From assembly GCA_003220225.1 (NCBI GenBank), contig QHRU01000049.1, positions 21,430 to 85,429 of the forward strand: DNA of 64,000 bases, written 5' to 3'. The notes under the pieces were generated by a model, which ran no database searches, was not told where the DNA came from, and saw only the letters and a list, made by a program, of their open reading frames with translations. The stretch is from Candidatus Rokuibacteriota bacterium (lineage in GTDB: Bacteria > Methylomirabilota > Methylomirabilia > Rokubacteriales > CSP1-6). Both the position numbers and the translations under genes were made by a program. Positions 1 through 64,000 of this stretch are shown in pieces (positions within the stretch are counted from its first letter, which is position 1; each line of letters starts with the position of its first letter).

Positions 1-1
1 C

Positions 2-793
2 GACGACCAGTCGCGCGAGGCCGAGATTCGTAAGGCGATCCGGCTCACCGCGCAGATGCCCACGCTGGTCGCCGCCTGGGAGCGTCTGCGCCGCGGCAAG
101 GCCCCCGTCGCGCCGGATCCCAGGCTGAACCTGTCGGCCAACTTCCTCTACATGATGTTCGGCAGGAAGCCCAGCCCCCTCGCCGTGAAGACCTTCGACG
201 TCGCGCTGATCCTGCACGCCGATCACGAGTTCAACGCCTCGACGTTCGCGGCACGCGTCACCGCCGCCACCCTCTCGGACATGTACTCGGCGATCACCTC
301 GGCCATCGGCGCCCTCAAGGGGCCGCTGCACGGCGGCGCCAATGAGCAGGTGATGCTGATGGTCGACAAGATCAAGGACCCGGCGAAGGCGGAGGCGTGG
401 ATCAAGAAGGCCATCGCGGACAAGGCCCGCATCATGGGCTTCGGCCACCGCGTCTATCGCGTGGAGGATCCTCGCGCCAAGCACCTGCGCCGGCTCGCCA
501 CCGAGCTCGGCAAGCAGAACGGCGACGAGAGCAAGGTGAAAATCCTCAACATCGTCGCGCGCGTGATGACCGAGGAGAAGCACATCTACCCGAACGTGGA
601 CCTCTACTCCGGCGCGGGCTACGCGGCCATGGGCATCCCCACCGACCAGTTCACGCCGGTCTTCGCGATGAGCCGCGTGGCCGGCTGGGCCGCGCACGTG
701 CTCGAGCAGCACGGCAACAACCGGCTGATCCGGCCGCGCGCCGAGTACACGGGCGCCACGCGCGCCACCTACGTTCCCATCGCGCAGCGCTAG
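2..793 (+). CDS. citrate synthase family protein (citrate/2-methylcitrate synthase), 5'-truncated by window edge
   Basis: Frame is open from position 2. C-terminal region carries the citrate synthase signature GFGHRVYRVEDPR plus HADHEFNAST active-site region. Confidence 0.88.
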   Translation, partial: DDQSREAEIRKAIRLTAQMPTLVAAWERLRRGKAPVAPDPRLNLSANFLYMMFGRKPSPLAVKTFDVALILHADHEFNASTFAARVTAATLSDMYSAITSAIGALKGPLHGGANEQVMLMVDKIKDPAKAEAWIKKAIADKARIMGFGHRVYRVEDPRAKHLRRLATELGKQNGDESKVKILNIVARVMTEEKHIYPNVDLYSGAGYAAMGIPTDQFTPVFAMSRVAGWAAHVLEQHGNNRLIRPRAEYTGATRATYVPIAQR

Positions 794-803
794 AGCGGGC
801 GAC

Positions 804-1967
804 GTGCCGGCCCTCGGTGTCGGCATCGTCGGCGCCCGCTTTGCGGCGGACCTGCACGCCGTCAACTACCGTCCACTCGTTCCCGCCCGCGTGAGGCTGG
901 CCGCCGTCTGCTCGCGCACGCGCGCGGACGTCGAGAAGTTCGCCAGGCATCACGAGATCCCGCGCGCGTTCACCGACGTGCGGCAGCTGGTCGAGTGTCC
1001 CGACGTGGACGTGGTCGACGTGTGCTCGACCACGGACAGCCACCACGAGGTCGCCATCGCCGCCGCTCGCGCCGGCAAGCACGTGATCGTGGAGAAGCCG
1101 CTCACCGGCTTCTTCGGGCCCGCCGACGTCGACCGCCAGCGGATGCTCGACACGGCGCTGCGCAACGCCGACGCCGTGCTCGACGCCGTCGCCAAAGCCG
1201 GCGTCGTCCTCTGCTACGCGGAGGACTTCGTCTACGCGCCACCGGTGGCCAAGCTGCGCCGGCTGCTGGACGCGAGCGGCGGCGCGATCATGGAGTTGCG
1301 CGCGGAGGAGAGCCACTCCGGCTCGCACTCCGCCTACGCTCGGCGCTGGCAGACGGCGGGCGGCGGCGCCCTGCTGCGCATGGGCAGCCATCCCGTCGGC
1401 GTCGTGCTCCACCTCAAGCACCACGAGGGCCTCCGGCGCTCCGGCAAGCCGATCCGCGCGCGCTCGGTGCTGGCCGACGTGGCCCAGCTGACGAAGCTGC
1501 CCGGCATCGCGGGCAAGACGCCGCACCACCGCACGGCGGTGGAGGACGTGGAGGACTGGTCGGTGGCGCTCATCACGTTCGAGGACGGCACGAAGGCCAC
1601 CGTGCACAGCAACGACGTCACCCTCGGCGGCGTCCGCAACACCGTGACCGCGTATCTCACCAACGCCGTGATCAACGCCAACATCACGCCGAACACGACG
1701 CTGACGGCCTACGCGCCCGACGCCGCCGTGTGGGGCGACGAGTACATCAGCGAGAAGGTCGAAACAAAATCGGGATGGCAATTTCCAAGTCCTGAGGAAG
1801 ATTGGATCCGCGGCTATCCGCAAGAGCTGGAGGATTTCGTGGCCGCTATTACCGAGCGGCGCGAGCCGCTCTCGGGCGGCGCGCTCGCGCGCGAGACGGT
1901 CGAGGTCATCTACGCGGGCTATCTCTCCGCCGCCACCGGCCGTCGCGTGGACCTGGCGCGCACATGA
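804..1967 (+). CDS. Gfo/Idh/MocA family NAD(P)-dependent oxidoreductase
   Basis: GTG start. N-terminal Rossmann GVGIVGAR...AVCSR. EKP motif (HVIVEKPL) typical of Gfo/Idh/MocA. Strong GC3 bias. Confidence 0.78.
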   Translation: MPALGVGIVGARFAADLHAVNYRPLVPARVRLAAVCSRTRADVEKFARHHEIPRAFTDVRQLVECPDVDVVDVCSTTDSHHEVAIAAARAGKHVIVEKPLTGFFGPADVDRQRMLDTALRNADAVLDAVAKAGVVLCYAEDFVYAPPVAKLRRLLDASGGAIMELRAEESHSGSHSAYARRWQTAGGGALLRMGSHPVGVVLHLKHHEGLRRSGKPIRARSVLADVAQLTKLPGIAGKTPHHRTAVEDVEDWSVALITFEDGTKATVHSNDVTLGGVRNTVTAYLTNAVINANITPNTTLTAYAPDAAVWGDEYISEKVETKSGWQFPSPEEDWIRGYPQELEDFVAAITERREPLSGGALARETVEVIYAGYLSAATGRRVDLART

Positions 1968-2836
1968 TCCCATTCACCAAGGGGCACGGGCTCGGCAACG
2001 ACTACATCGTCATGGACGAGGCCGACCTGCCGCGTCCGCTCGACACGCGGGCCATCGAGCGCGTCTGCGACCGCAACTGGGGCGTCGGCTCCGACGGCAT
2101 CTTGCTGAAGGTGCCGTCGACCCGTGCGGACTTCGGGCTGCGCATCTTCAATCCCGACGGCAGCGAGGCCGAGAAGTCGGGCAACGGCCTCCGCATCTTC
2201 GCCAAGTACCTGTGGGACCACGGGCACGCGCGCGGCCGCACGACGTTCAGCGTCGACACGAAGGGCGGCGTGGTGGAGTGCACGTGCCACGAGCGGGACG
2301 GCCGCGTGAGCTTCGTCACCGTCGAGATGGGCACGGCGAGCTTCCGCTCCTCGGCGATTCCGATGACCGGCCCCGACCGCGAGACGGTGGCGGTGCCGCT
2401 CGTGCTGCCGGACGGCGGCAAGGTCACGGCCACGGTCGTGTCCGTGGGCAACCCCCACTGCGTCGTCTTCGTGGACCGTCTCGACGAGGCCGAGGCCAGG
2501 CGCGTCGGCCCGCTGCTCGAGCGGCATCCCGTGTTTCCCCAGCGCACCAACGTGCAGTTCGCGCGCACGGCCGGACCCGACACGCTCGACATCCTGATCT
2601 GGGAGCGCGGCGCCGGCTACACGCTGGCCTCGGGCTCGTCGTCCTGCGGCGCGGCGTCGGCGGCGGTGAAGAACGGCCACTGCCGCCACGGGCGCGTCGC
2701 GGTGCGGATGCCCGGCGGCACGCTCGTCATCGAGGTGCGCCCCGACTGGTCGCTGCGGCTCGAGGGACCGGTGGAGGAGGTCTACACGGGCGCGCTGTCC
2801 GACGAGTTCGCGCGCGACTGGCTCGGCGGGGCGTGA
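1964..2836 (+). CDS. dapF: diaminopimelate epimerase
   Basis: MIPFTKGHGLGNDYIV N-terminus, SGNGLR and CGNPHCVVFV motifs. ATGA start/stop overlap with upstream gene. About 290 aa. Confidence 0.85.
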   Translation: MIPFTKGHGLGNDYIVMDEADLPRPLDTRAIERVCDRNWGVGSDGILLKVPSTRADFGLRIFNPDGSEAEKSGNGLRIFAKYLWDHGHARGRTTFSVDTKGGVVECTCHERDGRVSFVTVEMGTASFRSSAIPMTGPDRETVAVPLVLPDGGKVTATVVSVGNPHCVVFVDRLDEAEARRVGPLLERHPVFPQRTNVQFARTAGPDTLDILIWERGAGYTLASGSSSCGAASAAVKNGHCRHGRVAVRMPGGTLVIEVRPDWSLRLEGPVEEVYTGALSDEFARDWLGGA

Positions 2837-3417
2837 AGCGCGTCTGCGTCTTCGCCGGCTCCAACGCCGGCGCCCGGCCGGAATACGCGGCCGCCGCGCG
2901 CGCGCTGGCCGCGGCGTGCGCGACGCGCGGGCTCGGCATCGTCTACGGCGGCGGCTCCATCGGGCTCATGGGCGTGCTCGCCGACGCGGCGCTGGCGGCG
3001 GGCGTCGAGGTCGTCGGCGTGATCCCGCGGCCGCTCGCCACGAAAGAGCTCGCGCACGCGGGCCTCAGCGAGCTGCGCCTCGTCGAGAGCATGCACGAGC
3101 GCAAGGCCACCATGAATTCGGTGGCCGACGGCTTCATCGCGCTGCCCGGCGGTCTCGGCACTTTCGAGGAGGCGCTGGAAGTGCTCACGTGGTCGCAGCT
3201 CGGGATTCATGCGAAGCCGGTCGGGGTGCTGAACGTCGAGGGCTACTACGACGGGCTGTTACGCTGGCTGTCGCATGCGGTCGGCGAGGGGTTCGTGCGC
3301 CGCGAGCACCTCGGGCTGCTGCTGTTCGCCGACACGCCCGCCGAGCTGCTCGACCGCTTCGCGGCCTGGACGCCGCCACCCGGCCCACGTCCCTGGCTGC
3401 GTCCGACCCAGGCGTGA
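2833..3417 (+). CDS. LOG family protein (cytokinin riboside 5'-monophosphate phosphoribohydrolase-like, TIGR00730)
   Basis: GTG start overlapping dapF stop (GTGA). Motifs VFAGSN...GIVYGGGSIGLMG...ALPGGLGTFEE. Confidence 0.8.
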   Translation: MKRVCVFAGSNAGARPEYAAAARALAAACATRGLGIVYGGGSIGLMGVLADAALAAGVEVVGVIPRPLATKELAHAGLSELRLVESMHERKATMNSVADGFIALPGGLGTFEEALEVLTWSQLGIHAKPVGVLNVEGYYDGLLRWLSHAVGEGFVRREHLGLLLFADTPAELLDRFAAWTPPPGPRPWLRPTQA

Positions 3418-3542
3418 CAGGCGCTGAAGTCTCACTCCGCGTGGTGGCGGACCGGATGCTCGCGCTGCCGCGGAACGCGCAGGCCGAGGGCGCGCGCGAC
3501 GGTCTGACCGTCGTGCCCGAGTGAGCGCTGCGGCTCCGCCGC

Positions 3543-4064
3543 CTACGGTCGCACGACGAGGCGCGGGTGCCGCCGCCAGAAGTAGGCGGACATCGCGCCC
3601 GCCGCCAGCAGATTCGCGACGAGCACCGAAGGCCAGGGGATCAGGCGCAGCACGGGCGCCGCGAAGACGAGCGCGGCGGCGACGAAGCCGAACTCGAAGA
3701 CGACGGCGAACAGGAGCAGCCCGAAGCCCCACGACGGATTGCGCTCCACCATCCCGAGCAGCCGCGACGCGATACCGCCCAGCGCCGCGAAGACCAGCAT
3801 GTGGACCCACGTGAACATGCCGACCATCTCCAGCGAGACGGAGAGCGTCTCGGGCGAGCCGAGTGCCCCGCGCCGGAAGATGGCGGTGCCGAGCACGGTC
3901 GGCGTGTAGAGCGGGTGCCCGGCGGCGGTGTCGAGCAGCAGGAACCAGACCGCCACGGTGGCGGCGCCGATGACACCGGCGATCATGCCCTCCTGGTAGA
4001 GGCGCGCGGTGTCGGGGACGGGGTCGGACAGGGCGTCGACGGTCGGGGTCACGCGAGCGGCCAT
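3543..4064 (-). CDS. hypothetical integral membrane protein (4-5 TM)
   Basis: ORF with strong GC3 bias and several hydrophobic helices. No recognisable catalytic motif. Confidence 0.5.
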   Translation of the reverse strand: MAARVTPTVDALSDPVPDTARLYQEGMIAGVIGAATVAVWFLLLDTAAGHPLYTPTVLGTAIFRRGALGSPETLSVSLEMVGMFTWVHMLVFAALGGIASRLLGMVERNPSWGFGLLLFAVVFEFGFVAAALVFAAPVLRLIPWPSVLVANLLAAGAMSAYFWRRHPRLVVRP

Positions 4065-4126
4065 GATCGGCTCCTTCCCGGGTCCGATCGACCCTCTCTC
4101 TGGGACGCGCCGATTCTACTCCCGCT

Positions 4127-4279
4127 CAGTCCCAGCGAGGCTGGCGCGGCGGGGGAGGCCACGACGTGGCGCCCGGCGCGCACGCGACGTGGTACATCTC
4201 GCCGTCGAAGAAGACGAGGGTTTCGCCATCGTCGATGACGCCGCCGCACGCCGGGCAGGTGCGCTCCCGCTCGTCCATG
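4127..4279 (-). CDS. small zinc-ribbon-like protein (about 50 aa), not in ORF track
   Basis: Hand translation of minus strand: MDERERTCPACGGVIDDGETLVFFDGEMYHVACAPGATSWPPPPRQPRWD. Carries a CxxC...HxxC arrangement. Strong GC3. Sits between the GAF sensor and the membrane protein on the same strand. Confidence 0.4.
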
Positions 4280-4330
4280 CATCCAGTCTACCGCCGGGGT
4301 GAAGCCCGGCTGGGGGCGCAGGTCGAAGGC

Positions 4331-5653
4331 TTACCTCGTCGGCGGGTCCGTCTCGCTCGAGCGTCGCAAGTCGAGCATCGGCGGCAGGTTCGGCGCGGTG
4401 TCCAGATCCTCGAGCCGGGTGATCTGCGTCATGTGCCCGACGATCTCCCCGATACGTGCCGCGGCGGCGAGGATGCGGTCGAAGCGATGGCGCTCCGCGA
4501 CACCGGGTCGGTCCGCGAGTATCTGGGCGTGCCCGACGATGATCGCCAGGGGATTGTTGATCTCGTGAGCGGCGGCGTTCGCCAATCGCGTCACCGCCCG
4601 AAGCCCTTGAGCACGCACCTCCGCCTCGAGCAGTCGCGCGTTCTGCAGGAGAATCGAGGCTTGCTGGCCGATCGCCTGGAGAAGCGCGATCTCCCCCACC
4701 GACAAGCGGCGGGGCTGCGTCCACCAGACGAGGTGCAGGACGCCGGAGACCTGGGCGCCGCCGAGCAGGGGAATGAACGCGCAGGAGCGATGGGGGAATC
4801 GCGCGAAAAAGCTGTTGGCGAACCGCGCGTCGTTCGGCGCGTCGTCGCTCCACACGACCTGGCCTTGCTCGAGCAGGGCGTCGCTGAAGCGCGCGTCCAC
4901 GAGGGGCAACCGCGCCTCCCGGAGTCCCTCACGCACCGCCTCCGGGATGTGGTAGCCGGCGACGGGCGACACCTCGGCGCGCTGACGGTCGATCACGTAC
5001 GCCGCCACGGTGTCGGCGCCGGTCAGGCGACCGAGCTCGCGACAGATCAGCCGCAGCGCGCCGGTGAGATCGCTGGTGGCGCCGAGGATTCCTGCGACGG
5101 ACACCAGCGCGGCCATCTCGCGGACCCGGGCGTCGAGCGCGCTGCGGCTGGCTTCGAGCTCCTCGCGCTGCCGGCGCGCCTCGTTCTGTCGGCGAGCCTC
5201 CTCGAGCACGGCCGCGGCCTGCCCGACGAAACCCGCCACACCCTTCCGCTGGGTCGCCGTCAGCTCGATCGGAGCCCGGGCGTCGAGCGCCAGGACCCCG
5301 AGGAGCCGCCCGTCAACCACCAGCGGTGCGCCGGAGAAGCTCGCAAGACCGTGACTCTTGCGCCAGTCGTGTCCGACAAAACGGGCATCGCGGAAGACGT
5401 CGGAAATCTCGAGCGGCGCGCGGTTGGCGGCGATCCATCCCACGGCGCCGACACCGTACGGGAGCGTCACCAGCGGGAGGCTCGCGGCGCCCTCGCCGAG
5501 CGCCGCGGCCACGCTCAGCGTGCGAGTGCGTTCGTCGGCCGACCACAACGTGACGAGTGCGACGCTGGTCAGCGCCGCGAGGTCGCGCGCGACGTGCTCC
5601 AGCGACGTCTTCGCCTCGGGTGGGAATTGCGCGCCGGGCGGCTCGACACTCAT
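4331..5653 (-). CDS. GAF-domain sensor protein with C-terminal HisKA (DHp) domain but no HATPase_c domain
   Basis: Start placed at the internal ATG (MSVEPPGAQ...) because the upstream 270 aa of the track ORF is high-GC artifact overlapping another gene. Two GAF-like regions, then H-box AAHEINNPLAIIVGHAQIL, then only about 70 aa before the stop. Confidence 0.7.
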   Translation of the reverse strand: MSVEPPGAQFPPEAKTSLEHVARDLAALTSVALVTLWSADERTRTLSVAAALGEGAASLPLVTLPYGVGAVGWIAANRAPLEISDVFRDARFVGHDWRKSHGLASFSGAPLVVDGRLLGVLALDARAPIELTATQRKGVAGFVGQAAAVLEEARRQNEARRQREELEASRSALDARVREMAALVSVAGILGATSDLTGALRLICRELGRLTGADTVAAYVIDRQRAEVSPVAGYHIPEAVREGLREARLPLVDARFSDALLEQGQVVWSDDAPNDARFANSFFARFPHRSCAFIPLLGGAQVSGVLHLVWWTQPRRLSVGEIALLQAIGQQASILLQNARLLEAEVRAQGLRAVTRLANAAAHEINNPLAIIVGHAQILADRPGVAERHRFDRILAAAARIGEIVGHMTQITRLEDLDTAPNLPPMLDLRRSSETDPPTR

Positions 5654-5661
5654 GCTGTCGC

Positions 5662-6810
5662 TCAGCGCGCGGCGACGCGGTCGGCGAGGCGCGCGGCGAG
5701 CCATCCGCCGGCCACGGCCGCCGCGAGCGTGAGCGCGATGCCCACGGCCATCGTCGCGGCGTCCGGATGCACGTGAGCGAGCGCCCTGGAGCCGAGCATC
5801 CGCGGCAACATGACGATCAGCAGGCCGGCGCCGAACGCGAGCGAAGCCGCGCGCGGACGGCGGCGCGCGTCGACGAGCGCCAGCAGCGCGGCGCCCACCA
5901 CCGGGAAGACGCGCGGCAGCGCGGAGCCGCCGACCGGCGTGCCGTTGCGGCGCGCCATCTCGTGCGCCACCGCGATCGGCGACGTGCCGTCGTCGGCGGC
6001 CAGCACCTCCTGGATTGTCGAGGCGGGCTGCAGCAGCGCGAAGCCCGCGCCGGCGACAGCGACGATGGAGAGCTGCGTGAGAAAGCCCAGGAGCACGACG
6101 GCCACCGGCGCCCAGCGCAGCCCGGAGAGCCGCGCGCCCAGCACCAGGCTGAACGCGAAGAGCAGCGCGGCCAGCACGGGCCACGTGAAGAAGGAGAGGC
6201 CGCCGTGGAGGAACGCGATCCGCCACGACGGATCGGTGGCGATCGCGAACGTCCCGAAGAGAAACGTGGTGGCCAGCGCCAGCGCGAAGGCCCGGGCCCA
6301 CGACCCTACCGGCCACGCCTCGCGCGCGATCAGCAGGCAGGCGAGCGTGTTGACCTGGGCGCCCAGGAGCCCGAGCAGATGCGGCGGGCTCCACAGCGTG
6401 ATGTCGGGACCGAACAGCCGGTGCGAGAGGTCGTCGATCGGCGCCGCCACGATCACGAGCGCCATGCCGAGCCACGCCAGGTGGAAGCCGCGCGTGCCGA
6501 CGAGGCCGAGGAGCCTGATCGCGCCCGGTGTGGGCCCGCGCTCGCGCGCCGTCCAGCTCTCGACGGCGATCACGCCGAGCGACACGATGACGGCCACGGC
6601 CACCGACGCGTAGATGAGGATGTGCGGCGCGATCCAGAACGAGTCGCGGCCGATCAGCACGTGCCAGCGGATGTCCCAGCCGAGCCCCCAGCCCGCGGTG
6701 AGCTTGCTCGTCAGCAAGATGCCCAGCGCGGCGCGGCGGAGGGCGACGACGTCGACGTCGGTGGCGACGCCGGGGACGGCGAGGGCGCCGGGGCGGCTCA
6801 TGGGCCGCAT
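5662..6810 (-). CDS. polytopic membrane protein of unknown function (about 10 TM)
   Basis: 382 aa, highly hydrophobic. Start overlaps the PolX stop and the end abuts the GAF sensor start, consistent with operon membership. Confidence 0.55.
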   Translation of the reverse strand: MRPMSRPGALAVPGVATDVDVVALRRAALGILLTSKLTAGWGLGWDIRWHVLIGRDSFWIAPHILIYASVAVAVIVSLGVIAVESWTARERGPTPGAIRLLGLVGTRGFHLAWLGMALVIVAAPIDDLSHRLFGPDITLWSPPHLLGLLGAQVNTLACLLIAREAWPVGSWARAFALALATTFLFGTFAIATDPSWRIAFLHGGLSFFTWPVLAALLFAFSLVLGARLSGLRWAPVAVVLLGFLTQLSIVAVAGAGFALLQPASTIQEVLAADDGTSPIAVAHEMARRNGTPVGGSALPRVFPVVGAALLALVDARRRPRAASLAFGAGLLIVMLPRMLGSRALAHVHPDAATMAVGIALTLAAAVAGGWLAARLADRVAAR

Positions 6811-6811
6811 T

Positions 6812-8527
6812 CTACCCGCGACGGGTCCAGGCCAGCAGGTCGTCGAGCGAGCGCGTGTTGAGGATCTGCGCGGGGCCGAGCCAGGCGCGCCGGGCGACGG
6901 CGACGCCGAGGTCGACGTTGTCGAGCTCGGAGAGGTAGTGCGTGTCGGTGCTGATCGAGAGCGGCACGCCTGCCTCCGCCGCGCGCCGCGCGTGGACGTC
7001 GTTGAGGTCGAGCCGCTCGGGTGAGGCGTTGATCTCGACGGCCTTGCCGTGGGCGCGCGCGGCGGCGAAGACGGCGTCGAGGTCCACGTCGTAGGGCTCG
7101 CGCGAGCCGAGCCGCCGGCCGGTGGGGTGGCCGAGGATGTCCACGTGGGGACTCTCGAGCGCCCGCACGATGCGCGCGGTCATCGTCGCGCGGTCCTGCT
7201 TGAAGCGCGAGTGCACCGAGGCGACGACCACGTCCAGCTCGGCCAGCACCTCGTCGGGAAAGTCGAGACGGCCATCCTCGAGGATGTCGCACTCGCTGCC
7301 GGCCAGGATCCGGATCGCGTGACGCGCCTGCACCGCGCGGATCTCGGCGCGCTGCTGGCGCAGGCGCTCCACGCTGAGGCCCTGCGCGATCGTGAGCGAG
7401 CGCGAGTGGTCGGACACGATGACGTACTCGTAGCCGCGGGCCTCGGCCGCCTCGACGAGGCGCTCGAGCGGATGGTGGCCGTCCGACCACTCCGTGTGGT
7501 CGTGAAGGTCGCCGCGTAGCTGCGCGCGCTCGACGAGCGCGGGCAGCCGGCCTTCCCGCGCCGCGTCGATCTCACCGCCATCCTCGCGCAGCTCGGGCGG
7601 GATCCAGGGCAGGCCGACGGCCGCGTAGACGTCTTCCTCCGTCTCGCCGGCCACGCGCGCGCCCGTCGCCTCGTCGAACACGCCGTACTCGCTGATCTTC
7701 AGCCCCCGGCGCACGGCCATCTCGCGCAGGCGCACGTTGTGGGCCTTGGAGCCCGTGAAGTACTGGAGCGCGGCGCCGAACGCCTCGGGGGCCACCACGC
7801 GCAGGTCGACGGCGAGGCCGTCCTGGTGCCGGACGGAGGCCTTGGTCTCGCCGCGCGCGGTGACCTCGGCCACCGACGGCAGGCTGACGAGGGTCTCGAT
7901 CACGCGCGCGGGCGCCGTGGAGGTGACGAGGATGTCGATGTCCTTCACCGTCTCGCGCATGCGCCGCAGCGAGCCCGCGATCTCCAGCCGCTCGACGCCG
8001 CCGTGCGCGCTCAGCGCGAGCGCGACCTGTCGTGCCACCTCACGTGCGGCTGGCAGCAGCGCGCGCGCGCGGCCGGCCCTGTGCTGCGCGATCGCCTTCA
8101 GGAGGTTCTCGCAGGTCTTCTTCTGGATGCCGGCCACGCCGATGATCTGGCCGCTGCGGCACGCCGCTTCGAGCCGCTCGATGGTGTCGATGCCCGCGAC
8201 CTCCCAGAGCGCGCGGGCGGTGCGCGGGCCGAGGCCCCGGACCTCGAGCAGGCTCAGGAAGTCGGGCGGCAGGTTCTCACGGAGCCGCTCGAGCAGCTCG
8301 ATGCGGCCGGTGGTCAGATACTCCTCGATGCGCGCGCCGATCTCCTTGCCGATGCCCGGCAGGGCCCGCAGACCGCCGCGCGCGGCGACGGCGGCGACGT
8401 CCTCCGAGAGGGTCTCCAGCGTCTGGGCGGCGCGCTGCCAGGCGCGGATGCGGAAACGGGACTCGTCGCGCACCTCGAGGAGGCTCGCCATCTCGTAGAA
8501 GAGCCGCGCCAGCTCGAAATTCGTCAC
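6812..8527 (-). CDS. polX: DNA polymerase/3'-5' exonuclease PolX (family X polymerase with C-terminal PHP domain)
   Basis: GTG start at VTNFELARLFYEMASLLE, matching the PolX N-terminus. HhH/GIGKxIA motifs. Pol beta-like core. C-terminal PHP motifs GDLHDHTEWSDG...VIVSDHS...HSRF...ISTDTH. Confidence 0.85.
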   Translation of the reverse strand: MTNFELARLFYEMASLLEVRDESRFRIRAWQRAAQTLETLSEDVAAVAARGGLRALPGIGKEIGARIEEYLTTGRIELLERLRENLPPDFLSLLEVRGLGPRTARALWEVAGIDTIERLEAACRSGQIIGVAGIQKKTCENLLKAIAQHRAGRARALLPAAREVARQVALALSAHGGVERLEIAGSLRRMRETVKDIDILVTSTAPARVIETLVSLPSVAEVTARGETKASVRHQDGLAVDLRVVAPEAFGAALQYFTGSKAHNVRLREMAVRRGLKISEYGVFDEATGARVAGETEEDVYAAVGLPWIPPELREDGGEIDAAREGRLPALVERAQLRGDLHDHTEWSDGHHPLERLVEAAEARGYEYVIVSDHSRSLTIAQGLSVERLRQQRAEIRAVQARHAIRILAGSECDILEDGRLDFPDEVLAELDVVVASVHSRFKQDRATMTARIVRALESPHVDILGHPTGRRLGSREPYDVDLDAVFAAARAHGKAVEINASPERLDLNDVHARRAAEAGVPLSISTDTHYLSELDNVDLGVAVARRAWLGPAQILNTRSLDDLLAWTRRG

Positions 8528-8572
8528 CCCATGCAATTTACCACCCGGGCGCGTGATACACTCCGCTCGCCA

Positions 8573-8944
8573 GTGATCGCGACGTGGTGCTGGGACCTCC
8601 TCGAGCCGTACCTCCGGCGCAACCTCACCAACCGCGGCGTCGAGCGGCCGACGCGCAAGCACGTGCTGGAAGAATTCGCGCGCGTGTGGCCCGACGTCAC
8701 GGCCACCCTCGGCGTGCAGGAGCCCTACGCCGGGACCATCCGGTTCAAGTGGCTCGTGCGCCTGCCGTCGGCCGACGCGGAGCCGTTCCTCGACGACCCC
8801 GAGGGCTGGATCGCCGCGCGCTACGGCGGCGGCAAGTTCAAGCTCAACCTGCACCACGGCATGCACTTCGTGAACACGAAGAATTTCAAGCCCGCGGGCG
8901 AGCCGCGCTGGGCCGAAGTTCCGGCGTTGGACCTGGACGCGTAA
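8573..8944 (+). CDS. hypothetical protein
   Basis: Track ORF trimmed to an in-frame GTG where GC3 bias begins. The upstream ATG codons are AT-ending and overlap the PolX 5' end. No recognisable domain. Confidence 0.4.
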   Translation: MIATWCWDLLEPYLRRNLTNRGVERPTRKHVLEEFARVWPDVTATLGVQEPYAGTIRFKWLVRLPSADAEPFLDDPEGWIAARYGGGKFKLNLHHGMHFVNTKNFKPAGEPRWAEVPALDLDA

Positions 8945-8958
8945 ATCGGGGGACGACG

Positions 8959-9141
8959 ATGCCGAGCGAGGAAACGCGGCGGGTGCTCAAGGTGTTCGGC
9001 GTGGCGGTGACCAATCTCGAAGACGCGATCGACCGCAAAGCCCCGGTGGCGGAGATCATGAAGTGGGACGCCGAGGTGGCCGAGCGCACGCGCGAGGTGC
9101 TCTCGCTGGTGGACCGGCTCCGCAGCCGCCGCATCGGGTGA
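8959..9141 (+). CDS. small hypothetical protein (60 aa)
   Basis: ATG preceded by GGGGGA RBS. Strong GC3. Stop overlaps the GTG of the downstream gene (GTGA). Confidence 0.45.
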   Translation: MPSEETRRVLKVFGVAVTNLEDAIDRKAPVAEIMKWDAEVAERTREVLSLVDRLRSRRIG

Positions 9142-9953
9142 CGCGGCCCGTACGCGTGGACGCCTCCGGCGTCGCGCTGGAGCTGTCCGCGACGCCGCGA
9201 CGCATCGTCTCGCTGATCCCGAGCACGACCGAGCTGCTCTGCGCGCTGGGTCTCGCCGACGCCCTCGTCGGCGTCACCGTCTATTGCGTCGAGCCGCGGG
9301 ACGTCGTGCGCGGCAAGACGCGGGTGGGAGGCGAGAAGGACCCGGACCTCGCCGCCATCCGCGCGCTGGCGCCCGACCTCGTCGTCGCGAACGTCGAGGA
9401 GAACCGCCGCGAGGACGTCGCCGCGCTCCGCGCCGCCGGCATCGCGGTGTGGGTGACCTATCCGCGCACGGTGGCCGAGGGGTTGGCGATGATCCGCGAG
9501 CTCGGCGAGGTGACCGGCGCCCGCGCTCGCGCGCGGGCCCTCCTCGACACGCTGGAGCCGCTCTACGCGGCCGCGCGCGCACGCGCGGCCCGGCGCGCTG
9601 CCGTGAGCGTCTTCTATCCCATCTGGCGTCAGCCCTGGATGACGATCGGCGCCGACACCTACGTGCATGATCTCCTCGCCACGTGCGGCGGCGCCAACGT
9701 GTTCGCCGACCGCGGGCGCTATCCGACGATCACGCTCGACGACATGGCCGCGCGCGGCCCCGAGGTCATCCTCCTGCCGGACGAGCCGTTCCGCTTCCGG
9801 CGCGCGCACCTGCGCGACTTCGACGCGTACCCGGCCGTGCCCGCCGTGCGCGACGGGCGCGTCCATCTGGTGGACGGCAAACCCTTCTCCTGGCACGGCC
9901 CCCGGCTCGCCGAGGCCCTCACTAAGTTGCCGGATTTACTGGCCGGCGTGTGA
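9138..9953 (+). CDS. ABC transporter substrate-binding protein-like, helical-backbone metal receptor (BtuF/FecB type)
   Basis: Type III periplasmic-binding-protein topology motifs: RIVSL.PSTTELLCALG and DLVVAN. No obvious signal peptide and no adjacent permease or ATPase. Confidence 0.6.
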   Translation: MTRPVRVDASGVALELSATPRRIVSLIPSTTELLCALGLADALVGVTVYCVEPRDVVRGKTRVGGEKDPDLAAIRALAPDLVVANVEENRREDVAALRAAGIAVWVTYPRTVAEGLAMIRELGEVTGARARARALLDTLEPLYAAARARAARRAAVSVFYPIWRQPWMTIGADTYVHDLLATCGGANVFADRGRYPTITLDDMAARGPEVILLPDEPFRFRRAHLRDFDAYPAVPAVRDGRVHLVDGKPFSWHGPRLAEALTKLPDLLAGV

Positions 9954-10028
9954 TTGGCCTCGGCAGGGCGGGCCGGGCTATGCCAAGATCGCAAGACGGG
10001 CCGCGCGTGGCGGCGCCGGGAGGGCCGA

Positions 10029-11213
10029 ATGGCTGACACCTGTCCCCGTTGCGGCTTCGCGGAAGTCGCCAGCGACAAGTGCCCGAAGTGCGGTGTCGTC
10101 ATTGCCGTCTACCAGGCATCGCTCGACAAGATGCGTCGCGGGCCACAGGCGGGCGGCTCGCCGCTCGTGCGGTCGTCCACCCCCGCCAGCACGACACCCA
10201 CGCCGAGCGCCGCCCCGCGGCCGTCTCCGGAGACGCCGACGCCAGCGGCCGCGCGGCCGGCGCCGGCGACGACGGGGACGCGCCACGCGATCTTCCGCGG
10301 CTCGGGCTCCTCGCTCTTCGGCATCCACGTGATCAACGCGCTGCTGATCCTCGCCACCCTCGGCGTCTACTTCTTCTGGGCGAAGGTGCGCGTGCGCAAC
10401 TACCTCTGGAGCGAGAGCGAGTTCGAGGGCGATCGCTTCGCCTACCACGGCACCGGGCGCGAGCTGATCATCGGGTTCGCCAAGGCCGTCGCGTTCTTCT
10501 TCCTGCCCATCACCCTGCTGAACACGGCGCCCGAGCTCCTGAAGGCGTCGCCGATCGTCGTCGTGGCCGCGCGCATGACCGTCTCGATCCTCGCCGCCGT
10601 CTTCATCCCCATCGCGATCGTCGGGGCACGCCGCTACCGCCTCAGCCGCACGTCGTGGCGTGGCATCCGCTTCTCGCTGCGCGCCTCCACGCGCCAGTTC
10701 GTGGGGATCTGGATCCGCGGCTGGATGCTGACCTCGCTCACGTTCGGGCTGTACTACCCGTCCTTCGTCACCAGTCAGCAGCGGTTCCTGACCAGCAACA
10801 CGTGGTTCGGCTCCCAGCGCTTCGCCTTCGACGGGCGCGGGCGCGATCTCATGGGGGTGTGGCTGGGGACGATCGTGCTGTTCCTGCCCACGCTGGGACT
10901 CTCGTGGTTCTGGTTCGCCGCGAAGCGCCAGCGCTATTACGCCGAGCACACGCGCTTCACCGGCGCGCGCTTCCGCTCGACGGTGACGGCGCCGAAGCTC
11001 GCCTGGCTGACGATCTCGACGTGGGTGGGCCTGCTCCTCACCGCCGGCCTCGCGTGGCCGTGGCTCACGGTGCGCAAGACGCGGCGCGGCTTCGCGTGGC
11101 TCTCGCTCGAGGGGCCGCTGGCGCTCGACACCATCACGCAGCAGGCGCAGCAGGTGAGCGCGACCGGCGAAGGCCTCGCCGGCTTCTTCGACGCGGACTT
11201 CGGCCTCATCTGA
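10029..11213 (+). CDS. DUF898 (YjgN) family membrane protein with N-terminal zinc-ribbon
   Basis: MADTCPRCGF...CPKCG zinc ribbon. Pro/Thr/Ala-rich linker. Multiple TM helices with DUF898-like repeated W/R-rich loops. Confidence 0.7.
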   Translation: MADTCPRCGFAEVASDKCPKCGVVIAVYQASLDKMRRGPQAGGSPLVRSSTPASTTPTPSAAPRPSPETPTPAAARPAPATTGTRHAIFRGSGSSLFGIHVINALLILATLGVYFFWAKVRVRNYLWSESEFEGDRFAYHGTGRELIIGFAKAVAFFFLPITLLNTAPELLKASPIVVVAARMTVSILAAVFIPIAIVGARRYRLSRTSWRGIRFSLRASTRQFVGIWIRGWMLTSLTFGLYYPSFVTSQQRFLTSNTWFGSQRFAFDGRGRDLMGVWLGTIVLFLPTLGLSWFWFAAKRQRYYAEHTRFTGARFRSTVTAPKLAWLTISTWVGLLLTAGLAWPWLTVRKTRRGFAWLSLEGPLALDTITQQAQQVSATGEGLAGFFDADFGLI

Positions 11214-11220
11214 CGTATGG

Positions 11221-11360
11221 CCATGTGGGGTATCGAGGGGTGCCAGGGCTTCGCCGGGGCGCCCGGAGCGCCTTGGGGGTATAGAGGGGCGCCCCGGGTT
11301 CCCCGGGGAGCCCCGAACGTGTGGGGATGTGGGGGCCATTTCGAGGCCCCCACCTCCAAT
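11221..11360. repeat. GC-rich REP/MITE-like intergenic repeat, copy A (two imperfect palindromic units plus a GGGGGCC-loop-GGCCCCC hairpin at 11331-11351)
   Basis: Direct sequence match to copy B (42785-42872) and, in reverse orientation, copy C (56204-56412). Confidence 0.8.
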
Positions 11361-12493
11361 TGACGTTGCGGCTCGACTGGGAGGCCGCGTACCTCGACGG
11401 CCGGACGGCGGCGCGCCGCCGCGCCACCGTCCACATCACGCGCACGGGGCTCGACATCACGCTGCCCGAGAGCGGCGCGCGGCTGTTCTGGCCCTTCCGC
11501 GAGATCCGCCAGACGCAGGGCACCCACGCCGGCGAGCAGGTGCGGCTCGAGCGCGGCGGCGAGCTGTCGGAAGCGCTGCTGATCGGCGACGTCGGCTTCC
11601 TGTCCGCGGCGCGCGCGGCTGCGCCCGAGGCGGCGCACTTCCACGAGCCCGGCCGCCGCCGTCTCCGCGTGGGGCTCACCTTCGCCGCGCTGGTGGCCGC
11701 CATCGCGCTGGCCGTCGGCATCTACTACGTCGGCATTCCGGCCGTCGCCGCGGTGGCCGCCGCGCGCGTGCCGGTGTCGTGGGAGGAGAAGCTCGGGGGG
11801 GCGATCGTCGACCACTTCGCGCCGCCGTCCGGGCGCTGCGAGGATCCCGTGCGGCAGGCGAAAATCGACGGCATCGTCGCGGCGCTGACGGCGAAGGCGC
11901 GGCCACAGCCCTACACGTTCCGGATCACGGTCGTCAACAGCAGCGTCGTCAACGCGGTGGCCGCGCCGGGTGGCCAGCTCATCCTGTTCCGCGGCCTGCT
12001 GGAGCGCACCGACAGCGCCGAGGAGCTGGCGGGCGTGCTCGCCCACGAGGTGGAGCACGTCCTGCATCGCCACGTGACGCGCGCCATCTTCCAGCAGGCC
12101 TCCACGGGCGTGCTCATGGCCGCGCTCGTCGGCGACGTTTCGAGCGTCGTCGCCTACGGGCTCGAGGGCGCGCGCACGCTCGGCGATCTCCAGATGAGCC
12201 GTGCCGCGGAGGCGGAGGCGGACCGCGAGGGGATGCGGCTGCTCCAGGAGGCCGGGATCGATCCTCAGGGGATGATCACGTTCTTCGAGAAGCTGTCGCG
12301 CCGCGAGGGCGGGCGCGGGGGCGATCCCGTGACGCGTTATCTCAGAACGCACCCCACGACAACGGAGCGGATCGCCACGCTGCGCGCGCTGGCCGCGGCG
12401 GCGCCGAAGCCGGAGCGCCGGCTCCTGCCCGACGACGACTGGAACGACGTCAAGAGCCTGTGCGGGGAGCTGCCGGCGCCGTCGCCGCGGTGA
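11321..12493 (+). CDS. M48 family metallopeptidase
   Basis: HEVEHVLHRH HExxH zinc motif. One TM helix. Annotated start lies inside the REP-like repeat, so the true start may be downstream (TTG at about 11360 or later). Confidence 0.72.
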   Translation: MGMWGPFRGPHLQLTLRLDWEAAYLDGRTAARRRATVHITRTGLDITLPESGARLFWPFREIRQTQGTHAGEQVRLERGGELSEALLIGDVGFLSAARAAAPEAAHFHEPGRRRLRVGLTFAALVAAIALAVGIYYVGIPAVAAVAAARVPVSWEEKLGGAIVDHFAPPSGRCEDPVRQAKIDGIVAALTAKARPQPYTFRITVVNSSVVNAVAAPGGQLILFRGLLERTDSAEELAGVLAHEVEHVLHRHVTRAIFQQASTGVLMAALVGDVSSVVAYGLEGARTLGDLQMSRAAEAEADREGMRLLQEAGIDPQGMITFFEKLSRREGGRGGDPVTRYLRTHPTTTERIATLRALAAAAPKPERRLLPDDDWNDVKSLCGELPAPSPR

Positions 12494-14816
12494 TGAGCCC
12501 GCGCACGCGCCACGGCAGGGCGGGCGTCTCGGTCAGCCGCACCGCGAGCGGGGAGAGCGCGTCGTCGATCGCGTTCGCGATCGCCGCCGGCGGCGAGATC
12601 GCGCCGCCCTCGCCGAGCCCCTTCATGCCGAGCGGGTTGCGCGGCGAGGGGAACTCGAGGTGGACGGTCTCGATCGCGGGCAGGTCGCTCGCGACGGGCA
12701 CCGCGTAGTCCATCAGGCTGCCCGCCAGGAGCTGTCCCTCGGCGTCGTAGGCCATGTCCTCGAAGAGCGCGCCGCCCACGCCCTGCGCGACGCCGCCGTG
12801 CACCTGGCCGTCGACGATGATCGGGTTGATGACCTTCCCGCAGTCGTGCGCGACGACGTAGCGCACGAGCTTCACCGCGCCCGTGTCGCGATCGACGTCC
12901 ACGATCGCGACGTGCACCGCGCTCGCGAAGGTCACCGTCGGCACGTGGTGGTACGCCGTCGCGTCGAAGTCCGGGGTGACGACGCCGGGCCTGGCGAAGG
13001 TCGGGAGGGCCGCCTGCACGACGCGCGCGAAGTCGACGGCGGAGGCCGGCGCGCCGCGGACGAACACGCGGCCGTCCTCGATCTCGAGGTCCTGCGGCGC
13101 CGCCTCCAGCAGCGCGCCCGCCGCCGCCAGCACCTTCGCGCGCACCCGCCGGGCGGCGTCGACGATCGAGTTGCCGGCGGTGACGCCGCTGCGGCTCGCG
13201 AACGTGCCGACGCCGAAGGGCACCCCGGCCGTGTCGCCGCCGGTCACGGTCACCCAGTCGAGCGGCACGCCGAGCGCGTCGGCGGCGACCTGGGCGAACG
13301 ACGTCTCGTGGCCCTGGCCCGAGCACACGGCGCCCGTGGCCACCCGCACGCGGCCGGCGGCGTCGAGGGTGACGCGCGCGCCCTCGAAGGGGCCGATGGC
13401 GGTACCCTCGACGTAGCCGGAGATGCCGATGCCGCGCCAGACCCCGCGCGCGCGCAACGACTCCTGCTCCTTGCGGACGCGGTCGTACTCCGCGGCGGTC
13501 AGCGCGGACTCGAGCGCGGCCGGGAAATCGCCGCTGTCGTACACGAGCGGGTTGCCGTCGCGGTACGGCATCCCGAAGTCGAACGGCAGCTCCTCGGGGC
13601 GGATGTAGTTCTTCCGGCGCACGTCGGCGGGATCCAGCCCGAGCCGGCGCGCCAGACAGTCGACGGCGCGGTCCATCGCGAACACGGTCTCGGGCCGGCC
13701 GGCGCCTCGATAAGGAGCGTTCGGCGTCTTGTTCGTCACGACGGCTCTGACGTCGACTTTCATGTCGCGTATTCGATAGGGCCCGATCAGATGAGCCACG
13801 GTGTTGTAGGGCAGGACGACGCCCCAGACGTTGTAGGCGCCGAGGTCGAGCCAGATGCGGTCGGCGAGGCCGACGATGGTGCCGTCGCGCCGCGCGCCCA
13901 GCCGGATCGTGTGGGTCTGGTGCCGCGCGTGCGCCGCGCCCATCATGTGCTCGCGCCGGTCCTCGATCCACTTGACGGGCCGGCCGAGCGCGCGCGCGGC
14001 GATGGGGATCAGCGCGTCCTCCGGGTAGCCGGACGCCTTGGTGCCGAAGCCGCCGCCGAGGTCGGGCGCGATCACGCGGATGCGGTGGGGCAGCAGCTCC
14101 AGCGCGGTCACCAGCCCCTGCTGGACGAAGTGCGAGACCTGCGTGCTGTTCCACGTCGTGAGCGTCCCGTCGCGCCGGTCCCACGCGGCCACCACGCCCC
14201 GGCCCTCGAGCGGCATGCCGACGTAGCGCTGGATGCGGAACGTCTCCTCGAGCACGACGTCGGCCCCCGCGAGCGCGCGCCCGGCGTCGCCGATGGCGTG
14301 GCTGAAGCCGACGGCGACGTTGGTGCCCCAGTCGGGGTGCACCAGCGGCGCGCCGGCCTCGCCGGCGGTGAGCATGTCCACCGCGGGCGGCAGCGGTGCC
14401 CACTGCACCTCGATCGCCTCGACGGCGTCCTCGGCGCGGCCGCGGTCGTCGGCCACCACCATCGCCACGATCTCGCCGACGTGGCGCACGCGCTGCGTGG
14501 CGAGCGCGTACTGCGGGGCCTGGCGGATGTCGAACTTCACGGCGGCGGCGAGGCCGGGCGGCGGGGCGCCGAAGAGCGGCAGCGGCTTCATCCAGCGCGC
14601 GAGGTCGGCGTGGGTGAAGACGGCGACGACGCCGGGCATCTTCTTCGCGCGCTCGGTCCGAATCGCGACGATGCGCGCGTGCGCGTGGGGCGAGCGGAGG
14701 AAGGCGGCCTGCAGGAGGCCCGGCAGCGTCACGTCGTCCACGAAGCGGCCCTCGCCACGGAGGAAGCGCGGATCCTCCCGGCGAAGGACGGCGGCGCCGA
14801 AATACTTGGCGCCCAT
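12450..14816 (-). CDS. xanthine dehydrogenase family molybdopterin-binding large subunit, form II CoxL-like (AYRGAGR active-site loop)
   Basis: 788 aa. RREDPRFLRGEG N-terminus. Motifs GGGFG and PYRGAGRPE. MoCo-binding C-terminal GEGG motif. No adjacent FAD or FeS subunit genes. Confidence 0.85.
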   Translation of the reverse strand: MGAKYFGAAVLRREDPRFLRGEGRFVDDVTLPGLLQAAFLRSPHAHARIVAIRTERAKKMPGVVAVFTHADLARWMKPLPLFGAPPPGLAAAVKFDIRQAPQYALATQRVRHVGEIVAMVVADDRGRAEDAVEAIEVQWAPLPPAVDMLTAGEAGAPLVHPDWGTNVAVGFSHAIGDAGRALAGADVVLEETFRIQRYVGMPLEGRGVVAAWDRRDGTLTTWNSTQVSHFVQQGLVTALELLPHRIRVIAPDLGGGFGTKASGYPEDALIPIAARALGRPVKWIEDRREHMMGAAHARHQTHTIRLGARRDGTIVGLADRIWLDLGAYNVWGVVLPYNTVAHLIGPYRIRDMKVDVRAVVTNKTPNAPYRGAGRPETVFAMDRAVDCLARRLGLDPADVRRKNYIRPEELPFDFGMPYRDGNPLVYDSGDFPAALESALTAAEYDRVRKEQESLRARGVWRGIGISGYVEGTAIGPFEGARVTLDAAGRVRVATGAVCSGQGHETSFAQVAADALGVPLDWVTVTGGDTAGVPFGVGTFASRSGVTAGNSIVDAARRVRAKVLAAAGALLEAAPQDLEIEDGRVFVRGAPASAVDFARVVQAALPTFARPGVVTPDFDATAYHHVPTVTFASAVHVAIVDVDRDTGAVKLVRYVVAHDCGKVINPIIVDGQVHGGVAQGVGGALFEDMAYDAEGQLLAGSLMDYAVPVASDLPAIETVHLEFPSPRNPLGMKGLGEGGAISPPAAIANAIDDALSPLAVRLTETPALPWRVRGLITAATAPAAPRTGS

Positions 14817-14836
14817 CTAGGCGGACGGGGGCGCGC

Positions 14837-14991
14837 TCAGGCGCGGCTGTCGCGGATGGGAATGATCCAGTCGAGCCACGGCGCGACGGCGGCGATGAAC
14901 AGGCCGGGCAGCGCGACGCCGCTGATGAGGCCGAGGATGCCGAGGAACGTCAGCGAGATCACGGTGACGGCGAGGTCGAGCAGCACGGTCA
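14837..14991 (-). CDS. small hydrophobic peptide (about 51 aa, 2 TM), not in ORF track
   Basis: Hand translation MTVLLDLAVTVISLTFLGILGLISGVALPGLFIAAVAPWLDWIIPIRDSRA. Sits exactly between the RidA stop and the CoxL-like start. Confidence 0.35.
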
Positions 14992-14992
14992 T

Positions 14993-15460
14993 CTACTCGA
15001 CCTCCACGATCATCTCGATCTCGACCGGAATCTGCATCGGCAGCGAGCCCATGCCCACCGCCGAGCGCGCGTGCTTGCCGATCTGCTCGCCGAACACCTC
15101 GACCATGAGGTCGGAGAAGCCGTTCATGACCTTGGGCTGCTCGCCGAAGTCCTCGGTGGCGTTCACCATGCCGAGCACCTTCACGATGCGCTTGACCTTG
15201 TCGAGGCTGCCGAGCTGCGTTCGCACCGTCGCGAGGAGGTTCAGCCCGACGTCGCGCGCGACCTGCGCGCCCTGCTCGGTCGAAAGGTCCTTGCCGACCT
15301 TGCCGCGCGCCGTCATCTTGCCGTCCGCGGTGCGCGTCGGCCCGTGGCCCGACACGAACAGGAGATTGCCGACGCGCACGGCCCCGACGTAGTTCGCGAG
15401 TGGCGTCGGCGGCGTGGGGAGCGTGATGTTCTTGGCCTTGAGATTGGCTTCTGCGCCCAT
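14993..15460 (-). CDS. RidA family protein (YjgF/TdcF reactive-intermediate deaminase)
   Basis: 155 aa with conserved RidA fold motifs (VGMGSLP, FVSG). Confidence 0.78.
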   Translation of the reverse strand: MGAEANLKAKNITLPTPPTPLANYVGAVRVGNLLFVSGHGPTRTADGKMTARGKVGKDLSTEQGAQVARDVGLNLLATVRTQLGSLDKVKRIVKVLGMVNATEDFGEQPKVMNGFSDLMVEVFGEQIGKHARSAVGMGSLPMQIPVEIEMIVEVE

Positions 15461-15504
15461 GGAGAGCGAGCCTCCTTCGCGGGAACTGACAACCGCGCGT
15501 CATC

Positions 15505-16314
15505 GTGTCACACTACGCCGTGCCCGTCAAACCTCCCGCGGTGATCCCGGTGCCCGCCGCGACGCTCGTGCTGCTCCGCGACCGCCCCGCCGGCGGCTTC
15601 GACATCCTGCTGATGCAGCGACACGCGAAAAGCAAGTTCGCCGCCGGCGACTTCGTGTTTCCCGGCGGCAAGCTCACGCGCGAGGACAATCCACCCGACG
15701 CGCTCCGCTGGTGCACCGGTCTCGATCCCGCGGCCGCGGCGAAGACGCTCGGGCTCGAGGACACCGAGCTGGCGCTCGCGCACTGCATCGGCGTCATCCG
15801 CGAGACGTTCGAGGAGGTCGGTGTGCTCCTCGCCACGTCCGCCGACGGCGGTCCGGTCCGCGTGGCGCCGTCGACGCTGACCGCGTGTCGGCGAGCCTGC
15901 CAGGCGGACAACCGCGCGTTCTGGGAGCTGGTGAAGCGGGAGGACCTCCGGCTCGCCACCGACCGGCTGGTCTACTTCGCCCACTGGATCACGCCCGAGG
16001 GCAATCCGCTGCGCTTCGACACGCGCTTCTTCGCCGCGCCGATGCCGCCGGACCAGACGCCGACGGGCGACGACAAGGAGGTCACCGACCTGCGCTGGCT
16101 CGCGCCGGCCGAGGCGCTCGAGACGCAGAAGCGCGGCCAGATCTCGCTGCGCAACCCGACGATCCGGAACCTGATGCTCTTCACCGACGCGACGTCCACG
16201 GCCGACGCGCTGGCGCGGCTACGTGGTCGCACGGTGACGACGATCGCGCCGCGCATTCTCATGCAGCCGGATGGCACTCGGCGCATCCTGATGCCCGGGG
16301 ATCCGGAGTACTAG
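15505..16314 (+). CDS. NUDIX hydrolase
   Basis: Nudix box GGKLTREDNPPDALRWCTGLDPAAAAKTL...REtfEEvG (REx2EE). 269 aa. Confidence 0.72.
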   Translation: MSHYAVPVKPPAVIPVPAATLVLLRDRPAGGFDILLMQRHAKSKFAAGDFVFPGGKLTREDNPPDALRWCTGLDPAAAAKTLGLEDTELALAHCIGVIRETFEEVGVLLATSADGGPVRVAPSTLTACRRACQADNRAFWELVKREDLRLATDRLVYFAHWITPEGNPLRFDTRFFAAPMPPDQTPTGDDKEVTDLRWLAPAEALETQKRGQISLRNPTIRNLMLFTDATSTADALARLRGRTVTTIAPRILMQPDGTRRILMPGDPEY

Positions 16315-16326
16315 CGGCCGAGATGC

Positions 16327-17724
16327 CTATGTCGCTGGTGCGTCCCTGAGAGAGGCGACCAGTGGATGCAGGACGTCGATCGCGTAACCGAGGTCGAGGC
16401 ACTCTCCGAACCAGGCGGGCCTTGAGGTCTGCGCGTCGATGTGAAGTCCTCGTGCGTAGTTCTGCGCTCGCAGCGTCTCGACGGGGTCGGTTGGCACCGT
16501 AGCCGGCGGCGGGACTTGCGAGAGTAGCTGTCCATCCGGCCGTCGGAATCTCAGCTCTCCATCGGGCTGCCGCTCCACCTGATAGCCCTCCTCGTGGACC
16601 GCGCGGTGGTGGCGGCGACAGAGCATCGCGAGATTCGACAGCGTCGTCGGACCACCGTTGGCCCAGTGCCGGATGTGATGACCCTGACCGAACGGCAGTC
16701 GGCAGCCGGGGAAGCGGCAACCTCTGTCTCGATGCTGGAGCGCCCGGCGCAGTGCCGGCGGAATAGTCCGCGTCCGCGCACCGACGTCCGTAACTCGGCC
16801 AGCTGGGTCGTGTCGCATGACGACGCGGCTCGCATCGCACGCCAGGCGCTGAGACGTTTCTGCAGAAACGCGCGTGCCGGCTTCGAGGACCGACTGACCT
16901 GGCGCGTCCGCGTCGGCGAGCACCTGGGCATCGACGTGGACGACCACCTGGTAGCGCTCCCCCGGCGCACCCGGATCAATGCCGTGGTGGAGCGCCGTCT
17001 CTACGATGAGGGCCAGGGCATCGGCCTGCTGCTGGCCCAGCGTCGGCGGGTCGTCGGCGATGATCAGCCCCGTGCGCGGCAGTCCGTCGGGTGGCGTTTC
17101 CGCGGGAACGTCGCGTCGGCGCTGATCCAGCGCTTCCCGGCCTGCCTCCAGCGCCTTCATGAGGACGGCCCCCGCCTCCGGTTCCAGACGCCCGCGGATG
17201 ACGACCATACCGTCTTCGTCTTGACACACGTGAAGTGTGCGGCTCCGGTGGCGGCGAGTGCTCTCCCGCGCTTCGACGATACGATCGACCCGGCGCCAGC
17301 CCCGGACGATGCGCTCGACGTGTTCGGCGGTGCCCGCCCGGCCGACCTCGAGCAGCCGCTCCTCGGTCTCGGGTGTCGCGACCCGGGTCAGCGCGCGGAC
17401 CTTCGAGTAGGACAGCTCGCCATGCGCGAGCGCCTGGGCGAGCCGCGGCAACGAGCCGAGAGCCCGCGCCACGCGCACCCGTTCGCGCGCCGCGCCGGGG
17501 TCGAGCCCGATGCGCCACGTGAGCCACGCAGCGCACGAGGCGAAGCCGTTGCCCCAGCCGCCGCGGGCGTCGAACTCGCGGATGAGATCGAGCAGGCGCG
17601 CGGTGGCGGCGTCGAGGTGGGCGGAGAGCTTGGCGATCTCGTCGCCGAGCCGCTCGAGCTCCACGAGGTGCGCAGGGGTCGGGACGACCTTGCGAGTGCT
17701 GAGGTTCATCGGCGCGTCCTCCAT
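16327..17724 (-). CDS. HNH endonuclease with DUF222 N-terminal domain (13E12-repeat-type protein)
   Basis: C-terminal HNH: CRFPGCR...HHIRHWANGGPTTLSNLAMLCRRHHRAVHE. N-terminal DUF222-like region. Confidence 0.8.
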   Translation of the reverse strand: MEDAPMNLSTRKVVPTPAHLVELERLGDEIAKLSAHLDAATARLLDLIREFDARGGWGNGFASCAAWLTWRIGLDPGAARERVRVARALGSLPRLAQALAHGELSYSKVRALTRVATPETEERLLEVGRAGTAEHVERIVRGWRRVDRIVEARESTRRHRSRTLHVCQDEDGMVVIRGRLEPEAGAVLMKALEAGREALDQRRRDVPAETPPDGLPRTGLIIADDPPTLGQQQADALALIVETALHHGIDPGAPGERYQVVVHVDAQVLADADAPGQSVLEAGTRVSAETSQRLACDASRVVMRHDPAGRVTDVGARTRTIPPALRRALQHRDRGCRFPGCRLPFGQGHHIRHWANGGPTTLSNLAMLCRRHHRAVHEEGYQVERQPDGELRFRRPDGQLLSQVPPPATVPTDPVETLRAQNYARGLHIDAQTSRPAWFGECLDLGYAIDVLHPLVASLRDAPAT

Positions 17725-17957
17725 GGCTCTGCGCCGACCTTACACCCCGCTTTTCGGCCGTCTCCGACGCCGCCAGGACGCACGATCCGCGACGATCCCG
17801 ATTGTTTCGACGAACCCTTGTCCGCGCGCATCCCCGCGTCCCCACCGGCCGCTGGTGCGGGATCCGCGATCGATTGCTGACGCGCCGCAGGCGCCCGGGT
17901 TGAACGTTGTCAAGAGTGGAAAATTGGATACACGTGCGGCGTGCTACCCTCGCGCCC

Positions 17958-18485
17958 ATGACCGACGAGCAGACACGCCTCCGCGGCTATCTCCAGGCCC
18001 AGGGCGCCAAGCAGACGCCCACCGAGATCATCGCGAAAGTGGAGGCCGCGATGGCCGATCTCGCGACGGCGGCCCGCGCCGTGCCGTCCGCGCGCTTCGC
18101 CGAGCGGCCGGAGCCCGAGGAGTGGAGCGGCAACGAGGTGCTGGCGCACGTCGTCGCTGCCGACACGTACTTCGGCGGCGGCGTCGTGGCGATCCTCGAG
18201 AGCCGGCCGGCGCCCGCCCGCGGCGAGGGCCGCGGGATCGAGAACGCGCCGCTGCGCACGGCGGACGCGTGGCTGGAGATCCTCGGGCGGCAGCGGCGGA
18301 CGCTGTTCGAGCGCGTGCGCGCCGCGGAGCCGGCCGCGCGGCTCGACGTCACGATCGAGCACCCGTTCTTCGGCCCGCTCAACTGGCGCGAGACGCTGCT
18401 GTTCACGCGCTTGCATGACCTCGATCACGCCGGCCAGCTCGTCAAGATCGCCGCCGCGTTCGGCGCGGCTCCGCCCGTCCGATGA
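17958..18485 (+). CDS. DinB/YfiT-like metal-dependent hydrolase family protein
   Basis: Start moved to the internal ATG (MTDEQ) because the upstream part of the ORF is low-GC and non-coding-like. DinB_2-type 4-helix motifs (H...D..H). Confidence 0.65.
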   Translation: MTDEQTRLRGYLQAQGAKQTPTEIIAKVEAAMADLATAARAVPSARFAERPEPEEWSGNEVLAHVVAADTYFGGGVVAILESRPAPARGEGRGIENAPLRTADAWLEILGRQRRTLFERVRAAEPAARLDVTIEHPFFGPLNWRETLLFTRLHDLDHAGQLVKIAAAFGAAPPVR

Positions 18486-19516
18486 ACGTCGCGATCTCGC
18501 TGCGGCTGGCCACGGAGGACTGGGAGCAGGGCAGCGCCTACGTCGTCGAGGCCGAGCGGCTGGGCGCGCATTCGGTGTGGACGCCGGAGGCGTGGGGCCA
18601 CGACGCCGTCGCCCCGCTCGCCTTCCTCGCCGCGCGCACCTCGCGCATCCTGCTCGGCACCGCCATCATGCAGGCCGGCACGCGCACGCCGGCGCTGATC
18701 GCGATGACCGCGCTGAGCCTCGCGTCGATGTCCCACGGCCGCTTCCGCCTCGGGCTCGGCGTCAGCGGGCCTCAGGTCATCGAGGGCTGGCACGGCATCC
18801 GGTTCGACCGTCCCGTGCGGCGCCTGCGCGAGACCATCGAGATCGTCCGCCGCGCCACGCGCGGCGAGCGGCTCGAGTACAAGGGCGAGGTCTACCAGCT
18901 GCCGCTGCCCGGCGGCGAGGGCAAGGCGCTGCGCGTCGGCGCCACGCCGCGGCCGGACATTCCCGTCTATCTCGCGACGCTGTCCCCGCGCAGCCTCGAG
19001 ATGACGGGCGAGGTGGCCGACGGCTGGCTCGGCACGTCCTTCATGCCCGAGCACGCTCGCGTGTTCCTGGACCACCTGGCTGTCGGCGCCAAGCGCGCCG
19101 GGCGCTCGCTCGACGCGCTCGACCTGCACGTCTCGGCCGGTGTCGTCGCGTTCTCCGACGACGTCGCGCGGCTCGTCCCGCCGCGCAAGCCCGGGCTGGC
19201 GTTCAGCCTCGGCGCCATGGGCTCGCGCCGGCACAACTTCTACAACGACGCTTACCGGCGCGCGGGCTACGCGGACGTCGCCGCCGAGGTCCAGCGGCTG
19301 TGGCTCGACGGCCGGCGCGACGAGGCGACGGCGCGCGTGCCCGACGAGCTGGTGCTCAAGACCAACCTGCTCGGCACCGAGGCGATGGTGCGCGAGCGGC
19401 TGGCCCTCTACCGCCGCGCGGGAATCACGACGATTCGCGTGGAGCCGGCCGGTGAGACCCTCGACGCGCGGCTCGCCAACCTCGGGCGCCTGCTCGAGCT
19501 GGCCCGGAGCTTGTGA
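18482..19516 (+). CDS. LLM class (luciferase-like) flavin/F420-dependent oxidoreductase
   Basis: TIM-barrel LLM motifs. Start overlaps the DinB stop. Confidence 0.8.
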   Translation: MNVAISLRLATEDWEQGSAYVVEAERLGAHSVWTPEAWGHDAVAPLAFLAARTSRILLGTAIMQAGTRTPALIAMTALSLASMSHGRFRLGLGVSGPQVIEGWHGIRFDRPVRRLRETIEIVRRATRGERLEYKGEVYQLPLPGGEGKALRVGATPRPDIPVYLATLSPRSLEMTGEVADGWLGTSFMPEHARVFLDHLAVGAKRAGRSLDALDLHVSAGVVAFSDDVARLVPPRKPGLAFSLGAMGSRRHNFYNDAYRRAGYADVAAEVQRLWLDGRRDEATARVPDELVLKTNLLGTEAMVRERLALYRRAGITTIRVEPAGETLDARLANLGRLLELARSL

Positions 19517-19529
19517 GAGGAGCGACCCG

Positions 19530-20696
19530 ATGGACCTGAACTACTCCCCCGAAGAAACCGCCTTCCGCGACGAGGTCCGCGCCTGGATCGGCGCAAATCT
19601 GGCGGCCGACGTCCGTGACAAGGTCCTGAACTACCGTGAGCTGTCGAAGGACGACCTGCTCGGCTGGCACAAGAAGCTCGCGACGAAGGGGTGGGTGGCG
19701 CCCGGCTGGCCGAAGGAGTGGGGCGGCACCGACTGGACCGTCGTGCAGCGCTACATCTTCGAGGAGGAGTGCGGCGCCGCCGGCTGTCCGCCGATCGTGC
19801 CGTTCGGCGTGCGCATGTGCGCCCCCGTGCTCCTGCGCTTCGGCACCGACGCCCAGAAGCAGCGGTTCCTGCCGCGCATGTACAACGGCGAGGACTTCTG
19901 GGTGCAGGGCTACTCCGAGCCCGGCGCGGGCTCCGACCTCGCGTCGCTCAAGACACGCGCCGTGCGCGACGGCGACCATTACGTCGTCACCGGCCAGAAG
20001 ATCTGGACCACCCTCGGCCACTACGGCGACTGGATCTTCTGCCTCGTCCGCACCGACCCGAAGACCGAGAAGCGGCAGGACGGCATCTCGTTCCTCCTGA
20101 TCGACATGACGACGCCGGGCATCACCGTGCGGCCGATCGTCCTGCTGGACCAGAGCCGCGAGGTGAACGAGGTCTTCTTCGACGAGGTGAGGGTGCCGGC
20201 CGAGAACCTGGTGCACGAAGAAAACAAAGGATGGACCGTCGCAAAATTCCTGCTGGGTTACGAGCGCATGGGCACCGGCAACATCGCCGTGTCCAAGCGC
20301 GAGCTGGCGCGTGTCAAGGAGCTGGCCGCGCGAGCCGGCCTGCTGGACGACCCGCGCTTTGCCGACCGCCTGACCCGGGTCGAGGTCGAGCTGATGGCTC
20401 TCGAGATCACCAACCTCCGCTTCCTCGATCAGCTGCGCGGCGGCCGGCCACCCGGCGCCGAGGTCTCGCTGCTGAAGATCAAGGGGACCGAGATCCAGCA
20501 GGCGCTCACCGAGCTGATGCTGCAGACGGCGGGACCGCTGGCGCAGGCCTTCCGGCCGCTGGAGGCGCGCGCCGGCTTCGACGCCTTCACCGCCTCGCTC
20601 ATGCCGCGCTACTGCAACGTGCGCAAGGCCACGATCTACGCCGGGTCGAACGAGATCCAGCGCAACATCATCGCCAAGGCGACGCTCGGCCTCTAG
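19530..20696 (+). CDS. acyl-CoA dehydrogenase family protein
   Basis: ACAD N, middle and C-terminal domains (GWTVAKFLLGYER, YAGSNEIQRNIIA). Confidence 0.85.
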   Translation: MDLNYSPEETAFRDEVRAWIGANLAADVRDKVLNYRELSKDDLLGWHKKLATKGWVAPGWPKEWGGTDWTVVQRYIFEEECGAAGCPPIVPFGVRMCAPVLLRFGTDAQKQRFLPRMYNGEDFWVQGYSEPGAGSDLASLKTRAVRDGDHYVVTGQKIWTTLGHYGDWIFCLVRTDPKTEKRQDGISFLLIDMTTPGITVRPIVLLDQSREVNEVFFDEVRVPAENLVHEENKGWTVAKFLLGYERMGTGNIAVSKRELARVKELAARAGLLDDPRFADRLTRVEVELMALEITNLRFLDQLRGGRPPGAEVSLLKIKGTEIQQALTELMLQTAGPLAQAFRPLEARAGFDAFTASLMPRYCNVRKATIYAGSNEIQRNIIAKATLGL

Positions 20697-20708
20697 GCGG
20701 AGGAGAAC

Positions 20709-21847
<1,139 letters not shown>

Positions 21848-21851
<4 letters not shown>

Positions 21852-22460
21852 CGCGACATCCGGCCGGATAGATCCTTGATCTGTCCGGCGCGGAGAATCG
21901 TGACCGTGAGCGTCGCGCCGGGACCCAGGCGTCGCAGCTCGTCGCGGATCTTCTCGTAGCTGGCGAGATAGCCGACGGGGATGAAGCCGAGCCCCTCGCT
22001 GCCGCCCGACTTCGAGATGTTGTGGCTCACGATGCCGATGACCTCGCCCGCGATGTCGAACATCGGACCACCGGAGTTGCCCTGGTTGATCGTCGCGGTC
22101 GTCTGGAAGAAGTCCGCGAGCGGCATCTGCTTGTACACGGTGTTGGCGCCCCAGCGGGCGCTGATCCAACCGACGCTCATCGAGTAGACGAGCCCATACG
22201 GCGCGCCGACGACGATGACCTGATCGCCGACGCGCACCGCGTCGTCCGACGAGATCAGGACGCCGGAGCCGACTTCCTTGACGACCTGCGCGCCGCCTCC
22301 CGTCGTCGCGTCACGCCCCGTGGCCCGAATGACGACGACCGACGGCTGGACCCTTCGAAACACGTCGCCGACCGTTTGTGCCGAGAGGCGCGGCGCCGGT
22401 GCGACCACCACCGCCACGACCATCGACGCCGCCAGCAGGGACGCGCGCACGCGCGTCACA
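21848..22460 (-). CDS. trypsin-like (S1C/DegP-type) peptidase domain protein, short, with signal peptide and no PDZ
   Basis: GTG start overlapping the upstream gene's stop. Signal peptide. GNSGGP serine motif. No obvious catalytic His, so possibly inactive. Confidence 0.5.
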
Positions 22461-24843
22461 CGGCCGCGGCGACGGGCTCCGGCACGCGCAGGCGATAGAC
22501 GCGCACCGGCTCCTCGACGTTGCGCAGCGGCACCTCGCCGAGGTCCTCGAGGCCGATCCGCGACGGCAGGCGCGCCGTCGTCGCCTCGCCGAGGTGGATG
22601 GCGTCGTCGCCCAGGGCGGCCAGCCGCGCGGCGACGTTGGTGACCGGCCCCGAGGCCGTGTAGGTCCAGCGCGTGCCGGCCGTGCCCTCGATCTTGGTCG
22701 CGCCGACCGCCGCCCGGCCGGAGTTCACGCCGACGTGCAGCGCGATCGGCTCGTCCAGCGGCTCGGCCGCGTTGATCTCGCGCGCGCGCCGCAGGAGGGC
22801 CAGCCCGGTGGTCACCGCGGAGCGGGCGTGGCGCCGGGGATCGGCGTCCTGGAAGATCACCATGAGCCCGTCGCCCGCCGTCTCGTTGACGTCGCCGCCA
22901 TTTTTCAGAATTTCGTCGAGGAAGGCGCCGAAGTAGCGCTCCACGAGCCGATCCACCGTGGCCGCGTCCAGGCGGCCGGCCAGCCGCGTGTAGCCGGCGA
23001 TGTCGACGAAGAGCACGGAGACGTCCGTCTCCCGCTTGGCGAGCTCCGGCGCGTCCGGCGCCTGCTCGATCAGCCGCTGCACGGTGCGCGGCACGAACTT
23101 CGACAGGCCCGCGCGGATCGACTCGAGGATCTGCACGCGGCGCAGGGCCGCCTGCAGCGCGTGGTAGGCGCGCGCGTGCTCGAGCGCCACCGCGCTCTGG
23201 GTGGCCACGATCTTGAGGATGCGCAGGTTCTCGGAGGTGTAGGGCAGGTCGCGCCGGCGCGGTCCGAGCACCAGCAGCGCGGTGAGCCGCTCGCGGAAGA
23301 CGACCGGCACCGCGACGTCGGCATCCAGCGCGTCGAGGTCGGCGAGACACGCCTGGCGGATGTCCTCCAGCTCCGGGTCGGCCAGCAGCGTCTCGCGCGA
23401 CAGCGGCTCGCGCCGGCCGGCCAGGCACGTGGCGAGCACGGCCTGGGCCGCGAGCCCGTCGCCGCCCCCCACGCGTCGGAACGCGCCGCGCTCGTCATCG
23501 GCGAGCAACAGCGTCACGCGCTCGGGATGCAGGATCCCGTCGACGGTGCCCCCGATCAGCGCGGCCAGGCGATCGAGCTCGAGGGTCGTGGTCATGGCGT
23601 CGGCCAGCCGCGCGAGCGCCTGCCCGGAGTCGTAGCGGGCCCGGAAGAAGAGCCGGTCGAGCAGCGCCTGCGTCCGCGCGTAGACGCGGTTCACCACGAG
23701 CACGACGATGAAGGCCACGAGCAGCGGCGCCACCACGCCCGACATGGCGAGGTCGAGCCGCGCGAAGAGCACGTTGAGCGAGGTCAGCAGGCCGGCGTAG
23801 CCGAGCGCCACCATGGCGGTGACCACCGAGTACACCGTGCCCGCGCGCACCACCGCGCGGATGTCGAAGAGCTGGTAGCGCACGATCGCGTACGCGACCG
23901 CCAGCGGAAACACGAACGCCAGCCGCCACACGTCGGCCAGGAATGGGATCTGCTCGTGGAGGACGACCTCGAGCGTCGTGCCGATGACGGGCACGAGGTA
24001 GCCGATGCCGAAGCCGGCGAGCAGCACGCGCGCCCGCTGGCGGATGAGCGGCGTCGAGCCGGTGCGCGCCGTGCTGCCGAGACCGACGAGCAGCTCGACC
24101 AGCGCGACCGTCCAGTAGATCGCGATCAGGCCGGCGGTGGCCGTCCAGGAGTCGCGCGACATCGGCGCCTGCAGCCAGAGCCAGAGCGCCGCTGACATGG
24201 CGTACGGCACCCACACCACTCGGGGCCAGCGCCGCGCCACGGCGGTGCGCTCGGGGAACACGAGCGCCAGGTGGGCGAACAGCGCGGGCCAGAACGTCCA
24301 CGCGAACAAGAACAGCTCGGTGAAGCGGTGCGTGCCCGAGAGGTCCCAGGAGCCGACGTTGACGACGACGGCGGTGAGACAGAAGGCGAGGAACAGCCGA
24401 GTGGTCGGGGCCCCGGGCCGCAGGAGCGCGACGAGGGCGCCGAGCCCGAGGACGAGGATACCGGACAGCAGGTTGTCGACGACGAAGTGCTTGAACGTCC
24501 GCAGCGTCATCTCGCGGCTGACGATCTCCTCCTCGACGAGCGACCCGCCGCGCACGAGGAGGTAGCGCAGCTTGGTGCCGGCGGGATAGCGCTCGACTTC
24601 GTGCTGCAGCTCGCGACAGGAGCTGACGAGGTGGCCGTTCACGGCGCGCACGAGGTCGAACGGCTCCACGGCCGTGCGCTGTCTGCCGCCGACGCCGACG
24701 AGGAGATTCTCCATCACCGGGAAGCCCGTCCACGGCTTGCCGATCCTGCGCCAGGCGTCGCGCGTCACGACGCCCATGAAGAGGACGGCGAGCACGATGA
24801 GCACAACGTAGGCAGACTTTTCGAGCCGCGTGCAGCGAGGCAT
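22456..24843 (-). CDS. membrane-bound class III adenylate/guanylate cyclase with N-terminal PDZ-like, 7TM and GAF regions
   Basis: C-terminal cyclase homology domain (FVDIAGYT...ETAGDGLM...). Upstream GAF-like segment. Multiple TM helices. Confidence 0.8.
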   Translation of the reverse strand: MPRCTRLEKSAYVVLIVLAVLFMGVVTRDAWRRIGKPWTGFPVMENLLVGVGGRQRTAVEPFDLVRAVNGHLVSSCRELQHEVERYPAGTKLRYLLVRGGSLVEEEIVSREMTLRTFKHFVVDNLLSGILVLGLGALVALLRPGAPTTRLFLAFCLTAVVVNVGSWDLSGTHRFTELFLFAWTFWPALFAHLALVFPERTAVARRWPRVVWVPYAMSAALWLWLQAPMSRDSWTATAGLIAIYWTVALVELLVGLGSTARTGSTPLIRQRARVLLAGFGIGYLVPVIGTTLEVVLHEQIPFLADVWRLAFVFPLAVAYAIVRYQLFDIRAVVRAGTVYSVVTAMVALGYAGLLTSLNVLFARLDLAMSGVVAPLLVAFIVVLVVNRVYARTQALLDRLFFRARYDSGQALARLADAMTTTLELDRLAALIGGTVDGILHPERVTLLLADDERGAFRRVGGGDGLAAQAVLATCLAGRREPLSRETLLADPELEDIRQACLADLDALDADVAVPVVFRERLTALLVLGPRRRDLPYTSENLRILKIVATQSAVALEHARAYHALQAALRRVQILESIRAGLSKFVPRTVQRLIEQAPDAPELAKRETDVSVLFVDIAGYTRLAGRLDAATVDRLVERYFGAFLDEILKNGGDVNETAGDGLMVIFQDADPRRHARSAVTTGLALLRRAREINAAEPLDEPIALHVGVNSGRAAVGATKIEGTAGTRWTYTASGPVTNVAARLAALGDDAIHLGEATTARLPSRIGLEDLGEVPLRNVEEPVRVYRLRVPEPVAAAV

Positions 24844-24881
24844 CGTCCGAGTTTACCCCAGACCGCCGCGGCGTCGAGCGC

Positions 24882-26123
24882 TCAGGCGCGCCCGACGAGG
24901 GGGCCGAAGCGCGCGAGCAGCTCGGTCTCCGAGAGGTTGCCGGCCTTGGCGAGGGCGGCCAGCGCTTCGGGGTTGGTGAAGTCCTCGGGCTTGAGGCGGA
25001 TCATGTAGGCGGACAGCGTCTGGTACATCTCGGACTCGACGTCCACGTAGCGCACGCGCACCTTGCCGGTCTTGGGATCGACCATGAGGCCGAAGGGAAT
25101 GGGCACGAGGCGGCCGGCCTGGATCGTCACCATCGCGCTGCTGCCGCCCTCGAGCAGGAAGCGCACCGCCCAGTAGCCGAGGCTGCGGCAGTACGAGATG
25201 TCGGTCGCGCCCGGCGGCGCGCAGCGCAGCTCGTAGCCCATGTCCTTGGCCACGATGGTCACGTCCACGCCGCGGCTCTTGAGGCTCGCCGTCACGCGGT
25301 CCTTGAGCACGTGGCCGATGTCCAGCTCGGCGAGCCGCACGTTGCCGTAGGCGTCGCGCTCGACGTTGCCGAGCGTGGCGAGGTCGAGCTTCTCCCCGAG
25401 CCCCTCGGAGAGGATCGCCACGCCGTGCTCGCGGCCCTGCACGCGCCGCTTGATGATGGCGCCCTCCAGCGTGTCGGCGAGGCGGTCCAGCGAGATCTGC
25501 GGCTCGGGGAACTCCTCGGCGATGAGCGTGAGCGTGGCCGCCGCCGAGCCGCCGATGCCGAGCGCCAGGTGGCCGGCGTGGCGGCCCATGACCGTGATGA
25601 AGAACCACCGCTCGGTGGTCTGCGCGTCCTGCATCAGGTTCCGGACGAGCTCCTTGCCGAGGTTGCAAGCGGTGGGAAAGCCGAAGGTGACGATGTCACC
25701 GGGCAGGGGCAGGTCGTTGTCGATCGTCTTGGGCACGTGGGCCACCGTGAGCCCGGGCACCGTCTTGGCCAGCCGCGAGGCGGAGTACGCCGTGTCGTCG
25801 CCGCCGATGGTGATGAGATGGTTCACGCCCAGCCGCTGGAGCGCGTCGCCGACCTGGTGGATGGCCTCCGCGGACTTGCTGGGGTTGGTGCGCGAGGTGC
25901 GGATGATGGAGCCGCCGTCGAAGTGGATGCGCGAGGTGTCGTTGATCTCGAGATCCACCACGTGCTGCGTGTCGCCCTGCACGAGCCACTTGAAGCCGTC
26001 GTAGCAGCCGAGCACGCGCAGCCCGTGGTTGCGCGCCTCGATGGTGGCGGCGGCGAGGACGGCGTTGATGCCCGGCGCGGGGCCGCCGCCGACGAGGATG
26101 GCCAGCGTCTTGTTCGCGCTCAC
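24882..26123 (-). CDS. pfk: 6-phosphofructokinase (group III, PPi- or ATP-dependent PFK)
   Basis: Motifs GGGPAPGINAV, GGDDT, MGRHAGHLAL and TIDNDL. Confidence 0.85.
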   Translation of the reverse strand: MSANKTLAILVGGGPAPGINAVLAAATIEARNHGLRVLGCYDGFKWLVQGDTQHVVDLEINDTSRIHFDGGSIIRTSRTNPSKSAEAIHQVGDALQRLGVNHLITIGGDDTAYSASRLAKTVPGLTVAHVPKTIDNDLPLPGDIVTFGFPTACNLGKELVRNLMQDAQTTERWFFITVMGRHAGHLALGIGGSAAATLTLIAEEFPEPQISLDRLADTLEGAIIKRRVQGREHGVAILSEGLGEKLDLATLGNVERDAYGNVRLAELDIGHVLKDRVTASLKSRGVDVTIVAKDMGYELRCAPPGATDISYCRSLGYWAVRFLLEGGSSAMVTIQAGRLVPIPFGLMVDPKTGKVRVRYVDVESEMYQTLSAYMIRLKPEDFTNPEALAALAKAGNLSETELLARFGPLVGRA

Positions 26124-26126
26124 CGC

Positions 26127-27188
26127 TCAGCGCACCTCGCCGCGCGCGGCCACCGGCCACACCGTCTCGACCTTGCCGTCGCGGACGCCGTAGACCTCGT
26201 CGACCATGTTGCTCACCACGCAGCAGTGGTTCGGCACGACCTCCACCACCTCGCCGATGGCCGGGCGCGCGCGGCACGCCGAGAGGTCCACGACGCCGTG
26301 CTCCTCGGAGAGGTTCACGACCGCGGCCTCCGGGTACTCGAGCAGGTGGCCGTAGCCGGTCACCGTGTAGAGGTCGGACGTGAAGACCTTGGTGCCCGCG
26401 TCGAGGATCGCGCGGTCGCGCGTCGGCGTGCTCACCACCGTGCAGCGCACGCGCATCGCGCAGTCGTCCCAGGTGGCGGTGCCGGAGGCCACCACCATGC
26501 GGTCGTTGTAGATGTAGGTGCCGGCGCGGTGCTCGGTGAGCTGGGGAATGTTCTGCGCGGCGAAGATCGCGGGCGTGCCCCCGCCCGAGACGACGGGCAC
26601 GGGGACGCCCGCGCGCTTGAACAGCTCGAGCGCGCGCTCCAGGAACTGGCGCGTGCCGGGCTCGCGGTTGGGGAAGGTCATGAGGCCCTCGAAGCGCAGG
26701 CCGCCCAGCCGCATGGCGGTTCGAGCCAGCTCGAGCGCCGCCTCTGGGGTCTGGACGCCGTTGCGCCCGAAGCCCGTGTCGCACTCGACGAGGAACGGGA
26801 TCTCGGTCCCCGCCGCGCGCGCCGCCTCACCGAGGCCGCGGGCGACGACCTCGTTGTCGAACACGACGGCCAGCCGCGCGAGCCGCCGCGCCAGCGCCAG
26901 CAGCCGCTCGCTCTTGGCGCGCCCGAGGACGTTGAAGGTCAGCAGCACGTCGTCGGCGACGCCGGCCTCGGTGAACACCTCGACCTCGCCGAGCTTCTGG
27001 CAGGTGATGCCCTGAGCACCGGCGGCCATCTGCATCCGGCCCAGGGCGGGAATCTTGTGCGTCTTCACGTGCGGCCGGTTGGCGATGCCGTGGCGGGCCA
27101 GGTGGTCGTGCACGCGGCGGATGTTGCGCTCCACGATGTCCAGGCGCACGGTCACCGCGGGCGTGTCGAGGTCGGTCACGAGGGCCAC
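26127..27188 (-). CDS. alanine racemase N-terminal domain protein, D-threonine aldolase / D-serine deaminase-like (DSD1 family)
   Basis: PLP-lysine region HVKTHK and fold-type III motifs. Confidence 0.68.
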   Translation of the reverse strand: MALVTDLDTPAVTVRLDIVERNIRRVHDHLARHGIANRPHVKTHKIPALGRMQMAAGAQGITCQKLGEVEVFTEAGVADDVLLTFNVLGRAKSERLLALARRLARLAVVFDNEVVARGLGEAARAAGTEIPFLVECDTGFGRNGVQTPEAALELARTAMRLGGLRFEGLMTFPNREPGTRQFLERALELFKRAGVPVPVVSGGGTPAIFAAQNIPQLTEHRAGTYIYNDRMVVASGTATWDDCAMRVRCTVVSTPTRDRAILDAGTKVFTSDLYTVTGYGHLLEYPEAAVVNLSEEHGVVDLSACRARPAIGEVVEVVPNHCCVVSNMVDEVYGVRDGKVETVWPVAARGEVR

Positions 27189-27237
27189 CGGATGAGTGAA
27201 ACACGGCCGCGCGGCGGCGACAAGCGCCGCGCGCGGC

Positions 27238-28296
27238 TCAGCGGGACGTGCCGGCGTCCGCCGCGCTGGATGCCTTGAGATCGAGCATGGGCGGCAGGTC
27301 GGCCGGCCAGTCCTGCGAGAGCTTGAGTCGGGCGAGGCTGTTCATCCGATCCAGGATCTCGGCGATACGCGCGATCGCCTCGCGGGACGCGTCGAGGCGC
27401 GGCTTCGTCTCCGGCGCCGCCGTGCGGGCGATGAGGTCGAGCTGGCCGTAGATGACGGCCAGCGGATTGTTGATCTCGTGGGCGGCGGCGTGGGCGAGGC
27501 TCGCCACGTGCTGCTGCAGCTCGGCCTGGCGCCGTGCCTCCTCCATCCGGCGGCGGTCGGTGATGTCGCGCGTGAAACCGCGCGTGCGCACGAAGTGGCC
27601 GTCCTCCCAGAGGGCGTTGGACGAGATCAGGACGTCCTTGATCGAGCCGTCCCTGGCGCGCATCCGCGCCTCCCAGGCGTCCACCGTCTCGCCGCGGCCG
27701 AGCCGCGCCAGGATCTCGGTGACCAGCTCGGGGTCGACGTGGAACTCGGCGATGTGATGCCCGACGTACTCCTCCACCGCGTAGCCGAGGAGATCCAGCT
27801 CGGCCTGGTTGGCGCGCAGGATGGTGCCGTCGGCCCCGATCCAGTGCAGGCCGATGACGGCGTTCTCGAAGAGCTCGGTCTCGGCGTTCTCGAAGAACTC
27901 GGCCAGCGTGCGCTCGCTGCGGAGCAGCGCCGCCTCGGCGTGTGCGCGCCTGGTGATGTCGAGCGCCACACCCAGCACCCCCACGATCCCCGCGCTGCCG
28001 GCCCGCCACGGCTCGACGTGGACCTGATAGACACGGCCCTCGTGGCGCAGCTCGTACACGGCGGGCACGCCGTCCAGCGCCGCGCGGTGGGCGGCCAGCG
28101 TCGGATCATCGGGGTCGCGCGTGCCGAGATAGTCGCTGAGCGACAGACCCACGACCTCGTCGGCGCCCAGCCCCAGCGCGACGAGGCCGGCGCCGCGCGC
28201 GTAGTGGAAGCACAGGTCCCGATCGGTGGCCCACACGATCGCCGGCAGCTGTTCGAGCAGCAGCCGGAAGTCGATCTCCTTCAGAGCGTCCATCAC
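27238..28296 (-). CDS. tandem-PAS sensor protein with C-terminal HisKA (DHp) domain but no HATPase_c domain (paralog of 4331-5653)
   Basis: Two PAS regions. H-box AAHEINNPLAVIYGQLDLI. About 70 aa after the H-box and ending with the same ...DLPPMLDLKASS tail as the GAF paralog. Confidence 0.7.
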   Translation of the reverse strand: MMDALKEIDFRLLLEQLPAIVWATDRDLCFHYARGAGLVALGLGADEVVGLSLSDYLGTRDPDDPTLAAHRAALDGVPAVYELRHEGRVYQVHVEPWRAGSAGIVGVLGVALDITRRAHAEAALLRSERTLAEFFENAETELFENAVIGLHWIGADGTILRANQAELDLLGYAVEEYVGHHIAEFHVDPELVTEILARLGRGETVDAWEARMRARDGSIKDVLISSNALWEDGHFVRTRGFTRDITDRRRMEEARRQAELQQHVASLAHAAAHEINNPLAVIYGQLDLIARTAAPETKPRLDASREAIARIAEILDRMNSLARLKLSQDWPADLPPMLDLKASSAADAGTSR

Positions 28297-28397
28297 TCGA
28301 ACTACACCATCGGACCCGCGCTTCGGGAAGACGGAAAATTATTTCCCAGTTTCGCCACGGGCTGTCAGGCCACGGGTTTCTCAAACTCGGCGGGGGG

Positions 28398-28892
28398 TTA
28401 GAAATAGGCGATCAGACGCCCGCACGCGATGACGCCCACCCAGAGCCCGATCGAGAGCACGCCGTTGACGCGCGCGGCCATGGGGGCGCGGATCTCGGTG
28501 TCCCAGTCGCCCACGGTGCGGAACGGCCAGCGATGGAAGATGCCCGCGTTCAGGAACGCGGCCACGAGCAGGACGAGCTTGAGGCGCAGGGCGGGGTTCG
28601 TCGCCATCTCGGTCGCGTGGGCGGTGAACATGAGGGCGCCGGTGGGGACGACGAGCAGCAGGCTGAAGCGCGCCCACGGCAGCAGGTGACGCTCGAGCGC
28701 GCTGACGGCGAGCGGCCGCGAGCGGCCCAGCAGGCGCGCGTCGAACATGAGGGCGGCGCCGACGAGCGTCACGAAGCCGACGATGTGGACGATCTCGACG
28801 GCCGGGTAGAGCCACGTCCACTGCCGCATGGCGACCGCCGCCGCGGAAGTCTCCAGCCAGACCAGCCAGGCGGGGCCGCTGGGCGGGTGCAT
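28398..28892 (-). CDS. hypothetical membrane protein (4 TM)
   Basis: Hydrophobic ORF with GC3 bias. Paired with the upstream secreted protein. Confidence 0.5.
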   Translation of the reverse strand: MHPPSGPAWLVWLETSAAAVAMRQWTWLYPAVEIVHIVGFVTLVGAALMFDARLLGRSRPLAVSALERHLLPWARFSLLLVVPTGALMFTAHATEMATNPALRLKLVLLVAAFLNAGIFHRWPFRTVGDWDTEIRAPMAARVNGVLSIGLWVGVIACGRLIAYF

Positions 28893-28914
28893 CAGCCACC
28901 GCTCGGCGGGCGAC

Positions 28915-29268
28915 TCAACGCAGCTCGGTGGTCTTGTCGCCGATGGTGATGCGCTCGGCGCGCATCTCGCCCGGATCCGAGCGGTTGGGATAGCCGACCA
29001 CGCTCGCTTTCGTGCCGGCCTTGAGCATGTCGCGCGGCAGCCCGCGGTTTTCCATCCGGGACGGCGGCGCGAGCACCACGAGCCACGTCTTGTCCGGCGT
29101 CTCGAGCTTCACGTAGCCGTGCGGATGCTCGTAGCCGGCCTCGCGGATGACGCCGCTGAGGCTCAGGACCCGGCTCGCGTCGTAGCCGCTCCAGCCGTGG
29201 TGGGCGAGGGCGGCGGCGGGGGCCAGTACGAGCAACGTCGACACGGCGATTAGCGTGCGCGATCTCAT
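28915..29268 (-). CDS. hypothetical secreted protein (signal peptide, HHGW motif)
   Basis: Signal peptide LVLAPAAALA/HHGWSGYD. About 90 aa mature. Lies upstream of the membrane protein on the same strand. Confidence 0.5.
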   Translation of the reverse strand: MRSRTLIAVSTLLVLAPAAALAHHGWSGYDASRVLSLSGVIREAGYEHPHGYVKLETPDKTWLVVLAPPSRMENRGLPRDMLKAGTKASVVGYPNRSDPGEMRAERITIGDKTTELR

Positions 29269-29304
29269 CGTCGTCCTCCCGGGTGCTCCATTATGGCCGC
29301 GCGC

Positions 29305-29747
29305 TCACGGCGTCGCCAGGTCCGCGGGTACCAGGCGTCCCGCCACCGTGAAGCGGTCGCCCCCGAGCGGCGTGAACACCACCAGGCCGCCCTCCGCGGG
29401 CATGTCCCCGGTGGCGTCGCGGATGTTGAACCCATGGGTGACGAGGACGAGGTTGCCGCCGGCCGGCGGCGTCGCGAGGCGCGCGCGCAGCTCGCGCGCG
29501 CGCGCGGCGACCCGCTCAGCGTCGCGGGGCGCGGCGTTCAGCGGCGGCCACGGCTCGGCGCGTCCGAAGGCGAGCCGCGCGGTCTCCAGGCAGCGGCACC
29601 ACTGGCTGGACAGCACGCGGCCGAGCGGAGAAGGATGACCTGGCCGCCGCTACGCAGGAGCGTCCAGAGGGCGTCGTCGGCGGCGGCGGGCGCGACGCCG
29701 GCCACGAGGGCCAGCGCCGCGCACGCGGAGACCAGCCACCCCCGCAT
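29305..29747 (-). pseudogene. histidine phosphatase (SixA/phosphoglycerate mutase-like) family gene with apparent frameshift
   Basis: N-terminal part (signal peptide ...GGQVILLR) sits in one frame (29538-29747). C-terminal part (NLVLVTHGFNIRD...GGLVVFTPLGG) sits in another (29305-29616). The frame break is around 29620-29640. Confidence 0.3.
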
Positions 29748-29748
29748 G

Positions 29749-31896
29749 CTACGCGCGCTTGAGGAGGTCCCGGTCGATCGGCAGCGTTCGGATCCGCTTG
29801 CCGGTGAGCGCGAAGAGCGCGTTGGTCACGGCCGGCGCCACGGGCGGCACACCGGGCTCACCGAGGCCGCCGGGGGCCTGGCCGGAGTCCACGATGATGG
29901 TCTCGACCTTGGGCGCCTCGGCGATGCGCATCATCGGGTAGTCGTGGAAGTTGGACTGCTGCACGCGCCCCTTGTCGAGCGTGATCTTGCCGTAGAGCGC
30001 GGCCGTGAGCGCGTAGATGGCCCCGCCCTCCATCTGGGAGCGCACCTGGTTCGGGTACACCGCGATGCCGCAGTCGATCGCACACACGATGCGGTGCACC
30101 CGCACGCCGCCGTCGGGCGCCACGGAGACCTCGGCCACGTGCGCCGCGTACGAGCCGTACGAGAACGCCACCGCGATACCGCGCGCGCGGCCGGCGGGGA
30201 GCGGCGTGCCCCAGCCCGCGCCCTTGGCGGCGGCGTCGAGCACGGCGAGGTGACGCGGCGCCTTGCCGAGCAGCGCGCGACGGTACTCGTAGGGGTCCTT
30301 GCCCGCCGCGTGGGCCAGCTCGTCGATGAAGGACTCCGTGATGAACGCGTTCTGCGACGAGCCGACCGAGCGCCAGAAGCCGATCGGCACGCCGAAGTCC
30401 TTCTCCACCCACTCCACCCGGATGTTCGGGATGTCGTAGGGATGGTTGCGCGCGCCCTCGACGGCGGCGGGATCGATGGTGCCCTTGGGCGCGCGCCCCT
30501 TCTGGATCAGGATGCCGGGCCCGACGATGCGGTGCCACCAGGCCACGGGCTGGCCGTTGGCGTCGACCGCGGCCTTGAAGACGTTGTACGTCGCCGGCCG
30601 GTAGAAGCCGTGCTGGATGTCGTCCTCGCGCGTCCAGATGACCTTCACGGGCGCGTTGACGGCCTTCGAGGTCTCGACGGCGTCGGTGACGAAGTCGGGC
30701 TCGCCGCGCCGGCCGAACCCACCGCCCAGCAGTGTCGTCACCACCTCCACCCGCTCCACCGGCACGCCGGCGAGCTTCGCGGCGAGCGCCTGATGGCCGC
30801 CCGGGTTCTGGGTCGGCACCCAGAGGGTGACGCTGTCGGGCATGACGTGCGCGGTGGCGTTCATCGGCTCCATGCACGCGTGCTCGAGAAACGGCACCTG
30901 GTAGACGGCCTCGACGACCTTGCCGCCGGCGCCCAGCGCCTGCTCGGCGTTGCCCTCGTTGCGCGCCACCTGGCCCGCCTGCCTGGACATCGCCTCGTAC
31001 TGCTTGCTGATCGCAGCACTGGTGAGCGGGGCCAGGGCGCCCTCGTCCCACGTGACCTTGAGCGCGCGGCGGCCCTGCAGCGCCGACCAGAAGTTGGTGG
31101 CGACGACGGCGACGCCGTTGCTGACCTGCACGACGTGGCGGACGCCCGCCACGGCCTTGGCGGCCGTGGCGTCGAAGGACTGCACCTTGCCGCCGAATAC
31201 CGGGCAGCGCTCGATCGAGGCGATCAGCATGCCCGGCACCTTCACGTCCATGCCGTAGACCGCCCTGCCGTCGGTCTTGACCGGGATGTCGAGGCGGGCG
31301 ATGCCTTCCTTGCCGATGTAGCGGAACTGGTCCTTCGTCTTCAACACCGGGTTCTGCGGCACCGGCAGCTGCGAGGCTTTGTCCACGAGCTGCCCGTACA
31401 TCAGTCGTCGTCCACTCGGACGATGAATGACGACACCCGGCTCCGTTTCCAGCTCGCTCTCCGGAACGTTCCACTCCTGCGCGGCGGCCTGCTTCAGCAT
31501 CTGGCGGGCGGCGGCGCCGGCCTTGCGCCACATCTCGAGGTGGTCGCGCACGCCGCGGCTGCCGCCGTAGGCCTGGTTGCCGGTGACGGGGTTCGCGTAG
31601 AGCTTGGGGTTGGCCGGCGCCTGCTCGATCCGGATCTTGCCCCAGTCGGCGTCGAGCTCGTCGGCGATGATCATCGGCGTCGCGGTCATGGCGCCCTGGC
31701 CCATCTCGGGCACCGAGTTCGTGATCGTCACGACGCCATCGCGATCGATCTTGAGCCACTGGTTGGGCGCGAAGACGCCGGGCGTCTGCTGCGCGGCGGC
31801 GTCCAGCGGGAGGCGGAAGCCGATGACGAGGCCGGCGCCGAGCGCGGCGCCGCCCTTGAGGAGCGCGCGACGGGTGATCTTCGGGTTGCGGTTCAT
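29749..31896 (-). CDS. xanthine dehydrogenase family molybdopterin-binding subunit, IorB / aldehyde oxidoreductase beta-subunit type, TAT-secreted
   Basis: Start moved to [23 protein letters not shown] (twin-arginine signal). 715 aa. Mo-hydroxylase large-subunit domains. Confidence 0.85.
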
Positions 31897-32363
31897 CGCG
31901 TGCCTGCCTTCTTCATCGCGGCCGCCTTGTGGATCGCGGCGCGGATCCGCTGGTAGGTGCCGCAGCGGCAGATGTTGCCGGCCATGGCGGCGTCGATGTC
32001 GGCGTCGGTCGGGCTCGGCTTGGCCGCGAGCAGCGCGGCCGCCGACATGATCTGGCCCGACTGGCAGTAGCCGCACTGCGGGACCTGCTCCTCGACCCAT
32101 GCCTTTTGCAGCGGGTGCTCGCCCTTCGCATCGAGCCCCTCGATCGTGGTGACGCGCCGGCCGCGCGCGGCCGAGGTGGGCGTCACGCACGCGCGCACGG
32201 GCTGGCCGTCGAGGTGCACGGTGCACGCGCCGCACTGCGCGACGCCGCACGCGTACTTGGTGCCGGTGAGGCCGGCGGCCTCCCGGATCGCCCAGAGCAG
32301 CGGCATCTCGTTCGGGACGTCGAGCTGCTGTTGCCTGCCGTTGATCGTCACCGGAATCGCCAT
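31893..32363 (-). CDS. (2Fe-2S)-binding protein, Mo-hydroxylase small subunit (IorA/CoxS-like)
   Basis: Two [2Fe-2S] cysteine clusters: [11 protein letters not shown] and [10 protein letters not shown]...CRCGTY. ATGA overlap with the IorB start. Confidence 0.85.
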
Positions 32364-32374
32364 GGGCTGCTCCT

Positions 32375-33405
32375 CTACGGGGTGAGCACGATCTTGCCGA
32401 ACTGCTTGCCCTCGGCCAGGCGGGTCTGGGCGGCCGCGCCGTCCTTGAGCGGAACCACCTCGTCGATGATCGCCTTCAGGCGCCCCTGGAAGAAGAGGCG
32501 CATGACGTCGTTGAACTCCTTCCGGTTGGCCATCGTGGAGCCGATGATGTGCACCTGCTTCCAGAACACGAGCGGGATGAGCGTCTCGCCGACCGGCCCC
32601 GAGGTCGAGCCGCACGTCACGAGTCGGCCGCCGCCCTTGAGCGCGCGGATCGAGTCCTTCCACGTGGCCGCGCCGACGTTCTCGATGACGACGTCCACGC
32701 CGCGCTTGTCGGTGGCCTCGAACACCGCCTTCGTCCACTGGGGGTTCGTCTTGTAGTTGATGCCGACGTCAGCGCCGAGCGTCTTGGCGCGCTCGAGCTT
32801 CGCATCGCTGGACGAGGTCACGATCACGCGCGCGCCGCAGAGCCTGGCGATCTGCACGGCGGTGGACGACACGCCGCCCCCGACGCCGATGACGAGCACG
32901 TCCTGGCCCGGGCCGACCTTGCCCTGGGTCACCACCATGCGCCACGCCGTCATGTTGGTGAGGACGAAGGACGCGGCCTCTTCGTCCTTCACGTGGGCCG
33001 GCAGCGGCAGCACGTTGTCGGCGCGCACGGCCACGAGCTCGGCGAGGCCGCCGCGGACGTGCTCGCCGAGGATGCCGTATCTCACGCAGAGGCTGTCCTC
33101 GCCCGCCGCGCAGAACTCGCAGCGGTCGCACGTGAGGTTCGGGTTCACGACCACGCGGTCGCCGACCTTCACGCCCTGCGCCGCCGCGCCGACCTCCACG
33201 ACCTCGCCCGCGATATCGCAGCCGGTCCAGAAGGGCAGCGGCGTCTTCAGCGTGGGAATGCCCTCGCGGACGAACAGGTCGAGGTGGTTCAGCGCGCACG
33301 CCTTCACCCGGACGAGAACCTCGTGCGGCGCGATCGTGGGATCCGGAACGTCCTCGTACCTGAGCTTGTCGGGACCGCCGAACTCGTGGAAGAGGAGCGC
33401 GTTCA
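32375..33405 (-). CDS. zinc-binding alcohol dehydrogenase family protein (MDR superfamily)
   Basis: GxGxxG NAD site [10 protein letters not shown]. Catalytic and structural Zn Cys motifs (CALNHLD, CDRCEFC). Confidence 0.8.
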
Positions 33406-34442
33406 TCGAGAGCCGTTGAACTCCTGAATCACCCGGGGCAACCGGGGATCGTCGAGGGTCGGCTGCTTGTCGGGCTGGTAAAACGCCGTGCGGTCGAGGA
33501 GCCCCGCGTAGCGCTCCTTCAGCCGCGCCGCGATCGTGGCGTAGGAGCCGACGACGGCGTAGGTCTCGAGCATCTCGTCGGTGATCAGATCGGCCATGCC
33601 CTTCCAGTCGCCTTCCACCGACTTGCGGTGCAGGTGGGGCACCAGATCCTGCCAGCCGTGGGCGGCCAGCACGGGCTCGTAGGTGCGCGTGGAGGCGTAG
33701 AAGGCGATCTGCTGCTTCACCGCCTGCTTGTGCCGAGCGATCTCCTGCTCGGTGTCGCCGACGATCACGAAGCTGGAGGTCGCATAGGTGAAATCGGCGC
33801 GCGCGCGCCCCGCCTTCGCCATGCCTTCTTCGACAGCCGGCCGCACGAGCTCGCGCAGGTACTTCGGGCTGTTGAACGGGTGCACGTGCAGGCCGTCGCA
33901 CACCTCGCCCGCCACGCGGCACATGGTCGGGTTCACGCCCGCGATGTAGACGGAGATCCCGGGATGCTCGATGGGCCCCGGGTTGAAGAACGGCGTCATG
34001 AGGTCGAAGCGGAAGAACTGGCCCTTGAAGGCGAGCGTGGTCCCGTTCTGCCAGCAGTCCCAGATCGCGCGCATGGCCAGGACCACCTCGCGCATCTTCG
34101 GCGCCGGCGACTCGAACTTCACCGAGAAGCGGCGCTCGTTGTGGCCCTTCACCTGCGAGCCCAGCCCGAGGATGAAGCGCCCGCCCGAGGCCTTCGCGAG
34201 GTCCCAGGAGATCTGGGCGAGGATCATCGGGCTGCGCGGGAACGCGACGGCGATCGAGGTGCCGAGCTTGATCTTCGACGTCACGGTGGCCGCGACGGCG
34301 AGCGGCAGGAACGGATCGTGCTGGGTCTCCGCCGACCAGAGGCAGTCGTACCCGAGCGCCTCGACCTTGCGCGCGTAGTCGGGGATCGACTCGAGATCGT
34401 GGGTCAGCATGCCGACGTCGAGCTTCAGCGGGGGCCTCCCAT
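33403..34442 (-). CDS. LLM class flavin/F420-dependent oxidoreductase
   Basis: LLM TIM-barrel motifs. The start is ambiguous (ATG at 34442 or 34410) and overlaps the upstream NMO stop. Confidence 0.75.
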
Positions 34443-35537
34443 GGCGCGCAATCTTACCAGCACGGCCTCGGCCTCGCGCGCGATGCGTTCCACGACCTCC
34501 GCCGCGCCGGGCAGGTCGTGGACGAGCCCCGTCGACTGGCCGGCGTAGAGCGCCGTGTACTCGGCGTCGCGCTGCTGCGCGGCGGCCGCGAAGACGTCCA
34601 GCGCGGCGCGCTGCTGCATGAGGGTCGGAAGCACCGGGGCGCCCGACGCGGCATAGTCCTCGGTGAACCGGTTGCGCAGCGAGCGCGCCCACAGGCCGGT
34701 GTACGCCTCCGTCAGCGTCGTCCCCCCGTCGCTCTCGAGCAGGCGCTTCTTCCACACCTCGGAGGCCATCGATTCGCGGGTGGCGACGAAGCGCGTGCCG
34801 AGCAGCGCGCCCACGGCGCCGAGCGCGAGCGCGGCGACGAGCCCGCGGCCATCCGCGATACCGCCGGCGGCGACGACGGGCACACGGACGGCGTCCACCA
34901 CCTGGGGCACGAGCGTGAGCGTGGCGACGCTGGCCTCCTCGCGCGGCTTCTTCACCCACGTCGAGCGGTGCCCGCCCGCCTCGCCGCCCTGGGCCACGAC
35001 GATGTCCACGCCGTTGGCCTCGACGGCGCGCGCGTCCTCGACGGTCGCCACCATGGCCACGACCTTGATCCCGCGCTCGTGGCAGCGCCGGACCATCGCG
35101 GGCTCGGGATTGCCGAGGCCGATCGACCACACGGGCACGCGCTCCTCGAGGATCACCGCGAACTCCTCGTCGATGAGGTCGGGCATCCCGGGGGCGGGCT
35201 GGTCGGTCGTCGGAATCCCCAGTCGCTCGCGGAAGACGTTCAGCTGGGTCTGCACGGCGCGCATCGTCGCCGCCGGCACGCGCGCGGGATCGACGGGCGG
35301 GCGCAGCTCCGTGTGCAGCCACTGGTTGACGCCGAACGGGCGGTCGGTCACCGAGCGCACGTGGCGGATGCGCTTGCGCAGCTCGTCGGCGGTGACGCCG
35401 AGACCGGCCACGATGCCGAGACCGCCGGCCCGCGACACCTCTGCCGCGAGCTCGGGGCCGGCGGCGCTGCCCATGCCGGACTGCACGATGGGGTACTCGA
35501 TGCCGAGCAGGTCGCAGAGGGGAGTGCGCAGGCTCAT
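34425..35537 (-). CDS. nitronate monooxygenase / NAD(P)H-dependent flavin oxidoreductase (NMO, 2-nitropropane dioxygenase family)
   Basis: Start moved to MSLRTPLCDLLGIEYPIVQSGMG (NMO N-terminal motif). FMN-binding GGIADGRG. Confidence 0.8.
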   Translation of the reverse strand: MSLRTPLCDLLGIEYPIVQSGMGSAAGPELAAEVSRAGGLGIVAGLGVTADELRKRIRHVRSVTDRPFGVNQWLHTELRPPVDPARVPAATMRAVQTQLNVFRERLGIPTTDQPAPGMPDLIDEEFAVILEERVPVWSIGLGNPEPAMVRRCHERGIKVVAMVATVEDARAVEANGVDIVVAQGGEAGGHRSTWVKKPREEASVATLTLVPQVVDAVRVPVVAAGGIADGRGLVAALALGAVGALLGTRFVATRESMASEVWKKRLLESDGGTTLTEAYTGLWARSLRNRFTEDYAASGAPVLPTLMQQRAALDVFAAAAQQRDAEYTALYAGQSTGLVHDLPGAAEVVERIAREAEAVLVRLRAMGGPR

Positions 35538-37156
35538 CGGACGAACTCCTTCAGGGCCAGCTCGCGCAGCTTCACGCGCTGGACCTTCTCGCCGTGCGGG
35601 CTCGGGGTCCGCGGCACGTCGTCCACGAAGCGGACGCCGCGCGGGATCTTGAACGAGGCGATCTTGCCGTGACACCACGCGCGCAGCTCCTCCTCGGTGA
35701 CCCGCGCCCCGGCCTTGCGGATCACGTAGGCGACGGGGGCCTCGTTGCTCCCGGGATCCGGGATGCCGACCACGAAAGCCTGCGCGACGTCCGGATGCGC
35801 GAGCAGGAAGTCCTCGATCTCGCCGGGCGCCACCATGTGGTGACTGATCCGCAGCGTCTCCTTGAGGCGGCCGCTGAAGATGACGCGCCCTTTGTGATCC
35901 CGCCGCCCAAGATCGCCGCTCTTGAACCAGCCGTCGGCGGTGAAGGCGGCCTTCGTCTCCGCGGGCATGTCATAGTAGCCGCGCGTCACGAGCGCCCCGC
36001 GGAACTGCAGCTCGCCCTCCTCGTCGACGGCCGCGATCGCGCCGGTCTCCGGGCGCGCCACGCGCGCTTCGAGCCCGGGCGCCGGCCACACGCCGGGCAG
36101 CAGCCGGTCGGCCGCGGGCTCGTCGAGCTCGTGCAGCAGCGACATCGCGTTGACCTCGGTCATGCCGTAGGGCTGGAAGGCGAGCGGCATCAGCCGCTCG
36201 AGCACCTCCTCGAGCAGCCCGTGACGGCCGCCGCCCGTGGCCGCGACGCCGCCCGTGCGCAGCGAGGAGAGATCGCGACGGCCGACGTCGGGGTGGTCGA
36301 GCAGCGGGATCAGCATGCTGTCGACCGCGTTCCACACCGTGCAGCGCTCGCGCTCGATCAGCATGAGCGCGCGCAGCGGATCGAAGACGTCCATCAGCAC
36401 CAGGCACGCGCCGTGGCTCCACGCGGTGAGGGGAATGTTGACGCCACCCCACGTCCCGGCGGCGGGCAGCGCGTGGAGAATGCGATCCGCGGGCGTGAGC
36501 CGCAGCGTCTCGCCGCAGTTCCAGCCATGGGGCACGCAGTTCGCGTGCGTGATCATCGCGCCCTTGGGAAACGACGTCGTCCCCGACGTGTAGAGGATCG
36601 TGAAGGTATCGTCGGGCGCGACGGCCGCGGGCGCGAGCGTGCCGGCGGCCATCAGATCGCTCACGCGATGGCAGCCGGGGTAGACGGCCTCCGAGTCGAC
36701 GATCACGTGGCGCAGTCGCGGGAAGCGCGCGCTCGCGAGCTCGCCGGGCACGGCGTCGGCCAGCTCGGGCAGCAGCGCCTCGAGCGTGTCGAGGTAGTCC
36801 ACCGGGCCGAGCCGGTCGGTGGCCAGCAGCGCGACGGCGTGCGACTGGCCGAGGATGTAGGCCAGCTCGTGGGCGCGGTAGCGCGGGTTCAGGGCCACCA
36901 CGACCACGCCGAGGCTCGCCGCCGCGTACTGCGCGACGAACCACAGCGGGCGGTTCGGCAGCCAGATCGCCAGCGCGTCGCCCCGGCCCAGGCCGAGGGC
37001 GGCGAGGCCGGCCGCGAAGACGCGCGCGCGGTCGCGGACGGCGGCGAAGGTGAGCCGCGCGTCGTCGAACACGATGGCCTCGCGCGGGCCGTGGCGCGCG
37101 GCGATCGTCTCCAGCAGCGACCACGCCGTCGCCCGCGCGAAGGGGTTGGCCGCCAC
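35534..37156 (-). CDS. AMP-dependent synthetase/ligase (acyl-CoA synthetase family)
   Basis: AMP-binding motif YTSGTTSFPKGAM. GTG start chosen at VAANPFARATAW. Stop abuts the NMO start. Confidence 0.8.
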   Translation of the reverse strand: MAANPFARATAWSLLETIAARHGPREAIVFDDARLTFAAVRDRARVFAAGLAALGLGRGDALAIWLPNRPLWFVAQYAAASLGVVVVALNPRYRAHELAYILGQSHAVALLATDRLGPVDYLDTLEALLPELADAVPGELASARFPRLRHVIVDSEAVYPGCHRVSDLMAAGTLAPAAVAPDDTFTILYTSGTTSFPKGAMITHANCVPHGWNCGETLRLTPADRILHALPAAGTWGGVNIPLTAWSHGACLVLMDVFDPLRALMLIERERCTVWNAVDSMLIPLLDHPDVGRRDLSSLRTGGVAATGGGRHGLLEEVLERLMPLAFQPYGMTEVNAMSLLHELDEPAADRLLPGVWPAPGLEARVARPETGAIAAVDEEGELQFRGALVTRGYYDMPAETKAAFTADGWFKSGDLGRRDHKGRVIFSGRLKETLRISHHMVAPGEIEDFLLAHPDVAQAFVVGIPDPGSNEAPVAYVIRKAGARVTEEELRAWCHGKIASFKIPRGVRFVDDVPRTPSPHGEKVQRVKLRELALKEFVR

Positions 37157-37157
37157 G

Positions 37158-38020
37158 TCAGTCGAGGTGGTAGAGGACCGACGCGTTCTTCCACGCCACC
37201 CGCTCGGCGACGTCGGGGGGCAGCTCACCGAGCACGCGGCGCGTCCACGTCATGAGGCGGTCGAGCATGGCCGGCTCGAACAGCCGCGCCGCCAACGCGT
37301 CGACGCCCATGAGGAAGCGGTCGGGCATCTTCGCGATCAACGCCTTCCACGCCGGATGCAGCGGACCCTTCTCCTTGGCGAGCGACGGCGTGCGCTGAAA
37401 GTGCATGCCCGAGAGGTCGACCCTGAGGTTGGCGTTGCGCCCGAGCAGGCGCTCGAGATCGCGGGGCTTCGCCTCGCCGGCGTGAGCGAGGACGATGACC
37501 GCCTCGCGGTGGGCGGCCAGCGCCGCCTCGAGCGAGGCCGCGGCGGCGGGCGTCAGCTCGTCGTGGATCACGATCGGCACGCCGCGCTGCGCGGACAGCT
37601 CGAGGATCTTCATGAACGCCGGCGCGGAGGGATCGCGCTCGATCTTGCGGCTCGCCTGGCGGATGTGAACCTCGCCCATCACGCGGGCCTTGGTGCGCGC
37701 CAGCTCCACGTCCAGCTGGCCCGCCGCGGCCATGTTGGTCGGATCGGGCACGCGCACGCCGGCCGACACGAGGTCCGGATACTTCTTGACGGCGGCCTCG
37801 ATCCACTCCACCTCGTCCGGCTGCACGCCGCCCACACCGAGGAGCACGACCTTGCGGACGTTGTGGCGCTTCATGGCCGCGACGTAGGCATCGATGGCCG
37901 TGGCGTTCGGCAGATGGGAATGCGCGTCGATGAGCGGACCCGTGTAGTCCGCGGCGGCGGCCGGTCCGACGACGGCGAGCGCGGCGAGCAGCGTCAGCGC
38001 GAGAGCGCCCGCGCCTCTCA
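37158..38020 (-). CDS. amidohydrolase family (TIM-barrel metal-dependent hydrolase), secreted
   Basis: Start moved to MRGAGALALTLLAALAVVGPAAAA (signal peptide). Metal-binding DAHSHLP motif. ATGA overlap with the upstream CoA-transferase stop. Confidence 0.65.
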
Positions 38021-39202
38021 TACGATCCCGTCGCGCTTCAAGCTCTCCAGCTCGGCCTCGCTCACGCCGAGCGCGCCGTAGACCTCGCGGTTGTGGGCGC
38101 CCAGCTCGGGCCCCGCCCAGCGCACGGTCGCCGGGGTGGCGTCGAGCCGCGGCGTCGGCGCCGTCATCCGCACGGCGCCGAGGGCGGGATCGGGCACGTC
38201 GATCAGGATCCCGCGCGCGACGACGTGCGGGTCCTTGGTGATGTCGGCGATGTCGTAGACGGGGCACGCGGTGAGGTCGCTCGACTCGAAGAGCCCGCGC
38301 ATCTCGTCGAGCGTGCGCTGGCCGATGGCGCGGGCGATCGTGGCGTCCACCAGCTCGTTGAACTCGACGCGCGCGTCGTTGGTGGCGAAGCGCGGGTCTC
38401 TCAGGAGGTCGGCGAGGCCGAGCGCGCCGAACACCGCGGTCGCCGAGGCCGGCGTGGACGCCGAGAGCGCGATCCACTTGTCGTCCAGGGTGCGATAGGT
38501 GCCGCGCGGGCTCGCGTTGTCGGAGGTGTTCCCGTGACGCTGGCGCACGACGCCCCCCAGCGCGTAGCCGGCGGCGTCGGGGCCGAGGACGGAGAGCAGC
38601 GGCTCGTAGAGCGAGATGTCGACGACCTGGCCGCGTCCCGAGACCTGGTCACGATACCGGAGGGCGGCCAGCACGGCGCTCGCCCCGGCGAGCGCCGCGA
38701 CCATGTCGGCCATCGGGAAGGACGGCAGCGTCGGCGGCCCTTCGGCCTCGCCCGTCGTGTGGGCGAAGCCGCTCATCGCCTCGACCATCGTGCCGAAGCC
38801 GGGGCGGTCGCGGTACGGGCCATCCTGCCCCCAGCCCGACACGCGCGCGAACACGAGCTTCGGGTTCGCCGCGGAGAGCGCATCCCAGCCGAGCCCCCAG
38901 CGCTCGAAGGTGCCGGGCACGAAGTTCTCGAGGAGGACGTCGGCGTCGCTCACGAGCCGCTTGAGCAGCGCCTGGCCGCGCGGCTGGGTGAGGTTGAGCG
39001 TGATCGAGCGCTTGCCGCGCGCGTACACCTTCCACCACAGCTCGCCGCGATCGCGCAGCCACGTGCGCAGCGGATCGCCGCCGCGCGGGTTCTCGACCTT
39101 GATGACGTCGGCGCCGTGATCGGCCAGCACGGTGGCGAGCACGCCGCCGGCGATCAGCCGGGAGCAATCGATCACGCGGAGTCCCGCCAGCGCGCCGCTC
39201 AT
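38018..39202 (-). CDS. CoA transferase, family III (CaiB/BaiF)
   Basis: N-terminal GLRVIDCSRLIAGG motif and catalytic Asp region. 394 aa. Confidence 0.85.
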   Translation of the reverse strand: MSGALAGLRVIDCSRLIAGGVLATVLADHGADVIKVENPRGGDPLRTWLRDRGELWWKVYARGKRSITLNLTQPRGQALLKRLVSDADVLLENFVPGTFERWGLGWDALSAANPKLVFARVSGWGQDGPYRDRPGFGTMVEAMSGFAHTTGEAEGPPTLPSFPMADMVAALAGASAVLAALRYRDQVSGRGQVVDISLYEPLLSVLGPDAAGYALGGVVRQRHGNTSDNASPRGTYRTLDDKWIALSASTPASATAVFGALGLADLLRDPRFATNDARVEFNELVDATIARAIGQRTLDEMRGLFESSDLTACPVYDIADITKDPHVVARGILIDVPDPALGAVRMTAPTPRLDATPATVRWAGPELGAHNREVYGALGVSEAELESLKRDGIV

Positions 39203-39236
39203 GGTCGATCGTTATGATACTCCCGCGCGCGAGGGA

Positions 39237-39923
39237 TCAGACGCCGCCGACGCGTGCCGCGAGGTCGAGCACCTCGCGCGGGTCGACGTCCGACACGAGC
39301 GCGTAGCCGAGGCCGTGGGCGCGCCACATCACGACGGTGAAGCCGCGCGCGCTGTCACGGTAGACGTCGTGGGCGCCCGCGCGCTGCCAGCCCGTGCTGG
39401 GCCACGGCAGGCCGTCGGGACGGAAGACGAAGAGCGTGACGGTGTGCAGGCGCAGGCCGTAGACGAAGGCCGCCGCCCTGCGGTCGAGGAACCACGCGAG
39501 CGCGCCGCCGCGCAGCGGCACCTCGCGGTCGCCGACGAACGGCAGCACGGGGGAGAAATCGAGGCGTCCCTCGAACCACGGCCGCACGCGATGGCCGTCG
39601 CCGCTCTCGATCTCCAGCGGGCGCTGCGCCTGCGCGATGCGCAGGTGATCGGCGATCGCCTCGTTGACCATGGTGGCCGTGGCCACGCGCGTGGCGGCCG
39701 TGCGCTGGTAGAAGACGACCGGGGCGGTCACGAGCAGCACGAGCGCGGCGGCGAGCGCGGGAGCCCAGGCGCGCCGCCAGAGCAGCCGGCGCGGTGCGGG
39801 CGCCATGGCCAGCACGCGCTCGACGCGTCCGACCAGGCGCGCCGGCGCCGGGCGGTGGGGCAAGCGATGGAGCGCTTCGGTCAGCTCGGCGTCGACCGCG
39901 TGGTCATGGTCCATGGGGTTCAT
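39237..39923 (-). CDS. anti-sigma factor (membrane-spanning, RskA/ChrR-like)
   Basis: Start moved to MNPMDHDH. Single TM. Stop/start overlap with the upstream ECF sigma gene. Confidence 0.6.
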
Positions 39924-40429
39924 CGCGCGTAGTCCCGCAGCCGGCGCCGCAGCGCCGCGCGCGCCCGGGCGAGCCGCGACTTCACCGTCCCGACGGGACA
40001 CTCGAGCACCGCCGCCATCTCCACCTCGCTCAAGTCTTCCAGATCGAGCAGCACCACCGTGCGCGCCTCCTCCGAGAGGCTCATCAGCGCGGCCTCGATC
40101 TCCTCGGCCACGACCTTGCGCAGCCGGTCCAGCTCGAGGTCGTCGCGCAGCCACTCCTCGCTCGCCGCCGCGTCCGCGACGTCGACTCCGCTCACCTCGG
40201 GGCTGGCGCGCCGCCGGCGGTAGAGGCTGATGAAGGTGTTCCGGAGGATACGGAACAGCCACGCCTTGAGGTTGGTCCCGGGCGTGAAGCCCGCGGCGCC
40301 GGCCACGGCGCGGGCGTAGGTCTCCTGCACGAGATCCTCGGCGTCCGTCTCGCGGCCCGTGAGGTAACGCGCCAGCTTGTAGAGCGCGTCCACGTGGCCG
40401 AGCGCCTCGCGCGCCAGCGCCTCATGCAT
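39920..40429 (-). CDS. ECF subfamily RNA polymerase sigma-70 factor
   Basis: Sigma-70 region 2 (YKLARYLTG...DLVQETY) and region 4 ([20 protein letters not shown]). Confidence 0.85.
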
Positions 40430-40557
40430 GCCGAAACCATAGCACCGTTGACACCTTCGTCACCCTCCGCAACGCGCGAGCGCCCGAATCGTTCCCATCG
40501 CGCCATCTGGGAACGACGCGTGTATCGGCGCGTTGGCGCATGTGAAGGAGGCTGACG

Positions 40558-40875
40558 ATGACCCGCGGATTCCTGACCATGACCCTTGTGGCGGCGGTTG
40601 CGCTCGCCGCCGTCGCCGATGCGGCGACACCACCGAGCGTGCAGATCAAGGAGTTCAAGTTCGTGCCGGCGCTGCTGACCGTGCCCGTGGGCGCCACCGT
40701 GACGTGGATCAACGGCGACGAGGAGCCGCACACGGTGACGGCGACCGATCGCGCGTACACGTCCAGCGGGCTGGACCGCAAGGAAACGTACGCGCATCGC
40801 TTCACCACGCCCGGGACGTACACGTACTTCTGCGCCCTGCATCCACACATGACCGCAACCGTCGTCGTGAAGTGA
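40558..40875 (+). CDS. cupredoxin-domain copper-binding protein (plastocyanin/amicyanin-like)
   Basis: Signal peptide. Type-1 Cu ligands H...C.LH.HM (YFCALHPHM). Confidence 0.75.
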   Translation: MTRGFLTMTLVAAVALAAVADAATPPSVQIKEFKFVPALLTVPVGATVTWINGDEEPHTVTATDRAYTSSGLDRKETYAHRFTTPGTYTYFCALHPHMTATVVVK

Positions 40876-40895
40876 CGACGTCGCAGGAGGATTCC

Positions 40896-41801
40896 ATGGA
40901 ACGGCGACACTTCATGCAGTGCCTGGCCTGGGCCGGGACCGGACTGGTGTGGGCCGCGCGCGGCGGCGTGCTGTCCGCGACGGTGCTCGGCGAGGCGTCG
41001 GCCGCCGGCGCCGACTTCACGTTCGGACAGATCAGCGACACGCACGTCGGCTTCGGCGGCGAGGCCAACAAGGACGCGATGGGCACGCTGCGCGACTCCA
41101 TCGCGGGCCTCAACGCGCTCGAGCCGCGTCCGGCGTTCGTGCTGCACACGGGCGACCTGTCCCACGGACAGAAGCCCGGCGCCTTCGACACGCTCGCGGA
41201 GTCGCTGAAGGCCGTGAGGACGGAGAAGATCGTCTACATCCCCGGCGAGCACGACGTGGCCATCGATGGCGGCAAGGAATTCCTGAGCCGCTACGGCGCC
41301 GGCACCTACGAGAACCGCGGCTACCGATCGTTCGACTACCGCGGCGTCCACTTCGTCGGTCTCGTGAACGTGCTGGCGTACAAGCCGGGTGTGGGCGGCG
41401 CCCTCGGTGACGAGCAGCTCGACTGGCTGCGGAAGGATCTCGAGCCGCTCACGGCGAGCACCCCCCTCGTCGTCTTCTCCCACGTGCCGCTCTGGGCCGT
41501 GTATCCGGCATGGGGCTGGACCACGGCCGACGGCGAGCAGGTGATCGGCATGCTGCGCCGCTTCGGCTCGGTCACGGCTCTCAACGGTCACATCCACCAG
41601 GTGCTCCAGAAGGTCGAGGGGAACATCACCTTCCACTCGGCGCGGTCGACGGCCTTCCCGCAGCCCGCGCCCGGTGCGGCGCCGACGCCGGGGCCGATGA
41701 AGGTGGAGGCCGGACAGCTGCGCCGCCTGCTCGGCGTGCGCGAGGTCCATTACGTGGAGGGCACGGCGCCGCTGGCCGTCGTCGAGCGCCCGCTCGCGTA
41801 G
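40896..41801 (+). CDS. metallophosphoesterase (calcineurin-like phosphatase), TAT-secreted
   Basis: AGGAGG RBS. Twin-arginine motif MERRHFMQCLAWAG. Motifs GDxHVG, GDLSHG and GEHD. Confidence 0.75.
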   Translation: MERRHFMQCLAWAGTGLVWAARGGVLSATVLGEASAAGADFTFGQISDTHVGFGGEANKDAMGTLRDSIAGLNALEPRPAFVLHTGDLSHGQKPGAFDTLAESLKAVRTEKIVYIPGEHDVAIDGGKEFLSRYGAGTYENRGYRSFDYRGVHFVGLVNVLAYKPGVGGALGDEQLDWLRKDLEPLTASTPLVVFSHVPLWAVYPAWGWTTADGEQVIGMLRRFGSVTALNGHIHQVLQKVEGNITFHSARSTAFPQPAPGAAPTPGPMKVEAGQLRRLLGVREVHYVEGTAPLAVVERPLA

Positions 41802-41821
41802 CCGCTATACTCGCGGCGCCG

Positions 41822-42718
41822 ATGATCGTCGTCGCCGCGAATCCTTACAGCGGGGCCTCCGACAATCGCCGCCGCGTCGAGGCGCTGGCGCGCGAGCTCG
41901 CCGCGCTCGGTGAGCACCCGTGCGTCGTGTGGGGCGCGCGCGAGCGCGCGGCGATGCTGGGCGACCGCGCGGCGATGACCGGCTGCCGCGCCGTCGTCGC
42001 CGCCGGCGGCGACGGCACCGTCGCGCAGGTGATCAACGAGCTGCCGCCCGGCACGCCACTCGCCGCGTTCCCCGCCGGCAACGAGAACCTCTTCGCATCC
42101 GCCTACGGCTTCGCCGACGATCCCGCCGCGCTGGCGCGGGCCCTGGCGGCCGGACGCACGCGCACGCTCGACCTCGGCCGCGCGTCGGGGCCGGGGCGGA
42201 GCCGCCTCTTCGCGCTGATGCTCAGCGCCGGGCTGGACGCGGAGGTCGTGCGCCGCCTCATGGCGTGGCGGACGACCGGGTCGACGCTCCGCCGCGTGCG
42301 GCGCGCCTCGTACGTCGCGCCGCTCGCCGCCTCGCTCTTCACGTATCGCCATCCGCCCGTGCGAGTGGTCGCGGGCGAGGCCGCGGCGAGCGGCGCCTAC
42401 TGCGTCGTCGCCAACGCGCCCGCGTACGCGCTCGACCTGCCGCTGGCGCCCGGCGCCCGCGCCGACGACGGCGCGCTCGACTGGGTGGTCTTCGAGCGCG
42501 GCGGTCTCGCGGCGCTCGCGAGCTACTCGTGGGCGGTGTGGCGCGGCCGCCATCTGGCGCGCGACGACGTGCGCATGGGCCGCGCGACGCGGCTCACCCT
42601 CGACGCGGCGGCGCCGGTCCCGGTGCAGGCGGACGGCGATCCGCTGGGGACGACGCCGGTGGAGGTGGACGTGGTGCCGGGCGCGCTGACGCTGATCACG
42701 TCGGGTCGTGGCGGCTGA
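41822..42718 (+). CDS. diacylglycerol kinase catalytic domain (DAGK_cat / YegS-like lipid kinase) protein
   Basis: ATP-binding AAGGDGTV motif. 298 aa. Confidence 0.72.
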   Translation: MIVVAANPYSGASDNRRRVEALARELAALGEHPCVVWGARERAAMLGDRAAMTGCRAVVAAGGDGTVAQVINELPPGTPLAAFPAGNENLFASAYGFADDPAALARALAAGRTRTLDLGRASGPGRSRLFALMLSAGLDAEVVRRLMAWRTTGSTLRRVRRASYVAPLAASLFTYRHPPVRVVAGEAAASGAYCVVANAPAYALDLPLAPGARADDGALDWVVFERGGLAALASYSWAVWRGRHLARDDVRMGRATRLTLDAAAPVPVQADGDPLGTTPVEVDVVPGALTLITSGRGG

Positions 42719-42784
42719 GGGGCGTCACGCTACCCTCAGCCGCTCGGTGCGCCTAGGCACCTGTCGCGAAATCGAGGAGCGCCA

Positions 42785-42872
42785 CCGAGCAGAGGAGCGC
42801 CCGGGTTCACCCCGGGCGCTCCGAACGTTTGGGGGGTATGGGGGGCCCTTCGAGGCCCCCCATCTCCATCAG
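42785..42872. repeat. GC-rich REP/MITE-like intergenic repeat, copy B (GCGCCCGGG-TTCAC-CCCGGGCGC palindrome plus GGGGGGCC-CTTCGA-GGCCCCCC hairpin at 42840-42861)
   Basis: Near-identical to the 3' half of copy A. Confidence 0.8.
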
Positions 42873-43012
42873 ACGCGCGTTCGCACCCAGCCGTACCGCT
42901 CGTTGCTCGGATCGCCTCCGGCGGCCAGGTACACGCTCCGGCGCCTCGAGAGTGGTCGGATCACCTCCTCGATGCGGCGATGGGGTACGTGTTGCGGACT
43001 TGGGCGGACGGA

Positions 43013-43171
43013 CTAGCGCTTGGACGTCTGCTTGAAGTGCGCGGCGAGCGCGTCCATCACGCGGGCCAGCGCTTCGCTCTCGGTGCGGCCGGTCGCGGTG
43101 ACCTTGTACTCGATGGCCTCGGCCACCCACTCGCCGCCGTCGTTCTTGTAGACCTCCACCTCGAACTGCAT
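43013..43171 (-). CDS. HicB-like (UPF0150) antitoxin-fold small protein, orphan
   Basis: Start moved to MQFEVEVYKNDGGEWVAEAIEY... (HicB_lk_antitox-type). No HicA partner adjacent. Confidence 0.45.
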   Translation of the reverse strand: MQFEVEVYKNDGGEWVAEAIEYKVTATGRTESEALARVMDALAAHFKQTSKR

Positions 43172-43226
43172 CGGCGGCAGTCTATAGCACGGTGTATCAT
43201 CGGGCAACTTTCGACGGGAGGATGCC

Positions 43227-44207
43227 ATGTCGGTCTTCGTCACGCGCGACGAGACGCTGCCGCCGGCCTACTCGCAGGCGCTCGAGTCGCACGCGCTCCC
43301 ACCGCTGTGGACCGCGCTGCACGTCCTGCTGCCGAAGGAGCGCGTCACCGCCGCCGTGCCGCACCGCTGGTCGTGGCGGGAGGCGCGGCCGCTGCTGCAC
43401 GAGGCGGCGCGCCTGGTGCCGATCGAGCAGGCCGAGCGCCGCGTGCTCGTGCTCGAGAACCCCGGTTTGAAGGGCATGTACCGGATCACCTCGACGCTCT
43501 TCGCGGGGCTCCAGGTGATCCTGCCCGGCGAGACGGCGCCGAGCCACCACCACACGCCCGCCGCGCTGCGCCTCATCGTGGAGGGCGAAGGCGCGTTCAC
43601 CACGGTGGACGGCATCAAGTGCACGATGGAGCGCGGCGACTTCATCATCACGCCGCCGATGCGCTGGCACGATCACGGCCACGAGGGCGCCACGCCTGTT
43701 GTCTGGCTGGACGGCCTGGACATCCCGCTCGTGCGCGCGTTCGACGCGTCGTGGGTGTCGCCGCTGCGTCCGGCGCGCGTGCCGGAGCCGGCGAGCGACG
43801 CGGCGCAGGCGGAGTTCCGCTGGCCCTGGCGCGCGACACGGGGCGCGCTGGAGGGGCTGGCGGCGAGCACGCCGAAAGACCGGCCGGTCACGCGCGCCTA
43901 CGTGACGCTCACGGGCGCGCCGCCGGTGGCGACCATGGGCGCCGACGCGCACTGGCTGCGGCCAGGGGAGCGAGCGCGAGCGGGCCGCTCGACGGCGGGC
44001 CGCGTCTTCCACGTGATCGAGGGCCGCGGCCGTAGCCGTATCGGCGAGACCGAGCTCGCGTGGGAGCCGGGCGATACGTTCGTGGCCCCGCCGTGGCACT
44101 GGATCCAGCACGACAACGGCAGCGCCGGCGAGCCGGCGTGCCTGTTCTCGTTCAACGACGAGCCCGCGATCCGCGCGCTGGGCCTCTGGCAGGAGGAGCG
44201 CCCCTGA
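43227..44207 (+). CDS. gentisate 1,2-dioxygenase-like bicupin
   Basis: Two cupin modules. Metal ligands HHH in SHHHTPAALRL, and PPMRWHDHGHEG. Confidence 0.75.
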   Translation: MSVFVTRDETLPPAYSQALESHALPPLWTALHVLLPKERVTAAVPHRWSWREARPLLHEAARLVPIEQAERRVLVLENPGLKGMYRITSTLFAGLQVILPGETAPSHHHTPAALRLIVEGEGAFTTVDGIKCTMERGDFIITPPMRWHDHGHEGATPVVWLDGLDIPLVRAFDASWVSPLRPARVPEPASDAAQAEFRWPWRATRGALEGLAASTPKDRPVTRAYVTLTGAPPVATMGADAHWLRPGERARAGRSTAGRVFHVIEGRGRSRIGETELAWEPGDTFVAPPWHWIQHDNGSAGEPACLFSFNDEPAIRALGLWQEERP

Positions 44208-44218
44208 CCGCGCGAACA

Positions 44219-44581
44219 TTGCTGGGATCGTCGCTGACCATTATGATCGTCGCCGCCGGTGCTCCGGCCACAGCGATGCAGGCGAGCGTCGATCCCCGGG
44301 TCGAGGCCGAGGTCGCCCAGGGCCGCAGCCGGGTCCTCGTGGAGCTGCGCATTCCCGACGGTGTGCGGCCGGACGGGGAGCGGCGCCGGGCCATCGCACG
44401 CGCCCAGGACGACGTCCTGTCTCGTCTGCGGCGTACCGATTTCAGGCTCGTCCGCCGGTTCGAGAGCACGGCGTTCCTGGGGCTCGAGATCGGCCCATCC
44501 GCGCTCGCGGCGCTGCGAGCGATGGGGGACGTCGTCGCCAGCATCGTCCCGGATTCCGTGCTCCGGCCCTCCGACCGCTAG
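44219..44581 (+). CDS. hypothetical secreted protein with peptidase-inhibitor I9 (subtilisin propeptide)-like fold
   Basis: Pattern RVLVELRIPDG...FRLVRRFESTAFLGLEIGPSALAALRAMGDVVASIVPD resembles I9 propeptides. The start (TTG at 44219 or ATG at 44242) is uncertain. Confidence 0.35.
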   Translation: MLGSSLTIMIVAAGAPATAMQASVDPRVEAEVAQGRSRVLVELRIPDGVRPDGERRRAIARAQDDVLSRLRRTDFRLVRRFESTAFLGLEIGPSALAALRAMGDVVASIVPDSVLRPSDR

Positions 44582-44596
44582 GAGCCCCCCAATCTT

Positions 44597-45040
44597 CTAG
44601 GCGGGTGGGCCGGCCGCGCGCCAGGCGAGCACCCGGTCGGCGTACAGCCGCAGCACGACGCCCTCGCGCTCCAGGGCCATCGTGCGGTACTGCGCGTACT
44701 TCGCGCGCAGCAGCTCGAGCGCGCGCGTGAAGTCGGCGCCCGCGTTCAGCACGTCGGCGTGGCCCTCGACGCTCACCCACGCCAGGCGCGTCCAGTCCTC
44801 GTCCCACACGTCGACGAGGAGCGAGGCGTGGGGGTTCTCGCGCACGTTGCGCAGCCGGCGCAGGTCGCGCGTGCGCTTGGGCTTGTCGTCCACGGCGGAG
44901 TAGAGCGCGGCGCCGTCGAAGGCGAAGCACACGGGGACGAGCAGAGGACGGCCGGCGGCGTCGGCGGTCGCCAGCCGGCCGACGCGGGCCTCGCGGAGCA
45001 TCGCGAGGGCCCACGCCGGCGCGGAGGCGGGCGGGCTCAC
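44597..45040 (-). CDS. PPOX class (pyridoxamine 5'-phosphate oxidase-like) F420-dependent enzyme family protein
   Basis: Split-barrel motif AMLREARVGRLATADAAGRPLLVPVCF. GTG start overlaps the upstream LLM stop. Confidence 0.65.
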   Translation of the reverse strand: MSPPASAPAWALAMLREARVGRLATADAAGRPLLVPVCFAFDGAALYSAVDDKPKRTRDLRRLRNVRENPHASLLVDVWDEDWTRLAWVSVEGHADVLNAGADFTRALELLRAKYAQYRTMALEREGVVLRLYADRVLAWRAAGPPA

Positions 45041-45876
45041 TACCTGATCAGCTTCGCGTACTGATCGAGCAGCGGCAGGACCTTGTCGCGCGGCTCGGGG
45101 GGCAACAGCAAGATCGATCGCGTGACGCCGGCGGAGGCGAACTGGTCGAGCACGGCCTTGTCCGGCGGGGTGGCGAAGGCGGAGACCGAGATCGTCTTCA
45201 TGTCGCGCCCGGCCTTGGCCGCGCGCGCCTTGAGGTCCTTCAACCCCTCCAGCACCTTCTCGGGAGCGCGGCCGCGCGGGTACCAGCCGTCGCAGAAGTC
45301 CACCACGCGCTGCAGCGTGTAGCCGCTCTCGCCGCCGAGCAGGATCGGCGGGTACGGCTTCTGCGCGGGCTTGGGCCAGGCCCAGATCGGGTCGAAGTTC
45401 ACGAACTGGCCGTGGAACTCGGCGACGTCCCTCGTCCAGATCTCCTTCAGCGCGCGCACCTGCTCCTCGAGCCGCTTGAAGCGGGACTTGAACTCGGTGC
45501 CGTGATGCTCCATCTCCTCGGCGTTCCAGCCGCCGCCCAGCCCGAACTCGAAGCGCCCGTGCGAGAGCAGGTCGAGGCTCGCGACGGACTTGGCCGTCGT
45601 GATCGTGTCGCGCTCGATGATCAAGCAGATCCCCGTGCCGACGCGCAGCGTCTTCGTCGCCGCCGCGGCCGCCGTCAGCGCGACGAAGGGATCGAGGGTG
45701 TGCTTGTACTGCTCCGGCAGCTGCTGGCCGCCCGCGAACGGGCTGCGCCGGCTGGTCGGGATGTGCGTGTGCTCGGGCACCCACAGCGACTCGAAGTTGC
45801 GCGCCTCGGTCTCGCGCGCCAGCTCGTCGATGCGGATCGCGTACTCGGTGGCGAAGATGCAGACGCCGATGTGCAT
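45040..45876 (-). CDS. LLM class F420-dependent oxidoreductase
   Basis: LLM TIM-barrel motifs. 278 aa. Confidence 0.8.
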   Translation of the reverse strand: MHIGVCIFATEYAIRIDELARETEARNFESLWVPEHTHIPTSRRSPFAGGQQLPEQYKHTLDPFVALTAAAAATKTLRVGTGICLIIERDTITTAKSVASLDLLSHGRFEFGLGGGWNAEEMEHHGTEFKSRFKRLEEQVRALKEIWTRDVAEFHGQFVNFDPIWAWPKPAQKPYPPILLGGESGYTLQRVVDFCDGWYPRGRAPEKVLEGLKDLKARAAKAGRDMKTISVSAFATPPDKAVLDQFASAGVTRSILLLPPEPRDKVLPLLDQYAKLIR

Positions 45877-45892
45877 GCGGGATCCTCCTGGT

Positions 45893-46312
45893 TCAGCGGG
45901 TCGGGGTGGCGCCCGGCGCGGGTGGGCTGGGCACGAGGGAAAAGTGCGTGTGCGTGGCGAGCCAGCGGCCGCCGCGGCGCTCGAAGGCGAGGGTGCACCG
46001 CCCGGGGCGCGGGAACGTGCCGCCGTCGGCGAGGGTGCCGCGCGAGTCCCAGGTGGCGGCGATCCAGCCGCGATCGCCCGCGATCGCGCCGCGCGCGTTG
46101 TCGACGTCGATCGTGAAGTCGCGGATGACCGGCCACACGCGGTGCCACTGCTCCTTCTCGATCACGTCGAGGCCCTGGACGAAGGGCACGACGGTGCCGA
46201 AGGCGACGATGTCTGGCGCGCACAGCCGGCGTCCGGCTGCGAAATCGACGGCGCGCACGCAGGTCTGCCAGGCGCGCAGCCAGTCGCGGAGGGGCGCGAG
46301 GTCGTCGGCCAT
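45893..46312 (-). CDS. SnoaL-like / NTF2-like domain protein
   Basis: 139 aa with NTF2-like cone fold signature. Confidence 0.55.
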   Translation of the reverse strand: MADDLAPLRDWLRAWQTCVRAVDFAAGRRLCAPDIVAFGTVVPFVQGLDVIEKEQWHRVWPVIRDFTIDVDNARGAIAGDRGWIAATWDSRGTLADGGTFPRPGRCTLAFERRGGRWLATHTHFSLVPSPPAPGATPTR

Positions 46313-47250
46313 CAGGACGGGAAGATCGCGTCGGGCATGAAGGCGGAGACGATCCAGTTCGGCGCGTCCACGATCTCGCTGATCTTGAGGTCGGCCGCCA
46401 CCGAGCAGATGACGTAGGCCTCCTCACGCGAGAAGCCGCGCGTCTCCACCAGGTGGTCGATCATGTAGCGCACCGCCTGCTGCGCGGCCGCGAAGAGATC
46501 GGGCCCGTGCGCGGTCGTCGCGTAGTGCGGGCCGTGGTTGGTCGCGTGCGATGGCGGCGCCGGCGTGACGAGCTGCGGCTCGGGCAACCGCCGGCCGCGG
46601 CGCAGGCCGAACCTCAGCGTCACGCGCCCCATCATCTCGACGGCGGTGACACACACCTCGCCGTCGCCCTGCGCGGCGTGGGCGTCGCCGACGCTGAACA
46701 GCGCGCCCTCGACGAGCACGGGCAGGAAGAGCGTCGCGCCGGCGACGAGCTGCTTGATGTCCATGTTGCCGCCCGCGCGCCGCGGCGGCATCGTGCTGTG
46801 GCCGCCCGGCTCGTCGAGCGCCACGCCCATGACGCCGGGGAACGGCGCCAGCGGCACCGCCACGCGGTGGTCCATGCGCGCGTGCCGTCCATCGGAGATG
46901 TCCCAGATCTGGAGGAACGGCTTGGCGAAGTCGGTCTCGGGCAGCAGCCCTCGCCCGGGGCGGATGGCTGTCCAGCCGAAGTCCGCGCCCGGCTGCACAT
47001 CGAGGATCTCGATCACGAGCGTGTCGCCCGGCCGCGCGCCGCGGATCTTCACGGGGCCGGTGAGCGGGTGACCACGGAACGGGCCGCGGCGCAGGACGTC
47101 GTCGTGCGTCGAGCCCTTCGAGTAGAAACGGTTGGCGGCGTCCCGCGTCTCGAAGACCACGGTGTCGCCGGGATCGACCTCGAGCCGTGGCGGCAGCGCG
47201 TTGTTCCACTCCTGGTGGATCTCCTCGTGGCCGAGCTGGTGGGTCTTCAC
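46312..47250 (-). CDS. acetamidase/formamidase (FmdA_AmdA family)
   Basis: Start set to a GTG (VKTHQLGHEE...). FmdA/AmdA core motifs. Confidence 0.78.
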   Translation of the reverse strand: MKTHQLGHEEIHQEWNNALPPRLEVDPGDTVVFETRDAANRFYSKGSTHDDVLRRGPFRGHPLTGPVKIRGARPGDTLVIEILDVQPGADFGWTAIRPGRGLLPETDFAKPFLQIWDISDGRHARMDHRVAVPLAPFPGVMGVALDEPGGHSTMPPRRAGGNMDIKQLVAGATLFLPVLVEGALFSVGDAHAAQGDGEVCVTAVEMMGRVTLRFGLRRGRRLPEPQLVTPAPPSHATNHGPHYATTAHGPDLFAAAQQAVRYMIDHLVETRGFSREEAYVICSVAADLKISEIVDAPNWIVSAFMPDAIFPS

Positions 47251-48092
47251 GCGGCGAGCTCGGTCCACGCCACCATGCCCGTGCCCGAGCGCCAGGCGAC
47301 GGCCGGCATGTAAGCGAGCACGTCGGCGGGACCGCGCGTGAACGCGAGCGCCACGATCCAGGCGAGCAGCTCCGCGGTGCCGCCGGATCCGGCGGCCTCC
47401 AGCCGCTCGAGCGTGCACTCGCGCAGCAGCCGCTCGTGGTCACCGAGCTTGAGGAGATCGAGGAACCAGCGGTCGAAGTCCTCGTCCACCCAGAAATAGC
47501 GCGGCCCGCCGGGCTCGTGCGAGAGCCCGCCGGTGGCCACCACGGCCACGCGCAGCGGAGCCGGATAGGCGCGGATGACCTCGCGCAGCACGATGCCGAC
47601 CCAGTAGGCGCGCTCGGGGCGCGGGATCGGCGGCACCGTGCAGTTCATGGTGACGGGCACCAGACGGAAGCGCGCGTCGGGGTTCAGGTAGTGCGTCGGC
47701 ACCGAGATGCCGTCGTCGAACTGCATCTCGCCGCCCAGGTGGGCGAGCGCCAGCCCGCGCCGCGCGCCCTCGTTGACGAGGAAGCGCGCGAGCCCCGGCT
47801 CGCCGGGCACGCGGTACTTCTCCATCCCGAGCCACTCGTCGAACCAGTCGGCGGGCCCCACGTGCGCCTCGGCGATGCCGACCGTGTACTCGGGCGTGTT
47901 GTTCATCGGCCAGTTGAGCAGGTGGTCGTTGCTGAACATCACGAGCACGTCGGGTCGCGCAGCCTCGAGTCGGCGCCGCATCTCCGCGGTGGCGCCCAGC
48001 GCGAGCTGCTGGTACTCCTCCGACGCGCGGTCGAACCAGCCGGTGAGGCCGGGCGAGTGCGTCATGGCCATGGCGGCGACGATCTGGGCCAC
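47247..48092 (-). CDS. class III extradiol ring-cleavage dioxygenase, LigB-type catalytic subunit
   Basis: GTG start at VAQIVAAMAMTHSPG (LigB N-terminal His). Stop overlaps the formamidase start. Confidence 0.75.
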   Translation of the reverse strand: MAQIVAAMAMTHSPGLTGWFDRASEEYQQLALGATAEMRRRLEAARPDVLVMFSNDHLLNWPMNNTPEYTVGIAEAHVGPADWFDEWLGMEKYRVPGEPGLARFLVNEGARRGLALAHLGGEMQFDDGISVPTHYLNPDARFRLVPVTMNCTVPPIPRPERAYWVGIVLREVIRAYPAPLRVAVVATGGLSHEPGGPRYFWVDEDFDRWFLDLLKLGDHERLLRECTLERLEAAGSGGTAELLAWIVALAFTRGPADVLAYMPAVAWRSGTGMVAWTELAA

Positions 48093-48094
48093 CG

Positions 48095-48463
48095 TCAGCT
48101 CCGCTCGCGCCGTGCCGGGGAGACCGTCGTCTCGAGCCGCGCTTGCAGCGCCAGCGCCTTCGCCGTCTCTTCGGGGAAGGCGCGCGTGTAGCACTCGAGG
48201 GCGGCGCTGGCGTTGCTGTTCTGCGCCGCGCCGAAGAAGAGGCGCAGGATCTGCGGCACGTAGTACTGGTGGACGCCGAGGTCCATCAGGCGCCTGGGGT
48301 CCTTCGCCTGCACCGCGTCGATCTCCGCGCGGCTCAGCCCGAACTCGCCCGCGAGGGCCTCGAAATCGGTCAGCCAGCGCTCGCGCAGCCGCGCGTCGCG
48401 GCGCACGTGGAACATCATCTGGTTCAGCGGCAGCGTCTTGTCGCAGCGCTCGACGTTACCCAT
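48095..48463 (-). CDS. protocatechuate 4,5-dioxygenase alpha-subunit-like (LigA family)
   Basis: About 120 aa with LigA-like HQYYVPQILRLFFG motif. Sits immediately upstream of LigB. Confidence 0.68.
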   Translation of the reverse strand: MGNVERCDKTLPLNQMMFHVRRDARLRERWLTDFEALAGEFGLSRAEIDAVQAKDPRRLMDLGVHQYYVPQILRLFFGAAQNSNASAALECYTRAFPEETAKALALQARLETTVSPARRERS

Positions 48464-48874
48464 TTATCGTGCGAGGGGGGCTACGCCCCCCTCGGACTCC
48501 CCCGGGCTGGCCTTCAGCACCTTCGGGTTCACCTTGAGGAACATGATCACGCAGCGCTCGGCGCCGAGGTTGCGCACGTCGTGCGGCACGTTCTTCGGGA
48601 ACTTCACGATCGCGCCCGCCGGCACCACGACCTCGCGGCCGTCGATGGACATGTTCGCCGCGCCCTGCAGCACGAAGATCGCCTCCTCTTCCTTCGGATG
48701 GCTGTGCATCACGGTGGACTGACCGGGCTCGTAGCAGGCGATCTCCGACCAGAGCTGATCGGTCTTGAAGAGCATCTTCCGCACGCGCTTGTCGGGAGCG
48801 AACGCTTTCAGCGTGTGCAGGTCGAACACCTGCGCGACGCCCGTGGTGGCGGCGACGGCGACTTGCTCGTCCAT
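48464..48874 (-). CDS. cupin domain protein
   Basis: Single cupin with His ligands HSHPKEEE...H. Confidence 0.62.
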   Translation of the reverse strand: MDEQVAVAATTGVAQVFDLHTLKAFAPDKRVRKMLFKTDQLWSEIACYEPGQSTVMHSHPKEEEAIFVLQGAANMSIDGREVVVPAGAIVKFPKNVPHDVRNLGAERCVIMFLKVNPKVLKASPGESEGGVAPLAR

Positions 48875-48961
48875 GGGGCCTCCTGCGGCTGCCTAGTGTA
48901 CCGCGGGCCGTCGAATCCAAGAGCCGCGGCGCGGCATCTCTACGGATGGGAGGCGAAGACC

Positions 48962-49273
48962 ATGATGCAGGCATTGATCGCTCCCGTGGTGCTGGCGACG
49001 TTGGTGGGGCTGTGGCTCGCGTGGCTCAAGCGGCGCGAGCGTGCGGAAGATCGCGCGCTGACAGTACGGGCGGAGATCCAGAGCGCGGTCAATCGCGCGC
49101 TGGAGGGCGAGTCGCTGCTGGCCGTGCAGGTGGAGCCGCCGTCAAGCTTCCATTGCGGGCGCGTCGTGCTCTCCACGCCGACGGGCTACGAGTGGCTCGT
49201 GCACGAGGCGTGGAATCCGGTGATCGAGCACGCCCCGAAGGACTACGAGGTCGTGCTGCGCCACGCCGCCTGA
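48962..49273 (+). CDS. hypothetical membrane-anchored protein
   Basis: RBS GGGAGG. N-terminal TM helix. GC3 bias. Confidence 0.4.
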   Translation: MMQALIAPVVLATLVGLWLAWLKRRERAEDRALTVRAEIQSAVNRALEGESLLAVQVEPPSSFHCGRVVLSTPTGYEWLVHEAWNPVIEHAPKDYEVVLRHAA

Positions 49274-49431
49274 GCTGGTCTGATCTGGCTGGTCTGTTCC
49301 TGATCACGGGCGTGGTCAGAAACAGGCCGCTGACGATGTTCTAACCACCCTTCAGGTAGACCAAAAGTCGTATTTCCGAGTACTTACAAGCCTGGTAACT
49401 CGTGGTACCAGGATTGCGTTTGCACTGCCGC

Positions 49432-49767
49432 ATGGTCGACGTGATCGTGCAAATCACGGGGCTGGTGGTGCTGACCGTCGCGGTGCTGAATCTGGCGCAA
49501 GGGGCGCTGGTGGCGGCGCGGTTGGTGGCGCACGTCACGCGACGTTACCCGCACCTCCGGCTTGATCTGTGGTTCCCGCGCTGGGAAGAGGTACGCGACG
49601 CGCACGTGTGGCTCGCGACCTGGCGAGGAATCCTGCGTTCTGGTGATCCGACAATGGCGGCCATCCGTACGGACGGCCGTATCGTCATAGCCCGCCACGT
49701 TCAGCTCATGCTCTCGTCACAGGCATGGGTGATGGTGGTGGCCACGATGGTGCCGCGGCTCTCGTAG
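49432..49767 (+). CDS. hypothetical protein
   Basis: ORF downstream of the low-GC region. Weak support only. Confidence 0.28.
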   Translation: MVDVIVQITGLVVLTVAVLNLAQGALVAARLVAHVTRRYPHLRLDLWFPRWEEVRDAHVWLATWRGILRSGDPTMAAIRTDGRIVIARHVQLMLSSQAWVMVVATMVPRLS

Positions 49768-49834
49768 CTTCGGTGCCAGCCCGGAGGCGGCCGGCGGTGG
49801 CGCGACCACGACCGTCTCCGGGCTCAATTCTTCC

Positions 49835-50431
49835 TCAGTCGGTCGGATTCACCATCAGGCGCACCGTCACACGGCGCAGCTTGGCGTGCTCCGCGTTCGC
49901 CGCGACGAGCACGCCCATCCCGATCGAGTGGATCCGGGCGATGTCCGTGCCGTTCTCGATCAGGTAACGGCGCACCGACTCCACGCGCCGCTGGCTCAGT
50001 CCCACGTTGTACTCGCGCGTCCCCGTGGGGTCGGTGTAGCCCTCGAGGTCCACCGTCAGGTCGACGTTCGTCTTCAGCTCCTTCACGACGCCCAGCAGCG
50101 CGGTCTGCGCGCCGTCCGACAAGTCGCTGCGGTCGAATCCGAACTGCACATGCAGCGTCTCGACCACGTTGCGCTTGTTGCGACCGGTCCAGACGCGCGT
50201 GAGCCGCGCGTTCACCTCGTCGGCGCGGCCGAAGGCGGCCTCGGCGCGGCCCTGCGCCGTGCCCGCGGCCGTGCCGACGTCCTTCACTGCGACGTCCACC
50301 TGCGCGAAACGCTCGTCCATCTGCGCCTGCCTCTTGCCGAGCTTCTCGTTGACCCAGTCCTTCGTCGCGCAGCCCGCCGTGGCGACCGCCACGAGCACGA
50401 GCGGCGCGCTCCACGTCACGATTCGTCGCAT
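49835..50431 (-). CDS. OmpA family lipoprotein (peptidoglycan-associated OmpA/MotB C-terminal domain)
   Basis: Start moved to MRRIVTWSAPLVLVAVATAGC (lipobox). OmpA_C motifs NVGLSQRRV. Confidence 0.8.
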   Translation of the reverse strand: MRRIVTWSAPLVLVAVATAGCATKDWVNEKLGKRQAQMDERFAQVDVAVKDVGTAAGTAQGRAEAAFGRADEVNARLTRVWTGRNKRNVVETLHVQFGFDRSDLSDGAQTALLGVVKELKTNVDLTVDLEGYTDPTGTREYNVGLSQRRVESVRRYLIENGTDIARIHSIGMGVLVAANAEHAKLRRVTVRLMVNPTD

Positions 50432-50636
50432 GGCCTGGTCCTCCTGTTGGCGTTGCACTGCGAGCGCATCCGGGGGGAGCCGGGCCAGTGCAACGCGCGA
50501 GCCAAGGGCGGAAGTCCGCAAGTTTGGACCGCGCGGTGTCGCGCGCGTGGCGGCGGCATGACACTCGCGTCAGAGCGGTGACGGAGATGACACGGCCGCG
50601 TGGGAAGAACTTTTCCGTGGGCGCACCGGTCGGGCG

Positions 50637-50927
50637 CTAAAGGCAGACGCCGATCTCGCGTCCGGGCTCGGCCGCGCGGTAGGTGTCTTCCTCGACGCGG
50701 TGCCAGCGGCCCTGGGTGTCGCGCACCCACCAGTCGTGCACGAGGCGGTCACGGCGCACCTGGCCGACGCGGCCGAGCTCGTCGGTGCGCACGCCCCGAA
50801 ACTCGCTGTCGAGCCGCGTGCGTTCCTCGCGCCGGTCGGCCACGACGGTGGCCGGACGGCATGCGAGGGATGCGCAGCCCGCGAGCAGCGCGACGAGAGG
50901 CGGCAGCAGGAGGGCACGGCGGCGCAC
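50637..50927 (-). CDS. hypothetical lipoprotein
   Basis: GTG start. Lipobox LLAGC. Confidence 0.42.
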   Translation of the reverse strand: MRRRALLLPPLVALLAGCASLACRPATVVADRREERTRLDSEFRGVRTDELGRVGQVRRDRLVHDWWVRDTQGRWHRVEEDTYRAAEPGREIGVCL

Positions 50928-50992
50928 GGGCGATTGTCCCACGCGCCCGCCCTTGACATCGGGCCGCTTTGATCGGACAGTGACGCGCACCG

Positions 50993-51709
50993 ATGTTCGG
51001 AGCGGTTCGGGCGCCCCGCGTATACGAGCACATCGTCGCGCAGATCGAGCGCGCGATTTACGAGGGACGGTTCGCGCACGGCGACAAGCTCCCGCCCGAG
51101 CGTCAGCTCGTGCGCGAGTTCGGCGCCAGCCGCGTGGCCGTGCGGGAGGCGCTGCGCGCGCTCGAGCACCGCGGCCTCGTCGAGGTGCGGCAGGGGTCCG
51201 CCGGCGGCTATTTCATCCGCGAGCTGGACGCCATGCCCGTCGTGCGCGACCTGTCGACGCTCTTCCGCCTCGGCCGCGTGTCGCTGCCGCAGCTCGCGGA
51301 GGCGCGGGCCCTGCTCGAGCCGGAATCGGCGCGGCTGGCCGCCTCGCGCGTCACCGACCACGAGCTCAAGATGCTCGGCGAGTGCCTGGAGACGCGCACC
51401 GAGCCCGGGATCACCTCGCGCCGGCGCCGGGCGCTGGACGCGGAGTTCCACCGTCAGGTGGCCGCCGCCGCCCGCAATCCCGTCCACGCCGCGGTGACCC
51501 ACGCGCTCACCGCGCTGGAGATCAAGGTGGTCGCCCAGCGCGCCGAGCTCACGCCGGAGGACGACGCCGCCATCATTGCCGCGCATCTCGCGATTCACGA
51601 CGCGATCGCTCGCCGCGACGGCGACACCGCGCGCACGGCCATGTACGCGCACATCCTGGACGTCGAGCGCCGGCTCGCCCGTGGCGTCGTCACGCGCGCG
51701 GCGTCCTGA
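50993..51709 (+). CDS. GntR family transcriptional regulator (FadR/FCD subfamily)
   Basis: N-terminal wHTH (ERQLVREFGASRVAVREAL) and C-terminal FCD domain. Confidence 0.85.
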   Translation: MFGAVRAPRVYEHIVAQIERAIYEGRFAHGDKLPPERQLVREFGASRVAVREALRALEHRGLVEVRQGSAGGYFIRELDAMPVVRDLSTLFRLGRVSLPQLAEARALLEPESARLAASRVTDHELKMLGECLETRTEPGITSRRRRALDAEFHRQVAAAARNPVHAAVTHALTALEIKVVAQRAELTPEDDAAIIAAHLAIHDAIARRDGDTARTAMYAHILDVERRLARGVVTRAAS

Positions 51710-51725
51710 CCCTCGGGAGGCTCCC

Positions 51726-52937
51726 GTGAGCGCACGCCGTGCCGTGGCCACCCTCGCCGCTGCCGTCACGCTCGTCGCCGCCGCGCCCTGCGCCGCGCAG
51801 GCGCCGATCCGGATCGGCGAGATCAACTCGTTCAGCGGCATCGGCGCGCCGTTCACCGGCCCCTATCGCCAGGCCATCGAGATGGCGGTGGAGGAGGTCA
51901 ACGCCCGCGGCGGCGTGCTCGGCCGAAAGGTCGAGGTGCTCTTCCGCGACGACAAGGGGCAGCCGGCGGAGGCGGTCAAGCACGCCCAGGAGCTGGTGGC
52001 GAGCGAGAAAGTCAGTCTGATCTCCGGCACCTTCCTGTCGAACGTCGGCCTCGCCGTGTCCGACTGGGCGAAGCAGAACCGGACGCTGTTCGTCGCCGCC
52101 GAGCCGCTCACCGAGGCCATCACGTGGGCCAAGGGCCACGACCACGTCTTCCGCGTGCGACCGAACACCTACGAGCAGGGGCGCATGCTCGCCGAGAAGG
52201 CCGGCAAGCTGAAGTACGTGAAGTGGGCGACCATCGGCCCCAACTACGAGTACGGCAAGCGCGCGTGGGAAACGTTCCGCGATCGCCTCAAGGAGCTGAA
52301 GCCGGACGTGCAGGTCGTCGGCGAGCACTGGCCGACGCTGGGGAAGCTCGAGGCGGGGCCGTTCGTCACCGCCATCCTCAACCAGAACCCCGACGCGCTC
52401 TACGTGTCGCTCTTCGGCAGCGATTGGATCGCGTTCGTGCGCGAGGCCAAGAAGCGCGGGCTCTTCGACAAGACGTTCGTGGTCGGCATCCTGCTCGGCG
52501 AGCCGGAGTACATCGACCCGCTCGGCCTCGAAGCCCCCGAGGGCATGCTCGTCACCGGGTATCCCTGGTACGACATCGGCGCGCCGCCGCACAAGGACTT
52601 CGTCGCGCGCTTCACGAAGAAGTACGACAAGAACCCGGTGCTCGGCTCGCTCGTCGGCTACGTCACCTATCTCTCCATCTTCGAGGCGATCCGCAAGGCG
52701 GGCTCCACCGACACCGACAAGCTCGTGGCCGCCTTCCGCGGCCTGCGCGTGGAGACGCCGATCGGACCGATCAGCTATCGCGCGTCCGACGGGCAGTCCA
52801 CGATGGGCGCGTGGGTCGGCACCACCAAGCTCGACGCCAGGCGCGGCGTCGGGATCATGGTGAACCACGAGTACGTGCCGGGTGAAAAAGTGCTGCCGTC
52901 CGACGACGACGTGAAGAAGCTCCGAAGCGGCAACTGA
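51726..52937 (+). CDS. ABC transporter substrate-binding protein (branched-chain amino acid / amide type, Peripla_BP_6)
   Basis: GTG start with GGGAGG RBS. Signal peptide. LivJ/K-like fold. Confidence 0.8.
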   Translation: MSARRAVATLAAAVTLVAAAPCAAQAPIRIGEINSFSGIGAPFTGPYRQAIEMAVEEVNARGGVLGRKVEVLFRDDKGQPAEAVKHAQELVASEKVSLISGTFLSNVGLAVSDWAKQNRTLFVAAEPLTEAITWAKGHDHVFRVRPNTYEQGRMLAEKAGKLKYVKWATIGPNYEYGKRAWETFRDRLKELKPDVQVVGEHWPTLGKLEAGPFVTAILNQNPDALYVSLFGSDWIAFVREAKKRGLFDKTFVVGILLGEPEYIDPLGLEAPEGMLVTGYPWYDIGAPPHKDFVARFTKKYDKNPVLGSLVGYVTYLSIFEAIRKAGSTDTDKLVAAFRGLRVETPIGPISYRASDGQSTMGAWVGTTKLDARRGVGIMVNHEYVPGEKVLPSDDDVKKLRSGN

Positions 52938-52984
52938 GCCCGTCGCTCTTCCTCGTCCAGCTCCTCGCGGGGCTCGCGCACGCG

Positions 52985-54766
52985 ATGGTCCTCTTCTTCA
53001 TCGCGTCCGGGCTCTCGCTCATCTTCGGCGTGACCCGCGTCGTCAACTTCGCGCACGGGTCCTTCTACATGCTCGCCGCCTACCTCGCCTACACGCTGGC
53101 GGCGGCGCTGCCGCTGGGCGGCGCGTCCTTCTACGTGGCGGTGGCCCTCGCCGCGCTCGCCGTGGGCGCGCTCGGGACGGTGGTGGAGGTGGGCCTCCTG
53201 CGCCGCGTGTATCGTGCGCCCGAGCTCTACCAGCTGCTGCTGACCTTCGCGCTCGTGCTCGTCGTCTCCGACGTCGTCAAGCTGGTCTGGGGCAGCGAGA
53301 ACAAGACAGGGCCGAGCGCGCCCGGGCTCGGCGGCGCCGTCCGCATCGCGGGCCAGCTGGTGCCGACGTACGACCTCGCGCTCATCGCGCTCGGGCCCTG
53401 CGTGGCCGCGGCCCTCTGGTGGCTGCTCTATCGCACCCGTTGGGGCGTGCTCATCCGCGCGGCCACTCTGGACCGCGAGATGGTGGCGCTGCTGGGCGTC
53501 GACCAGGCGCGGCTGTTCACCGGTGTGTTCGCGCTCGGCTCGCTGCTCGCAGGGCTGGCGGGAGCCCTTCAAGTGCCGCGGCAGGCGCTCACCACCGTGA
53601 TGGACGCGGCGATCATCACCGAGGCCTTCGTGGTCGTCGTCGTGGGCGGCATGGGCTCGGTGCCCGGCGCGCTCCTGGCGGCCGTCGTCATCGGCGTCAT
53701 CGACGCTTTCGGCGTGCTCGTGCTCCCGCGCGCGTCGCTCGTGCTGACGTTCGTGGTGATGGCCGTCGTGCTCGTCGTGCGTCCGTGGGGTCTGCTGGGG
53801 CGGCCCGAGGCCCAGGCGCGGTCGGCGGGCGGCGCGATCACCGCCGGCCGCGGCGTCGGCGTCCCCCGCTGGCTGATCGCCGTCCTCGTCGCGGTCCTGC
53901 TCGTCGTGCCGCCGCTGCTGCCCACGTTCTACGTCTGGGTGCTCGTCGAGATCCTCGCGTTCGCGCTCTTCGCGGCGAGCCTCCACCTCCTGATGGGGAC
54001 GGGCGGCATGGTCTCGTTCGGCCACGCGGCGGCCTTCGGCCTGGGCGCGTACGGCGCGGCGCTGCTCGTGCGGTGGGCGAAGGCGCCGATGCTCGTCGCG
54101 CTCGCGGCCGCGCCGGTGACGGCCGCGCTGGCCGCCGTGGTCATCGGCTTCTTCTGCGTGCGGCTGTCGTCGATCTACTTCGCGATGCTCACGCTCGCCT
54201 TCGCCCAGATCGCCTACGCGATCGTGCACCAGTGGTACGACGTGACGGGCGGTGACAACGGCCTCCTCGGCATCTGGCCCGCGCCCTGGCTCGCGTCGCC
54301 GGTCCGCTACTACTACCTCGCCCTCGCCGCGTGCGGCGCCGGTCTCGCCGCGCTGGCTGCGATCGGCCGCGCGCCGTTCGGGCTCACGCTGCGCGCCGCG
54401 CGCGACCACGCGCGCCGCGCGGAGGCGGTCGGGATCGACGTGCACGCGCACCAGTGGCGGGCCTTCGTCGTCGCCGGCTTCTTCGGCGGGCTCGCGGGCG
54501 GCACCTTCGTGTTCCTCAAGGGCAGCGTGTTCCCCGAGTCGCTGGCGGTGCCGGTCTCGGTGGAGCCGCTCGTGATGGTGCTGCTGGGGGGCGTGCACTC
54601 GCTGGCGGGCGCGCCGCTCGGCGCCGCGCTCTACAAGCTGCTCGACACCGTGGTGACGCGTTACACGGAATACTGGCAGCTCGTGCTCGGCGTCATCCTC
54701 GTGGCCCTGGTGCTTGTGTTTCCGCGCGGGATCCTCGGCGTGCTGGGGGCGCGCGAGCGTGGCTGA
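52985..54766 (+). CDS. fused branched-chain amino acid ABC transporter permease (LivH-LivM fusion)
   Basis: 593 aa with two permease modules. The true start likely lies about 15 codons upstream at a non-ATG codon. Confidence 0.8.
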   Translation: MVLFFIASGLSLIFGVTRVVNFAHGSFYMLAAYLAYTLAAALPLGGASFYVAVALAALAVGALGTVVEVGLLRRVYRAPELYQLLLTFALVLVVSDVVKLVWGSENKTGPSAPGLGGAVRIAGQLVPTYDLALIALGPCVAAALWWLLYRTRWGVLIRAATLDREMVALLGVDQARLFTGVFALGSLLAGLAGALQVPRQALTTVMDAAIITEAFVVVVVGGMGSVPGALLAAVVIGVIDAFGVLVLPRASLVLTFVVMAVVLVVRPWGLLGRPEAQARSAGGAITAGRGVGVPRWLIAVLVAVLLVVPPLLPTFYVWVLVEILAFALFAASLHLLMGTGGMVSFGHAAAFGLGAYGAALLVRWAKAPMLVALAAAPVTAALAAVVIGFFCVRLSSIYFAMLTLAFAQIAYAIVHQWYDVTGGDNGLLGIWPAPWLASPVRYYYLALAACGAGLAALAAIGRAPFGLTLRAARDHARRAEAVGIDVHAHQWRAFVVAGFFGGLAGGTFVFLKGSVFPESLAVPVSVEPLVMVLLGGVHSLAGAPLGAALYKLLDTVVTRYTEYWQLVLGVILVALVLVFPRGILGVLGARERG

Positions 54767-55514
54767 GCGCGCCCCCGTCCTGGAGGTCGAGAACGTCCGG
54801 CGCGCGTTCGGCGGGGTGCGCGCGGTCGACGGCGTGTCGTTCGCCCTCGAGCGCGGCGAGATCCGCGCCCTCATCGGCCCCAACGGCGCCGGCAAGTCAA
54901 CCTTCTTCGACATCCTCACGGGTCAGCTCCGCGCCGACGCGGGCGAGGTGCGCTGGCGCGGTCGTCCCATCGGCGGGCTGCCGCCGCACGCGATCTGGCG
55001 CCTGGGCATCAGCCGCACCTTCCAGATCACGGCCACGTTCGCGACGCTCACCGTCCTCGAGAACGTGCAGGTCGCGCGGCTGTCGCACGCGGGTCGGAGC
55101 CGCGTGCTGCTGATTCCCGCCGCGCGGCTGGAGATCGCGCCGTCGCGCGCGCTGCTGGAGCAGGTGGGGCTCGCCGAGCAGGCCACGCGGGCGGCCGGGG
55201 TGCTCGCCTACGGCGATCTCAAGAAGCTGGAGCTCGCGATCGCGCTCGCCAACGATCCCGCGCTGCTGCTGCTCGACGAGCCCACGGCGGGGATGGCGCC
55301 CGGCGAGCGCGGCGCGCTGATGGCGCTGACGGCGCGGATCGCGCGTGAGCGCGGGCTCACCGTGCTCTTCACCGAGCACGACATGGACGTCGTCTTCGCG
55401 GTCGCCGAGCGGATCATGGTGCTGCACCAGGGCCGCGTGATCGCCGACGGTCCGCCGGCCGCCGTGCGGGCCGACCGCGAGGTGCAGGCCGTGTACCTCG
55501 GCGAGGATCCGTGA
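54759..55514 (+). CDS. ABC transporter ATP-binding protein (LivG-like)
   Basis: Walker A GPNGAGKST. ABC signature. GTG start overlapping the permease stop. Confidence 0.85.
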   Translation: MAERAPVLEVENVRRAFGGVRAVDGVSFALERGEIRALIGPNGAGKSTFFDILTGQLRADAGEVRWRGRPIGGLPPHAIWRLGISRTFQITATFATLTVLENVQVARLSHAGRSRVLLIPAARLEIAPSRALLEQVGLAEQATRAAGVLAYGDLKKLELAIALANDPALLLLDEPTAGMAPGERGALMALTARIARERGLTVLFTEHDMDVVFAVAERIMVLHQGRVIADGPPAAVRADREVQAVYLGEDP

Positions 55515-56203
55515 TGTTCGAGCTGGCGGACGTCCACGCGGTCTACGGCCGCAGCCGCGTGCTGCACGGCGTGAGCCTGCGCGCCGGCGAGGGCGAAGTG
55601 GTCGCGCTGCTCGGACGCAACGGCGCCGGGAAGTCCACCACGCTCAAGGCGATCGTGGGCGTCGTCGAGGTGACGGCGGGCGACATCCGCTTCGAGGGGC
55701 GCTCGCTGCGCGGCGTGCCGACGCATCGCGTGGCCCGGCTCGGGATCGGGCTCGTGCCGGAAGACCGGCGGATCTTCGCCGATCTCACGGTGGCGGAAAA
55801 TCTCTTGGTAGGTGCGCGGCCGGACAGCGGCTGGACGGTCGATCGCGTCTTCGGCCTCTTCCCCAAGCTCGCCGAGCTCGCGCGCCAGCGCGGCGGCAGC
55901 CTCTCGGGCGGCGAGCAGCAGATGCTGACGATCGCACGCACGCTGATGACGGGCCCGCGCCTGCTGCTCCTCGATGAGCCCTCGGAGGGGCTGGCGCCGG
56001 TCGTCGTCGCCGCGCTCGCCGAGAACGTGGCCGCTCTGAAGCGCCAGGGGCTGACCATTCTCATGGCCGAGCAGAACGTGAAGTTCGCCCGCCGGCTGAC
56101 CGACCGCGCCTACATCATCGAGAAGGGCCAGATCCGCTTCGAGGGGACGATGGCCACCCTCGACGCCGACGAGTCGCTGCGCCGCGCGTACCTGTCTGTT
56201 TGA
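55511..56203 (+). CDS. ABC transporter ATP-binding protein (LivF-like)
   Basis: Walker A GRNGAGKST. Signature LSGGEQQ. Confidence 0.85.
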   Translation: MMFELADVHAVYGRSRVLHGVSLRAGEGEVVALLGRNGAGKSTTLKAIVGVVEVTAGDIRFEGRSLRGVPTHRVARLGIGLVPEDRRIFADLTVAENLLVGARPDSGWTVDRVFGLFPKLAELARQRGGSLSGGEQQMLTIARTLMTGPRLLLLDEPSEGLAPVVVAALAENVAALKRQGLTILMAEQNVKFARRLTDRAYIIEKGQIRFEGTMATLDADESLRRAYLSV

Positions 56204-56412
56204 ATGGGGGGCCCCGAAATGGCCCCCCATACCCCCCAACGCTCGTCGCGCCCCGGCGCAGCCGTGGCGCGCCTCGACCCCCAACGCTCGTCGCGCCCCG
56301 GCGTAGCCGTGGCGCGCCTCGACCCCCAACGCTCGTCGCGCCCCGGCGCAGCCGTGGCGCGCCTCGCCCCCCAACGCTCGTCGCGCCCCGGCGCAGCCGT
56401 GGCGCGCCTCGG
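56204..56412. repeat. GC-rich REP/MITE-like repeat, copy C (reverse orientation): hairpin 56206-56228, followed by 4 tandem copies of a 45-bp unit (56233-56412)
   Basis: The hairpin is the reverse complement of the copy A/B hairpin. Unit is cccccaacgctcgtcgcgccccggcgcagccgtggcgcgcctcga, repeated 4 times with 1-2 mismatches. Confidence 0.85.
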
Positions 56413-56459
56413 TCGCGGGTATGATTTTTGCGGTCTGTTCCGGTCGATGGCGGGCGGAG

Positions 56460-56736
56460 GACCAACTGCCTGTTCGTCGAGGCCGCGCTCGTCGCCAACG
56501 CCGTCGTCGACATCACCGCGGTGGCCGAGCGCAAGCGCCTGGCCATGCAGGCATTCCCGAGCCAGCAGACGGAGTTCGACTATCCGCGGGCGATGGACGG
56601 CCTCAACACCTACCGCTCGCTGCACCGCGGGCGCGCCCGCGGTCTCGCCGAGGCGTTCCACGTCGCCGAGCTCGACGTGTACCGCCGGCTGTTCGACCTG
56701 ATCGCGATCGGCCGGCGCCGCGCCGCGACGGCGTAG
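56460..56736 (+). pseudogene. C-terminal remnant of a PIG-L/LmbE family deacetylase
   Basis: ...CLFVEAALVANAVVDITAVAERKRLAMQAFPSQQ... matches the C-terminal 'kk.a.l..h.sQ' region of LmbE-like proteins. No N-terminal catalytic half. Abuts the tandem repeat. Confidence 0.35.
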
Positions 56737-56807
56737 CGCGCGCTCGCGCGCGAGGGTTGCGTCCTTCCGCCCGATTTGACACACTCGCGCGACGGAGGCC
56801 CCGCGCG

Positions 56808-57983
56808 ATGAAGACGCTCGTCCGCAACATCGGCACGCTCGTCAGCGGCGACATCGGCCGGCCGCTGCTCGACGCCGACGCACTCGTCATCCGCGACGGG
56901 CAGATCGCCGCCGTGGGCCGCGGGCTCGACGAGGACGCCGACACGGTGATCGACGCGCGCGGCACCACGGTGCTGCCGGGGCTGATCGACTCGCACGTCC
57001 ATCCGGTCTTCGGCGACTTCACCCCACGCCAGCGCACCATGGACTTCATCGACTCCGGCATGAACGGCGGCGTGACCACAGCGATCTCGGCGGGCGAAGT
57101 CCACCTGCCGGGCCGGCCCAAGGACATCGTCGGCCTCAAGGCGCTCGCGATCGTCGCCGCGAAGTCCTACGCGAACTTCCGGCCCGGCGGCGTGAAGGTC
57201 CACGCGGGCGCGCCGATTCTGGAGCTCGGCATGACCGAGGGCGACTTCGCCGAGATGGCGGCGGCCGGCGTGCGACTCGTCGGCGAGATCGGCCTCGGCT
57301 CGGTGAAGACGGGCAAGGACGCGGCGCCCATGGTGCGCTGGGCCCGGGCGCACGGCATGACGGTGACCATCCACACGGGCGGGCCGTCCATCGCGGGCAG
57401 CAGCCCGATCAACGCGGACGTCGTGCTGGAGGCGGCGCCCGACGTCGTCGGCCACGTCAACGGCGGCACGACGTCGATGACGCCGGCCGAGATCGAGCGG
57501 CTCGTCGCGACGGACATGGCGCTCGAGATCGTGCAGTGCGGAAACATGAAGACCGCGCTCCACACGCTGCGCGTCGCGCGCGACGCGCGGGCGGCGCACC
57601 GGCTGATCATCGGCAACGACGCGCCCTCGGGAACCGGCGTGATCCCGCTCGGCGTGCTCCGCACGCTGAGCGTGCTGGCCGCGCTCGGCGGGTTGCCGCC
57701 GGCGGAGGCGATCGCGTGTGCCACCGGCAACACGGCGCGCGTGTACAAGCTCGACTGCGGCGTGATCGCCGCCGGCCGAGCCGCGGACCTCGTGATCTGC
57801 GACGCGCCGACCGGCTCGATCGCCTCCGACGCGCTCGGCGCCCTGGCCGCCGGCGACCTGCCGGGCATCTCGATGGTGCTGATCGACGGCCGCATCACGA
57901 TCGGCCGCAGCCGCAACACGCCGCCCGCCGCCCGCGCGGCCGAGGTCGTCAAGGGGCACGGGCCCGCGGGAGCCGGCCACTAG
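56808..57983 (+). CDS. amidohydrolase family protein, enamidase-like cyclic amidohydrolase
   Basis: RBS GACGGAGG. N-terminal MKTLVRNIGTLVSGDIG...VLPGLIDSHVHPVFGD metal-binding motif, typical of enamidase/imidazolonepropionase-like enzymes. Confidence 0.7.
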   Translation: MKTLVRNIGTLVSGDIGRPLLDADALVIRDGQIAAVGRGLDEDADTVIDARGTTVLPGLIDSHVHPVFGDFTPRQRTMDFIDSGMNGGVTTAISAGEVHLPGRPKDIVGLKALAIVAAKSYANFRPGGVKVHAGAPILELGMTEGDFAEMAAAGVRLVGEIGLGSVKTGKDAAPMVRWARAHGMTVTIHTGGPSIAGSSPINADVVLEAAPDVVGHVNGGTTSMTPAEIERLVATDMALEIVQCGNMKTALHTLRVARDARAAHRLIIGNDAPSGTGVIPLGVLRTLSVLAALGGLPPAEAIACATGNTARVYKLDCGVIAAGRAADLVICDAPTGSIASDALGALAAGDLPGISMVLIDGRITIGRSRNTPPAARAAEVVKGHGPAGAGH

Positions 57984-59203
57984 TGCGCGTTCGGCCGTTC
58001 CGCGGTTATCGCTACGCGATCGGCAGGGAGCGAGAGATCAGCAAGGTCGTCGCGCCGCCGTACGATCAGATCAGCGCCGAGCAGCAGGACGCGCTGTACG
58101 CGATGAGTCCCGCCAACATCGTTCGCGTCTCGTACCCCAGGGACGACGGCGACAAGTACGCGCGGGCGCGCGCCACGCTGGACGCGTGGCTGGCCGAGGG
58201 GGTGTGGGGGCAGGAGGAATCGCCCGCGATCTATCCCTACCATCAGACCTATCGTGTGGGCAGCCGGGAGGTCACGCGCGTCGGCCTCGTCGCGCTCGGA
58301 CAGGTGACCGACTACGCGGGCGGCGAGGTGCTGCCCCACGAGCGCACTCACGCGGGGCCGAAGCAGGACCGCATGCGGCTGCTCGAGGCGACGGGGGCGG
58401 ACACGGGACTGCTCTTCATGGTGGTCGCCGACGCCAGCGGCGCCCTGCTGGAGGCGTCGAGGCCCGGCGGCGAGCCCATCGCGGAGGCGCGCGACCTCAG
58501 GGGCGAGCGCCATCGCCTCTGGCGCGTGACCGACGCGGCGGCGGTCGCGCGCGTCCAGGCGGCGCTCGCCGCCGCCCGCGTGATCATCGCCGACGGCCAC
58601 CATCGCTACGAGACGGCGGTGGAGTACGCGCGCCGGCATCCCGGCGCCGACGACAAGCTGATGGCGTTCTTCAGCCTCGACGCGCCGGGGCTGACGATCT
58701 TTCCCAACCATCGGCTCGTCCACCGGGTGGACGGGTTCTCGCTCGCACGATTGAGCGCGGGCGCGCGGCGCTGGTTCGAGGTGGCGCCGCTCGCCGATCC
58801 GCTGGCGTTCCGACCGACCAACCGCGCGCTCGGCGTCGTCACCGCCGATAGCGCGGTCACCCTGACGCTCCGGCCCGACGCCTTCGACGCGCTGCCGTGG
58901 CCGGCCGGCACGTCGCGGGCGTGGCGCGAGCTGGCGGTGTCGATCCTGCACGAGGGCGTGCTGAAGCCGCTCGGCGACGTCTCCGACGAAAGGCTCGACG
59001 CCGGGACCCACGTGGAGTACACGGCGGACCAGGAGGAGGCGGTGCGCCTGGCGCGCGCCGGGCGCTATCAGGCGGCGTTCCTCATCGCCCCGACCACGCT
59101 CCCGGAGCTGCAGGCGGTCGTGCGCGGCGGCGAAGTGCTGCCGCAGAAGTCGACGCACTTCTATCCGAAGCTCCTGGACGGTCTGGTCTTTCATCGTATT
59201 TAG
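57983..59203 (+). CDS. DUF1015 family protein
   Basis: GTG start overlapping the upstream stop. DUF1015-like motifs IYPYHQ, PHERTHAGPKQDR and IADGHHRYETA. Confidence 0.62.
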   Translation: MRVRPFRGYRYAIGREREISKVVAPPYDQISAEQQDALYAMSPANIVRVSYPRDDGDKYARARATLDAWLAEGVWGQEESPAIYPYHQTYRVGSREVTRVGLVALGQVTDYAGGEVLPHERTHAGPKQDRMRLLEATGADTGLLFMVVADASGALLEASRPGGEPIAEARDLRGERHRLWRVTDAAAVARVQAALAAARVIIADGHHRYETAVEYARRHPGADDKLMAFFSLDAPGLTIFPNHRLVHRVDGFSLARLSAGARRWFEVAPLADPLAFRPTNRALGVVTADSAVTLTLRPDAFDALPWPAGTSRAWRELAVSILHEGVLKPLGDVSDERLDAGTHVEYTADQEEAVRLARAGRYQAAFLIAPTTLPELQAVVRGGEVLPQKSTHFYPKLLDGLVFHRI

Positions 59204-59272
59204 CGTCGGAGCGGCTTCGCAGGGCTCCGCCGCTCGACGTTCGGGCGACGGTGGCGCGAGGAGACTGAGAAC

Positions 59273-59845
59273 ATGGTGAAGATCCGCAAGCTGGTCACGC
59301 TGGTCGAAGAGATCCTGAGCGACGGCGGCCGGGAGGCCAAGCACCCGGTGCGCAAGGCGGCGGCGGTGGTCGTGCTCGAGAACCCGTTCGCCGGGCGCTT
59401 CGTCGACGACCTCACGCCGCTCATCGACGCGGGCGAGGAGCTGGGGGCGCTCCTGGCCAAGAAGGCGACCGAGGCCCTCGGCGCGCCCGCCGAGTCCTAT
59501 GGAAAAGCGGCGATCGTGGGCGAGCAGGGGGAGTACGAGCACGCGGCGGCGCTCCTGCATCCGAAGCTCGGCGCGCCGCTCCGCGCGGCGGTCGGCGGCG
59601 GCAAGGCCATCATCCCGTCGGCGAAGAAGCTCGGCGGACCCGGGACGGGGATCGACGTGCCGCTGCACTTCAAGGACGCCGCGTTCGTGCGCACCCACTA
59701 CGACGCCATGGAGGTCCGCATCCCCGACGCGCCGCGCGCCAACGAGATCGTGCTGGCGATCGTCGTCACCGACGGCGGCCGGCCCCACCCGCGGATCGGC
59801 GGCCTCACCAAGGACGAGGCCAGGAAAGAGGACGGCCAGCGATGA
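59273..59845 (+). CDS. amino-acid-synthesis family protein (AA_synth / DUF1185)
   Basis: 190 aa. N-terminal MVKIRKLVTLVEE...VVLENPFAGRFVDDL pattern. Confidence 0.5.
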   Translation: MVKIRKLVTLVEEILSDGGREAKHPVRKAAAVVVLENPFAGRFVDDLTPLIDAGEELGALLAKKATEALGAPAESYGKAAIVGEQGEYEHAAALLHPKLGAPLRAAVGGGKAIIPSAKKLGGPGTGIDVPLHFKDAAFVRTHYDAMEVRIPDAPRANEIVLAIVVTDGGRPHPRIGGLTKDEARKEDGQR

Positions 59846-60834
59846 GACACGGTCTGCGCATCCCGTCGTTCGCGCTCGGTCCGAAGACGGCGACGCTGGA
59901 GGAGATGGGCCGCTATCTGCGCCGCGCCGAGGATCTGAGATTCGAGGCCGCGGTGACGATCGACCACCTGCTGCTGACGCCACCGGCCTACGCGACGACC
60001 TGGCTCGAGCCGCTGTCGATGCTGTCGGCGCTGGCCGGCGTGACGCGCACGATCCGTCTCGGCACGATGGTGCTCGTCCTGCCGCTGCGCAATCCCGTCT
60101 ATTTCGCCAAAGAGTGGGCGACCCTCGATCTGCTCTCGGGCGGCCGCTCGATCCTCGGCATCGGCGTGGGCTGGCACGAGGAAGAATTCGAGCTGATGGG
60201 CGTGCCCTACAAGGAGCGTGGGCCGCGCATGAACGAGGCGATCGAGGCGGTGTGCGCGCTGTGGGCGGGCGACCACGTCACCTACATGGGCAAGTTCTAT
60301 CGCTTCGAGAACCTGACCATCGACCCCAAGCCCGCGCAGAAGCCGCACCCGCCGATCTGGATCGGCGGCGGCACGCAGCCCTCCGAGAAGGTCTACGGCC
60401 AGACGGTGCCGAACATCGATCCCGTGCTCCGGCGCATCGCGAAGTACGCCGACACCTGGGTGCCGCACTCCTCGGCGACGCCGGAGATGGTGAAGGGCGA
60501 CTGGGACAAGGTGCAGCGCTTCGCGCGCGAGGCGGGGCGCGATCCGGCGAAGATCGGCCGCGTGTACTCCAACTTCGTCTGGGTCCTCGAGAAGGGCGAG
60601 AAGCCGGAGTCGGCGATCCCGCACTTCTCCGTCTACTCCGGCATGGACCTCGACTACTGGAAGACCTATTACCTGCTCGGCACCGCCGAGGAGGTGGCCG
60701 AGCGCATCAGCGCGCGCATCGCCGCGCTGGACCACGGCGTGGACTGGATCGTGCTCAATCCACTGAACTGGGGGCTCGAGCAACTGGAGCTGATCGCGGC
60801 CGAGGTGCTGCCCCGCGTGAAGGGCGGATCCTGA
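59842..60834 (+). CDS. LLM class F420/flavin-dependent oxidoreductase
   Basis: LLM TIM-barrel motifs. ATGA overlap with the upstream gene. Confidence 0.8.
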   Translation: MRHGLRIPSFALGPKTATLEEMGRYLRRAEDLRFEAAVTIDHLLLTPPAYATTWLEPLSMLSALAGVTRTIRLGTMVLVLPLRNPVYFAKEWATLDLLSGGRSILGIGVGWHEEEFELMGVPYKERGPRMNEAIEAVCALWAGDHVTYMGKFYRFENLTIDPKPAQKPHPPIWIGGGTQPSEKVYGQTVPNIDPVLRRIAKYADTWVPHSSATPEMVKGDWDKVQRFAREAGRDPAKIGRVYSNFVWVLEKGEKPESAIPHFSVYSGMDLDYWKTYYLLGTAEEVAERISARIAALDHGVDWIVLNPLNWGLEQLELIAAEVLPRVKGGS

Positions 60835-63140
60835 TCCGTTACACCGGCGCGCGCGTCAAACGGGTCGAGGACCCGCGGCTGCTCCGCGGCCGCGGGCGCT
60901 ACGTGGACGATCTCGTGCTCCCGCGCCTGCTCCACGTGGCGTTCGTGCGCAGCCCGCATGCCCACGCCGTCGTGCGCCGCCTCGACCCGAAAGCGGCGCA
61001 GGCGGTGGACGGCGTCGTCGCCGTCGTCGGCCCCGCCGACCTCCGCGCCCAGCCGCTGGCGCCCCAGCTGGCCGGCGATGGATTCCGGCCCACCGCGTGG
61101 CCGGCGCTGGCGAGCGAGCCGCGGTTCTGCGGGGAGGCGGTGGCGGCGGTCGTGGCCGCGTCCGCCTACGCGGCGGCCGACGGCGCCGAGCGCGTCGGCG
61201 TGGCCTACGACGTGCGTCCGGCGCGGGTCAGCCTCGAGCAGGCGCTCCGTGACGACGCGGTGTTGTTCCGCCGCACCCACCGCCGCGGCGACGTCGAGGC
61301 GGCGTTCGCCAGCGCGCCCGTCGTCGTCAACGAGACCTTCAGCCACGGCCGGCTCACCGCCTCGCCGCTGGAGCCGCGCGGCATCATCGCCGACTGGGAC
61401 GGCGAGACGCTCTCCGTGTGGGCCTCGAGCCAGACGCCGCGGATCATGCGCACGGCCCTGGCGGGCGCGCTCGGTCTGGACGAGACGCGGGTCCGCGTGC
61501 AGATCCCCGACGTCGGGGGCGGCTTCGGGCCCAAGATGCACGTGTTCCCCGAGGACGTGGCGGTGGCGGCGCTCGCGATGCGTCTGGGCCGCCCCGTGAA
61601 GTGGATCGAGCCGCGCCGCGAGAACCTCGCGGCCGCCTCGCAGGCCCGCGAGCAGCGGCTGGAGGTGGAGGTCGCGGCCGACGCCGGCGGCCGCGTGCTC
61701 GCGCTCAAGGCGCGGGTCGTGTCCGACGCCGGCGCCTATCACGTCTATCCGATCACGGCGGCGCTGGAGGCGCTCGGCACCGCCAACATCCTGCCGGGGC
61801 CGTACCTCACGCCCGTCTACGCCTACGAGGCGATCGCGGTCGCGACCAACAAGCCGCCGCTCGGCGCCTACCGCGGCGTGGGCATGACGATGGGCGCATT
61901 CGTGATGGAACGCCTCCTGGACCTGATCGCGGGGCGGACGGGACTCGATCCAGCAGACATTCGGCGGCGCAACTTGATTCCGCGGGAAGCCTACCCGTTC
62001 ACGTCGGCGAGCGGACAGCGCTACGACAGCGGAGACTACCCCAAGGCGCTCGAGCAGGCGCTGGCCGCCGTCGACTACGACGGGTTCCGCCGGGTGCAGG
62101 CCGAAGGGCGCGTTCGGGGTCGGCTGCTCGGGATCGGCCTGGCCTGCTACACGGAGTACACCGGCATGGGCTCCGCGGTCTTCCGTGGACGCGGGATGCG
62201 GGAGGTGCCGGGCATCGAGGCCGCCGTCGTGCGCGTCGAGCCCGACGGCACGGTGCGCTGCGCAACCTCGTTTCCCTCGCAGGGGCAGGGGCACGCCACG
62301 ACGATCGCGCAGATCCTCGCAGACCGTCTGGGCGTTGCGCTGGAGCGCATTCGCGTGGAGCCGGCCGACACGGCCGCCGCGCCGCTCGGCAGCGGCACCT
62401 TCGGCAGCCGGGGGGCCGTGTCCATCGGGGGCACGGTCACGGCGGCCGCGGAGCGCCTGCGGCCCCGGATCGCGGCGCTCGCCGCGCACCTGCTGGAGGC
62501 GGGCGTGGCCGACGTCGTGCTCGAGGACGGCCGGGCTCACGTGCGCGGCTTCCCGGAGCGAGCGGTGACGCTGACCGAGATCGCGCGCGCCGCGTACGCG
62601 CCGCTGTTCGGCGGCCTGCCGTCCGGGCTCGAGCCCGGGCTCGAGGCGACCGTGTATTTCGATCCGCCGGGGCCGACGTTCTCGGGCGCGGTCCACGTCG
62701 CGGTGGTCGAGATCGATCCCGAGACGGGGCGCGTCAGCATCCTGCGCTACGTGCTGGTGGAGGACTGCGGGCCTGTCGTGAATCCGACGATCGTCGAGGG
62801 CCAGATCCACGGCGCGGTGGCCCAGGGGATCGGCGAGGCGCTGCTCGAGCGGATCGTGTACGACGACACGGGCCAGCTCGTGACCGGCACCCTGATGGAC
62901 TACGCGCTTCCCACGGCCGGCGACGTGCCCTCGTTCGAGATCGGTCACCTCGAGACGCCGTCGCCGACGATGCCCGGTGGGATCAAAGGCATGGGCGAGG
63001 GCGGGACCATCGGCGCGCCCGCCGCCCTCGCGAACGCCGTCGCTGATGCCGTCGCGCCGCTCGGCGTCACCATCACCGCGCTGCCGATCGCCGCCGAGCG
63101 GCTCGCGCGGTTGCCACGTCCCCCACAGAGAAAGGTCTGA
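60831..63140 (+). CDS. xanthine dehydrogenase family molybdopterin-binding large subunit (CoxL-like)
   Basis: Homologous along its whole length to the CoxL-like protein at 12450-14816 (VKRVEDPRLLRGRG, GGGFG, AYRGVG, GEGG). No in-frame ATG, GTG or TTG start sits near the homologous N-terminus. The nearest candidate is CTG/ATC at 60831-60836. Confidence 0.78.
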   Translation: MIRYTGARVKRVEDPRLLRGRGRYVDDLVLPRLLHVAFVRSPHAHAVVRRLDPKAAQAVDGVVAVVGPADLRAQPLAPQLAGDGFRPTAWPALASEPRFCGEAVAAVVAASAYAAADGAERVGVAYDVRPARVSLEQALRDDAVLFRRTHRRGDVEAAFASAPVVVNETFSHGRLTASPLEPRGIIADWDGETLSVWASSQTPRIMRTALAGALGLDETRVRVQIPDVGGGFGPKMHVFPEDVAVAALAMRLGRPVKWIEPRRENLAAASQAREQRLEVEVAADAGGRVLALKARVVSDAGAYHVYPITAALEALGTANILPGPYLTPVYAYEAIAVATNKPPLGAYRGVGMTMGAFVMERLLDLIAGRTGLDPADIRRRNLIPREAYPFTSASGQRYDSGDYPKALEQALAAVDYDGFRRVQAEGRVRGRLLGIGLACYTEYTGMGSAVFRGRGMREVPGIEAAVVRVEPDGTVRCATSFPSQGQGHATTIAQILADRLGVALERIRVEPADTAAAPLGSGTFGSRGAVSIGGTVTAAAERLRPRIAALAAHLLEAGVADVVLEDGRAHVRGFPERAVTLTEIARAAYAPLFGGLPSGLEPGLEATVYFDPPGPTFSGAVHVAVVEIDPETGRVSILRYVLVEDCGPVVNPTIVEGQIHGAVAQGIGEALLERIVYDDTGQLVTGTLMDYALPTAGDVPSFEIGHLETPSPTMPGGIKGMGEGGTIGAPAALANAVADAVAPLGVTITALPIAAERLARLPRPPQRKV

Positions 63141-63146
63141 TCGCTC

Positions 63147-64000
63147 ATGGGCAAGCAGGATCTCGAGATCGCGCGCACGGTCACCCTCAAGCCGATCCAG
63201 GAGATCGGCGCCGCCGTCGGGCTGGCGCCGGGTGACCTGGAGCCCTACGGCCACTACAAGGCGAAGGTCGGCTGGGACGCCATCGCGCGCCGCCGCGACC
63301 ATCCCGACGGCGCGCTCGTGCTGGTGACCGCGATGACGCCGACGCCCGCGGGCGAGGGAAAGTCCACGACCACCGTGGGCCTCGCCGACGGCCTCCGGCG
63401 CCTGGGCAAGCGCGCGGTGGTCGCGCTGCGCGAGCCCTCGCTGGGCCCGGTGTTCGGCATGAAGGGCGGCGCGACGGGCGGCGGCCGCGCGCAGCTGGCG
63501 CCGATGGAGGACATCAACCTCCACTTCACGGGGGACATGCACGCGATCGGCGCCGCGCACAACCTCCTGGCCGCGATGCTCGACAACCATCTCACGCAGG
63601 GCAACGCCCTCGGGATCGACACGCGCCGCGTGCTGTTCAAGCGCGTCGTGGACATGAACGACCGCGCGCTGCGCAACATCGTGCTCGGCCTCGGCGGGCC
63701 GGCCCACGGCGTGCCGCGTGAGGGCGGCTTCGAGATCACCGTGGCCTCCGAGGTCATGGCCATTCTCTGTCTGTCCGCCGACCTCGTGGACTTCAAGGCG
63801 CGCGCCGGGCGCGTGGTCGTGGCCGAGACGGCCGACGGCGCTCCGGTCACCGCGGCCGATCTGCGGGCGGCGGGCGCCATGGCCGTGCTGATGAAGGACG
63901 CGATCAAGCCGAACCTCGTGCAGACGCTCGAGGGCACGCCGGCGCTGGTGCACGGCGGCCCCTTCGGCAACATCGCCCACGGCTGCAACTCGGTCATCGC
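63147..64000 (+). CDS. fhs: formate--tetrahydrofolate ligase, 3'-truncated by window edge
   Basis: Hand-translated: [12 protein letters not shown]...[15 protein letters not shown]...[13 protein letters not shown] (FTHFS signatures). Not in the ORF track because no stop codon falls inside the window. Confidence 0.88.

Follow-up and report, generated by a model that had tools for sequence, protein, structure and literature searches.

Two genes on the reverse strand of the window, by which we mean the whole 64-kb stretch of DNA analysed, encode proteins in which a set of sensor domains is followed by a HisKA (DHp) domain and a short C-terminal tail, and in which the ATPase (CA) domain of a canonical histidine kinase is absent (Table 1). 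In the gene 1 protein, Pfam GAF matches fall into two stretches, the best over residues 195-335, in agreement with the two GAF-like modules that had been proposed from the letters alone, and residues 16-196 also give partial NCBIfam matches to the GAF regions of NifA, GPMC regulator and PtsP. This sequence-only reading had further described a canonical H-box, no ATPase domain, and an end to the protein about 70 aa after the H-box; the first two points hold, and the distance from His363 to the stop is 77 aa when measured. It had also pointed to gene 2 as encoding a second product with the same CA-less architecture and terminal motif. Pfam and motif scans bear this out: both proteins end in LPPMLDL(R/K)xSS, both contain HisKA, and neither gives a HATPase_c match even at E<=1, the pattern that had been predicted for an HMM scan. 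Over the C-terminal 101 aa, the two proteins are 44% identical (E 3e-17, pairwise alignment). At NCBI, a 457-aa start variant of the gene 1 protein from Candidatus Rokubacteria, in the same 90%-identity cluster, is annotated as 'hypothetical protein DMD80_13185' (PYM28048.1), and public gene calls for gene 2 start at ATG 28293, yielding a 351-aa 'hypothetical protein DMD80_13285' (PYM28067.1).

Table 1. Positions of the two genes and their features in the window.
Feature	Position	Strand	Extent and basis
Gene 1, GAF-GAF-HisKA-tail	4331..5653	(-)	440 aa + stop; ORF, translation, Pfam, same call in independent assemblies
Gene 1 GAF module 1	5159..5608	(-)	~residues 16-165, boundaries approximate; Pfam GAF, two stretches
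Gene 1 GAF module 2	4640..5074	(-)	residues 194-338; Pfam GAF/GAF_2/GAF_3, E down to 5.8e-26
Gene 1 HisKA (DHp)	4409..4591	(-)	residues 355-415; Pfam HisKA E 7.3e-9, above gathering score
Gene 1 H-box HEINNPL	4547-4567	(-)	His363; motif scan
Gene 1 C-terminal tail	4334..4408	(-)	residues 416-440; motif scan
Gene 1 tail core LPPMLDLRRSS	4355-4387	(-)	motif scan; PPMLDL at 4367-4384
Gene 2, PAS-PAS-HisKA-tail	27238..28296	(-)	352 aa from GTG 28296
Gene 2 PAS 1	27958..28272	(-)	residues 9-113; Pfam PAS E 6.2e-13
Gene 2 PAS 2	27547..27870	(-)	residues 143-250; Pfam PAS_4 E 2.9e-19, PAS_9; TIGR00229
Gene 2 HisKA (DHp)	27325..27498	(-)	residues 267-324; Pfam HisKA E 1.5e-9, above gathering score
Gene 2 H-box HEINNPL	27460-27480	(-)	motif scan
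Gene 2 tail core LPPMLDLKASS	27265..27297	(-)	motif scan and pairwise alignment with gene 1; PPMLDL at 27277-27294

An AlphaFold model of the gene 1 protein as a monomer shows the DHp as a helical hairpin (pLDDT 89.6), for which Foldseek returns the DHp domains of ZraS, YF1, GacS and ERS1, and the tail is ordered in the same model (pLDDT 87-88). By sequence, the closest solved structure is LvrB of Leptospira (PDB 8vc9; profile match E 7.3e-11 over helices alpha1-alpha2), which shares a DHp with an AHEINNPL H-box; the alignment stops before the family tail, and LvrB, a complete kinase under REC control, has its own CA domain (PMC13269768). The sequence search of solved structures as a whole returned the DHp domains of complete kinases only (LvrB, ThkA-like 3a0r, YF1, KinB and ZraS) and no CA-less relative.

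A CA domain encoded in the downstream DNA or in another frame, the outcome that the sequence-only reading had itself set against its claim, was sought in all six frames and is not there. In a six-frame motif scan of the window, HEINNPL and PPMLDL occur at gene 1 and gene 2 only, and no real gene contains a combination of N, G1 and G2 boxes. We also built profile HMMs locally from three Rokubacteria CA domains and two REC domains and searched them, with all filters off, against the full six-frame translation with stops read through; both profiles scored negatively throughout the 64 kb, and the window contains no REC domain. The DNA downstream of gene 1 encodes a 50-aa ORF and a 173-aa membrane protein, and that downstream of gene 2 an alanine-racemase-fold/D-serine-dehydratase-domain gene. 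The negative scores and these unrelated downstream genes together rule out a hidden CA domain.

Both genes belong to a large family whose members share a constant C-terminus. A search with the C-terminal module gave 143 matches, and a profile search recovered, at E<1e-30, at least 131 clusters (50% identity); among the best 150 profile matches, almost all align at their extreme C-terminus and end just past the tail. At every genome locus not cut by a contig end (80/80), the ORF stops 75-112 aa after the His. HisKA is present in 78/78 members and HATPase_c in 0/78, counting 76 Rokubacteria/Methylomirabilota genome loci and the window pair. Across these 78 members the sensor domains include PAS, GAF, 5TM-5TMR_LYT, MASE1, dCache, DUF4118, REC and HAMP, with the REC domain at the N-terminus of two members (L038, L042). 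Some natural members are short DHp-tail proteins of ~100 aa (for example P0072 and P0106). When paralogues of a single genome are compared over the DHp and tail, they share 37-69% identity (mean 49%). In unfiltered alignments of 108 and 78 sequences, the H-box H-E-I-N-N-P-L is invariant; the tail, whose conservation was the point to be checked among homologues, has an invariant L and D in both alignments and a first S conserved in at least 90% of sequences (about 95% in the alignments and logo). The genome matches come almost entirely from Rokubacteria/Methylomirabilota MAGs, and the family is restricted to this group.

These results confirm that CA-less HisKA proteins with a conserved tail are a real family, as had been argued from the two window genes, and hundreds of homologues now share the same end and motif. 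On the opposite reading, genes 1 and 2 would be canonical kinases cut short through errors of sequencing or assembly, or through a recent mutation, and thus artefacts or decaying pseudogenes. This can hardly be right and is refuted, as far as sequence analysis can do so. The 440-aa and 351-aa proteins are recovered at identical length from 67-69 contigs of independent assemblies, so that artefacts of assembly or frameshift are ruled out; the end point and the conserved tail are common to more than 130 diverged 50%-identity clusters; and the DNA downstream has no CA-like coding potential in any frame and carries unrelated genes.

The tail itself extends for ~25 residues after the DHp, with the core consensus (L/V)Px(M/I)LD(L/I)x(R/K)SS. 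In a MAFFT alignment, its (M/I)LD(L/I) segment falls in the columns where canonical kinases have their first CA strand, (V/L)(D/N/E)L; the tail is thus co-linear with the linker between DHp and CA plus that strand, which suggests descent from a kinase truncated at this point. The apparent ancestor is a canonical PAS/GAF kinase whose CA domain was deleted right after the first beta-strand. When the family profile was compared by hhalign with a canonical DHp+CA alignment, the match reached no further than the end of helix alpha2 (probability 97.9), and because of this the homology between tail and CA strand rests on the MAFFT alignment and the position of the motif.

Proteins of this general architecture are already recognised, appearing in three sources as 'Nonenzymatic HK-like proteins', 'HisKA, no HATPase' or 'possible incomplete histidine kinases' (PMC5847659; PMC2716373; bioRxiv 10.64898/2026.02.27.708494). 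Both window proteins fall within the 'HisKA, no HATPase' definition, having N-terminal sensors, a C-terminal HisKA with its His, and no HATPase; of the features that define a canonical histidine kinase they have the DHp with its H-box and lack a CA domain on the same polypeptide. A response regulator encoded nearby, usual for such kinases though not a requirement, is also absent. For archaeal CA-less HisKA proteins, Galperin et al. (2018) proposed phospho-acceptor, phosphotransfer or phosphatase roles (PMC5847659). As that paper describes them, these proteins resemble the Rokubacteria family in their N-terminal PAS, GAF or other sensors, in a C-terminal HisKA-like domain with the His and no HATPase, and in occurring as several copies per genome; they differ in that the examples are archaeal (Archaeoglobi, Methanomicrobia) and come with no conserved C-terminal tail in the text consulted. 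The Rokubacteria clade, in contrast, is bacterial, phylum-restricted, and defined by AAAHEINNPL together with a (L/V)PxMLD(L/I)x(R/K)SS tail. Direct common descent of the archaeal examples and this clade is unlikely; the class is an architectural one, for which shared ancestry is no requirement. Literature searches on the tail-bearing clade and on Rokubacteria signalling found nothing specific to them, and thus, as far as the literature searched extends, the architecture class is known and the Rokubacteria clade and its tail are apparently undescribed.

The nearest neighbours at the 80 family loci are MFS, luciferase-like, PQQ-dehydrogenase, Rieske, PFK, EamA, YjgF and MoCoBD genes, and no neighbour gene recurs among these loci beyond orthologous synteny. 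An adjacent REC gene is found at 3/80 loci only, the family genes being mostly orphans. One orthologous group (L035, L037, L075) adjoins a divergent single-domain REC gene; at L035 and L037 a convergent hybrid kinase gene (GAF-HisKA-HATPase-REC) also adjoins the family gene. Together these genes make up a multistep phosphorelay of the type in which a His-phosphotransfer protein is required. In its logic, this arrangement of hybrid kinase, family member and single-domain REC resembles CckA-ChpT-CpdR. The same two loci (2/80) have stressosome-type genes nearby, encoding an RsbR-like STAS protein, an RsbT/RsbW-like GHKL Ser kinase and a HATPase_c_2-SpoIIE protein.

No CA-only gene adjoins either window gene, lies elsewhere in the 64-kb window or flanks the 80 family loci. 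A stand-alone CA ORF 1.8 kb from the family gene of L006 was set aside as the C-terminal piece of a frameshifted GAF-HisKA-HATPase kinase in a long-read MAG. Frameshifted kinases do exist in some long-read MAGs, L006 being the example, and an artefact reading of the family genes was considered for this reason; nothing was found in its favour. A search for stand-alone CA proteins with the three-sequence Rokubacteria CA profile returned, on long contigs, frameshift or fragment pieces with junk termini, and is uninformative with regard to a trans-acting ATPase. Among the best 150 profile matches there is no canonical kinase with the DHp type of the family (AAAHEINNPL ... ITRLE), and therefore no obvious heterodimer partner. 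Of the stand-alone ATPases and response regulators that the sequence-only reading had suggested looking for, none is consistently linked to the family in the window, at the 80 loci or in the CA-profile search.

What might such proteins do? We infer, with about an even chance of being right, that they are signal-gated phosphotransfer or phosphatase modules acting on receiver domains. What is left of the kinase is a sensor region, in the window GAF-GAF or PAS-PAS, followed by the helical hairpin of the DHp, which is predicted to dimerise and which retains the phospho-acceptor His, the Glu at His+1, the Asn at His+4 and the Pro at His+5. There is no CA domain and therefore no autophosphorylation from ATP. 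The substrates would be REC domains phosphorylated by other kinases, on which the module may act as a signal-gated phosphatase by way of the Asn at His+4; alternatively or in addition, it may serve as a His-phosphotransfer intermediate (Asp-P -> His -> Asp), functionally like Spo0B/ChpT. The sensor domains would set the direction or rate. Across differing sensors, the DHp surface and the tail are unusually conserved, as judged for the DHp against a small canonical baseline of 7 fragments of mixed origin; this points to many inputs feeding into a single common partner or a small number of them, and to the tail as a possible cap or docking element close to the His. Architecture, conservation, phyletic restriction, orphan gene context and the co-linearity of the tail are direct observations, whereas the phosphatase or phosphotransfer activity, a common partner and any function of the tail are inferences.

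Work on CrdS/HK853 bears directly on these residues: in HisKA proteins, kinase activity depends on an acidic residue at His+1, which phosphatase activity can do without, whereas phosphatase activity depends on an Asn or Thr at His+4 (Willett and Kirby 2012; PMC3510030). Both key residues are invariant in the family, although that dissection used point mutants of complete kinases whereas here the CA-less state is natural; together with the invariant H-box, this means that the phosphoryl-handling residues are retained. Links to receiver domains also favour this reading, namely the N-terminal REC of L038 and L042 and the REC gene beside L035, L037 and L075; for transfer between REC domains in particular, the supporting context is the hybrid-kinase arrangement at L035 and L037. 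Against the phosphatase or relay reading, the neighbours are mostly metabolic and transport genes and the rarity of an adjacent REC gene leaves the proposed partner a candidate only.

Known systems have comparable properties. The isolated DHp of EnvZ ('domain A') can carry phosphatase and phosphotransfer activities, and it can be phosphorylated by the isolated CA domain; it is an engineered fragment of a complete kinase, whereas the family is a natural, conserved CA-less form. Spo0B of Bacillus and ChpT of Caulobacter are dimeric helical-hairpin proteins with a phosphorylatable His that are not known to autophosphorylate and that shuttle phosphoryl groups between receiver domains. Both retain a degenerate CA-like alpha/beta domain of full size and are not known to carry sensor domains; the family, in contrast, has only the ~25-aa tail, elaborate sensors, a HisKA profile match and a canonical H-box.

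The phosphotransfer/phosphatase module and the partner of a separate ATPase, both suggested in the sequence-only reading, are the two leading hypotheses, between which the computation does not choose. In the second, which we regard as possible rather than likely, the proteins are halves of split kinases: the His would be phosphorylated from ATP by a CA domain in trans, supplied by a separate ATPase or by a full-length kinase in a heterodimer, and the tail, as the former first CA strand, would dock the foreign CA, possibly by strand complementation. At His+1 the family invariably has a Glu, the residue on which autophosphorylation depends and phosphatase activity does not (PMC3510030), and this Glu fits trans-phosphorylation by a CA domain at least as well as it fits a pure phosphatase. 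Moreover, the tail keeps exactly the segment that tethers and starts the CA domain, with its L and D invariant, and the DHp is alike across paralogues, which would let one ATPase serve many sensors. Precedents are the EnvZ domains acting in trans and the natural split kinases Rv0600c/Rv0601c-TcrA of M. tuberculosis and CheA3/CheA4 of R. sphaeroides. In those natural cases the halves are encoded together or within one chemotaxis cluster, whereas for the family no ATPase half was found nearby or by the CA-profile search. A review describes Rv0600c and Rv0601c as two sensor-kinase genes adjoining tcrA. Against a split kinase, the searches described above gave no CA-only gene near the window genes, in the 64 kb or flanking the 80 loci, only gene fragments and frameshift pieces with the CA profile, and no canonical kinase of matching DHp type among the best 150 matches; these negatives cover limited sequence rather than whole genomes, so that a distant, unlinked partner is possible.

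We think it improbable that the family consists of histidine pseudokinases, in which the DHp would be a dimeric scaffold only and no phosphoryl group would pass through the His. Depending on the signal, such proteins would tie up response regulators, or would bind other kinases or unrelated targets and modulate them, with the tail as an output peptide possibly controlled by Ser phosphorylation of (R/K)SS. The orphan genes with their varied metabolic neighbours are consistent with this, as is the conserved basic-Ser-Ser motif of the tail (first Ser ~95%); one orthologous group also lies beside stressosome-type partner-switching genes (L035, L037), although this link is confined to 2/80 loci. 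However, over hundreds of diverged members the H-box never varies at its H, E, N, N and P, which is hard to explain if the phospho-His chemistry is unused. Known pseudo-kinases typically lose or replace H-box residues, and DivL has a Tyr in place of the His.

A broader proposal, and in our view a quite doubtful one, is that Rokubacteria two-component signalling has been rebuilt as 'many sensors, one catalytic partner'. Dozens of CA-less sensors would dock by their tails onto a single trans-acting partner, which would be either a GHKL ATPase completed by strand complementation or a receiver/hybrid-kinase hub, with the family replacing Hpt in the latter case. If this were true, the tail would be a new, transferable docking module for phospho-signalling.

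These findings have implications for how such genes are read. Proteins annotated as histidine kinases that have no ATPase domain are usually set aside as incomplete or as the product of a truncation artefact; here, an uncultured soil phylum has kept and expanded them to at least about 130 clusters at 50% identity, in a family that carries every common sensor type and strictly keeps the residues of phospho-His chemistry. The family genes should not carry a kinase annotation (EC 2.7.13.3), and the tail motif provides both a simple diagnostic for the clade and a handle for partner pull-down. If the proteins are signal-gated phosphatases or phosphotransferases, then Rokubacteria would integrate their inputs at the level of receiver dephosphorylation or relay and not at kinase activation; if instead a trans-acting ATPase serves them, the family would be a natural, large-scale example of the split histidine kinase.

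Both window proteins proved to be HisKA sensors with no ATPase domain, as the sequence-only reading had proposed. In Pfam searches, protein 1 has two GAF stretches followed by HisKA at residues 355-415, and protein 2 has two PAS domains followed by HisKA at residues 267-324; HATPase_c has no match in either, even at E<=1. NCBIfam returned only partial matches, ending at the DHp region (the HisKA helical hairpin with the phospho-acceptor His) of complete kinases (ZraS, CreC, AtoS, LvrB). The terminal motif said to be common to the two proteins is likewise real: they are 44% identical over their last 101 residues, a stretch that takes in the H-box and the terminal LPPMLDL(R/K)xSS. In a six-frame motif scan, both occurrences of HEINNPL and both of PPMLDL in the window lie within genes 1 and 2, and the N/G1/G2 box combination is absent from every real gene of the window.

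Features of the window discussed in the text
Feature	Coordinates	Strand	Description
Gene 1	4331-5653	minus	GAF-GAF-HisKA-tail; translation 440 aa, real reading frame
Gene 2	27238-28296	minus	PAS-PAS-HisKA-tail; translation 352 aa from GTG, real reading frame (public gene calls start at ATG one codon later, 351 aa)
PolX-type polymerase gene	6812-8866	minus	with PHP domain; first of three tightly spaced genes ending in gene 1
Membrane-protein gene	5662-6810	minus	multi-pass, 379-382 aa, no Pfam match; between PolX gene and gene 1
50-aa ORF	4126-4278	minus	53 nt downstream of gene 1; MDERERTCPACGGVIDDGETLVFFDGEMYHVACAPG...
GAF-cyclase gene	22456-24843	minus	795 aa; N-terminal membrane region, GAF, class III adenylate/guanylate cyclase domain
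YjgF-like gene	14993-15460	minus	177-nt gap to next gene
Molybdopterin-binding oxidoreductase gene	12450-14816	minus	

The same reading had seen no catalytic ATP-binding (CA) domain encoded downstream in another frame. To check this, profile HMMs were made for CA (three Rokubacteria sequences from related loci) and for receiver (REC) domains (two such sequences); they recovered their positives at >200 bits. Searched unfiltered against all six frames of the complete window, stops read through, they gave negative scores throughout. A hidden downstream CA domain is therefore rejected, and neither REC nor CA is encoded in the 64-kb window. Gene 1 is followed by the 50-aa ORF and a 173-aa membrane protein without a Pfam match, and gene 2 by an alanine-racemase-fold/D-serine-dehydratase-domain protein and phosphofructokinase. 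The identical 440-aa protein is found in 124 metagenome-index blocks, with the same neighbours in the four places listed, and proteins 1 and 2 occur on 67-69 contigs; their database entries read 'hypothetical protein DMD80_13185 / DMD80_13285 [Candidatus Rokubacteria bacterium]'. An artefact or pseudogene is excluded. The G+C content of the window is ~72%.

Gene 1 starts 8 nt after the membrane-protein gene; together with the PolX-type gene these may form an operon, and a functional link between the membrane protein and the GAF-GAF-HisKA sensor is possible. The 50-aa ORF has a small-zinc-ribbon-like CxxC...HxxC pattern and only a weak Pfam match (DUF5939, E 0.007), and is not called as a gene by public pipelines. 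The GAF-cyclase protein is a further GAF-based signalling protein, encoded ~2.4 kb from gene 2.

The two proteins belong to a genuine CA-less family, as their shared architecture had been taken to indicate. With the 101-aa C-terminal module as query, word-indexed searching retrieved 143 HisKA-only proteins, and an exhaustive profile search gave 131 clusters (50% identity) at E <1e-30 and 6080 at <1e-10. The best 150 profile matches are 93-1274 aa long, with the match at the extreme C-terminus in nearly all; the few apparent exceptions carry low-complexity read-through, not a CA domain. Wherever a family locus is not interrupted by the end of its contig, the ORF terminates 75-112 aa past the His, and Pfam finds HisKA in 78/78 full-length members and HATPase_c in 0/78. 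The sensor modules of these 78 are PAS (62), 5TM-5TMR_LYT (27), GAF (14), MASE1 (7), dCache (5), DUF4118 (4), REC (2) and HAMP (1).

A scan of one genome per species found 269 relatives with AA[AS]HEINN, the best 80 of which come almost entirely from Candidatus Rokubacteria/Rokuibacteriota/Methylomirabilota MAGs; several MAGs contribute 2-4 paralogues each within these 80 retained loci alone. A handful of the 80 are from oddly labelled soil bins and have sequences resembling the Rokubacteria ones. Family members at L013, L038, L056, L063 and L085 lie on contigs of SMAG soil MAGs that were assigned to Dormibacterota, Acidoferrum, Verrucomicrobiia and Limnocylindria. Because the C-terminal sequence of L056 is essentially that of the Methylomirabilota-bin loci L051/L052, and L085 is similar to L043/L063/L080, sequence likeness suggests mis-binned Rokubacteria rather than a wider distribution. 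The YjgF-like and molybdopterin genes of the window are 75-79% identical to those flanking a family member in a Rokubacteria MAG (L015, 2524-6837). The pattern of upstream, family and downstream gene sizes there (~155-175, ~365-430 and ~780-800 aa) recurs in Rokubacteria loci L010, L012, L020, L029 and L048, compared by gene size alone. At the syntenic site the window genome is missing the CA-less sensor; gain or loss of family members thus separates related genomes.

H-E-I-N-N-P-L does not vary in any of three unfiltered alignments (26, 108 and 78 sequences), and the LRxVAxLAxAAA segment upstream of it is nearly invariant. The tail consensus, (L/V)-P-x-(M/I)-L-D-(L/I)-x-(R/K)-S-S, begins 57-63 residues past the His, with the C-terminus 3-27 residues further on in most members. 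Its L and D show no variation in the alignments of 26 and 108 sequences and reach at least 90% conservation in that of 78; for the Ser that follows, conservation is at least 90%. The tail is conserved across homologues. Family proteins, tail included, are under strong purifying selection. In CrdS, two paralogues and HK853, an acidic residue beside the His is needed for kinase but not phosphatase activity, and Asn/Thr at His+4 for phosphatase but not kinase activity (Willett and Kirby, PMC3510030). Both the acidic neighbour and Asn at His+4 are invariant in the family; the phosphoryl-handling chemistry of the DHp is therefore kept, and all DHp residues used in it are retained.

The flanks of family loci L035, L064 and L006 encode canonical Rokubacteria kinases, which continue after helix alpha2 as ...DVSRIIAGKLELERFALDLVPVVQEAV, ...LAFSRKQVANLRVLDLAEVIQSM and ...LALSRIGREGRATEVVSFDEVVDVV, respectively. 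In a MAFFT alignment of post-alpha2 segments (21 canonical, 30 family), the family (T/S)R(L/I) aligns on the canonical SR(I), and (M/I)LD(L/I) shares columns with the canonical (V/L)(D/N/E)L, the opening segment of the CA domain. From this co-linearity and motif we interpret the tail as a remnant of the DHp-CA linker together with the first CA strand, the protein apparently stopping where the first CA helix would begin; the hhalign match between family and canonical profiles (97.9% probability) extends only to the end of alpha2. AlphaFold2, given the 108-sequence alignment, modelled the monomer as a confident helical hairpin (mean pLDDT 89.6) with an ordered tail (block means 87-88), a beta-bridge between residues 86 and 97 and a short helix across LRRSS. 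The model matches the DHp domains of ZraS, YF1, GacS and ERS1; among solved structures, the nearest in sequence is the DHp of LvrB, a complete kinase.

Lacking a CA domain, family proteins cannot autophosphorylate alone. They carry diverse sensors. We infer, with roughly even confidence, that they are signal-gated phosphatases and/or His-phosphotransfer intermediates, whose sensors would gate phosphatase action on REC domains and/or His relay between them. The proposed function is similar to that of Spo0B/ChpT, but the family proteins have sensors. Across 80 related loci the closest neighbours are metabolic and transport genes. There are informative exceptions: two members (L038, L042) have an N-terminal REC, and one orthologous group (L035, L037, L075) lies beside a divergently transcribed single-domain REC gene, joined in L035 and L037 by a hybrid kinase (GAF-HisKA-HATPase-REC) in convergent orientation; a multistep relay would require the genes that L035 and L037 bring together. 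At its 3' end the L035 hybrid-kinase gene (product 1027 aa) shares 14 nt with the family gene, within a signalling gene cluster around a GAF-PAS-HisKA-tail member (3-7372; L037 is syntenic). This locus also encodes stressosome-type proteins: RsbR-like RsbRD_N-STAS, a 134-aa RsbT/RsbW-like GHKL (Ser-kinase-like) and HATPase_c_2-SpoIIE. Paralogues within one genome are 37-69% identical in their DHp-tail modules, which suggests that they share partners.

The main rival, which we consider less likely, is that a CA domain from a separate gene, or a full-length kinase paired in a heterodimer, phosphorylates the His in trans. Two features favour it: Glu at His+1 never varies, and the tail retains exactly the CA-tethering segment. 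However, within the limited sequence covered, no stand-alone CA gene occurs in family neighbourhoods and a CA-profile search for stand-alone CA proteins returned fragments only. The one CA-only candidate, in L006, was rejected as a piece of a frameshifted kinase. That kinase, a canonical multi-GAF HisKA-HATPase beside a family member (4300-6610; long-read MAG), is split into at least three frames; such frameshifts produce spurious 'HATPase-only' public proteins such as P0254 and, probably, P0259, P0290 and P0344. A non-catalytic scaffold role is less likely still, fitting poorly with the invariant H-box.

The family is not a canonical histidine kinase, since the defining HATPase_c domain was sought and is absent, and the lack of a pseudo-CA domain places it outside the Spo0B/ChpT family, though it may work like Spo0B/ChpT. 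It belongs to the architectural class 'HisKA, no HATPase', which is already known. Galperin et al. 2018 (PMC5847659) report 'nonenzymatic HK-like proteins' from archaea, as many as 7 in a genome, with sensors and a C-terminal HisKA, the His conserved and no HATPase; they propose roles for them as phospho-acceptors, in phosphotransfer or as phosphatases. P2CS labels these proteins 'possible incomplete histidine kinase'. Incomplete kinases lacking one or the other domain are recognised by P2CS (PMC2716373) and by a 2026 preprint (bioRxiv 10.64898/2026.02.27.708494). Our literature search found no published account of the bacterial clade, its Rokubacteria/Methylomirabilota restriction or the conserved tail. 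The class is known and the mechanism only proposed; the phenomenon itself is clean, large-scale and open to experiment.

Follow-up and report, generated by a model that had tools for sequence, protein, structure and literature searches.

Closest described systems and layout of the locus

Among described molybdenum hydroxylases, those closest to the locus reported here are the aerobic CO dehydrogenases (CODH) and their relatives. Form I Mo-Cu CODH, with solved structures from O. carboxidovorans (1N5W) and M. smegmatis (8UEM), has an AYxCSFR loop with a copper-binding Cys and is encoded by coxMSL together with coxDEFGHI, and further solved relatives include two N-heterocycle hydroxylase large subunits, QorL (1T3Q) of quinoline 2-oxidoreductase and KdhL (7DQX). 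Form II has the loop signature AYRGAGR and the gene order coxS-L-M (PMC7645674). Ecologically, CoxL-like genes that are not CODH rank, in soil genomes, with the oxidoreductase genes of highest abundance and expression (PMC6784897). With regard to the Rid family, which also takes part in this locus, deaminase-competent members (Rid1-3) are recognized by an arginine equivalent to Arg105 of RidA, and imine deaminase activity has been shown for Rid1 (PMC5619798).

The stretch of DNA analysed here, 64 kb in full and hereafter called the window, belongs to the genome of an uncultivated soil Rokubacteria (Methylomirabilota) bacterium, and its closest proteins all come from Rokubacteria/Methylomirabilota MAGs. 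On its minus strand, a Rid-family gene, a 51-codon hydrophobic ORF and the gene of an XDH-family large subunit (L) form one operon, as the first-pass annotation had proposed, and all three ORFs were recovered where it had placed them:

11321–12493, plus strand: M48 peptidase gene (Pfam Peptidase_M48), convergent, downstream border of the operon; overlaps the 3' end of L by 44 nt
12450–12480, minus strand: deletion scar, located by DNA alignments of the window with loci L003, L011 and L067
12450–14816, minus strand: XDH/CoxL-family molybdopterin-binding large subunit (L), 788 aa, no signal peptide
14837–14992, minus strand: small hydrophobic membrane-protein ORF, 51 aa, with a 20-nt gap to the start of L
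14993–15460, minus strand: Rid-family gene, 155 aa, Rid1-subfamily-like, first gene of the operon
15505–16314, plus strand: NUDIX hydrolase gene (Pfam NUDIX; synteny), divergent, upstream border of the operon

The start of the peptide ORF does abut the Rid stop codon (junction TAGATG), with GGAGG 8 nt 5' of the peptide ATG and AAGGAGG upstream of the Rid ATG, and GC3 is similarly high in L (0.96), Rid (0.95) and the peptide ORF (0.98). The NUDIX gene is kept in synteny across all Rid–peptide–L loci. Around the operon, no sigma-70 promoters or terminators were usefully placed above shuffled expectation, and a search of the whole window for a Moco riboswitch or other RNA element upstream returned zero Rfam matches at the gathering threshold. 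That no FAD (M) or 2Fe-2S (S) subunit gene adjoins L, as had been reported, was borne out by a six-frame profile HMM search of the 64 kb, which yielded no CoxM-like ORF (best E 0.75). Likewise, tblastn and profile HMMs with filters off found no hidden distant CoxM or CoxS for L in the window, where the sole CoxS-like ORF lies beside a second, IorB-like large-subunit gene.

Family and active site of the large subunit

L contains the Ald_Xan_dh_C (PF01315, 91 bits), MoCoBD_1 (PF02738, 262 bits) and MoCoBD_2 (PF20256, 277 bits) domains, all well above Pfam cut-offs, and thereby has the α/β-hammerhead and two molybdopterin-binding domains of an XDH/Mo-hydroxylase large subunit. Structurally, its nearest solved relatives are the M. 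smegmatis CODH large subunit (8UEM, E 7e-147) and the quinoline 2-oxidoreductase large subunit (E 1.2e-146), and its catalytic residues, Gln in NSTQ and Glu in GLGEGG, are matched by TTQ and GIGES in 8UEM and correspond to Q240 and E763 in O. carboxidovorans numbering. Across the L family, there is no variation at Gln226, at Glu736 or in the PNAPYRGAGRPE loop, with Gln and Glu present in 57 of 58 members and the single exception a frameshifted long-read contig.

The first-pass annotation had read the active-site loop as AYRGAGR and described L as form II CoxL-like. This exact string is absent: the loop is NAPYRGAGRPE, in which Pro takes the place of the form II Ala and six of seven signature positions agree, and the Ala-to-Pro exchange is fixed throughout the L family. 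The description stands in that L is not a form I CODH, but L is not a canonical form II protein either, given its PYRGAGR loop and the L-M-S rather than coxS-L-M order of its intact orthologues. With form II CoxL, L has in common the XDH-family fold, the domain set and a nearly identical loop (xYRGAGR), and as with form II its substrate is probably not CO; compared with form II coxSLM, its operon begins with the Rid1 and 50-aa genes. Form I CODH is the best solved match, with Gln and Glu aligned, yet L lacks both the AYxCSFR loop and the copper-binding Cys, and its L-M-S orthologues, unlike form I operons, come without accessory genes. QorL scores equally with CODH, and the ancestral form of the L enzyme is of the same cytoplasmic L/M/S type as QorL and KdhL, but identity to these is only ~35–40%, the loop differs and no quinoline or nicotine catabolic genes are found near L.

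It is thus highly improbable that L is a genuine aerobic CODH large subunit, whether of form I or form II. Homologues carry the name 'carbon-monoxide dehydrogenase large subunit' in the source databases, and both the top NCBIfam model (NF040766, aerobic CODH large subunit, group 5) and the top PDB match (M. smegmatis CODH) are CODH; however, L falls below every NCBIfam cut-off, including those of NF040766 (818 versus 950) and of the equivalog TIGR02416 (541.5 bits versus 991), it scores alike against quinoline oxidoreductase and CODH, and its loop is without Cys-Ser-Phe. The ancestral gene order, which is neither coxMSL nor coxSLM, and the lack of coxDEFG genes also speak against a CODH.

Loss of the partner genes by deletion

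An old deletion of ~1.3 kb removed M and S from what had been a Rid–peptide–L–M–S operon. The orphan state of L is therefore secondary, since in related Rokubacteria L is immediately followed by coxM and coxS, in unchanged synteny: the orthologous loci L003, L011, L067 and L086 (83% identical) share with the window the arrangement NUDIX / Rid–50aa–L–M–S / M48–DUF898, and hold the 2Fe-2S and FAD subunit genes that are absent from the window. In these intact operons, stop and start codons overlap at both L/M and M/S, and the M48 gene follows coxS with a 50-nt overlap; more distant orthologues from several phyla are also arranged L-M-S. Relative to the intact loci, ~1.3 kb is gone from the window and L now terminates on the former coxS stop codon, its last ~10 codons and stop being the old 3' end of coxS, read in the coxS frame, with the M48 C-terminus encoded on the other strand. 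At the scar, the window has CCCCGCACAGGCTCTTGA and coxS of L003 has CCCCGCACATCGACCTGA, and identical M48-antisense sequence follows both. The deletion is not an assembly artefact, as the identical junction occurs in six independent assemblies of orphan clade B and the L/M48 arrangement in at least ten clade C assemblies, long-read MAGs included. Mechanistically, the deletion in the ancestral five-gene operon fused the L frame to the end of coxS, a stretch that could not be lost, since the end of the convergent M48 peptidase gene lies in it as well.

Neither the 64-kb window nor the metagenomic CoxM relatives yielded a trans-encoded M/S partner for L. Among CoxM relatives at ≥55% identity, L lies directly upstream at every locus with enough upstream sequence, and thus the metagenomes showed no M-S pair of this family that had moved away from L. 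L-less M-S pairs occur only among distant (45–50%) CoxM relatives, on actinobacterial-looking contigs.

Recurrence of the loss and selection on orphan L

Of 50 species-level genomes, ~25, spread over four or more lineages, lack both M and S, and 24 are L-M-S; a single genome (L024) is without S alone, having retained M. Bootstrap support is 100% for each of the orphan clades B, C and F, and loci L028 and L029 represent separate single losses of M/S. Monophyly of clades B and C, which would imply one deletion for the two, has a neighbor-joining (NJ) bootstrap of only 47%.

Evolutionarily, the orphan L genes are under purifying selection, with dN/dS of 0.14, 0.19 and 0.18 in clades B, C and F versus 0.17 in intact operons (estimated by the simple NG86 method for a genome of extreme GC3). 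In the L alignment, 346 columns are conserved in orphans and L-M-S loci alike, 9 are conserved in L-M-S loci but variable in orphans, and 41 show the reverse. Substitutions specific to clades B and C number four, all conservative, and no relaxed or convergent evolution was found in orphan L except for L705A, common to clades B and F. Since L has remained under selection though its partner genes were deleted, it probably borrows partner subunits encoded elsewhere, and the purifying selection and unchanged active site indirectly support such pairing in trans.

The Rid1-like protein and a small membrane protein

The earlier RidA label was right as to family (Pfam PF14588, 62 bits; PF01042, 57 bits), but the protein lies under the archetypal RidA cut-off (TIGR00004, 41 versus 106) and is closest to the Rid1 subfamily, its best named solved relatives being the Rid1 proteins PA0814 (3.6e-18) and ACIAD3089. 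The Arg equivalent to RidA Arg105 is kept, with KHARSAVG aligned to GHARAAVG of PA0814 (HAR(S/A)AVG), and the protein thus combines the Rid fold with the arginine of deaminase-competent Rid1-3 proteins. In key arginine and size it is like the imine deaminases PA0814 and ACIAD3089, with identity of ~35–40%. A literature search on orphan coxL, or on Rid proteins with Mo-hydroxylases, found nothing specific, and we know of no reported link between Rid1 proteins and Mo-hydroxylase operons.

The 51-codon ORF encodes a real, conserved, Rokubacteria-restricted small membrane protein. Across 30 loci, its dN/dS is 0.36 in frame versus 1.2–1.7 in the two other frames, and 15 of its residues are invariant (ISL.FL.I...A.PGLF...AP.L...P). 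Kyte–Doolittle windows of 19 residues exceed 1.6 over most of residues 1–46 (GRAVY 1.5), and AlphaFold2 models one helix spanning residues 2–43 (pLDDT 85). The peptide has no match in Pfam or NCBIfam. At 90% identity its family makes up 1334 clusters, each of them named hypothetical, but at 50% identity it shrinks to 21 of 1.84 billion representatives, none of the 21 with an informative fusion to a larger protein. It lies directly 5' of L at all loci, even where another gene parts Rid from the peptide.

Other large subunits in the window

Three XDH-family large subunits are indeed encoded in the 64 kb, only one of them with a cognate 2Fe-2S subunit gene; the remaining genes, besides L, are:

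29749–31896, minus strand: second XDH-family large subunit, IorB-like, with a TAT signal (Pfam MoCoBD_1/2, TAT_signal)
~31893–32360: 2Fe-2S subunit gene directly upstream of the IorB-like gene (Fer2 and Fer2_2; CoxS HMM E 7e-43, CoxS-like ORF at 31896–32768)
60831–63140, plus strand: third XDH-family large subunit, the second orphan, 43% identical to the first, loop AYRGVG (Pfam/NCBIfam)

The third large subunit closes an operon of the order Amidohydro_1–DUF1015–AA_synth–F420-type LLM–L, without M/S, and this orphan operon is conserved in orthologues at 72–82% identity. The AA_synth protein beside it has a suspected link to the YjgF/Rid fold, with PDB relatives that are uncharacterised. The three large subunits are distant paralogues (≤43% identity) in quite different operons, and it is plausible, as suggested at first pass, that they form a diversified family acting on N-heterocycles.

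Possible function and implications

L is probably, though by no means assuredly, a functional subunit of a non-CO Mo-hydroxylase that would pair with M and S subunits encoded elsewhere. The opposite reading, that L is a relic, decaying into a pseudogene since its partners were deleted, could draw on the missing partner genes and on the C-terminal tail past residue ~775, which is variable among clade B members, but we give it very little credence: no orphan clade has a broken ORF, even with synonymous divergence of up to 0.7 within clade B, orphan dN/dS spans 0.06–0.21, which was assessed as equal to or below that of intact operons, and the catalytic motifs are invariant. Alternatively, orphan L could stand alone or use a non-canonical acceptor, by way of the 51-aa protein or another redox protein, and have no need of 2Fe-2S/FAD subunits. 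Retention of L through at least four losses of M/S would fit with this, as would the peptide immediately upstream of L at every locus and the third large subunit, whose conserved operon never includes M/S but does include an F420-type oxidoreductase. However, intact L-M-S operons carry the peptide no less than orphan loci do, so it is no substitute for M/S, and orphan L has not been remodelled, its clade-specific changes being few and conservative. In every characterised XDH-family enzyme that we know of, Moco electrons pass to two 2Fe-2S clusters, which further makes a stand-alone L, or one with such an acceptor, unlikely.

Functionally, then, for an L that pairs in trans, we infer the following division of labor. 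L most likely binds the molybdopterin cofactor, hydroxylates a non-CO substrate and hands the electrons to FAD and 2Fe-2S subunits whose genes lie elsewhere in the genome and which are shared with a paralogous enzyme. An imine or enamine arising in the L pathway is probably hydrolysed by Rid1, and the small membrane protein may anchor the enzyme at the membrane. More tentatively, and with somewhat more doubt than confidence, we posit a hub-and-spoke arrangement in which a number of large subunits, each specific to its substrate and two or more of them encoded in the window, draw on one FAD/2Fe-2S module encoded elsewhere, and in which the 50-aa protein is a fourth, membrane-placing component. 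Such a shared module would explain how coxM and coxS could be lost repeatedly in cis without harm to L. Against pairing in trans, subunit sharing between paralogous XDH-family enzymes is, as far as we know, not an established mechanism, and no relocated M-S pair came to light among the close CoxM relatives.

Overall, a large-subunit gene on its own need not be a mis-annotation or relic: it can be a working state under selection, one that arises repeatedly through deletion of the partner genes, and the operon adds a small membrane protein that had not been recognized before. If subunit sharing is true, separate counts of coxL, coxM and coxS would misjudge the number of enzymes that a soil bacterium builds.

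A three-gene operon with a large subunit and no partner genes

The window has a G+C content of 72%, and its closest protein relatives are all from uncultivated Rokubacteria/Methylomirabilota of soil and groundwater. The large-subunit gene considered here (L) is one of three tightly packed minus-strand ORFs whose G+C by codon position follows that of real genes, and two further large-subunit genes lie elsewhere in the window.

Large-subunit genes of the window and the genes packed with L
14993-15460 (-), Rid-family protein, 155 aa, from the ORF and its codon-position G+C
14837-14992 (-), very hydrophobic 51-aa protein (the peptide), its ATG immediately after the Rid TAG
12450-14816 (-), L, 788 aa, starting 20 nt past the peptide, with three Pfam domains of xanthine-dehydrogenase-family large subunits
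29749-31896, IorB-like large subunit, TAT-exported, with its own 2Fe-2S subunit gene
60831-63140 (+), third large subunit, without partner genes

The operon is bordered by a divergent NUDIX gene on one side and a convergent M48 peptidase gene on the other, the 3′ ends of M48 and L overlapping by 44 nt (12450-12493) on opposite strands. Searches of the 64 kb in six frames (tblastn and profile HMM) recovered no FAD-subunit gene (coxM, here M), and the sole 2Fe-2S subunit gene (coxS, here S) was that of the TAT-exported IorB-like enzyme, confirming the first-pass annotation both in that L is an orphan, with no adjoining M or S, and in that only the IorB-like member of the three xanthine-dehydrogenase-family large subunits has a 2Fe-2S partner. 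That IorB-like pair is an ordinary periplasmic or membrane-side enzyme. The accompanying interpretation, that the large subunits pair in trans with subunits encoded elsewhere or form a diversified family acting on N-heterocycles, is supported in part, and we add a mechanism to it: deletion of the partner genes, after which L was kept under selection.

As for enzyme type, L had been labelled form-II CoxL-like on the strength of an AYRGAGR loop, a string that is absent, the actual loop being NAPYRGAGRPE. Form I is defined by an AYxCSFR loop, which L lacks, and form II by the AYRGAGR signature and S-L-M order (PMC7645674), whereas L has Pro for Ala and its relatives are ordered L-M-S; it is not canonical form II. 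M. smegmatis CO dehydrogenase and quinoline 2-oxidoreductase match L with equal scores (E about 1e-146), and L falls under the cut-off of every NCBIfam model. Since the form I loop is absent and both signature and gene order differ from form II, L appears to represent a separate clade within the CoxL-like radiation. Proteins of this kind were reported by Diamond et al. to be abundant in the genomes and proteomes of soil, with small organic molecules as suspected substrates (PMC6784897).

Origin of the orphan state

An orthologous locus 83% identical to the window L (L003 to L005, also L011, L067 and L086) has the same neighbourhood, in the order NUDIX, Rid, 50-aa ORF, L, M, S, M48, DUF898, periplasmic binding protein and PolX. 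There, genes for a 288-aa FAD subunit and a 158-aa 2Fe-2S subunit lie between L and M48, stop and start codons overlap among L, M and S, and, as in other intact loci, coxS and M48 show the same antisense overlap. Orthologues at 60-70% identity, from Rokubacteria and from MAGs classified in several further phyla, likewise have L-M-S, which therefore is the ancestral order, and the orphan state of the window L is derived. In DNA alignment, homology to the intact L runs to about codon 772; the last ~10 codons and TGA of the window L then align, in the coxS frame, with the last codons and TGA of coxS, and downstream of both TGAs is the same sequence, encoding the M48 C-terminus on the other strand. 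The deletion thus took out ~1.3 kb, and with it almost the whole of coxM and coxS. Its right-hand breakpoint is just upstream of the part needed by M48, and was probably fixed by the antisense overlap.

The loss of M and S is old, real and recurrent. The window's junction recurs in clade B (six independent assemblies at 88-93% identity, with synonymous divergence reaching 0.7), and L abuts M48 also in orphan clade C (at least 10 species-level genomes). The two clades have in common four derived substitutions and, close to the L C-terminus, a PALP motif, and one clade C member still ends ...APRTAS, so that one deletion in the ancestor of both is likely, with neighbour-joining bootstrap values of only 47% for B+C, 92% for A+B+C, and 100% each for B, C and orphan clade F. 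Further, independent losses comprise four cases: L029, where L and a GAF-PAS-HisKA gene, found after S in related loci, have lost the M and S between them; L028, whose downstream context differs; clade F, where L lies beside Liv-type ABC transporter genes and Rid, peptide, M and S are all absent; and L024, which retains M and lost S alone. In L024 (8340-9209), M is directly followed by a convergent RNase HII-like gene. Of the species-level genomes that had enough flanking sequence, about 25 are orphan, 24 are L-M-S and 1 is L-M.

The third large subunit is the last gene of a conserved operon (52985-63140, +) comprising a Liv-type ABC transporter, Amidohydro_1, DUF1015, AA_synth (PF06684), an F420-type LLM (luciferase-like oxidoreductase) and L; M and S were absent in all three orthologous loci inspected (72-82% identity). 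In relatives (L166, L167, L169), an isochorismatase sometimes follows AA_synth and a GntR regulator occurs. This gene is a second, stably orphan large subunit, in a catabolic-looking context. Orphan large subunits thus occur regularly in these genomes, which fits, and does not prove, a shared electron-transfer module.

Near the operon, a DUF222/HNH endonuclease gene (16327-17724, -) occupies a ~1.6-kb stretch between the NUDIX and DinB_2 genes, which overlap by 4 nt at the 90% identical locus L001; a mobile HNH element seems to have inserted here recently.

Rid protein and small membrane peptide

The upstream "RidA" is a Rid-family protein, but it falls below the archetypal RidA threshold (NCBIfam), and among named proteins with solved structures its best relatives are PA0814 and ACIAD3089, both of the Rid1 subfamily, for which imine and 2-aminoacrylate deaminase activity was demonstrated (PMC5619798). 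The key arginine is kept. A plausible role for the protein would be to hydrolyse an intermediate that is an imine or enamine.

That the 51-aa ORF is a real gene is seen from its 15 invariant residues and from a dN/dS of 0.36 in frame versus 1.2-1.7 in other frames. It is found in every Rid-bearing locus, orphan and intact alike, always 1-104 nt upstream of L, including loci with a sensor gene inserted between Rid and peptide; the link of L to the peptide is tighter than that to Rid. Predicted to form one long hydrophobic helix, the peptide matches no Pfam or NCBIfam family, and is frequent in Rokubacteria-type metagenomes (1334 clusters) and narrow in sequence space (21 representatives among 1.84 billion proteins). 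Our guess is that it serves to tether the enzyme to the membrane. The inserted gene, present in many relatives (L020 4622-5812; L029 4690-5829; L034 4643-5848), encodes a 5TMR-LYT/PAS/HisKA protein of ~390 aa with no detected ATPase domain; in L029 and L034 its stop overlaps the peptide start and a GAF-PAS-HisKA gene follows the operon. In one representative protein, P0258 (156 aa), residues 108-156 at the C-terminus are the peptide sequence; this may reflect a mis-called start or a fusion of Rid and peptide.

Selection on the orphan large subunit

Pairwise dN/dS of L in clade B is 0.06-0.21 (median 0.14); the median is 0.19 for clade C and 0.18 for clade F, versus 0.17 for the intact-operon clade. 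Orphan and intact groups alike conserve 346 alignment columns at ≥95%; conservation in intact L with variation in orphan L is limited to 9 columns, and 41 show the reverse. The catalytic Gln (NSTQ), catalytic Glu (GLGEGG) and active-site loop are invariant, and the changes specific to B+C are four only, all conservative. Comparing orphan with intact L, we found no sign of decay in dN/dS or site by site, and no sign of remodelling site by site; low dN/dS, invariant catalytic residues and lack of decay lead us to reject a pseudogene. The most economical explanation, we infer, is that L would still assemble with 2Fe-2S and FAD subunits, supplied now from another locus. When metagenomes were scanned, no relocated M-S pair of this CoxM/CoxS family turned up. 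Four actinobacterial-looking, high-GC metagenome contigs (L137, L142, L153, L164) hold coxM-coxS pairs that share 45-50% identity with those of Rokubacteria, with no large-subunit gene within flanks of up to 5 kb per side, a situation opposite to that of the orphan L. Leu705Ala (window L numbering) is fixed in orphan clades B and F, which are not sisters, and no intact-operon sequence has it; chance could account for this, or convergence that followed the loss of partners.

An orphan large subunit kept under selection after deletion of its partner genes is of moderate relevance to research on Mo-hydroxylases and soil metabolism.

Follow-up and report, generated by a model that had tools for sequence, protein, structure and literature searches.

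CA-less sensor proteins of Candidatus Rokubacteria that end in a DHp hairpin and a strongly conserved C-terminal tail

The gene at 27238..28296 (minus strand) of a 64 kb stretch of Candidatus Rokuibacteriota DNA (the window, meaning the whole of the sequence analysed, with a G+C content of 72%) encodes a cytoplasmic sensor protein in which two PAS domains are joined to an entire DHp (HisKA) helical hairpin and which lacks the catalytic ATP-binding (CA) domain. The protein belongs to a coherent family of very great size, found almost exclusively in one phylum, whose members carry a C-terminal motif as strongly conserved as the active site. The 'HisKA, no HATPase' architecture is already known. 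What is new is the tail-bearing family as a variant of it, together with the size, coherence and narrow distribution of that family, the motif itself and the existence of minimal stand-alone DHp-tail proteins. Literature searches for a tail-bearing DHp family or for Rokubacteria kinases returned nothing specific, and no paper describing the family was found. The original prediction for this DNA picked out the gene and a paralogue; it did not extend to the size of the family or to its limitation to Rokubacteria, nor did it recognise that CA-less HisKA proteins already form an established category.

The 352 amino acid protein begins with two PAS domains. Pfam places the first (PF00989, E=2.9e-19) at residues 9–113 (27958..28272, minus strand, as for all features of this gene) and the second (PAS_4, PF08448, full profile 1–110, E=6.2e-13) at residues 143–250 (27547..27870). 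The DHp hairpin that follows spans residues 244–328 (27313..27567), as delimited by an AF2 model, the Pfam HisKA match and matches to PDB profiles; the HisKA match itself covers residues 267–324 (E=1.5e-9, 38.2 bits against a cut-off of 26.9). A motif scan locates AAHEINNPL at residues 270–279, with the H-box HEINNPL (His273, Glu274 and Asn277) at 27460..27480, and the C-terminal tail LPPMLDLKASS at residues 334–344 (27265..27297), after which come eight further residues and the stop. No HATPase_c domain is found in the protein by Pfam at E<=0.1, and only 24 residues separate the end of the hairpin from the C-terminus. The stop codon (27238–27240) lies 50 bp from the start (27188) of the next gene on the same strand, so that there is no room downstream for a remnant of a catalytic domain. 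Set beside a canonical sensor histidine kinase, the protein has the HisKA domain and lacks the C-terminal HATPase_c. It corresponds instead to the 'HisKA, no HATPase' definition of sensor domains followed by a C-terminal HisKA with its His and without HATPase_c (PMC5847659).

A second gene of this kind lies at 4331..5653 (minus strand) and encodes a 440 amino acid GAF-GAF-DHp-tail protein, again without a catalytic domain, that is recognised by Pfam, BLASTP and the family HMM. Its H-box HEINNPL is at 4547..4567 and its tail, LPPMLDLRRSS, at 4355..4387. A 714 amino acid ORF at this site was rejected as an open-frame artefact of high G+C content, and a GC3-based gene model backs the start at 5653. 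The two genes had been predicted to share a CA-less architecture and to differ in their inputs, PAS in one and GAF in the other, and this is what Pfam finds: HisKA without HATPase_c in each, preceded by two PAS domains in the first and two GAF domains in the second. Pairwise alignment of the C-termini gives 44% identity across the last 101 residues (BLASTP, E=3e-17), far above a coincidence of six to eight residues. The claim that the two proteins have the same C-terminus is true of the core LPPMLDL..SS, common to both, and not of the tails as a whole, which read ADLPPMLDLKASS and PNLPPMLDLRRSS. A motif scan for AAHEINNPL with LPPMLDL..SS finds only two such sites in the window, one in each gene. 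The family HMM scores the 27238–28296 protein at E=1.8e-44 and the 4331–5653 protein at E=1e-37, its match ending two residues and one residue, respectively, before the end of the protein. The two are true paralogues, members of one family defined by a DHp and a C-terminal tail without CA.

Family members are defined by the H-box AAHEINNPL, followed about 55 residues later by [LV]P-x-[MI]LD[LI]-x-[RK]-S-[SAG] and by a stop within about 25 residues; the 27238–28296 protein has the H-box, the tail and the short distance to the stop. The output module as a whole consists of the H-box DHp, a linker of around ten residues, the motif [LV]P-x-[MI]-L-D-[LI]-x-[RK]-S-S and a few acidic or proline-rich residues before the stop. 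When the C-terminal 104 residues were used as a query, the metagenomic proteins returned all ended a few residues past LPPMLD[ILF]xxSS, with N-termini that varied from PAS domains to membrane helices to nothing at all. A DHp and tail profile made from 13 C-termini was then scored against 1.84 billion representative proteins (50% identity clusters), giving 404 matches at E<=1e-10. At E<=1e-3 there were 38,424, and those of lower score are presumably ordinary HisKA domains. A profile of 70 sequences run against a second database gave 499 clusters (90% identity) at E<=1e-10, with no HATPase_c among the 120 matches listed.

The 148 best representatives, which range from 85 to 1274 amino acids in length, were taken for a census. 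All but one (147) align through the tail, and 141 of these 147 end no more than 25 residues after the tail Ser-Ser, the median distance being eight. HisKA is present in every one of the 148, and HATPase_c is not among the Pfam families listed for them. The N-terminal inputs include PAS (72 proteins), GAF (33), REC (10), DUF4118 (7), MASE1 (6), 5TM-LYT (6), dCache (3) and HAMP (3), and some members have none. The input repertoire of the family is that of ordinary sensor kinases, and the diversification of sensory inputs suggested from the first two genes is seen throughout these representatives. At the lower end of the size range are minimal stand-alone DHp-tail proteins of about 105 residues, such as P0005. 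An apparent 384-residue extension past the tail at one locus (L061) was rejected as a fusion, being an Arg-rich open frame in DNA of 71% G+C.

Conservation was measured column by column over 217 non-identical family members. In the H-box, H, E and I are each kept in 99% of sequences, the two N in 100% and 99%, P in 97% and L in 99%. The corresponding values for the tail are L 79%, P 87%, x, M 75% (I 15%), L 96%, D 99%, L/I 94%, x, R/K 83%, S 97% and S 69%. At 99% and 97%, the tail Asp and Ser match the phospho-acceptor His in conservation, and the tail is not a coincidental stretch of low complexity. Variation is found in the segment that connects helix 2 to the tail (columns 79–85), in the hairpin loop and, on helix 1, at positions H+7, H+10, H+12 and H+14. 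Positions H+7, H+11 and H+12 reportedly set partner specificity in EnvZ; the specificity-type positions of the present family (H+7, H+10, H+12 and H+14) differ between paralogues, whereas the tail is invariant.

Orthologues of the 27238–28296 protein differ in the state of their sensory domains. The closest locus (L007, from MAG AR29) has an orthologue that is 76% identical over residues 5–348 and sits in the same gene order. At loci L001–3 the orthologue (P0005, 105 amino acids) has had its PAS region deleted, with a short out-of-frame remnant of PAS1 left behind, and at loci L004–6 there is a frameshift in PAS2. These losses are the one point in favour of regarding the family as non-functional kinase genes that are decaying or have been cut short, whether pseudogenes or artefacts of assembly, a reading that we find scarcely credible. 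Against it, dN/dS for the DHp and tail is 0.13–0.45 in all pairwise comparisons of orthologues, those from L001–3 and L004–6 included. The DHp and tail are under purifying selection even where the PAS domains have been lost, from which it follows that the output module works by itself and is the unit under selection. In addition, more than 200 independent sequences have the same stop position and are followed by unrelated genes, conservation of the tail equals that of the active site, and members that have diverged to only about 35–50% identity still make up one family. Taken together, conservation, dN/dS and uniform ends effectively refute the idea of decay.

An AF2 monomer model of the last 110 residues of the 27238–28296 protein, based on an alignment of 107 sequences, has helices at positions 2–50 and 53–86 (numbering of the 110-residue piece), with pLDDT values of about 87–96 in the hairpin. 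The tail has pLDDT values of 52–62 and is thus not fixed in the monomer model. Covariation analysis (MI/APC) recovers the hairpin contacts 39–57 and 36–61; a signal linking linker columns 79–84 to DHp columns 36–38 (helix alpha1) is weak, confounded by phylogeny and probably phylogenetic in origin. The best PDB profile matches are LvrB (8vc9, E=1.5e-8), ZraS (9jfj), KinB (3d36) and the YF1/FixL chimera (4gcz), all of which span profile positions 4–74 and do not cover the tail. Similarly, no Pfam or NCBIfam model reaches the tail, and all NCBIfam matches fall far below their cut-offs, the best being a partial match to AtoS (62.8 bits against 646). The DHp is clearly homologous to that of canonical PAS sensor kinases with an HEI(N/R)NPL H-box (AtoS, ZraS, NtrB, FixL and LvrB); these kinases, however, possess a CA domain that the tail family lacks, and the matches stop at profile position ~74.

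What then might the tail be? Canonical relatives have, after helix 2, a stretch of the form '..F(A/S)RP.....(P)VDLN.LL..' that comprises the DHp–CA linker and the start of CA, and HMMER aligns the sequence 'RRPVDLAGA' of one canonical kinase to the tail. As the MAFFT register is ambiguous, we infer from position and conservation, rather than from the alignment, that the tail is a retained DHp–CA linker plus the first CA element. The topology of the DHp would give such an element a significant location: the end of helix 2 adjoins that portion of helix 1 which carries the His, the binding region for CA and regulator alike, and in the HK853–RR468 complex the regulator reportedly touches the DHp–CA linker. 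Within 1.29 Mb of fetched loci the tail motif was not found away from an H-box and DHp; always lying behind a DHp, it is not a freely portable motif. A working analogy is provided by the C-terminal NWETF of chemoreceptors, an invariant pentapeptide on a flexible tether that is carried by paralogous sensors and recruits a shared enzyme, CheR or CheB. Both are short invariant motifs at the extreme C-terminus, but they are unrelated in sequence and protein family, and the tail is only about ten residues off the helix bundle.

Among species-representative genomes, 463 loci were confirmed as relatives. Within the best 80 of these, the loci that match the tail all come from Candidatus Rokubacteria/Methylomirabilota MAGs, bar four otherwise-labelled bins that have the same G+C content (67–72%). 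At least six family genes are present in one genome, AR20. Matches in other phyla cover the DHp alone and then run on into a CA domain, the exception being Latescibacterota, where distant CA-less REC-REC-DHp proteins end in NI[LMI]DLxxAS. Among genomes, the tail-bearing DHp family is essentially confined to Candidatus Rokubacteria/Methylomirabilota.

CA-less HisKA proteins are filed in P2CS as incomplete kinases or phosphotransfer proteins (PMC2716373) and make up 3.66% of SMART HisKA proteins, 1.7% being CA-less with an HE/DxxN/T motif (Amin et al., PMC3591291). Archaeal examples have been described as 'nonenzymatic HK-like proteins', for which phosphoacceptor or phosphatase roles were proposed (Galperin et al. 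2018, PMC5847659). These archaeal proteins resemble the tail family in having N-terminal PAS or GAF domains, a C-terminal HisKA with a conserved His and several copies per genome, and in being routinely mis-annotated as histidine kinases, as the JGI names for the tail family illustrate. By description, they are set apart in being found mainly in Archaeoglobi and Methanomicrobia and in having no reported C-terminal motif (PMC5847659), whereas the tail family belongs to bacteria (Rokubacteria), has far more members and is defined by LPxMLDLxxSS.

We propose that the family members act on response regulators as signal-gated phosphatases or phosphotransferases and that their tail, a linker element that has been kept, serves to dock a partner; we rate the chances of this being correct as about even. 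Lacking a CA domain, the 27238–28296 protein is predicted to be unable to autophosphorylate from ATP. The DHp of EnvZ reportedly has phosphatase activity on its own and, given that the Asn at H+4 is phosphatase-specific, a PAS-gated response-regulator phosphatase would be the simplest function. This Asn is needed exclusively for the phosphatase activity of HisKA proteins (PMC3510030). The PAS domains would then control whether the dimeric DHp dephosphorylates its cognate response regulator via Asn277. The Glu at H+1, on the other hand, is needed exclusively for kinase activity (Willett & Kirby). A pure phosphatase would have no need of it, and its retention in 99% of members therefore favours a model in which His273 is phosphorylated as well.

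Phosphate could reach His273 by one of two routes, transfer in the reverse or forward direction from REC~P or phosphorylation by a CA domain in trans. The first is favoured by the existence of REC-DHp-tail architectures, REC being the N-terminal domain in 10 of the 148 representatives, and of clusters with hybrid kinases (see below); the Latescibacterota relatives, with their REC-REC-DHp-tail arrangement, provide a further link to phosphorelays. Phosphate might thus be shuttled from REC~P to His273 and on to REC in the manner of Spo0B, ChpT or PhyT. Spo0B and ChpT retain a degenerate CA-like domain and are not known to have sensor domains, whereas the tail family lacks CA altogether and matches real kinases in the richness of its sensory inputs. 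Like those proteins, the 27238–28296 protein has a helical hairpin bearing the His (in the AF2 monomer), but with 24 residues after the hairpin it has no degenerate CA-like domain. Spo0B, ChpT and PhyT are all HK-like dimers that are unable to autophosphorylate and pass phosphate from REC to His to REC (PMC3433190, PMC5898713). PhyT also acts as a phosphatase and sequesters its regulator, and so offers a precedent for a kinase-dead HK-like protein that combines phosphotransferase and phosphatase activities (PMC5898713).

The part assigned to the tail in this proposal is suggested by its position and conservation. It would take the place of the DHp–CA linker and first CA element beside the catalytic face of the bundle, and the retained linker element may have become a site at which a partner shared by all paralogues docks, or a motif that completes the active site of that partner. 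Residues that vary at EnvZ-type specificity positions would meanwhile give each paralogue its own regulator. Counting against a phosphatase or phosphotransferase, no cognate response regulator is found near the 27238–28296 gene or in the window, and receiver domains are not enriched beside family members (5 of 93 same-strand neighbours).

The main rival explanation takes the second route to the phosphorylated His, that is, a split kinase. The family members would be the sensor and DHp halves, the CA domain would reside on a separate polypeptide and His273 would be phosphorylated from ATP in trans; the tail would either recruit a shared CA subunit or supply the first CA element and so complete the fold of that subunit. 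Precisely such a scheme was put forward for HisKA-only proteins with HE/DxxN/T by Amin et al. (2013), who also note that EnvZ works with its two domains split (PMC3591291). The motif of the acceptor half, HE/DxxN/T, is present in the family (PMC3591291, PMC3510030), with Glu at H+1, specific to kinase activity, and Asn at H+4, specific to phosphatase activity, each kept in 99% of members (PMC3510030). The tail, for its part, lies in the position of the DHp–CA linker and CA start, the region to which HMMER aligns it, and is invariant across differing inputs and specificity residues, as expected of a docking site for one common partner. In the known split kinases, CheA3/CheA4 of Rhodobacter sphaeroides and EnvZ domains A and B in vitro, the acceptor and ATP-binding functions are on separate polypeptides and, with HE/DxxN/T present, the free acceptor half acts as a phosphatase (PMC3591291). 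The CheA acceptor, however, is an Hpt-type P1 domain rather than a DHp, and the CA partner of the tail family is putative.

A CA-domain HMM was built from 20 canonical kinases of the fetched loci. Neither the window nor ~0.9 Mb of Rokubacteria loci yielded a stand-alone CA ORF; this search covered gene neighbourhoods and has little power to detect a partner encoded at a distance. The sole candidate for a CA-only ORF (L041, 12134–12610) was rejected as a frameshifted canonical GAF kinase. No candidate partner is enriched in a census of 93 genes that neighbour family members on the same strand; HATPase_c occurs in three, all of them complete hybrid kinases, and the commonest neighbour families, YjgF and MoCoBD, belong to single orthologous contexts. 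With this evidence on either side, we regard a split kinase as unlikely.

The surroundings of the 27238–28296 gene are as originally described, all on the minus strand. Immediately downstream is an Ala_racemase_N plus D-ser_dehydrat protein with the fold of a D-amino-acid enzyme (26127..27188), followed by PFK (phosphofructokinase) and a GAF-adenylate/guanylate cyclase (22456..26123), and upstream are DUF6644 (membrane; 28398..28892) and DUF6152 (28915..29244). The Ala_racemase_N plus D-ser_dehydrat neighbour recurs in L001–L004, L007 and a 20.8 kb JGI contig. The whole order, DUF6152, DUF6644, sensor, D-Ser-dehydratase-like protein, PFK and GAF-cyclase, is kept in L007 and the JGI contig and rearranged in L009. 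No two-component partner is seen in this conserved neighbourhood, and the statement that no response regulator lies nearby can be extended to the whole 64 kb window, in which neither a receiver domain nor a HATPase_c ORF is detectable. Nor was an operon partner found for three short family members located on long contigs. An RsbR/S/T-like module 2 kb from the family member P0256 was dismissed as an operon partner, since a divergently oriented gene lies in between.

Elsewhere the context is different. At L008 and L011 a PAS-DHp-tail protein with an extra C-terminal extension is followed by a REC-HisKA-HATPase_c-REC hybrid kinase, and L032 holds a GAF-PAS-DHp-tail protein, a REC(partial)-PAS-GAF-GAF protein, a REC-HK-REC hybrid, a DUF4118-PAS-DHp-tail protein and a single-domain REC. 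Some members at least therefore lie in phosphorelay-type clusters. Direct proximity to hybrid kinases at these three loci would also suit a role in which the DHp pairs with canonical or hybrid kinases, as a heterodimer or in a larger complex, in the style of RetS–GacS, and so passes extra signals into them with no phosphoryl chemistry of its own; DHp-mediated cross-regulation of kinases is documented (PMC8498467). A scaffold, however, would not need 99–100% conservation of the H-box H, E, N, N and P; for most members no kinase gene lies close by; and the adjoining hybrid kinases have the H-box AHELNSP and match the family profile weakly (E ~1e-8). We consider a purely regulatory role of this type highly improbable.

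A broader idea, and in our judgement decidedly unlikely, is a hub-and-spoke arrangement in which dozens of sensor-DHp proteins in each Rokubacteria genome, none with a CA of its own, share one trans-acting partner that recognises LPxMLDLxxSS. The partner might be a catalytic ATP-binding subunit or another enzyme, whose fold or active site would be completed by the tail Asp and Ser. If so, many sensors would compete for a single kinase activity, with response-regulator specificities remaining private.

CA-less HisKA proteins have been counted for years and usually mis-annotated as kinases. Members of the tail family appear in their sources as 'signal transduction histidine kinase' or as 'hypothetical protein [Candidatus Rokubacteria bacterium]', and if their genes are counted as kinases the signalling capacity of Rokubacteria will be mis-estimated. 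The family is at the same time a clean natural experiment: hundreds of members, with every common type of sensor, have an intact H-box, no ATPase and one extra motif, and the tail peptide and the minimal protein of ~105 residues make the question of what that motif does directly testable. Rokubacteria, a phylum abundant in soil, are known solely through metagenome and single-cell assemblies.

The gene encoding the PAS-PAS-DHp-tail protein that is the target of this analysis lies in a segment (window 22456-29244) with the order DUF6152, DUF6644, PAS sensor, D-Ser-dehydratase-like enzyme, phosphofructokinase and GAF-adenylate/guanylate cyclase. The related locus L007 has this conserved order, as does a JGI contig of 20.8 kb; L009 shows a rearranged version. 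In two lineages, the target orthologues have lost their sensor. In L001-L003 (L001 gene 289-606), the sensor has been deleted, leaving an out-of-frame PAS1 remnant, and in L004-L006 (L004 9405-10381) there is a frameshift within PAS2 that is found in three assemblies. In both lineages a DHp-tail ORF of 105-126 amino acids remains intact.

The GAF paralogue (window 4331-5653, minus strand) is flanked by two predicted genes on the same strand, encoding proteins of 169 (3543-4052) and 382 amino acids (5662-6810). Neither has a match in Pfam, and both look like membrane proteins, judging by their hydrophobic sequences. A gap of 9 bp separates the end of the 382 amino acid gene from the start of the GAF paralogue, and the two may therefore be co-transcribed.

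Elsewhere in the tail-bearing DHp family, one sub-family (genes L008 9584-10540, L011 5313-7109 and L017 8549-10369; proteins P0015, P0018, P0019 and P0143) carries a further 75-100 amino acids after the tail, with the pattern 'LVIVAR..RYE.L...F....VIxDRRxGERRR....DRRxxDV..DL...GW.LV', for which Pfam and NCBIfam return no match. In L008 and L011 the extension-bearing gene is followed by one encoding a REC-HisKA-HATPase_c-REC hybrid kinase. Two family members, GAF-PAS-DHp-tail and DUF4118-PAS-DHp-tail, are also present in a signalling cluster in L032 (9152-16489). The other products of this cluster are a protein of REC(partial)-PAS-GAF-GAF architecture, a hybrid kinase of the REC-HK-REC type, an MlaC protein and a receiver consisting of a single domain. 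An apparent stand-alone CA ORF in L041 is a mimic only: the locus (11056-12610) encodes a canonical GAF histidine kinase in which a frameshift apparently splits the DHp from the CA.

In one orthologous group, the tail-bearing DHp genes are followed 0-40 bp downstream by a hydrophobic ORF of ~50 amino acids, probably with two transmembrane helices, which is itself upstream of a gene for an aldehyde-oxidase/xanthine-dehydrogenase-type molybdoenzyme. The ORF is conserved in nine listed loci (L010 4470-4619, L018 10324-10479, L019 10305-10469, L030 2036-2188, L033 10325-10480, L036 5218-5370, L043 10324-10473, L056 10306-10455 and L089 6360-6512), with the pattern '..SLIFL.ILG.ISGVAIPGLFMA.AAPWLDWILP.R.K'.

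In Latescibacterota there are genes (L077 8837-10264, L083 617-1645 and L084 9131-10252) for distantly related proteins that lack a CA domain and are arranged as REC-REC-DHp. These proteins end in 'NYCGGxNI[LMI]DLxxAS', so Rokubacteria are not strictly the only group in which a DHp is followed by a tail of the type hydrophobic-(L/M/I)-D-L..(A)S.

Follow-up and report, generated by a model that had tools for sequence, protein, structure and literature searches.

Enzymes resembling IorAB act in the periplasm as dehydrogenases of aldehydes or sugars, and those that have been characterized oxidize deoxyribose and vanillin (PMC6365646). A diderm cell envelope is predicted for Rokubacteria (PMC5712423), and genes for F420 biosynthesis are found in the group (PMC8498797). 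The locus studied here comes from an uncultured soil Candidatus Rokubacteria (Methylomirabilota) MAG (NCBI locus tags DMD80_133xx) and lies in a window of 64,000 nucleotides, the whole stretch of DNA that was analyzed. Its ten minus-strand genes run in the order ECF sigma factor, anti-sigma-like protein, CoA-transferase, amidohydrolase-fold protein, acyl-CoA ligase, NMO/FabK-like protein, LLM oxidoreductase, MDR oxidoreductase ("Zn-ADH"), 2Fe-2S subunit, and IorB-like subunit (Table 1). An earlier note on this DNA had placed these genes at 29749-40429, and GC3 frame analysis, start mapping, and family profiles confirmed their existence, order, coordinates, and family labels. The gene lengths obtained by frame analysis and start mapping also agree with those called independently in public annotations of six metagenome contigs.

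Table 1. Features of the cluster and its flanks (window positions)
Feature	Position	Strand	Details
Metallophosphoesterase	40896-41801	+	TAT-like RRHF motif; Pfam from public gene calls
Cupredoxin	40558-40875	+	Sec signal; Pfam from public gene calls
Divergent ECF-type motif GGAACGACGCGTGTATCGGCGCGT	40510-40533	+	Ends 24 nt upstream of cupredoxin ATG at 40558
ECF-type promoter-like motif GGAACGATTCGGGCGCTCGCGCGT	40472-40495	-	Ends 42 nt upstream of sigma ATG
ECF sigma factor, 169 aa	39920-40429	-	Sigma70_r2, Sigma70_r4_2; passes TIGR02937
Anti-sigma-like membrane protein, 228 aa	39237-39923	-	ATGA overlap with sigma stop codon
34-nt spacer with -10-like box TATCAT	39203-39236	-	Box 17 nt upstream of CoA-transferase ATG
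Family-III (CaiB/BaiF) CoA-transferase, 394 aa, first of module A	38018-39202	-	PF02515 (CoA_transf_3), E 1.7e-118
Amidohydrolase-superfamily TIM-barrel protein, predicted Sec-exported, 287 aa	37158-38021	-	Amidohydro_2, weak, E 9.5e-11
AMP-forming acyl-CoA ligase, 540 aa, GTG start	35534-37156	-	AMP-binding + AMP-binding_C
NMO/FabK-family FMN protein, 370 aa	34425-35537	-	PF03060, E 7e-79
F420-dependent LLM oxidoreductase, 335 aa	33403-34410	-	Bac_luciferase; TIGR03617 450.9 bits vs cutoff 278.15
MDR-superfamily oxidoreductase ("Zn-ADH"), 343 aa	32375-33406	-	ADH_N + ADH_zinc_N
IorA-like subunit, two [2Fe-2S] domains, 156 aa	31893-32363	-	Fer2 + Fer2_2
IorB-like molybdopterin subunit, predicted TAT-exported, 715 aa	29749-31896	-	MoCoBD_1 + MoCoBD_2, hammerhead domain absent
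Decayed secreted histidine phosphatase gene	29305-29746	-	Frame analysis: internal deletion + frameshift

About 160 related loci (L numbers) were compared overall: one set consisted of 80 species-level loci with the LLM gene as anchor, searched by tblastn with 20 window proteins, and the other of 80 loci with IorB as anchor. From this comparison, we consider it rather likely that the gene run arose by a lineage-specific joining of four separable modules and does not encode a single dedicated pathway. Module A, from the CoA-transferase to the NMO/FabK-like gene, is a conserved unit that appears to be translationally coupled. Its order and coupling are kept in 14 to 23 species over 52 to 91% identity: all 23 species have a tight CoA-transferase/amidohydrolase junction, the amidohydrolase/ligase junction is tight in 18 of 18, and the ligase/NMO junction is -4 (ATGA) in 12 of 14. 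Module B, the LLM and MDR genes, is separate in most relatives, where it occurs with an additional Ccr-like enoyl-CoA carboxylase/reductase. It typically lies 0.5 to 3.3 kb from module A, at times beyond opposite-strand genes. Of 27 species, 17 have an NMO-LLM distance of >500 nt, and opposite-strand genes separate the two in L009, L017, and L030. By this separation, the eight genes from the CoA-transferase to IorB, which the earlier note treated as a single unit, would be several independent units in sister species, an outcome that the note itself had named as refuting its proposal.

Module C, the 2Fe-2S and IorB-like pair, is a putative autonomous two-subunit periplasmic molybdenum dehydrogenase that is mobile between contexts. 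In the IorB-anchored set, 58 of 63 loci have the 2Fe-2S gene immediately before IorB. The pair adjoins the cluster in 3 of 24 contexts at 68 to 90% IorB identity; at 45 to 68%, it does so in 0 of 25. IorB homologs at 80% and 75% identity have differing gene contexts. The pair is missing from a sister species that is ∼90% identical, and no remnants of either gene were found in L009, L010, L013, or L014. The pair does recur at one shared site, following the MDR gene, in the window and in L008, L012, L093, L106, L109, and L129. This may reflect an old arrangement followed by repeated loss, and the pair may have some functional link to module B. No cytochrome c or other electron acceptor gene was found near IorB. 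The closest solved relative of the IorB-like protein, which carries the TAT motif ITRRALLK, is the membrane-bound aldehyde dehydrogenase 8GY3_C (E 1.2e-77, full length), compared to E values of 4e-17 and 2e-13 for quinoline oxidoreductase and nicotinate dehydrogenase, respectively, in the PDB. This closeness to an aldehyde dehydrogenase argues against the substrate suggested earlier, an N-heterocyclic or amide-containing aromatic acid, for which no feature of the cluster gave support.

Among the cluster enzymes, only the LLM oxidoreductase, which shows 70 to 91% identity among Rokubacteria, Terriglobia, and Verrucomicrobia MAGs, reaches an equivalog-level cutoff (TIGR03617). The closest NCBIfam and PDB relatives of the CoA-transferase are dicarboxylate transferases (succinate-glutarate, SUGCT), all below equivalog cutoffs, and the acyl-CoA ligase reached no such cutoff in the NCBIfam search. 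The NMO/FabK-like protein scores equally against FabK enoyl reductases and nitronate monooxygenases in the PDB (∼1e-50). For the MDR oxidoreductase, the top PDB match is 2EIH, an uncharacterized Thermus ADH (1.5e-91), and crotonyl-CoA and acryloyl-CoA reductase models match below cutoff. The amidohydrolase-fold protein has no NCBIfam or PDB sequence match; its AF2 model (pLDDT 89) matches Amidohydro_2 and TatD folds at 12 to 18% identity (Foldseek). Its Sec signal, whose cleavage context is AxA|ADYxGPLIDAHSH, is conserved in ∼30 species, and from this signal and the TAT motif, respectively, it and the IorB-like protein are predicted to be periplasmic. The fold of the amidohydrolase-fold protein is like those of Amidohydro_2 decarboxylases, lactonases, and hydratases and of TatD, and unlike those of amidases.

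The sigma and anti-sigma genes form, with the cupredoxin and metallophosphoesterase genes, an accessory four-gene block that is gained or lost jointly. The sigma/anti-sigma pair is confined to the window lineage, L009, and L093, and the whole block is missing from L074, whose CoA-transferase is 91% identical. The anti-sigma-like protein has no Pfam or PDB match and lacks a zf-HC2 motif. It has 3277 homologs; typical ones are ∼265 aa long and carry a zf-HC2 domain at the N terminus, and one homolog (P0538) is fused to a sigma domain. Near the cluster, strict ECF-type motifs are limited to a divergent GGAAC-N16-CGT pair in the sigma/cupredoxin intergenic region, and both are conserved in L009, where they are the sole two matches in 21 kb. 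Strict motifs in the whole window are at chance level (8 found versus 9.3 expected), and the weight of this pair comes solely from its position, divergent pairing, and conservation. The motif GGAACGATTCGGGCGCTCGCGCGT is a candidate autoregulatory sigma promoter, and the cupredoxin and metallophosphoesterase genes are likely ECF targets. Through these two sites, the sigma factor would most likely drive its own promoter and that of the cupredoxin. The earlier idea that the sigma pair controls the operon was not supported: the 500 nt preceding the CoA-transferase contain no ECF motif, even a loose one, the pair is patchy across relatives, and a conserved -10-like box belongs to the CoA-transferase itself. 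TATCAT, TATAGT, or TATAAT occupies the matching position in L074, L009, L010, L012, L013, and L008, whatever the upstream gene, and among the ten starts, only those of the sigma factor and the CoA-transferase have a TAnnnT box within 45 nt. Module A would be read from this housekeeping-type box just upstream of the CoA-transferase. Given the 34-nt gap and the lack of a terminator, ECF-driven read-through into the CoA-transferase may also occur.

The sigma/anti-sigma, CoA-transferase/amidohydrolase, ligase/NMO, LLM/MDR, and 2Fe-2S/IorB junctions are all -4, whereas the anti-sigma/CoA-transferase (+34), amidohydrolase/ligase (+1, TGAC GTG), NMO/LLM (+14), and MDR/2Fe-2S (+11, with a GAGGAG Shine-Dalgarno sequence) junctions are gaps. 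The claim that nearly every junction in the eight-gene set is a 1- to 18-nt overlap was therefore only partly borne out. Four of the seven are ATGA overlaps and three are gaps; no overlap is a GTGA, and none is longer than 4 nt. The tight spacing is unremarkable because, in the gene calls, overlaps of 1 to 4 nt and gaps of <40 nt are the rule for same-strand neighbors elsewhere in the genome. No terminator-like site was found inside the cluster. Since the genes are co-directional, with all gaps ≤34 nt and no internal terminator, co-transcription from the CoA-transferase to IorB is plausible in this strain, and modules A, B, and C are probably expressed together. To this extent the coexpression proposed in the earlier note stands, but the single coherent eight-gene pathway does not.

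Such packing could be incidental, if deletions in a compact, paralog-rich genome juxtaposed unrelated catabolic genes whose co-transcription is functionally meaningless. Several features of what looks like a gene-flux hotspot fit this explanation. In relatives, genes that some species have and others lack lie between or beside the modules: those for a MatE transporter, a Ccr-like reductase, a PaaI-like thioesterase, and, on the opposite strand, an HxlR regulator and a DsbA-like protein. An enoyl-CoA hydratase gene is a further extra there. The MDR ortholog is cut to 108 aa in L008, and the histidine phosphatase gene, whose ATG is 2 nt past the IorB stop codon, is decayed here and intact (∼185 aa) in L017, L019, L020, and L032. 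Unrelated flanking genes (cupin, PFK, and a DUF6152/DUF6644 pair) are co-conserved, three Mo large subunits and four LLMs occur within the 64-kb window, and spacing is tight genome-wide. Synteny is largely within one phylum, and shared ancestry instead of selection may be its cause. However, the stable order and coupling of module A point to function at least within that module, and the recurring neighbors are all acyl-CoA related (ligase, transferase, thioesterase, Ccr-like reductase, and enoyl-CoA hydratase), so we regard purely incidental packing as unlikely.

A recruited periplasmic route is, in our view, decidedly improbable. Here the IorAB-like enzyme and the hydrolase would convert an external aldehyde, lactone, or ester to an acid, which would be imported for CoA activation and reduction by the enzymes of modules A and B; joining of the modules would then be adaptive in lineages that have all of them. 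Two exported proteins do share the run with cytoplasmic CoA enzymes, periplasmic IorAB-like oxidation of deoxyribose followed by cytoplasmic processing of the product is a precedent (PMC6365646), at least seven lineages have module C at the one site following the MDR gene, and relatives have the MatE gene within the cluster. Yet the window's cluster has no importer gene, close relatives keep modules A and B without module C, orthologs of this IorB clade are mostly located elsewhere, and no electron acceptor gene is nearby. Very improbable is a stoichiometrically coexpressed eight-gene route for an N-heterocyclic or amide-containing aromatic acid, turned on by the ECF pair. Tight co-directional genes with four ATGA overlaps, a sigma pair 34 nt upstream with no terminator between, and the label isoquinoline 1-oxidoreductase given to IorB homologs in some databases would suit it, but the comparative data largely refute it. 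The sigma pair is missing in most relatives and belongs to an indel block with the cupredoxin and metallophosphoesterase genes, ECF motifs are confined to the sigma/cupredoxin region, and the CoA-transferase has its own -10 box. Module C lies away from the cluster in 21 of 24 (68 to 90% identity) and 25 of 25 (45 to 68%) contexts and is absent in the ∼90%-identical sister species, and opposite-strand genes split modules A and B in sister species. IorB is nearest to an aldehyde dehydrogenase, characterized IorAB-like enzymes use deoxyribose and vanillin (PMC6365646), and Amidohydro_2 folds are mainly decarboxylases, lactonases, and hydratases.

Under the preferred reading, a lineage-specific join, modules A, B, and C would have been placed next to each other by deletions in this strain, which left gaps of ≤14 nt. 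The ligase would thioesterify a carboxylic acid, possibly a dicarboxylate, as the priming step, and the family-III transferase would then recycle CoA. The NMO/FabK-like and MDR enzymes could reduce an enoyl-thioester, and the LLM enzyme could contribute a redox step linked to F420H2. The IorAB-like enzyme might oxidize an aldehyde, hemiacetal, or similar C-H center in the periplasm, where the amidohydrolase-fold enzyme might hydrolyze or decarboxylate some compound. This chemistry is generic because no enzyme but the LLM reaches an equivalog cutoff. The gene set had matched no pathway known to the earlier note's reader, and our search likewise found no characterized pathway with it. The proposed recycling of CoA by the family-III transferase resembles that of the Cai and Bai systems.

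GC3 frame analysis combined with start-codon mapping placed ten minus-strand genes between positions 29749 and 40429 of a window with 70 to 74% GC throughout (see the table below). The same ten gene lengths appear in the public gene calls of six independent soil-metagenome contigs, and the existence, order, and family labels of the genes, as described in an earlier note, were borne out, with Pfam and NCBIfam support for every label. The exactly matching proteins of the Rokuibacteriota metagenome-assembled genome (locus tags DMD80_133xx) bear generic names, and the nearest homologs of the run's proteins all come from soil Rokubacteria or Methylomirabilota. From the sigma gene to the IorB-like gene, the junctions measure -4, +34, -4, +1, -4, +14, -4, +11, and -4 nt. 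ATGA overlaps are thus present at five of the nine junctions, and at four of the seven within the eight-gene catabolic set, but the overlaps of up to 18 nt at nearly every junction described previously are not there, since none exceeds 4 nt. Comparable spacing is seen between same-strand neighbors elsewhere in the genome. The genes from the family-III CoA-transferase to the IorB-like subunit are co-directional, with gaps of at most 14 nt and no terminator-like site inside. A promoter/terminator scan of positions 28800 to 41000 returned no sigma-70 promoter-like site, at a GC content (72%) where such a scan is uninformative; the single terminator-like site in this region lies on the wrong strand and is below the shuffled expectation. 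A tRNA scan found none. The gene run is real, and in this strain the genes from the CoA-transferase to the IorB-like subunit are probably co-transcribed.

Coordinates of the gene run, the putative promoter motifs, and neighboring features in the window
Feature	Coordinates	Strand	Length or remark
ECF sigma	40429..39920	-	169 aa
Anti-sigma-like membrane protein	39923..39237	-	228 aa
Family-III CoA-transferase (CoAT)	39202..38018	-	394 aa
Amidohydrolase-fold protein (Amido)	38021..37158	-	287 aa
AMP-forming acyl-CoA ligase (ACS)	37156..35534	-	540 aa, GTG start
NMO-family flavoprotein	35537..34425	-	370 aa
Luciferase-like oxidoreductase (LLM)	34410..33403	-	335 aa
MDR "Zn-ADH" (ADH)	33406..32375	-	343 aa
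2Fe-2S subunit (FeS)	32363..31893	-	156 aa
IorB-like Mo subunit	31896..29749	-	715 aa
ECF-type motif toward sigma	40495..40472		GGAACG-N15-GCGT (GGAAC-N16-CGT)
ECF-type motif toward cupredoxin	40510..40533		GGAACG-N15-GCGT (GGAAC-N16-CGT)
Sigma/cupredoxin intergenic region	40430-40557		128 nt
CTG at relatives' LLM start	34426-34428	-	
Decayed histidine phosphatase	29305-29746	-	
DUF6152 + DUF6644	28398-29268	-	117 aa, 164 aa
DUF7387	43013-43198	-	
PNPOx-like to cupin run	44597-48874	-	
ABC transporter after GntR regulator	50993-56203		
DUF222/HNH endonuclease gene	~16327-17709	-	460 aa in public call
Further Mo large subunit, with hammerhead	12450-14816	-	
Further Mo large subunit, with hammerhead	60903-63140	+	
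Further LLM	18482-19516	+	
Further LLM	45040-45876	-	
Further LLM	59842-60834	+	

Comparison of 80 species-level loci around LLM homologs, searched by tblastn with 20 window proteins, showed that the run is built of parts that separate in sister species. The backbone in Rokubacteria reads cupin ... CoAT-Amido-(ACS)-(NMO)-[variable genes]-LLM-[variable genes]-ADH-(histidine phosphatase)-DUF6152-DUF6644-...-PFK, and LLM homologs outside Rokubacteria (Terriglobia, Anaerolineae) stand without any cluster gene. Within the first four genes (module A) the junctions are tight: CoAT/Amido in 23 of 23 species (-17 to +11 nt), Amido/ACS in 18 of 18, and ACS/NMO as an ATGA overlap in 12 of 14. The distance from NMO to LLM exceeds 500 nt in 17 of 27 species, and the distance from LLM to ADH exceeds 800 nt in 17 of 37. 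Five loci (L008, L010, L013, L017, and L030) carry a MatE transporter in the intervening DNA. In L017 and L030, an HxlR-type regulator lies there on the opposite strand, as does a DsbA-like gene in L009, and L017 further has a PaaI-like thioesterase. In L008, L017, L030, and L054, LLM is followed by a 413-aa gene resembling crotonyl-CoA carboxylase/reductase, and an enoyl-CoA hydratase gene was found only in L054, a distant relative. On these distances and intervening genes, module A and the LLM-ADH pair (module B) form separate units in sister species. There, opposite-strand genes interrupt the equivalents of the single transcription unit that had been proposed. Judged from synteny, the arrangement in the window is probably a compacted derivative, a lineage-specific join of an ECF block (sigma, anti-sigma-like gene, divergent cupredoxin, and metallophosphoesterase), the conserved module A, module B, and a mobile IorAB-like pair. 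The earlier note, which suggested one eight-gene, possibly ECF-controlled operon for an N-heterocyclic or amide-containing aromatic acid, was essentially right in its observation and right only in part in its interpretation.

The secreted DUF6152 protein and the membrane protein DUF6644 form a conserved pair downstream of the cluster, kept in 14 of 27 Rokubacteria species loci. In L008 (9217-9543), the ADH ortholog is cut to a 108-aa remnant in which the first ~10 residues are joined to the C-terminal ~95, a further sign of ongoing gene decay in this neighborhood.

Among the 80 LLM-anchored loci, FeS and IorB follow ADH in only one (L012); the same order was found in L008, reached from the IorB look-up. 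The pair is absent without remnants from L009 (~90% identical), L010, L011, L013, L014, and others. Homologs of IorB at 80% and 75% identity keep FeS and IorB alone, in unrelated neighborhoods, and L008, with a 77% identical IorB, has the cluster context but lacks the sigma pair and the amidohydrolase-fold gene. A metagenome scan for IorB gave 80 further loci, in which FeS lies directly upstream of IorB in 58 of 63, and the ADH/LLM cluster lies upstream in 2 of 2 loci at 90% identity or more, 3 of 24 at 68 to 90%, and 0 of 25 at 45 to 68%. FeS has Fer2 and Fer2_2 domains and joins IorB through an ATGA junction. IorB itself has MoCoBD_1 and MoCoBD_2 without the a/b-hammerhead domain (Ald_Xan_dh_C), which the other two Mo large subunits of the window possess. 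A TAT motif is recognizable at its N terminus, and a 79% identical homolog is named twin-arginine translocation pathway signal protein at NCBI.

Similarity ranking gave no link between IorB and an N-heterocycle, the substrate class proposed earlier. The best solved relative is 8GY3_C, the large subunit of a membrane-bound aldehyde dehydrogenase (E = 1.2e-77, residues 7 to 708), far ahead of quinoline 2-oxidoreductase (4e-17) and nicotinate dehydrogenase (2e-13). Characterized IorAB-like enzymes include the TAT-exported periplasmic deoxyribose and vanillin dehydrogenases of Pseudomonas, and in genuine iorAB the cytochrome c gene is not adjacent (PMC6365646). Likewise, no CxxCH open reading frame (ORF) was found within 2.5 kb downstream of IorB in any of 50 related loci or among the window's candidate ORFs. 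Taken together, the IorB-anchored synteny and the ranking identify FeS-IorB as a predicted autonomous two-subunit periplasmic Mo dehydrogenase. The cupredoxin was considered as an electron acceptor for this pair and rejected, since L009 has the cupredoxin without IorAB, and L008 and L012 have IorAB without the cupredoxin. A 103-aa ORF after IorB was likewise rejected as a third subunit, being what is left of the 3' part of a histidine-phosphatase gene. This decayed gene encoded a secreted enzyme; an ATG 2 nt past the IorB stop opens the signal peptide and the first ~20 mature residues, and a deletion of ~55 codons has removed the catalytic RHA motif and shifted the frame. The gene is intact (~185 aa) in L017, L019, L020, and L032, and the lesion is common to all six public contigs of the window lineage.

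At the other end of the run, the ECF block also behaves as a unit. The sigma factor has regions 2 and 4 only and overlaps the membrane protein gene directly downstream by ATGA. Among the 80 LLM-anchored loci, sigma and anti-sigma are present only in L009. In L074, whose CoAT is 91% identical, sigma, anti-sigma, cupredoxin, and metallophosphoesterase are missing as one block, and DAGK is directly divergent from CoAT. The ECF-type motif GGAAC-N15-18-CGT occurs 8 times in the window compared to 9.3 expected; as this is at chance level, the count was rejected as evidence, and position and conservation alone were used. Two copies stand back to back in the sigma/cupredoxin intergenic region, and both are kept in L009, where 21 kb contain no other match. 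This suggests a compact bidirectional ECF-controlled region that would drive sigma/anti-sigma in one direction and cupredoxin-metallophosphoesterase in the opposite one. The cupredoxin has a signal of the Sec type, a TAT-like RRHF motif is present in the metallophosphoesterase, and both would be sensible targets for an extracytoplasmic-function sigma factor.

Control of the catabolic genes by this sigma factor, the regulatory part of the original proposal, found no support. Neither GGAAC-N15-18-CGT nor the looser AAC-N15-19-CGT occurs in the 500 nt upstream of 39202. Conserved there instead is a sigma-70-like box: a TATCAT/TATAGT/TATAAT hexamer just upstream of the CoAT ATG in the window, L074, L009, L010, L012, L013, and L008, whatever gene lies upstream. 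In the window, the 5' end of the TATCAT is at -17 from the ATG, and among the ten starts only those of sigma and CoAT have such a box within 45 nt upstream. The ECF sigma would thus regulate itself and the cupredoxin operon, and the catabolic run would be driven by its own promoter, with read-through from sigma into the run being possible. In distant relatives, the gene directly before CoAT is a small DUF7387 gene (~53 to 61 aa), often with a GTGA overlap (1283-1444 in L008, and many other loci). The DUF7387 gene of the window is parted from CoAT by ~3.8 kb of inserted DNA carrying DAGK, metallophosphoesterase, cupredoxin, sigma, and anti-sigma.

The membrane protein encoded next to sigma has no Pfam match at E <= 1 and no PDB match at E <= 5. 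An exhaustive search found 3277 homologs, which are typically ~265 aa long with an N-terminal zf-HC2 domain at residues 3 to 41; one homolog carries a fused sigma domain. The alignment of the window protein begins at residue ~41 of these homologs, so that the first ~35 residues, including the HxxxCxxC motif, are missing. The window protein contains zero cysteines and, by inspection, has a hydrophobic segment at about residues 50 to 72. The homolog family, the alignment start, and the absence of cysteine make it an anti-sigma family member without the zinc motif, and short-form relatives exist (homologs P0496, P0501, and P0507).

What the conserved genes may do can be approached through their families, and a common theme with the Ccr-like, thioesterase, and hydratase genes of the relatives is predicted to be acyl-CoA/enoyl-CoA chemistry. 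LLM is the sole enzyme of the run to pass a curated family cutoff (F420-dependent family TIGR03617, 450.9 bits against 278.15), which predicts F420 use, and F420 biosynthesis is predicted in Rokubacteria (PMC8498797). The equivalog matches of the transferase, ligase, NMO, MDR, FeS, and IorB proteins are all far below the NCBIfam cutoffs, so that no specific enzyme names can be assigned. CoAT is nearest to dicarboxylate-type family-III enzymes (succinate-glutarate, SUGCT, YfdE, and Frc); it bears the JGI name CaiB-like and scores 147.5 bits with the CaiB equivalog, whose cutoff is 413. FabK enoyl reductases and nitronate monooxygenases give equal scores with the NMO-family protein. The MDR protein best matches an uncharacterized Thermus ADH, with crotonyl-CoA and acryloyl-CoA reductase models below cutoff, and a PDB search with the ligase returned nothing at E <= 1e-60. 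A literature search found no characterized pathway with this gene combination, in agreement with the earlier impression. The start of LLM has changed in the window lineage. In relatives, a GTG overlaps the NMO stop (GTGA; the protein begins VKLDVGM), with the Shine-Dalgarno sequence GGGAGG ahead of it; the window lineage has CTG at this codon. LLM translation would therefore begin from the rare CTG or from the ATG 18 nt downstream, the latter without an obvious Shine-Dalgarno sequence.

In the amidohydrolase-fold protein of module A, a cleavable Sec signal followed by ADYxGPLIDAHSH is kept in ~30 species, and Rokubacteria are predicted to be diderm (PMC5712423). A search detected ~1100 homologs; the 120 listed are all at least 71% identical, and those among them named by organism belong to Rokubacteria or Methylomirabilota. 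A PDB sequence search gave nothing at E <= 0.01. An AlphaFold model (mean pLDDT 89.2, pTM 0.86) matches Amidohydro_2 decarboxylases, LigI-type lactonases, LigJ hydratase, and TatD at 12 to 18% identity and TM scores of 0.55 to 0.66, and the family name lends no support to the amide substrate suggested before. The grouping of this protein in a CoA-transferase cluster by look-up was dismissed as a clustering artifact from a fused gene call (P0449). In L003, a public JGI contig of the window lineage (3300026306), the metallophosphoesterase gene is split into 145 + 155 aa and the amidohydrolase-fold gene into 221 + 56 aa (2633-3534 and 6409-7253), through either assembly errors or frameshifted population variants. 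We tentatively raise, as a somewhat unlikely reading, that module A is an uncharacterized Rokubacteria-restricted pathway in which a periplasmic hydrolytic or decarboxylating step, by the exported enzyme that lacks characterized relatives, is obligatorily paired with cytoplasmic CoA-dependent reduction of a soil organic acid. If this were true, the conserved coupling between translation of this exported enzyme and that of the cytoplasmic CoA enzymes would be functional and not incidental.

Three Mo large subunits of the xanthine-oxidase family and four LLMs are encoded in the 64 kb of the window, and with such numbers chance juxtaposition of these families is easy. One tight run encodes PNPOx-like, LLM, SnoaL-like, FmdA/AmdA-type amidase, LigB, LigA (extradiol ring-cleavage dioxygenase), and cupin proteins and looks like an aromatic ring-cleavage cluster; after it come a divergent GntR regulator and an ABC transporter of the branched-chain type. 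The membership of this cluster in the pathway of the ten-gene run was judged unlikely, with five genes in between that vary among relatives, and L008 has a DctP gene on the far side of the cupin. A DUF222/HNH endonuclease gene, missed by the GC3 filter, sits in a lower-GC stretch (0.699) and may be mobile or foreign.

The uncultured Rokubacteria are abundant in soil and have large genomes, and what is known of their carbon metabolism comes from annotation alone. The main value of this locus is cautionary: what appears in one strain as a tidy eight-gene operon splits into separable modules when sister genomes are compared, which makes pathway inference from a single locus unreliable in these paralog-rich genomes. 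Two small leads emerge: module A, which is conserved and includes an exported amidohydrolase-fold enzyme, and the ECF block, a compact unit in which two promoter-like sites diverge and the anti-sigma-like protein is without the zinc motif. Neither alters current understanding unless a substrate or a signal is identified.

The ECF block shares with ECF sigma/ZAS-type pairs the sigma2 + sigma4 layout, the ATGA-coupled membrane protein, the zf-HC2-bearing homologs, and the upstream GGAAC-N16-CGT; it differs in that the window's anti-sigma-like protein itself lacks zf-HC2 and that its likely targets would be the cupredoxin and metallophosphoesterase genes in divergent orientation, not the catabolic cluster. 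The FeS-IorB pair is like IorAB-type enzymes (isoquinoline 1-oxidoreductase of Brevundimonas diminuta and the Pseudomonas deoxyribose and vanillin dehydrogenases) in having a small two-[2Fe-2S] subunit directly upstream of a TAT-exported large subunit, MoCoBD_1 and MoCoBD_2 with no hammerhead, no FAD subunit, and no adjacent cytochrome c gene, as in iorAB (PMC6365646). Unlike these, the window pair is appended to CoA-dependent genes, in an association that is not conserved. It would also share with the membrane-bound aldehyde dehydrogenase (8GY3) the character of a periplasmic, TAT-dependent Mo enzyme with a 2Fe-2S small subunit, as predicted from its sequence. That enzyme is of a three-subunit type, whereas the window, and the DNA downstream of IorB in 50 of 50 related loci, have no gene for the cytochrome c subunit.

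The cai operon for carnitine (CaiB/CaiC/CaiA/CaiD) and the bai operon for bile acids (BaiF/BaiB/BaiCD/BaiE) encode ligase-primed family-III CoA-transferase cycles. The pairing of an AMP-forming ligase with a CaiB/BaiF-family transferase in one unit, beside potential flavin- or NAD(P)H-dependent enoyl-thioester reductases, recalls these cycles. However, the window lacks an acyl-CoA dehydrogenase, an old-yellow-enzyme reductase, and a dehydratase, with no ACAD, OYE, or crotonase family gene detected in the cluster by Pfam; its candidate reductases are the NMO/FabK-like and MDR proteins, and a secreted amidohydrolase-fold protein stands between transferase and ligase. Finally, SAR202 Chloroflexi, which are oligotrophic degraders, show expansions of LLM/F420 oxidoreductase and CaiB/BaiF paralogs (PMC5395668). 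The window comes from another phylum and habitat (soil Rokubacteria) but likewise has such enzyme families in many copies beside generic acyl-CoA enzymes, as its LLM and Mo large-subunit genes illustrate.
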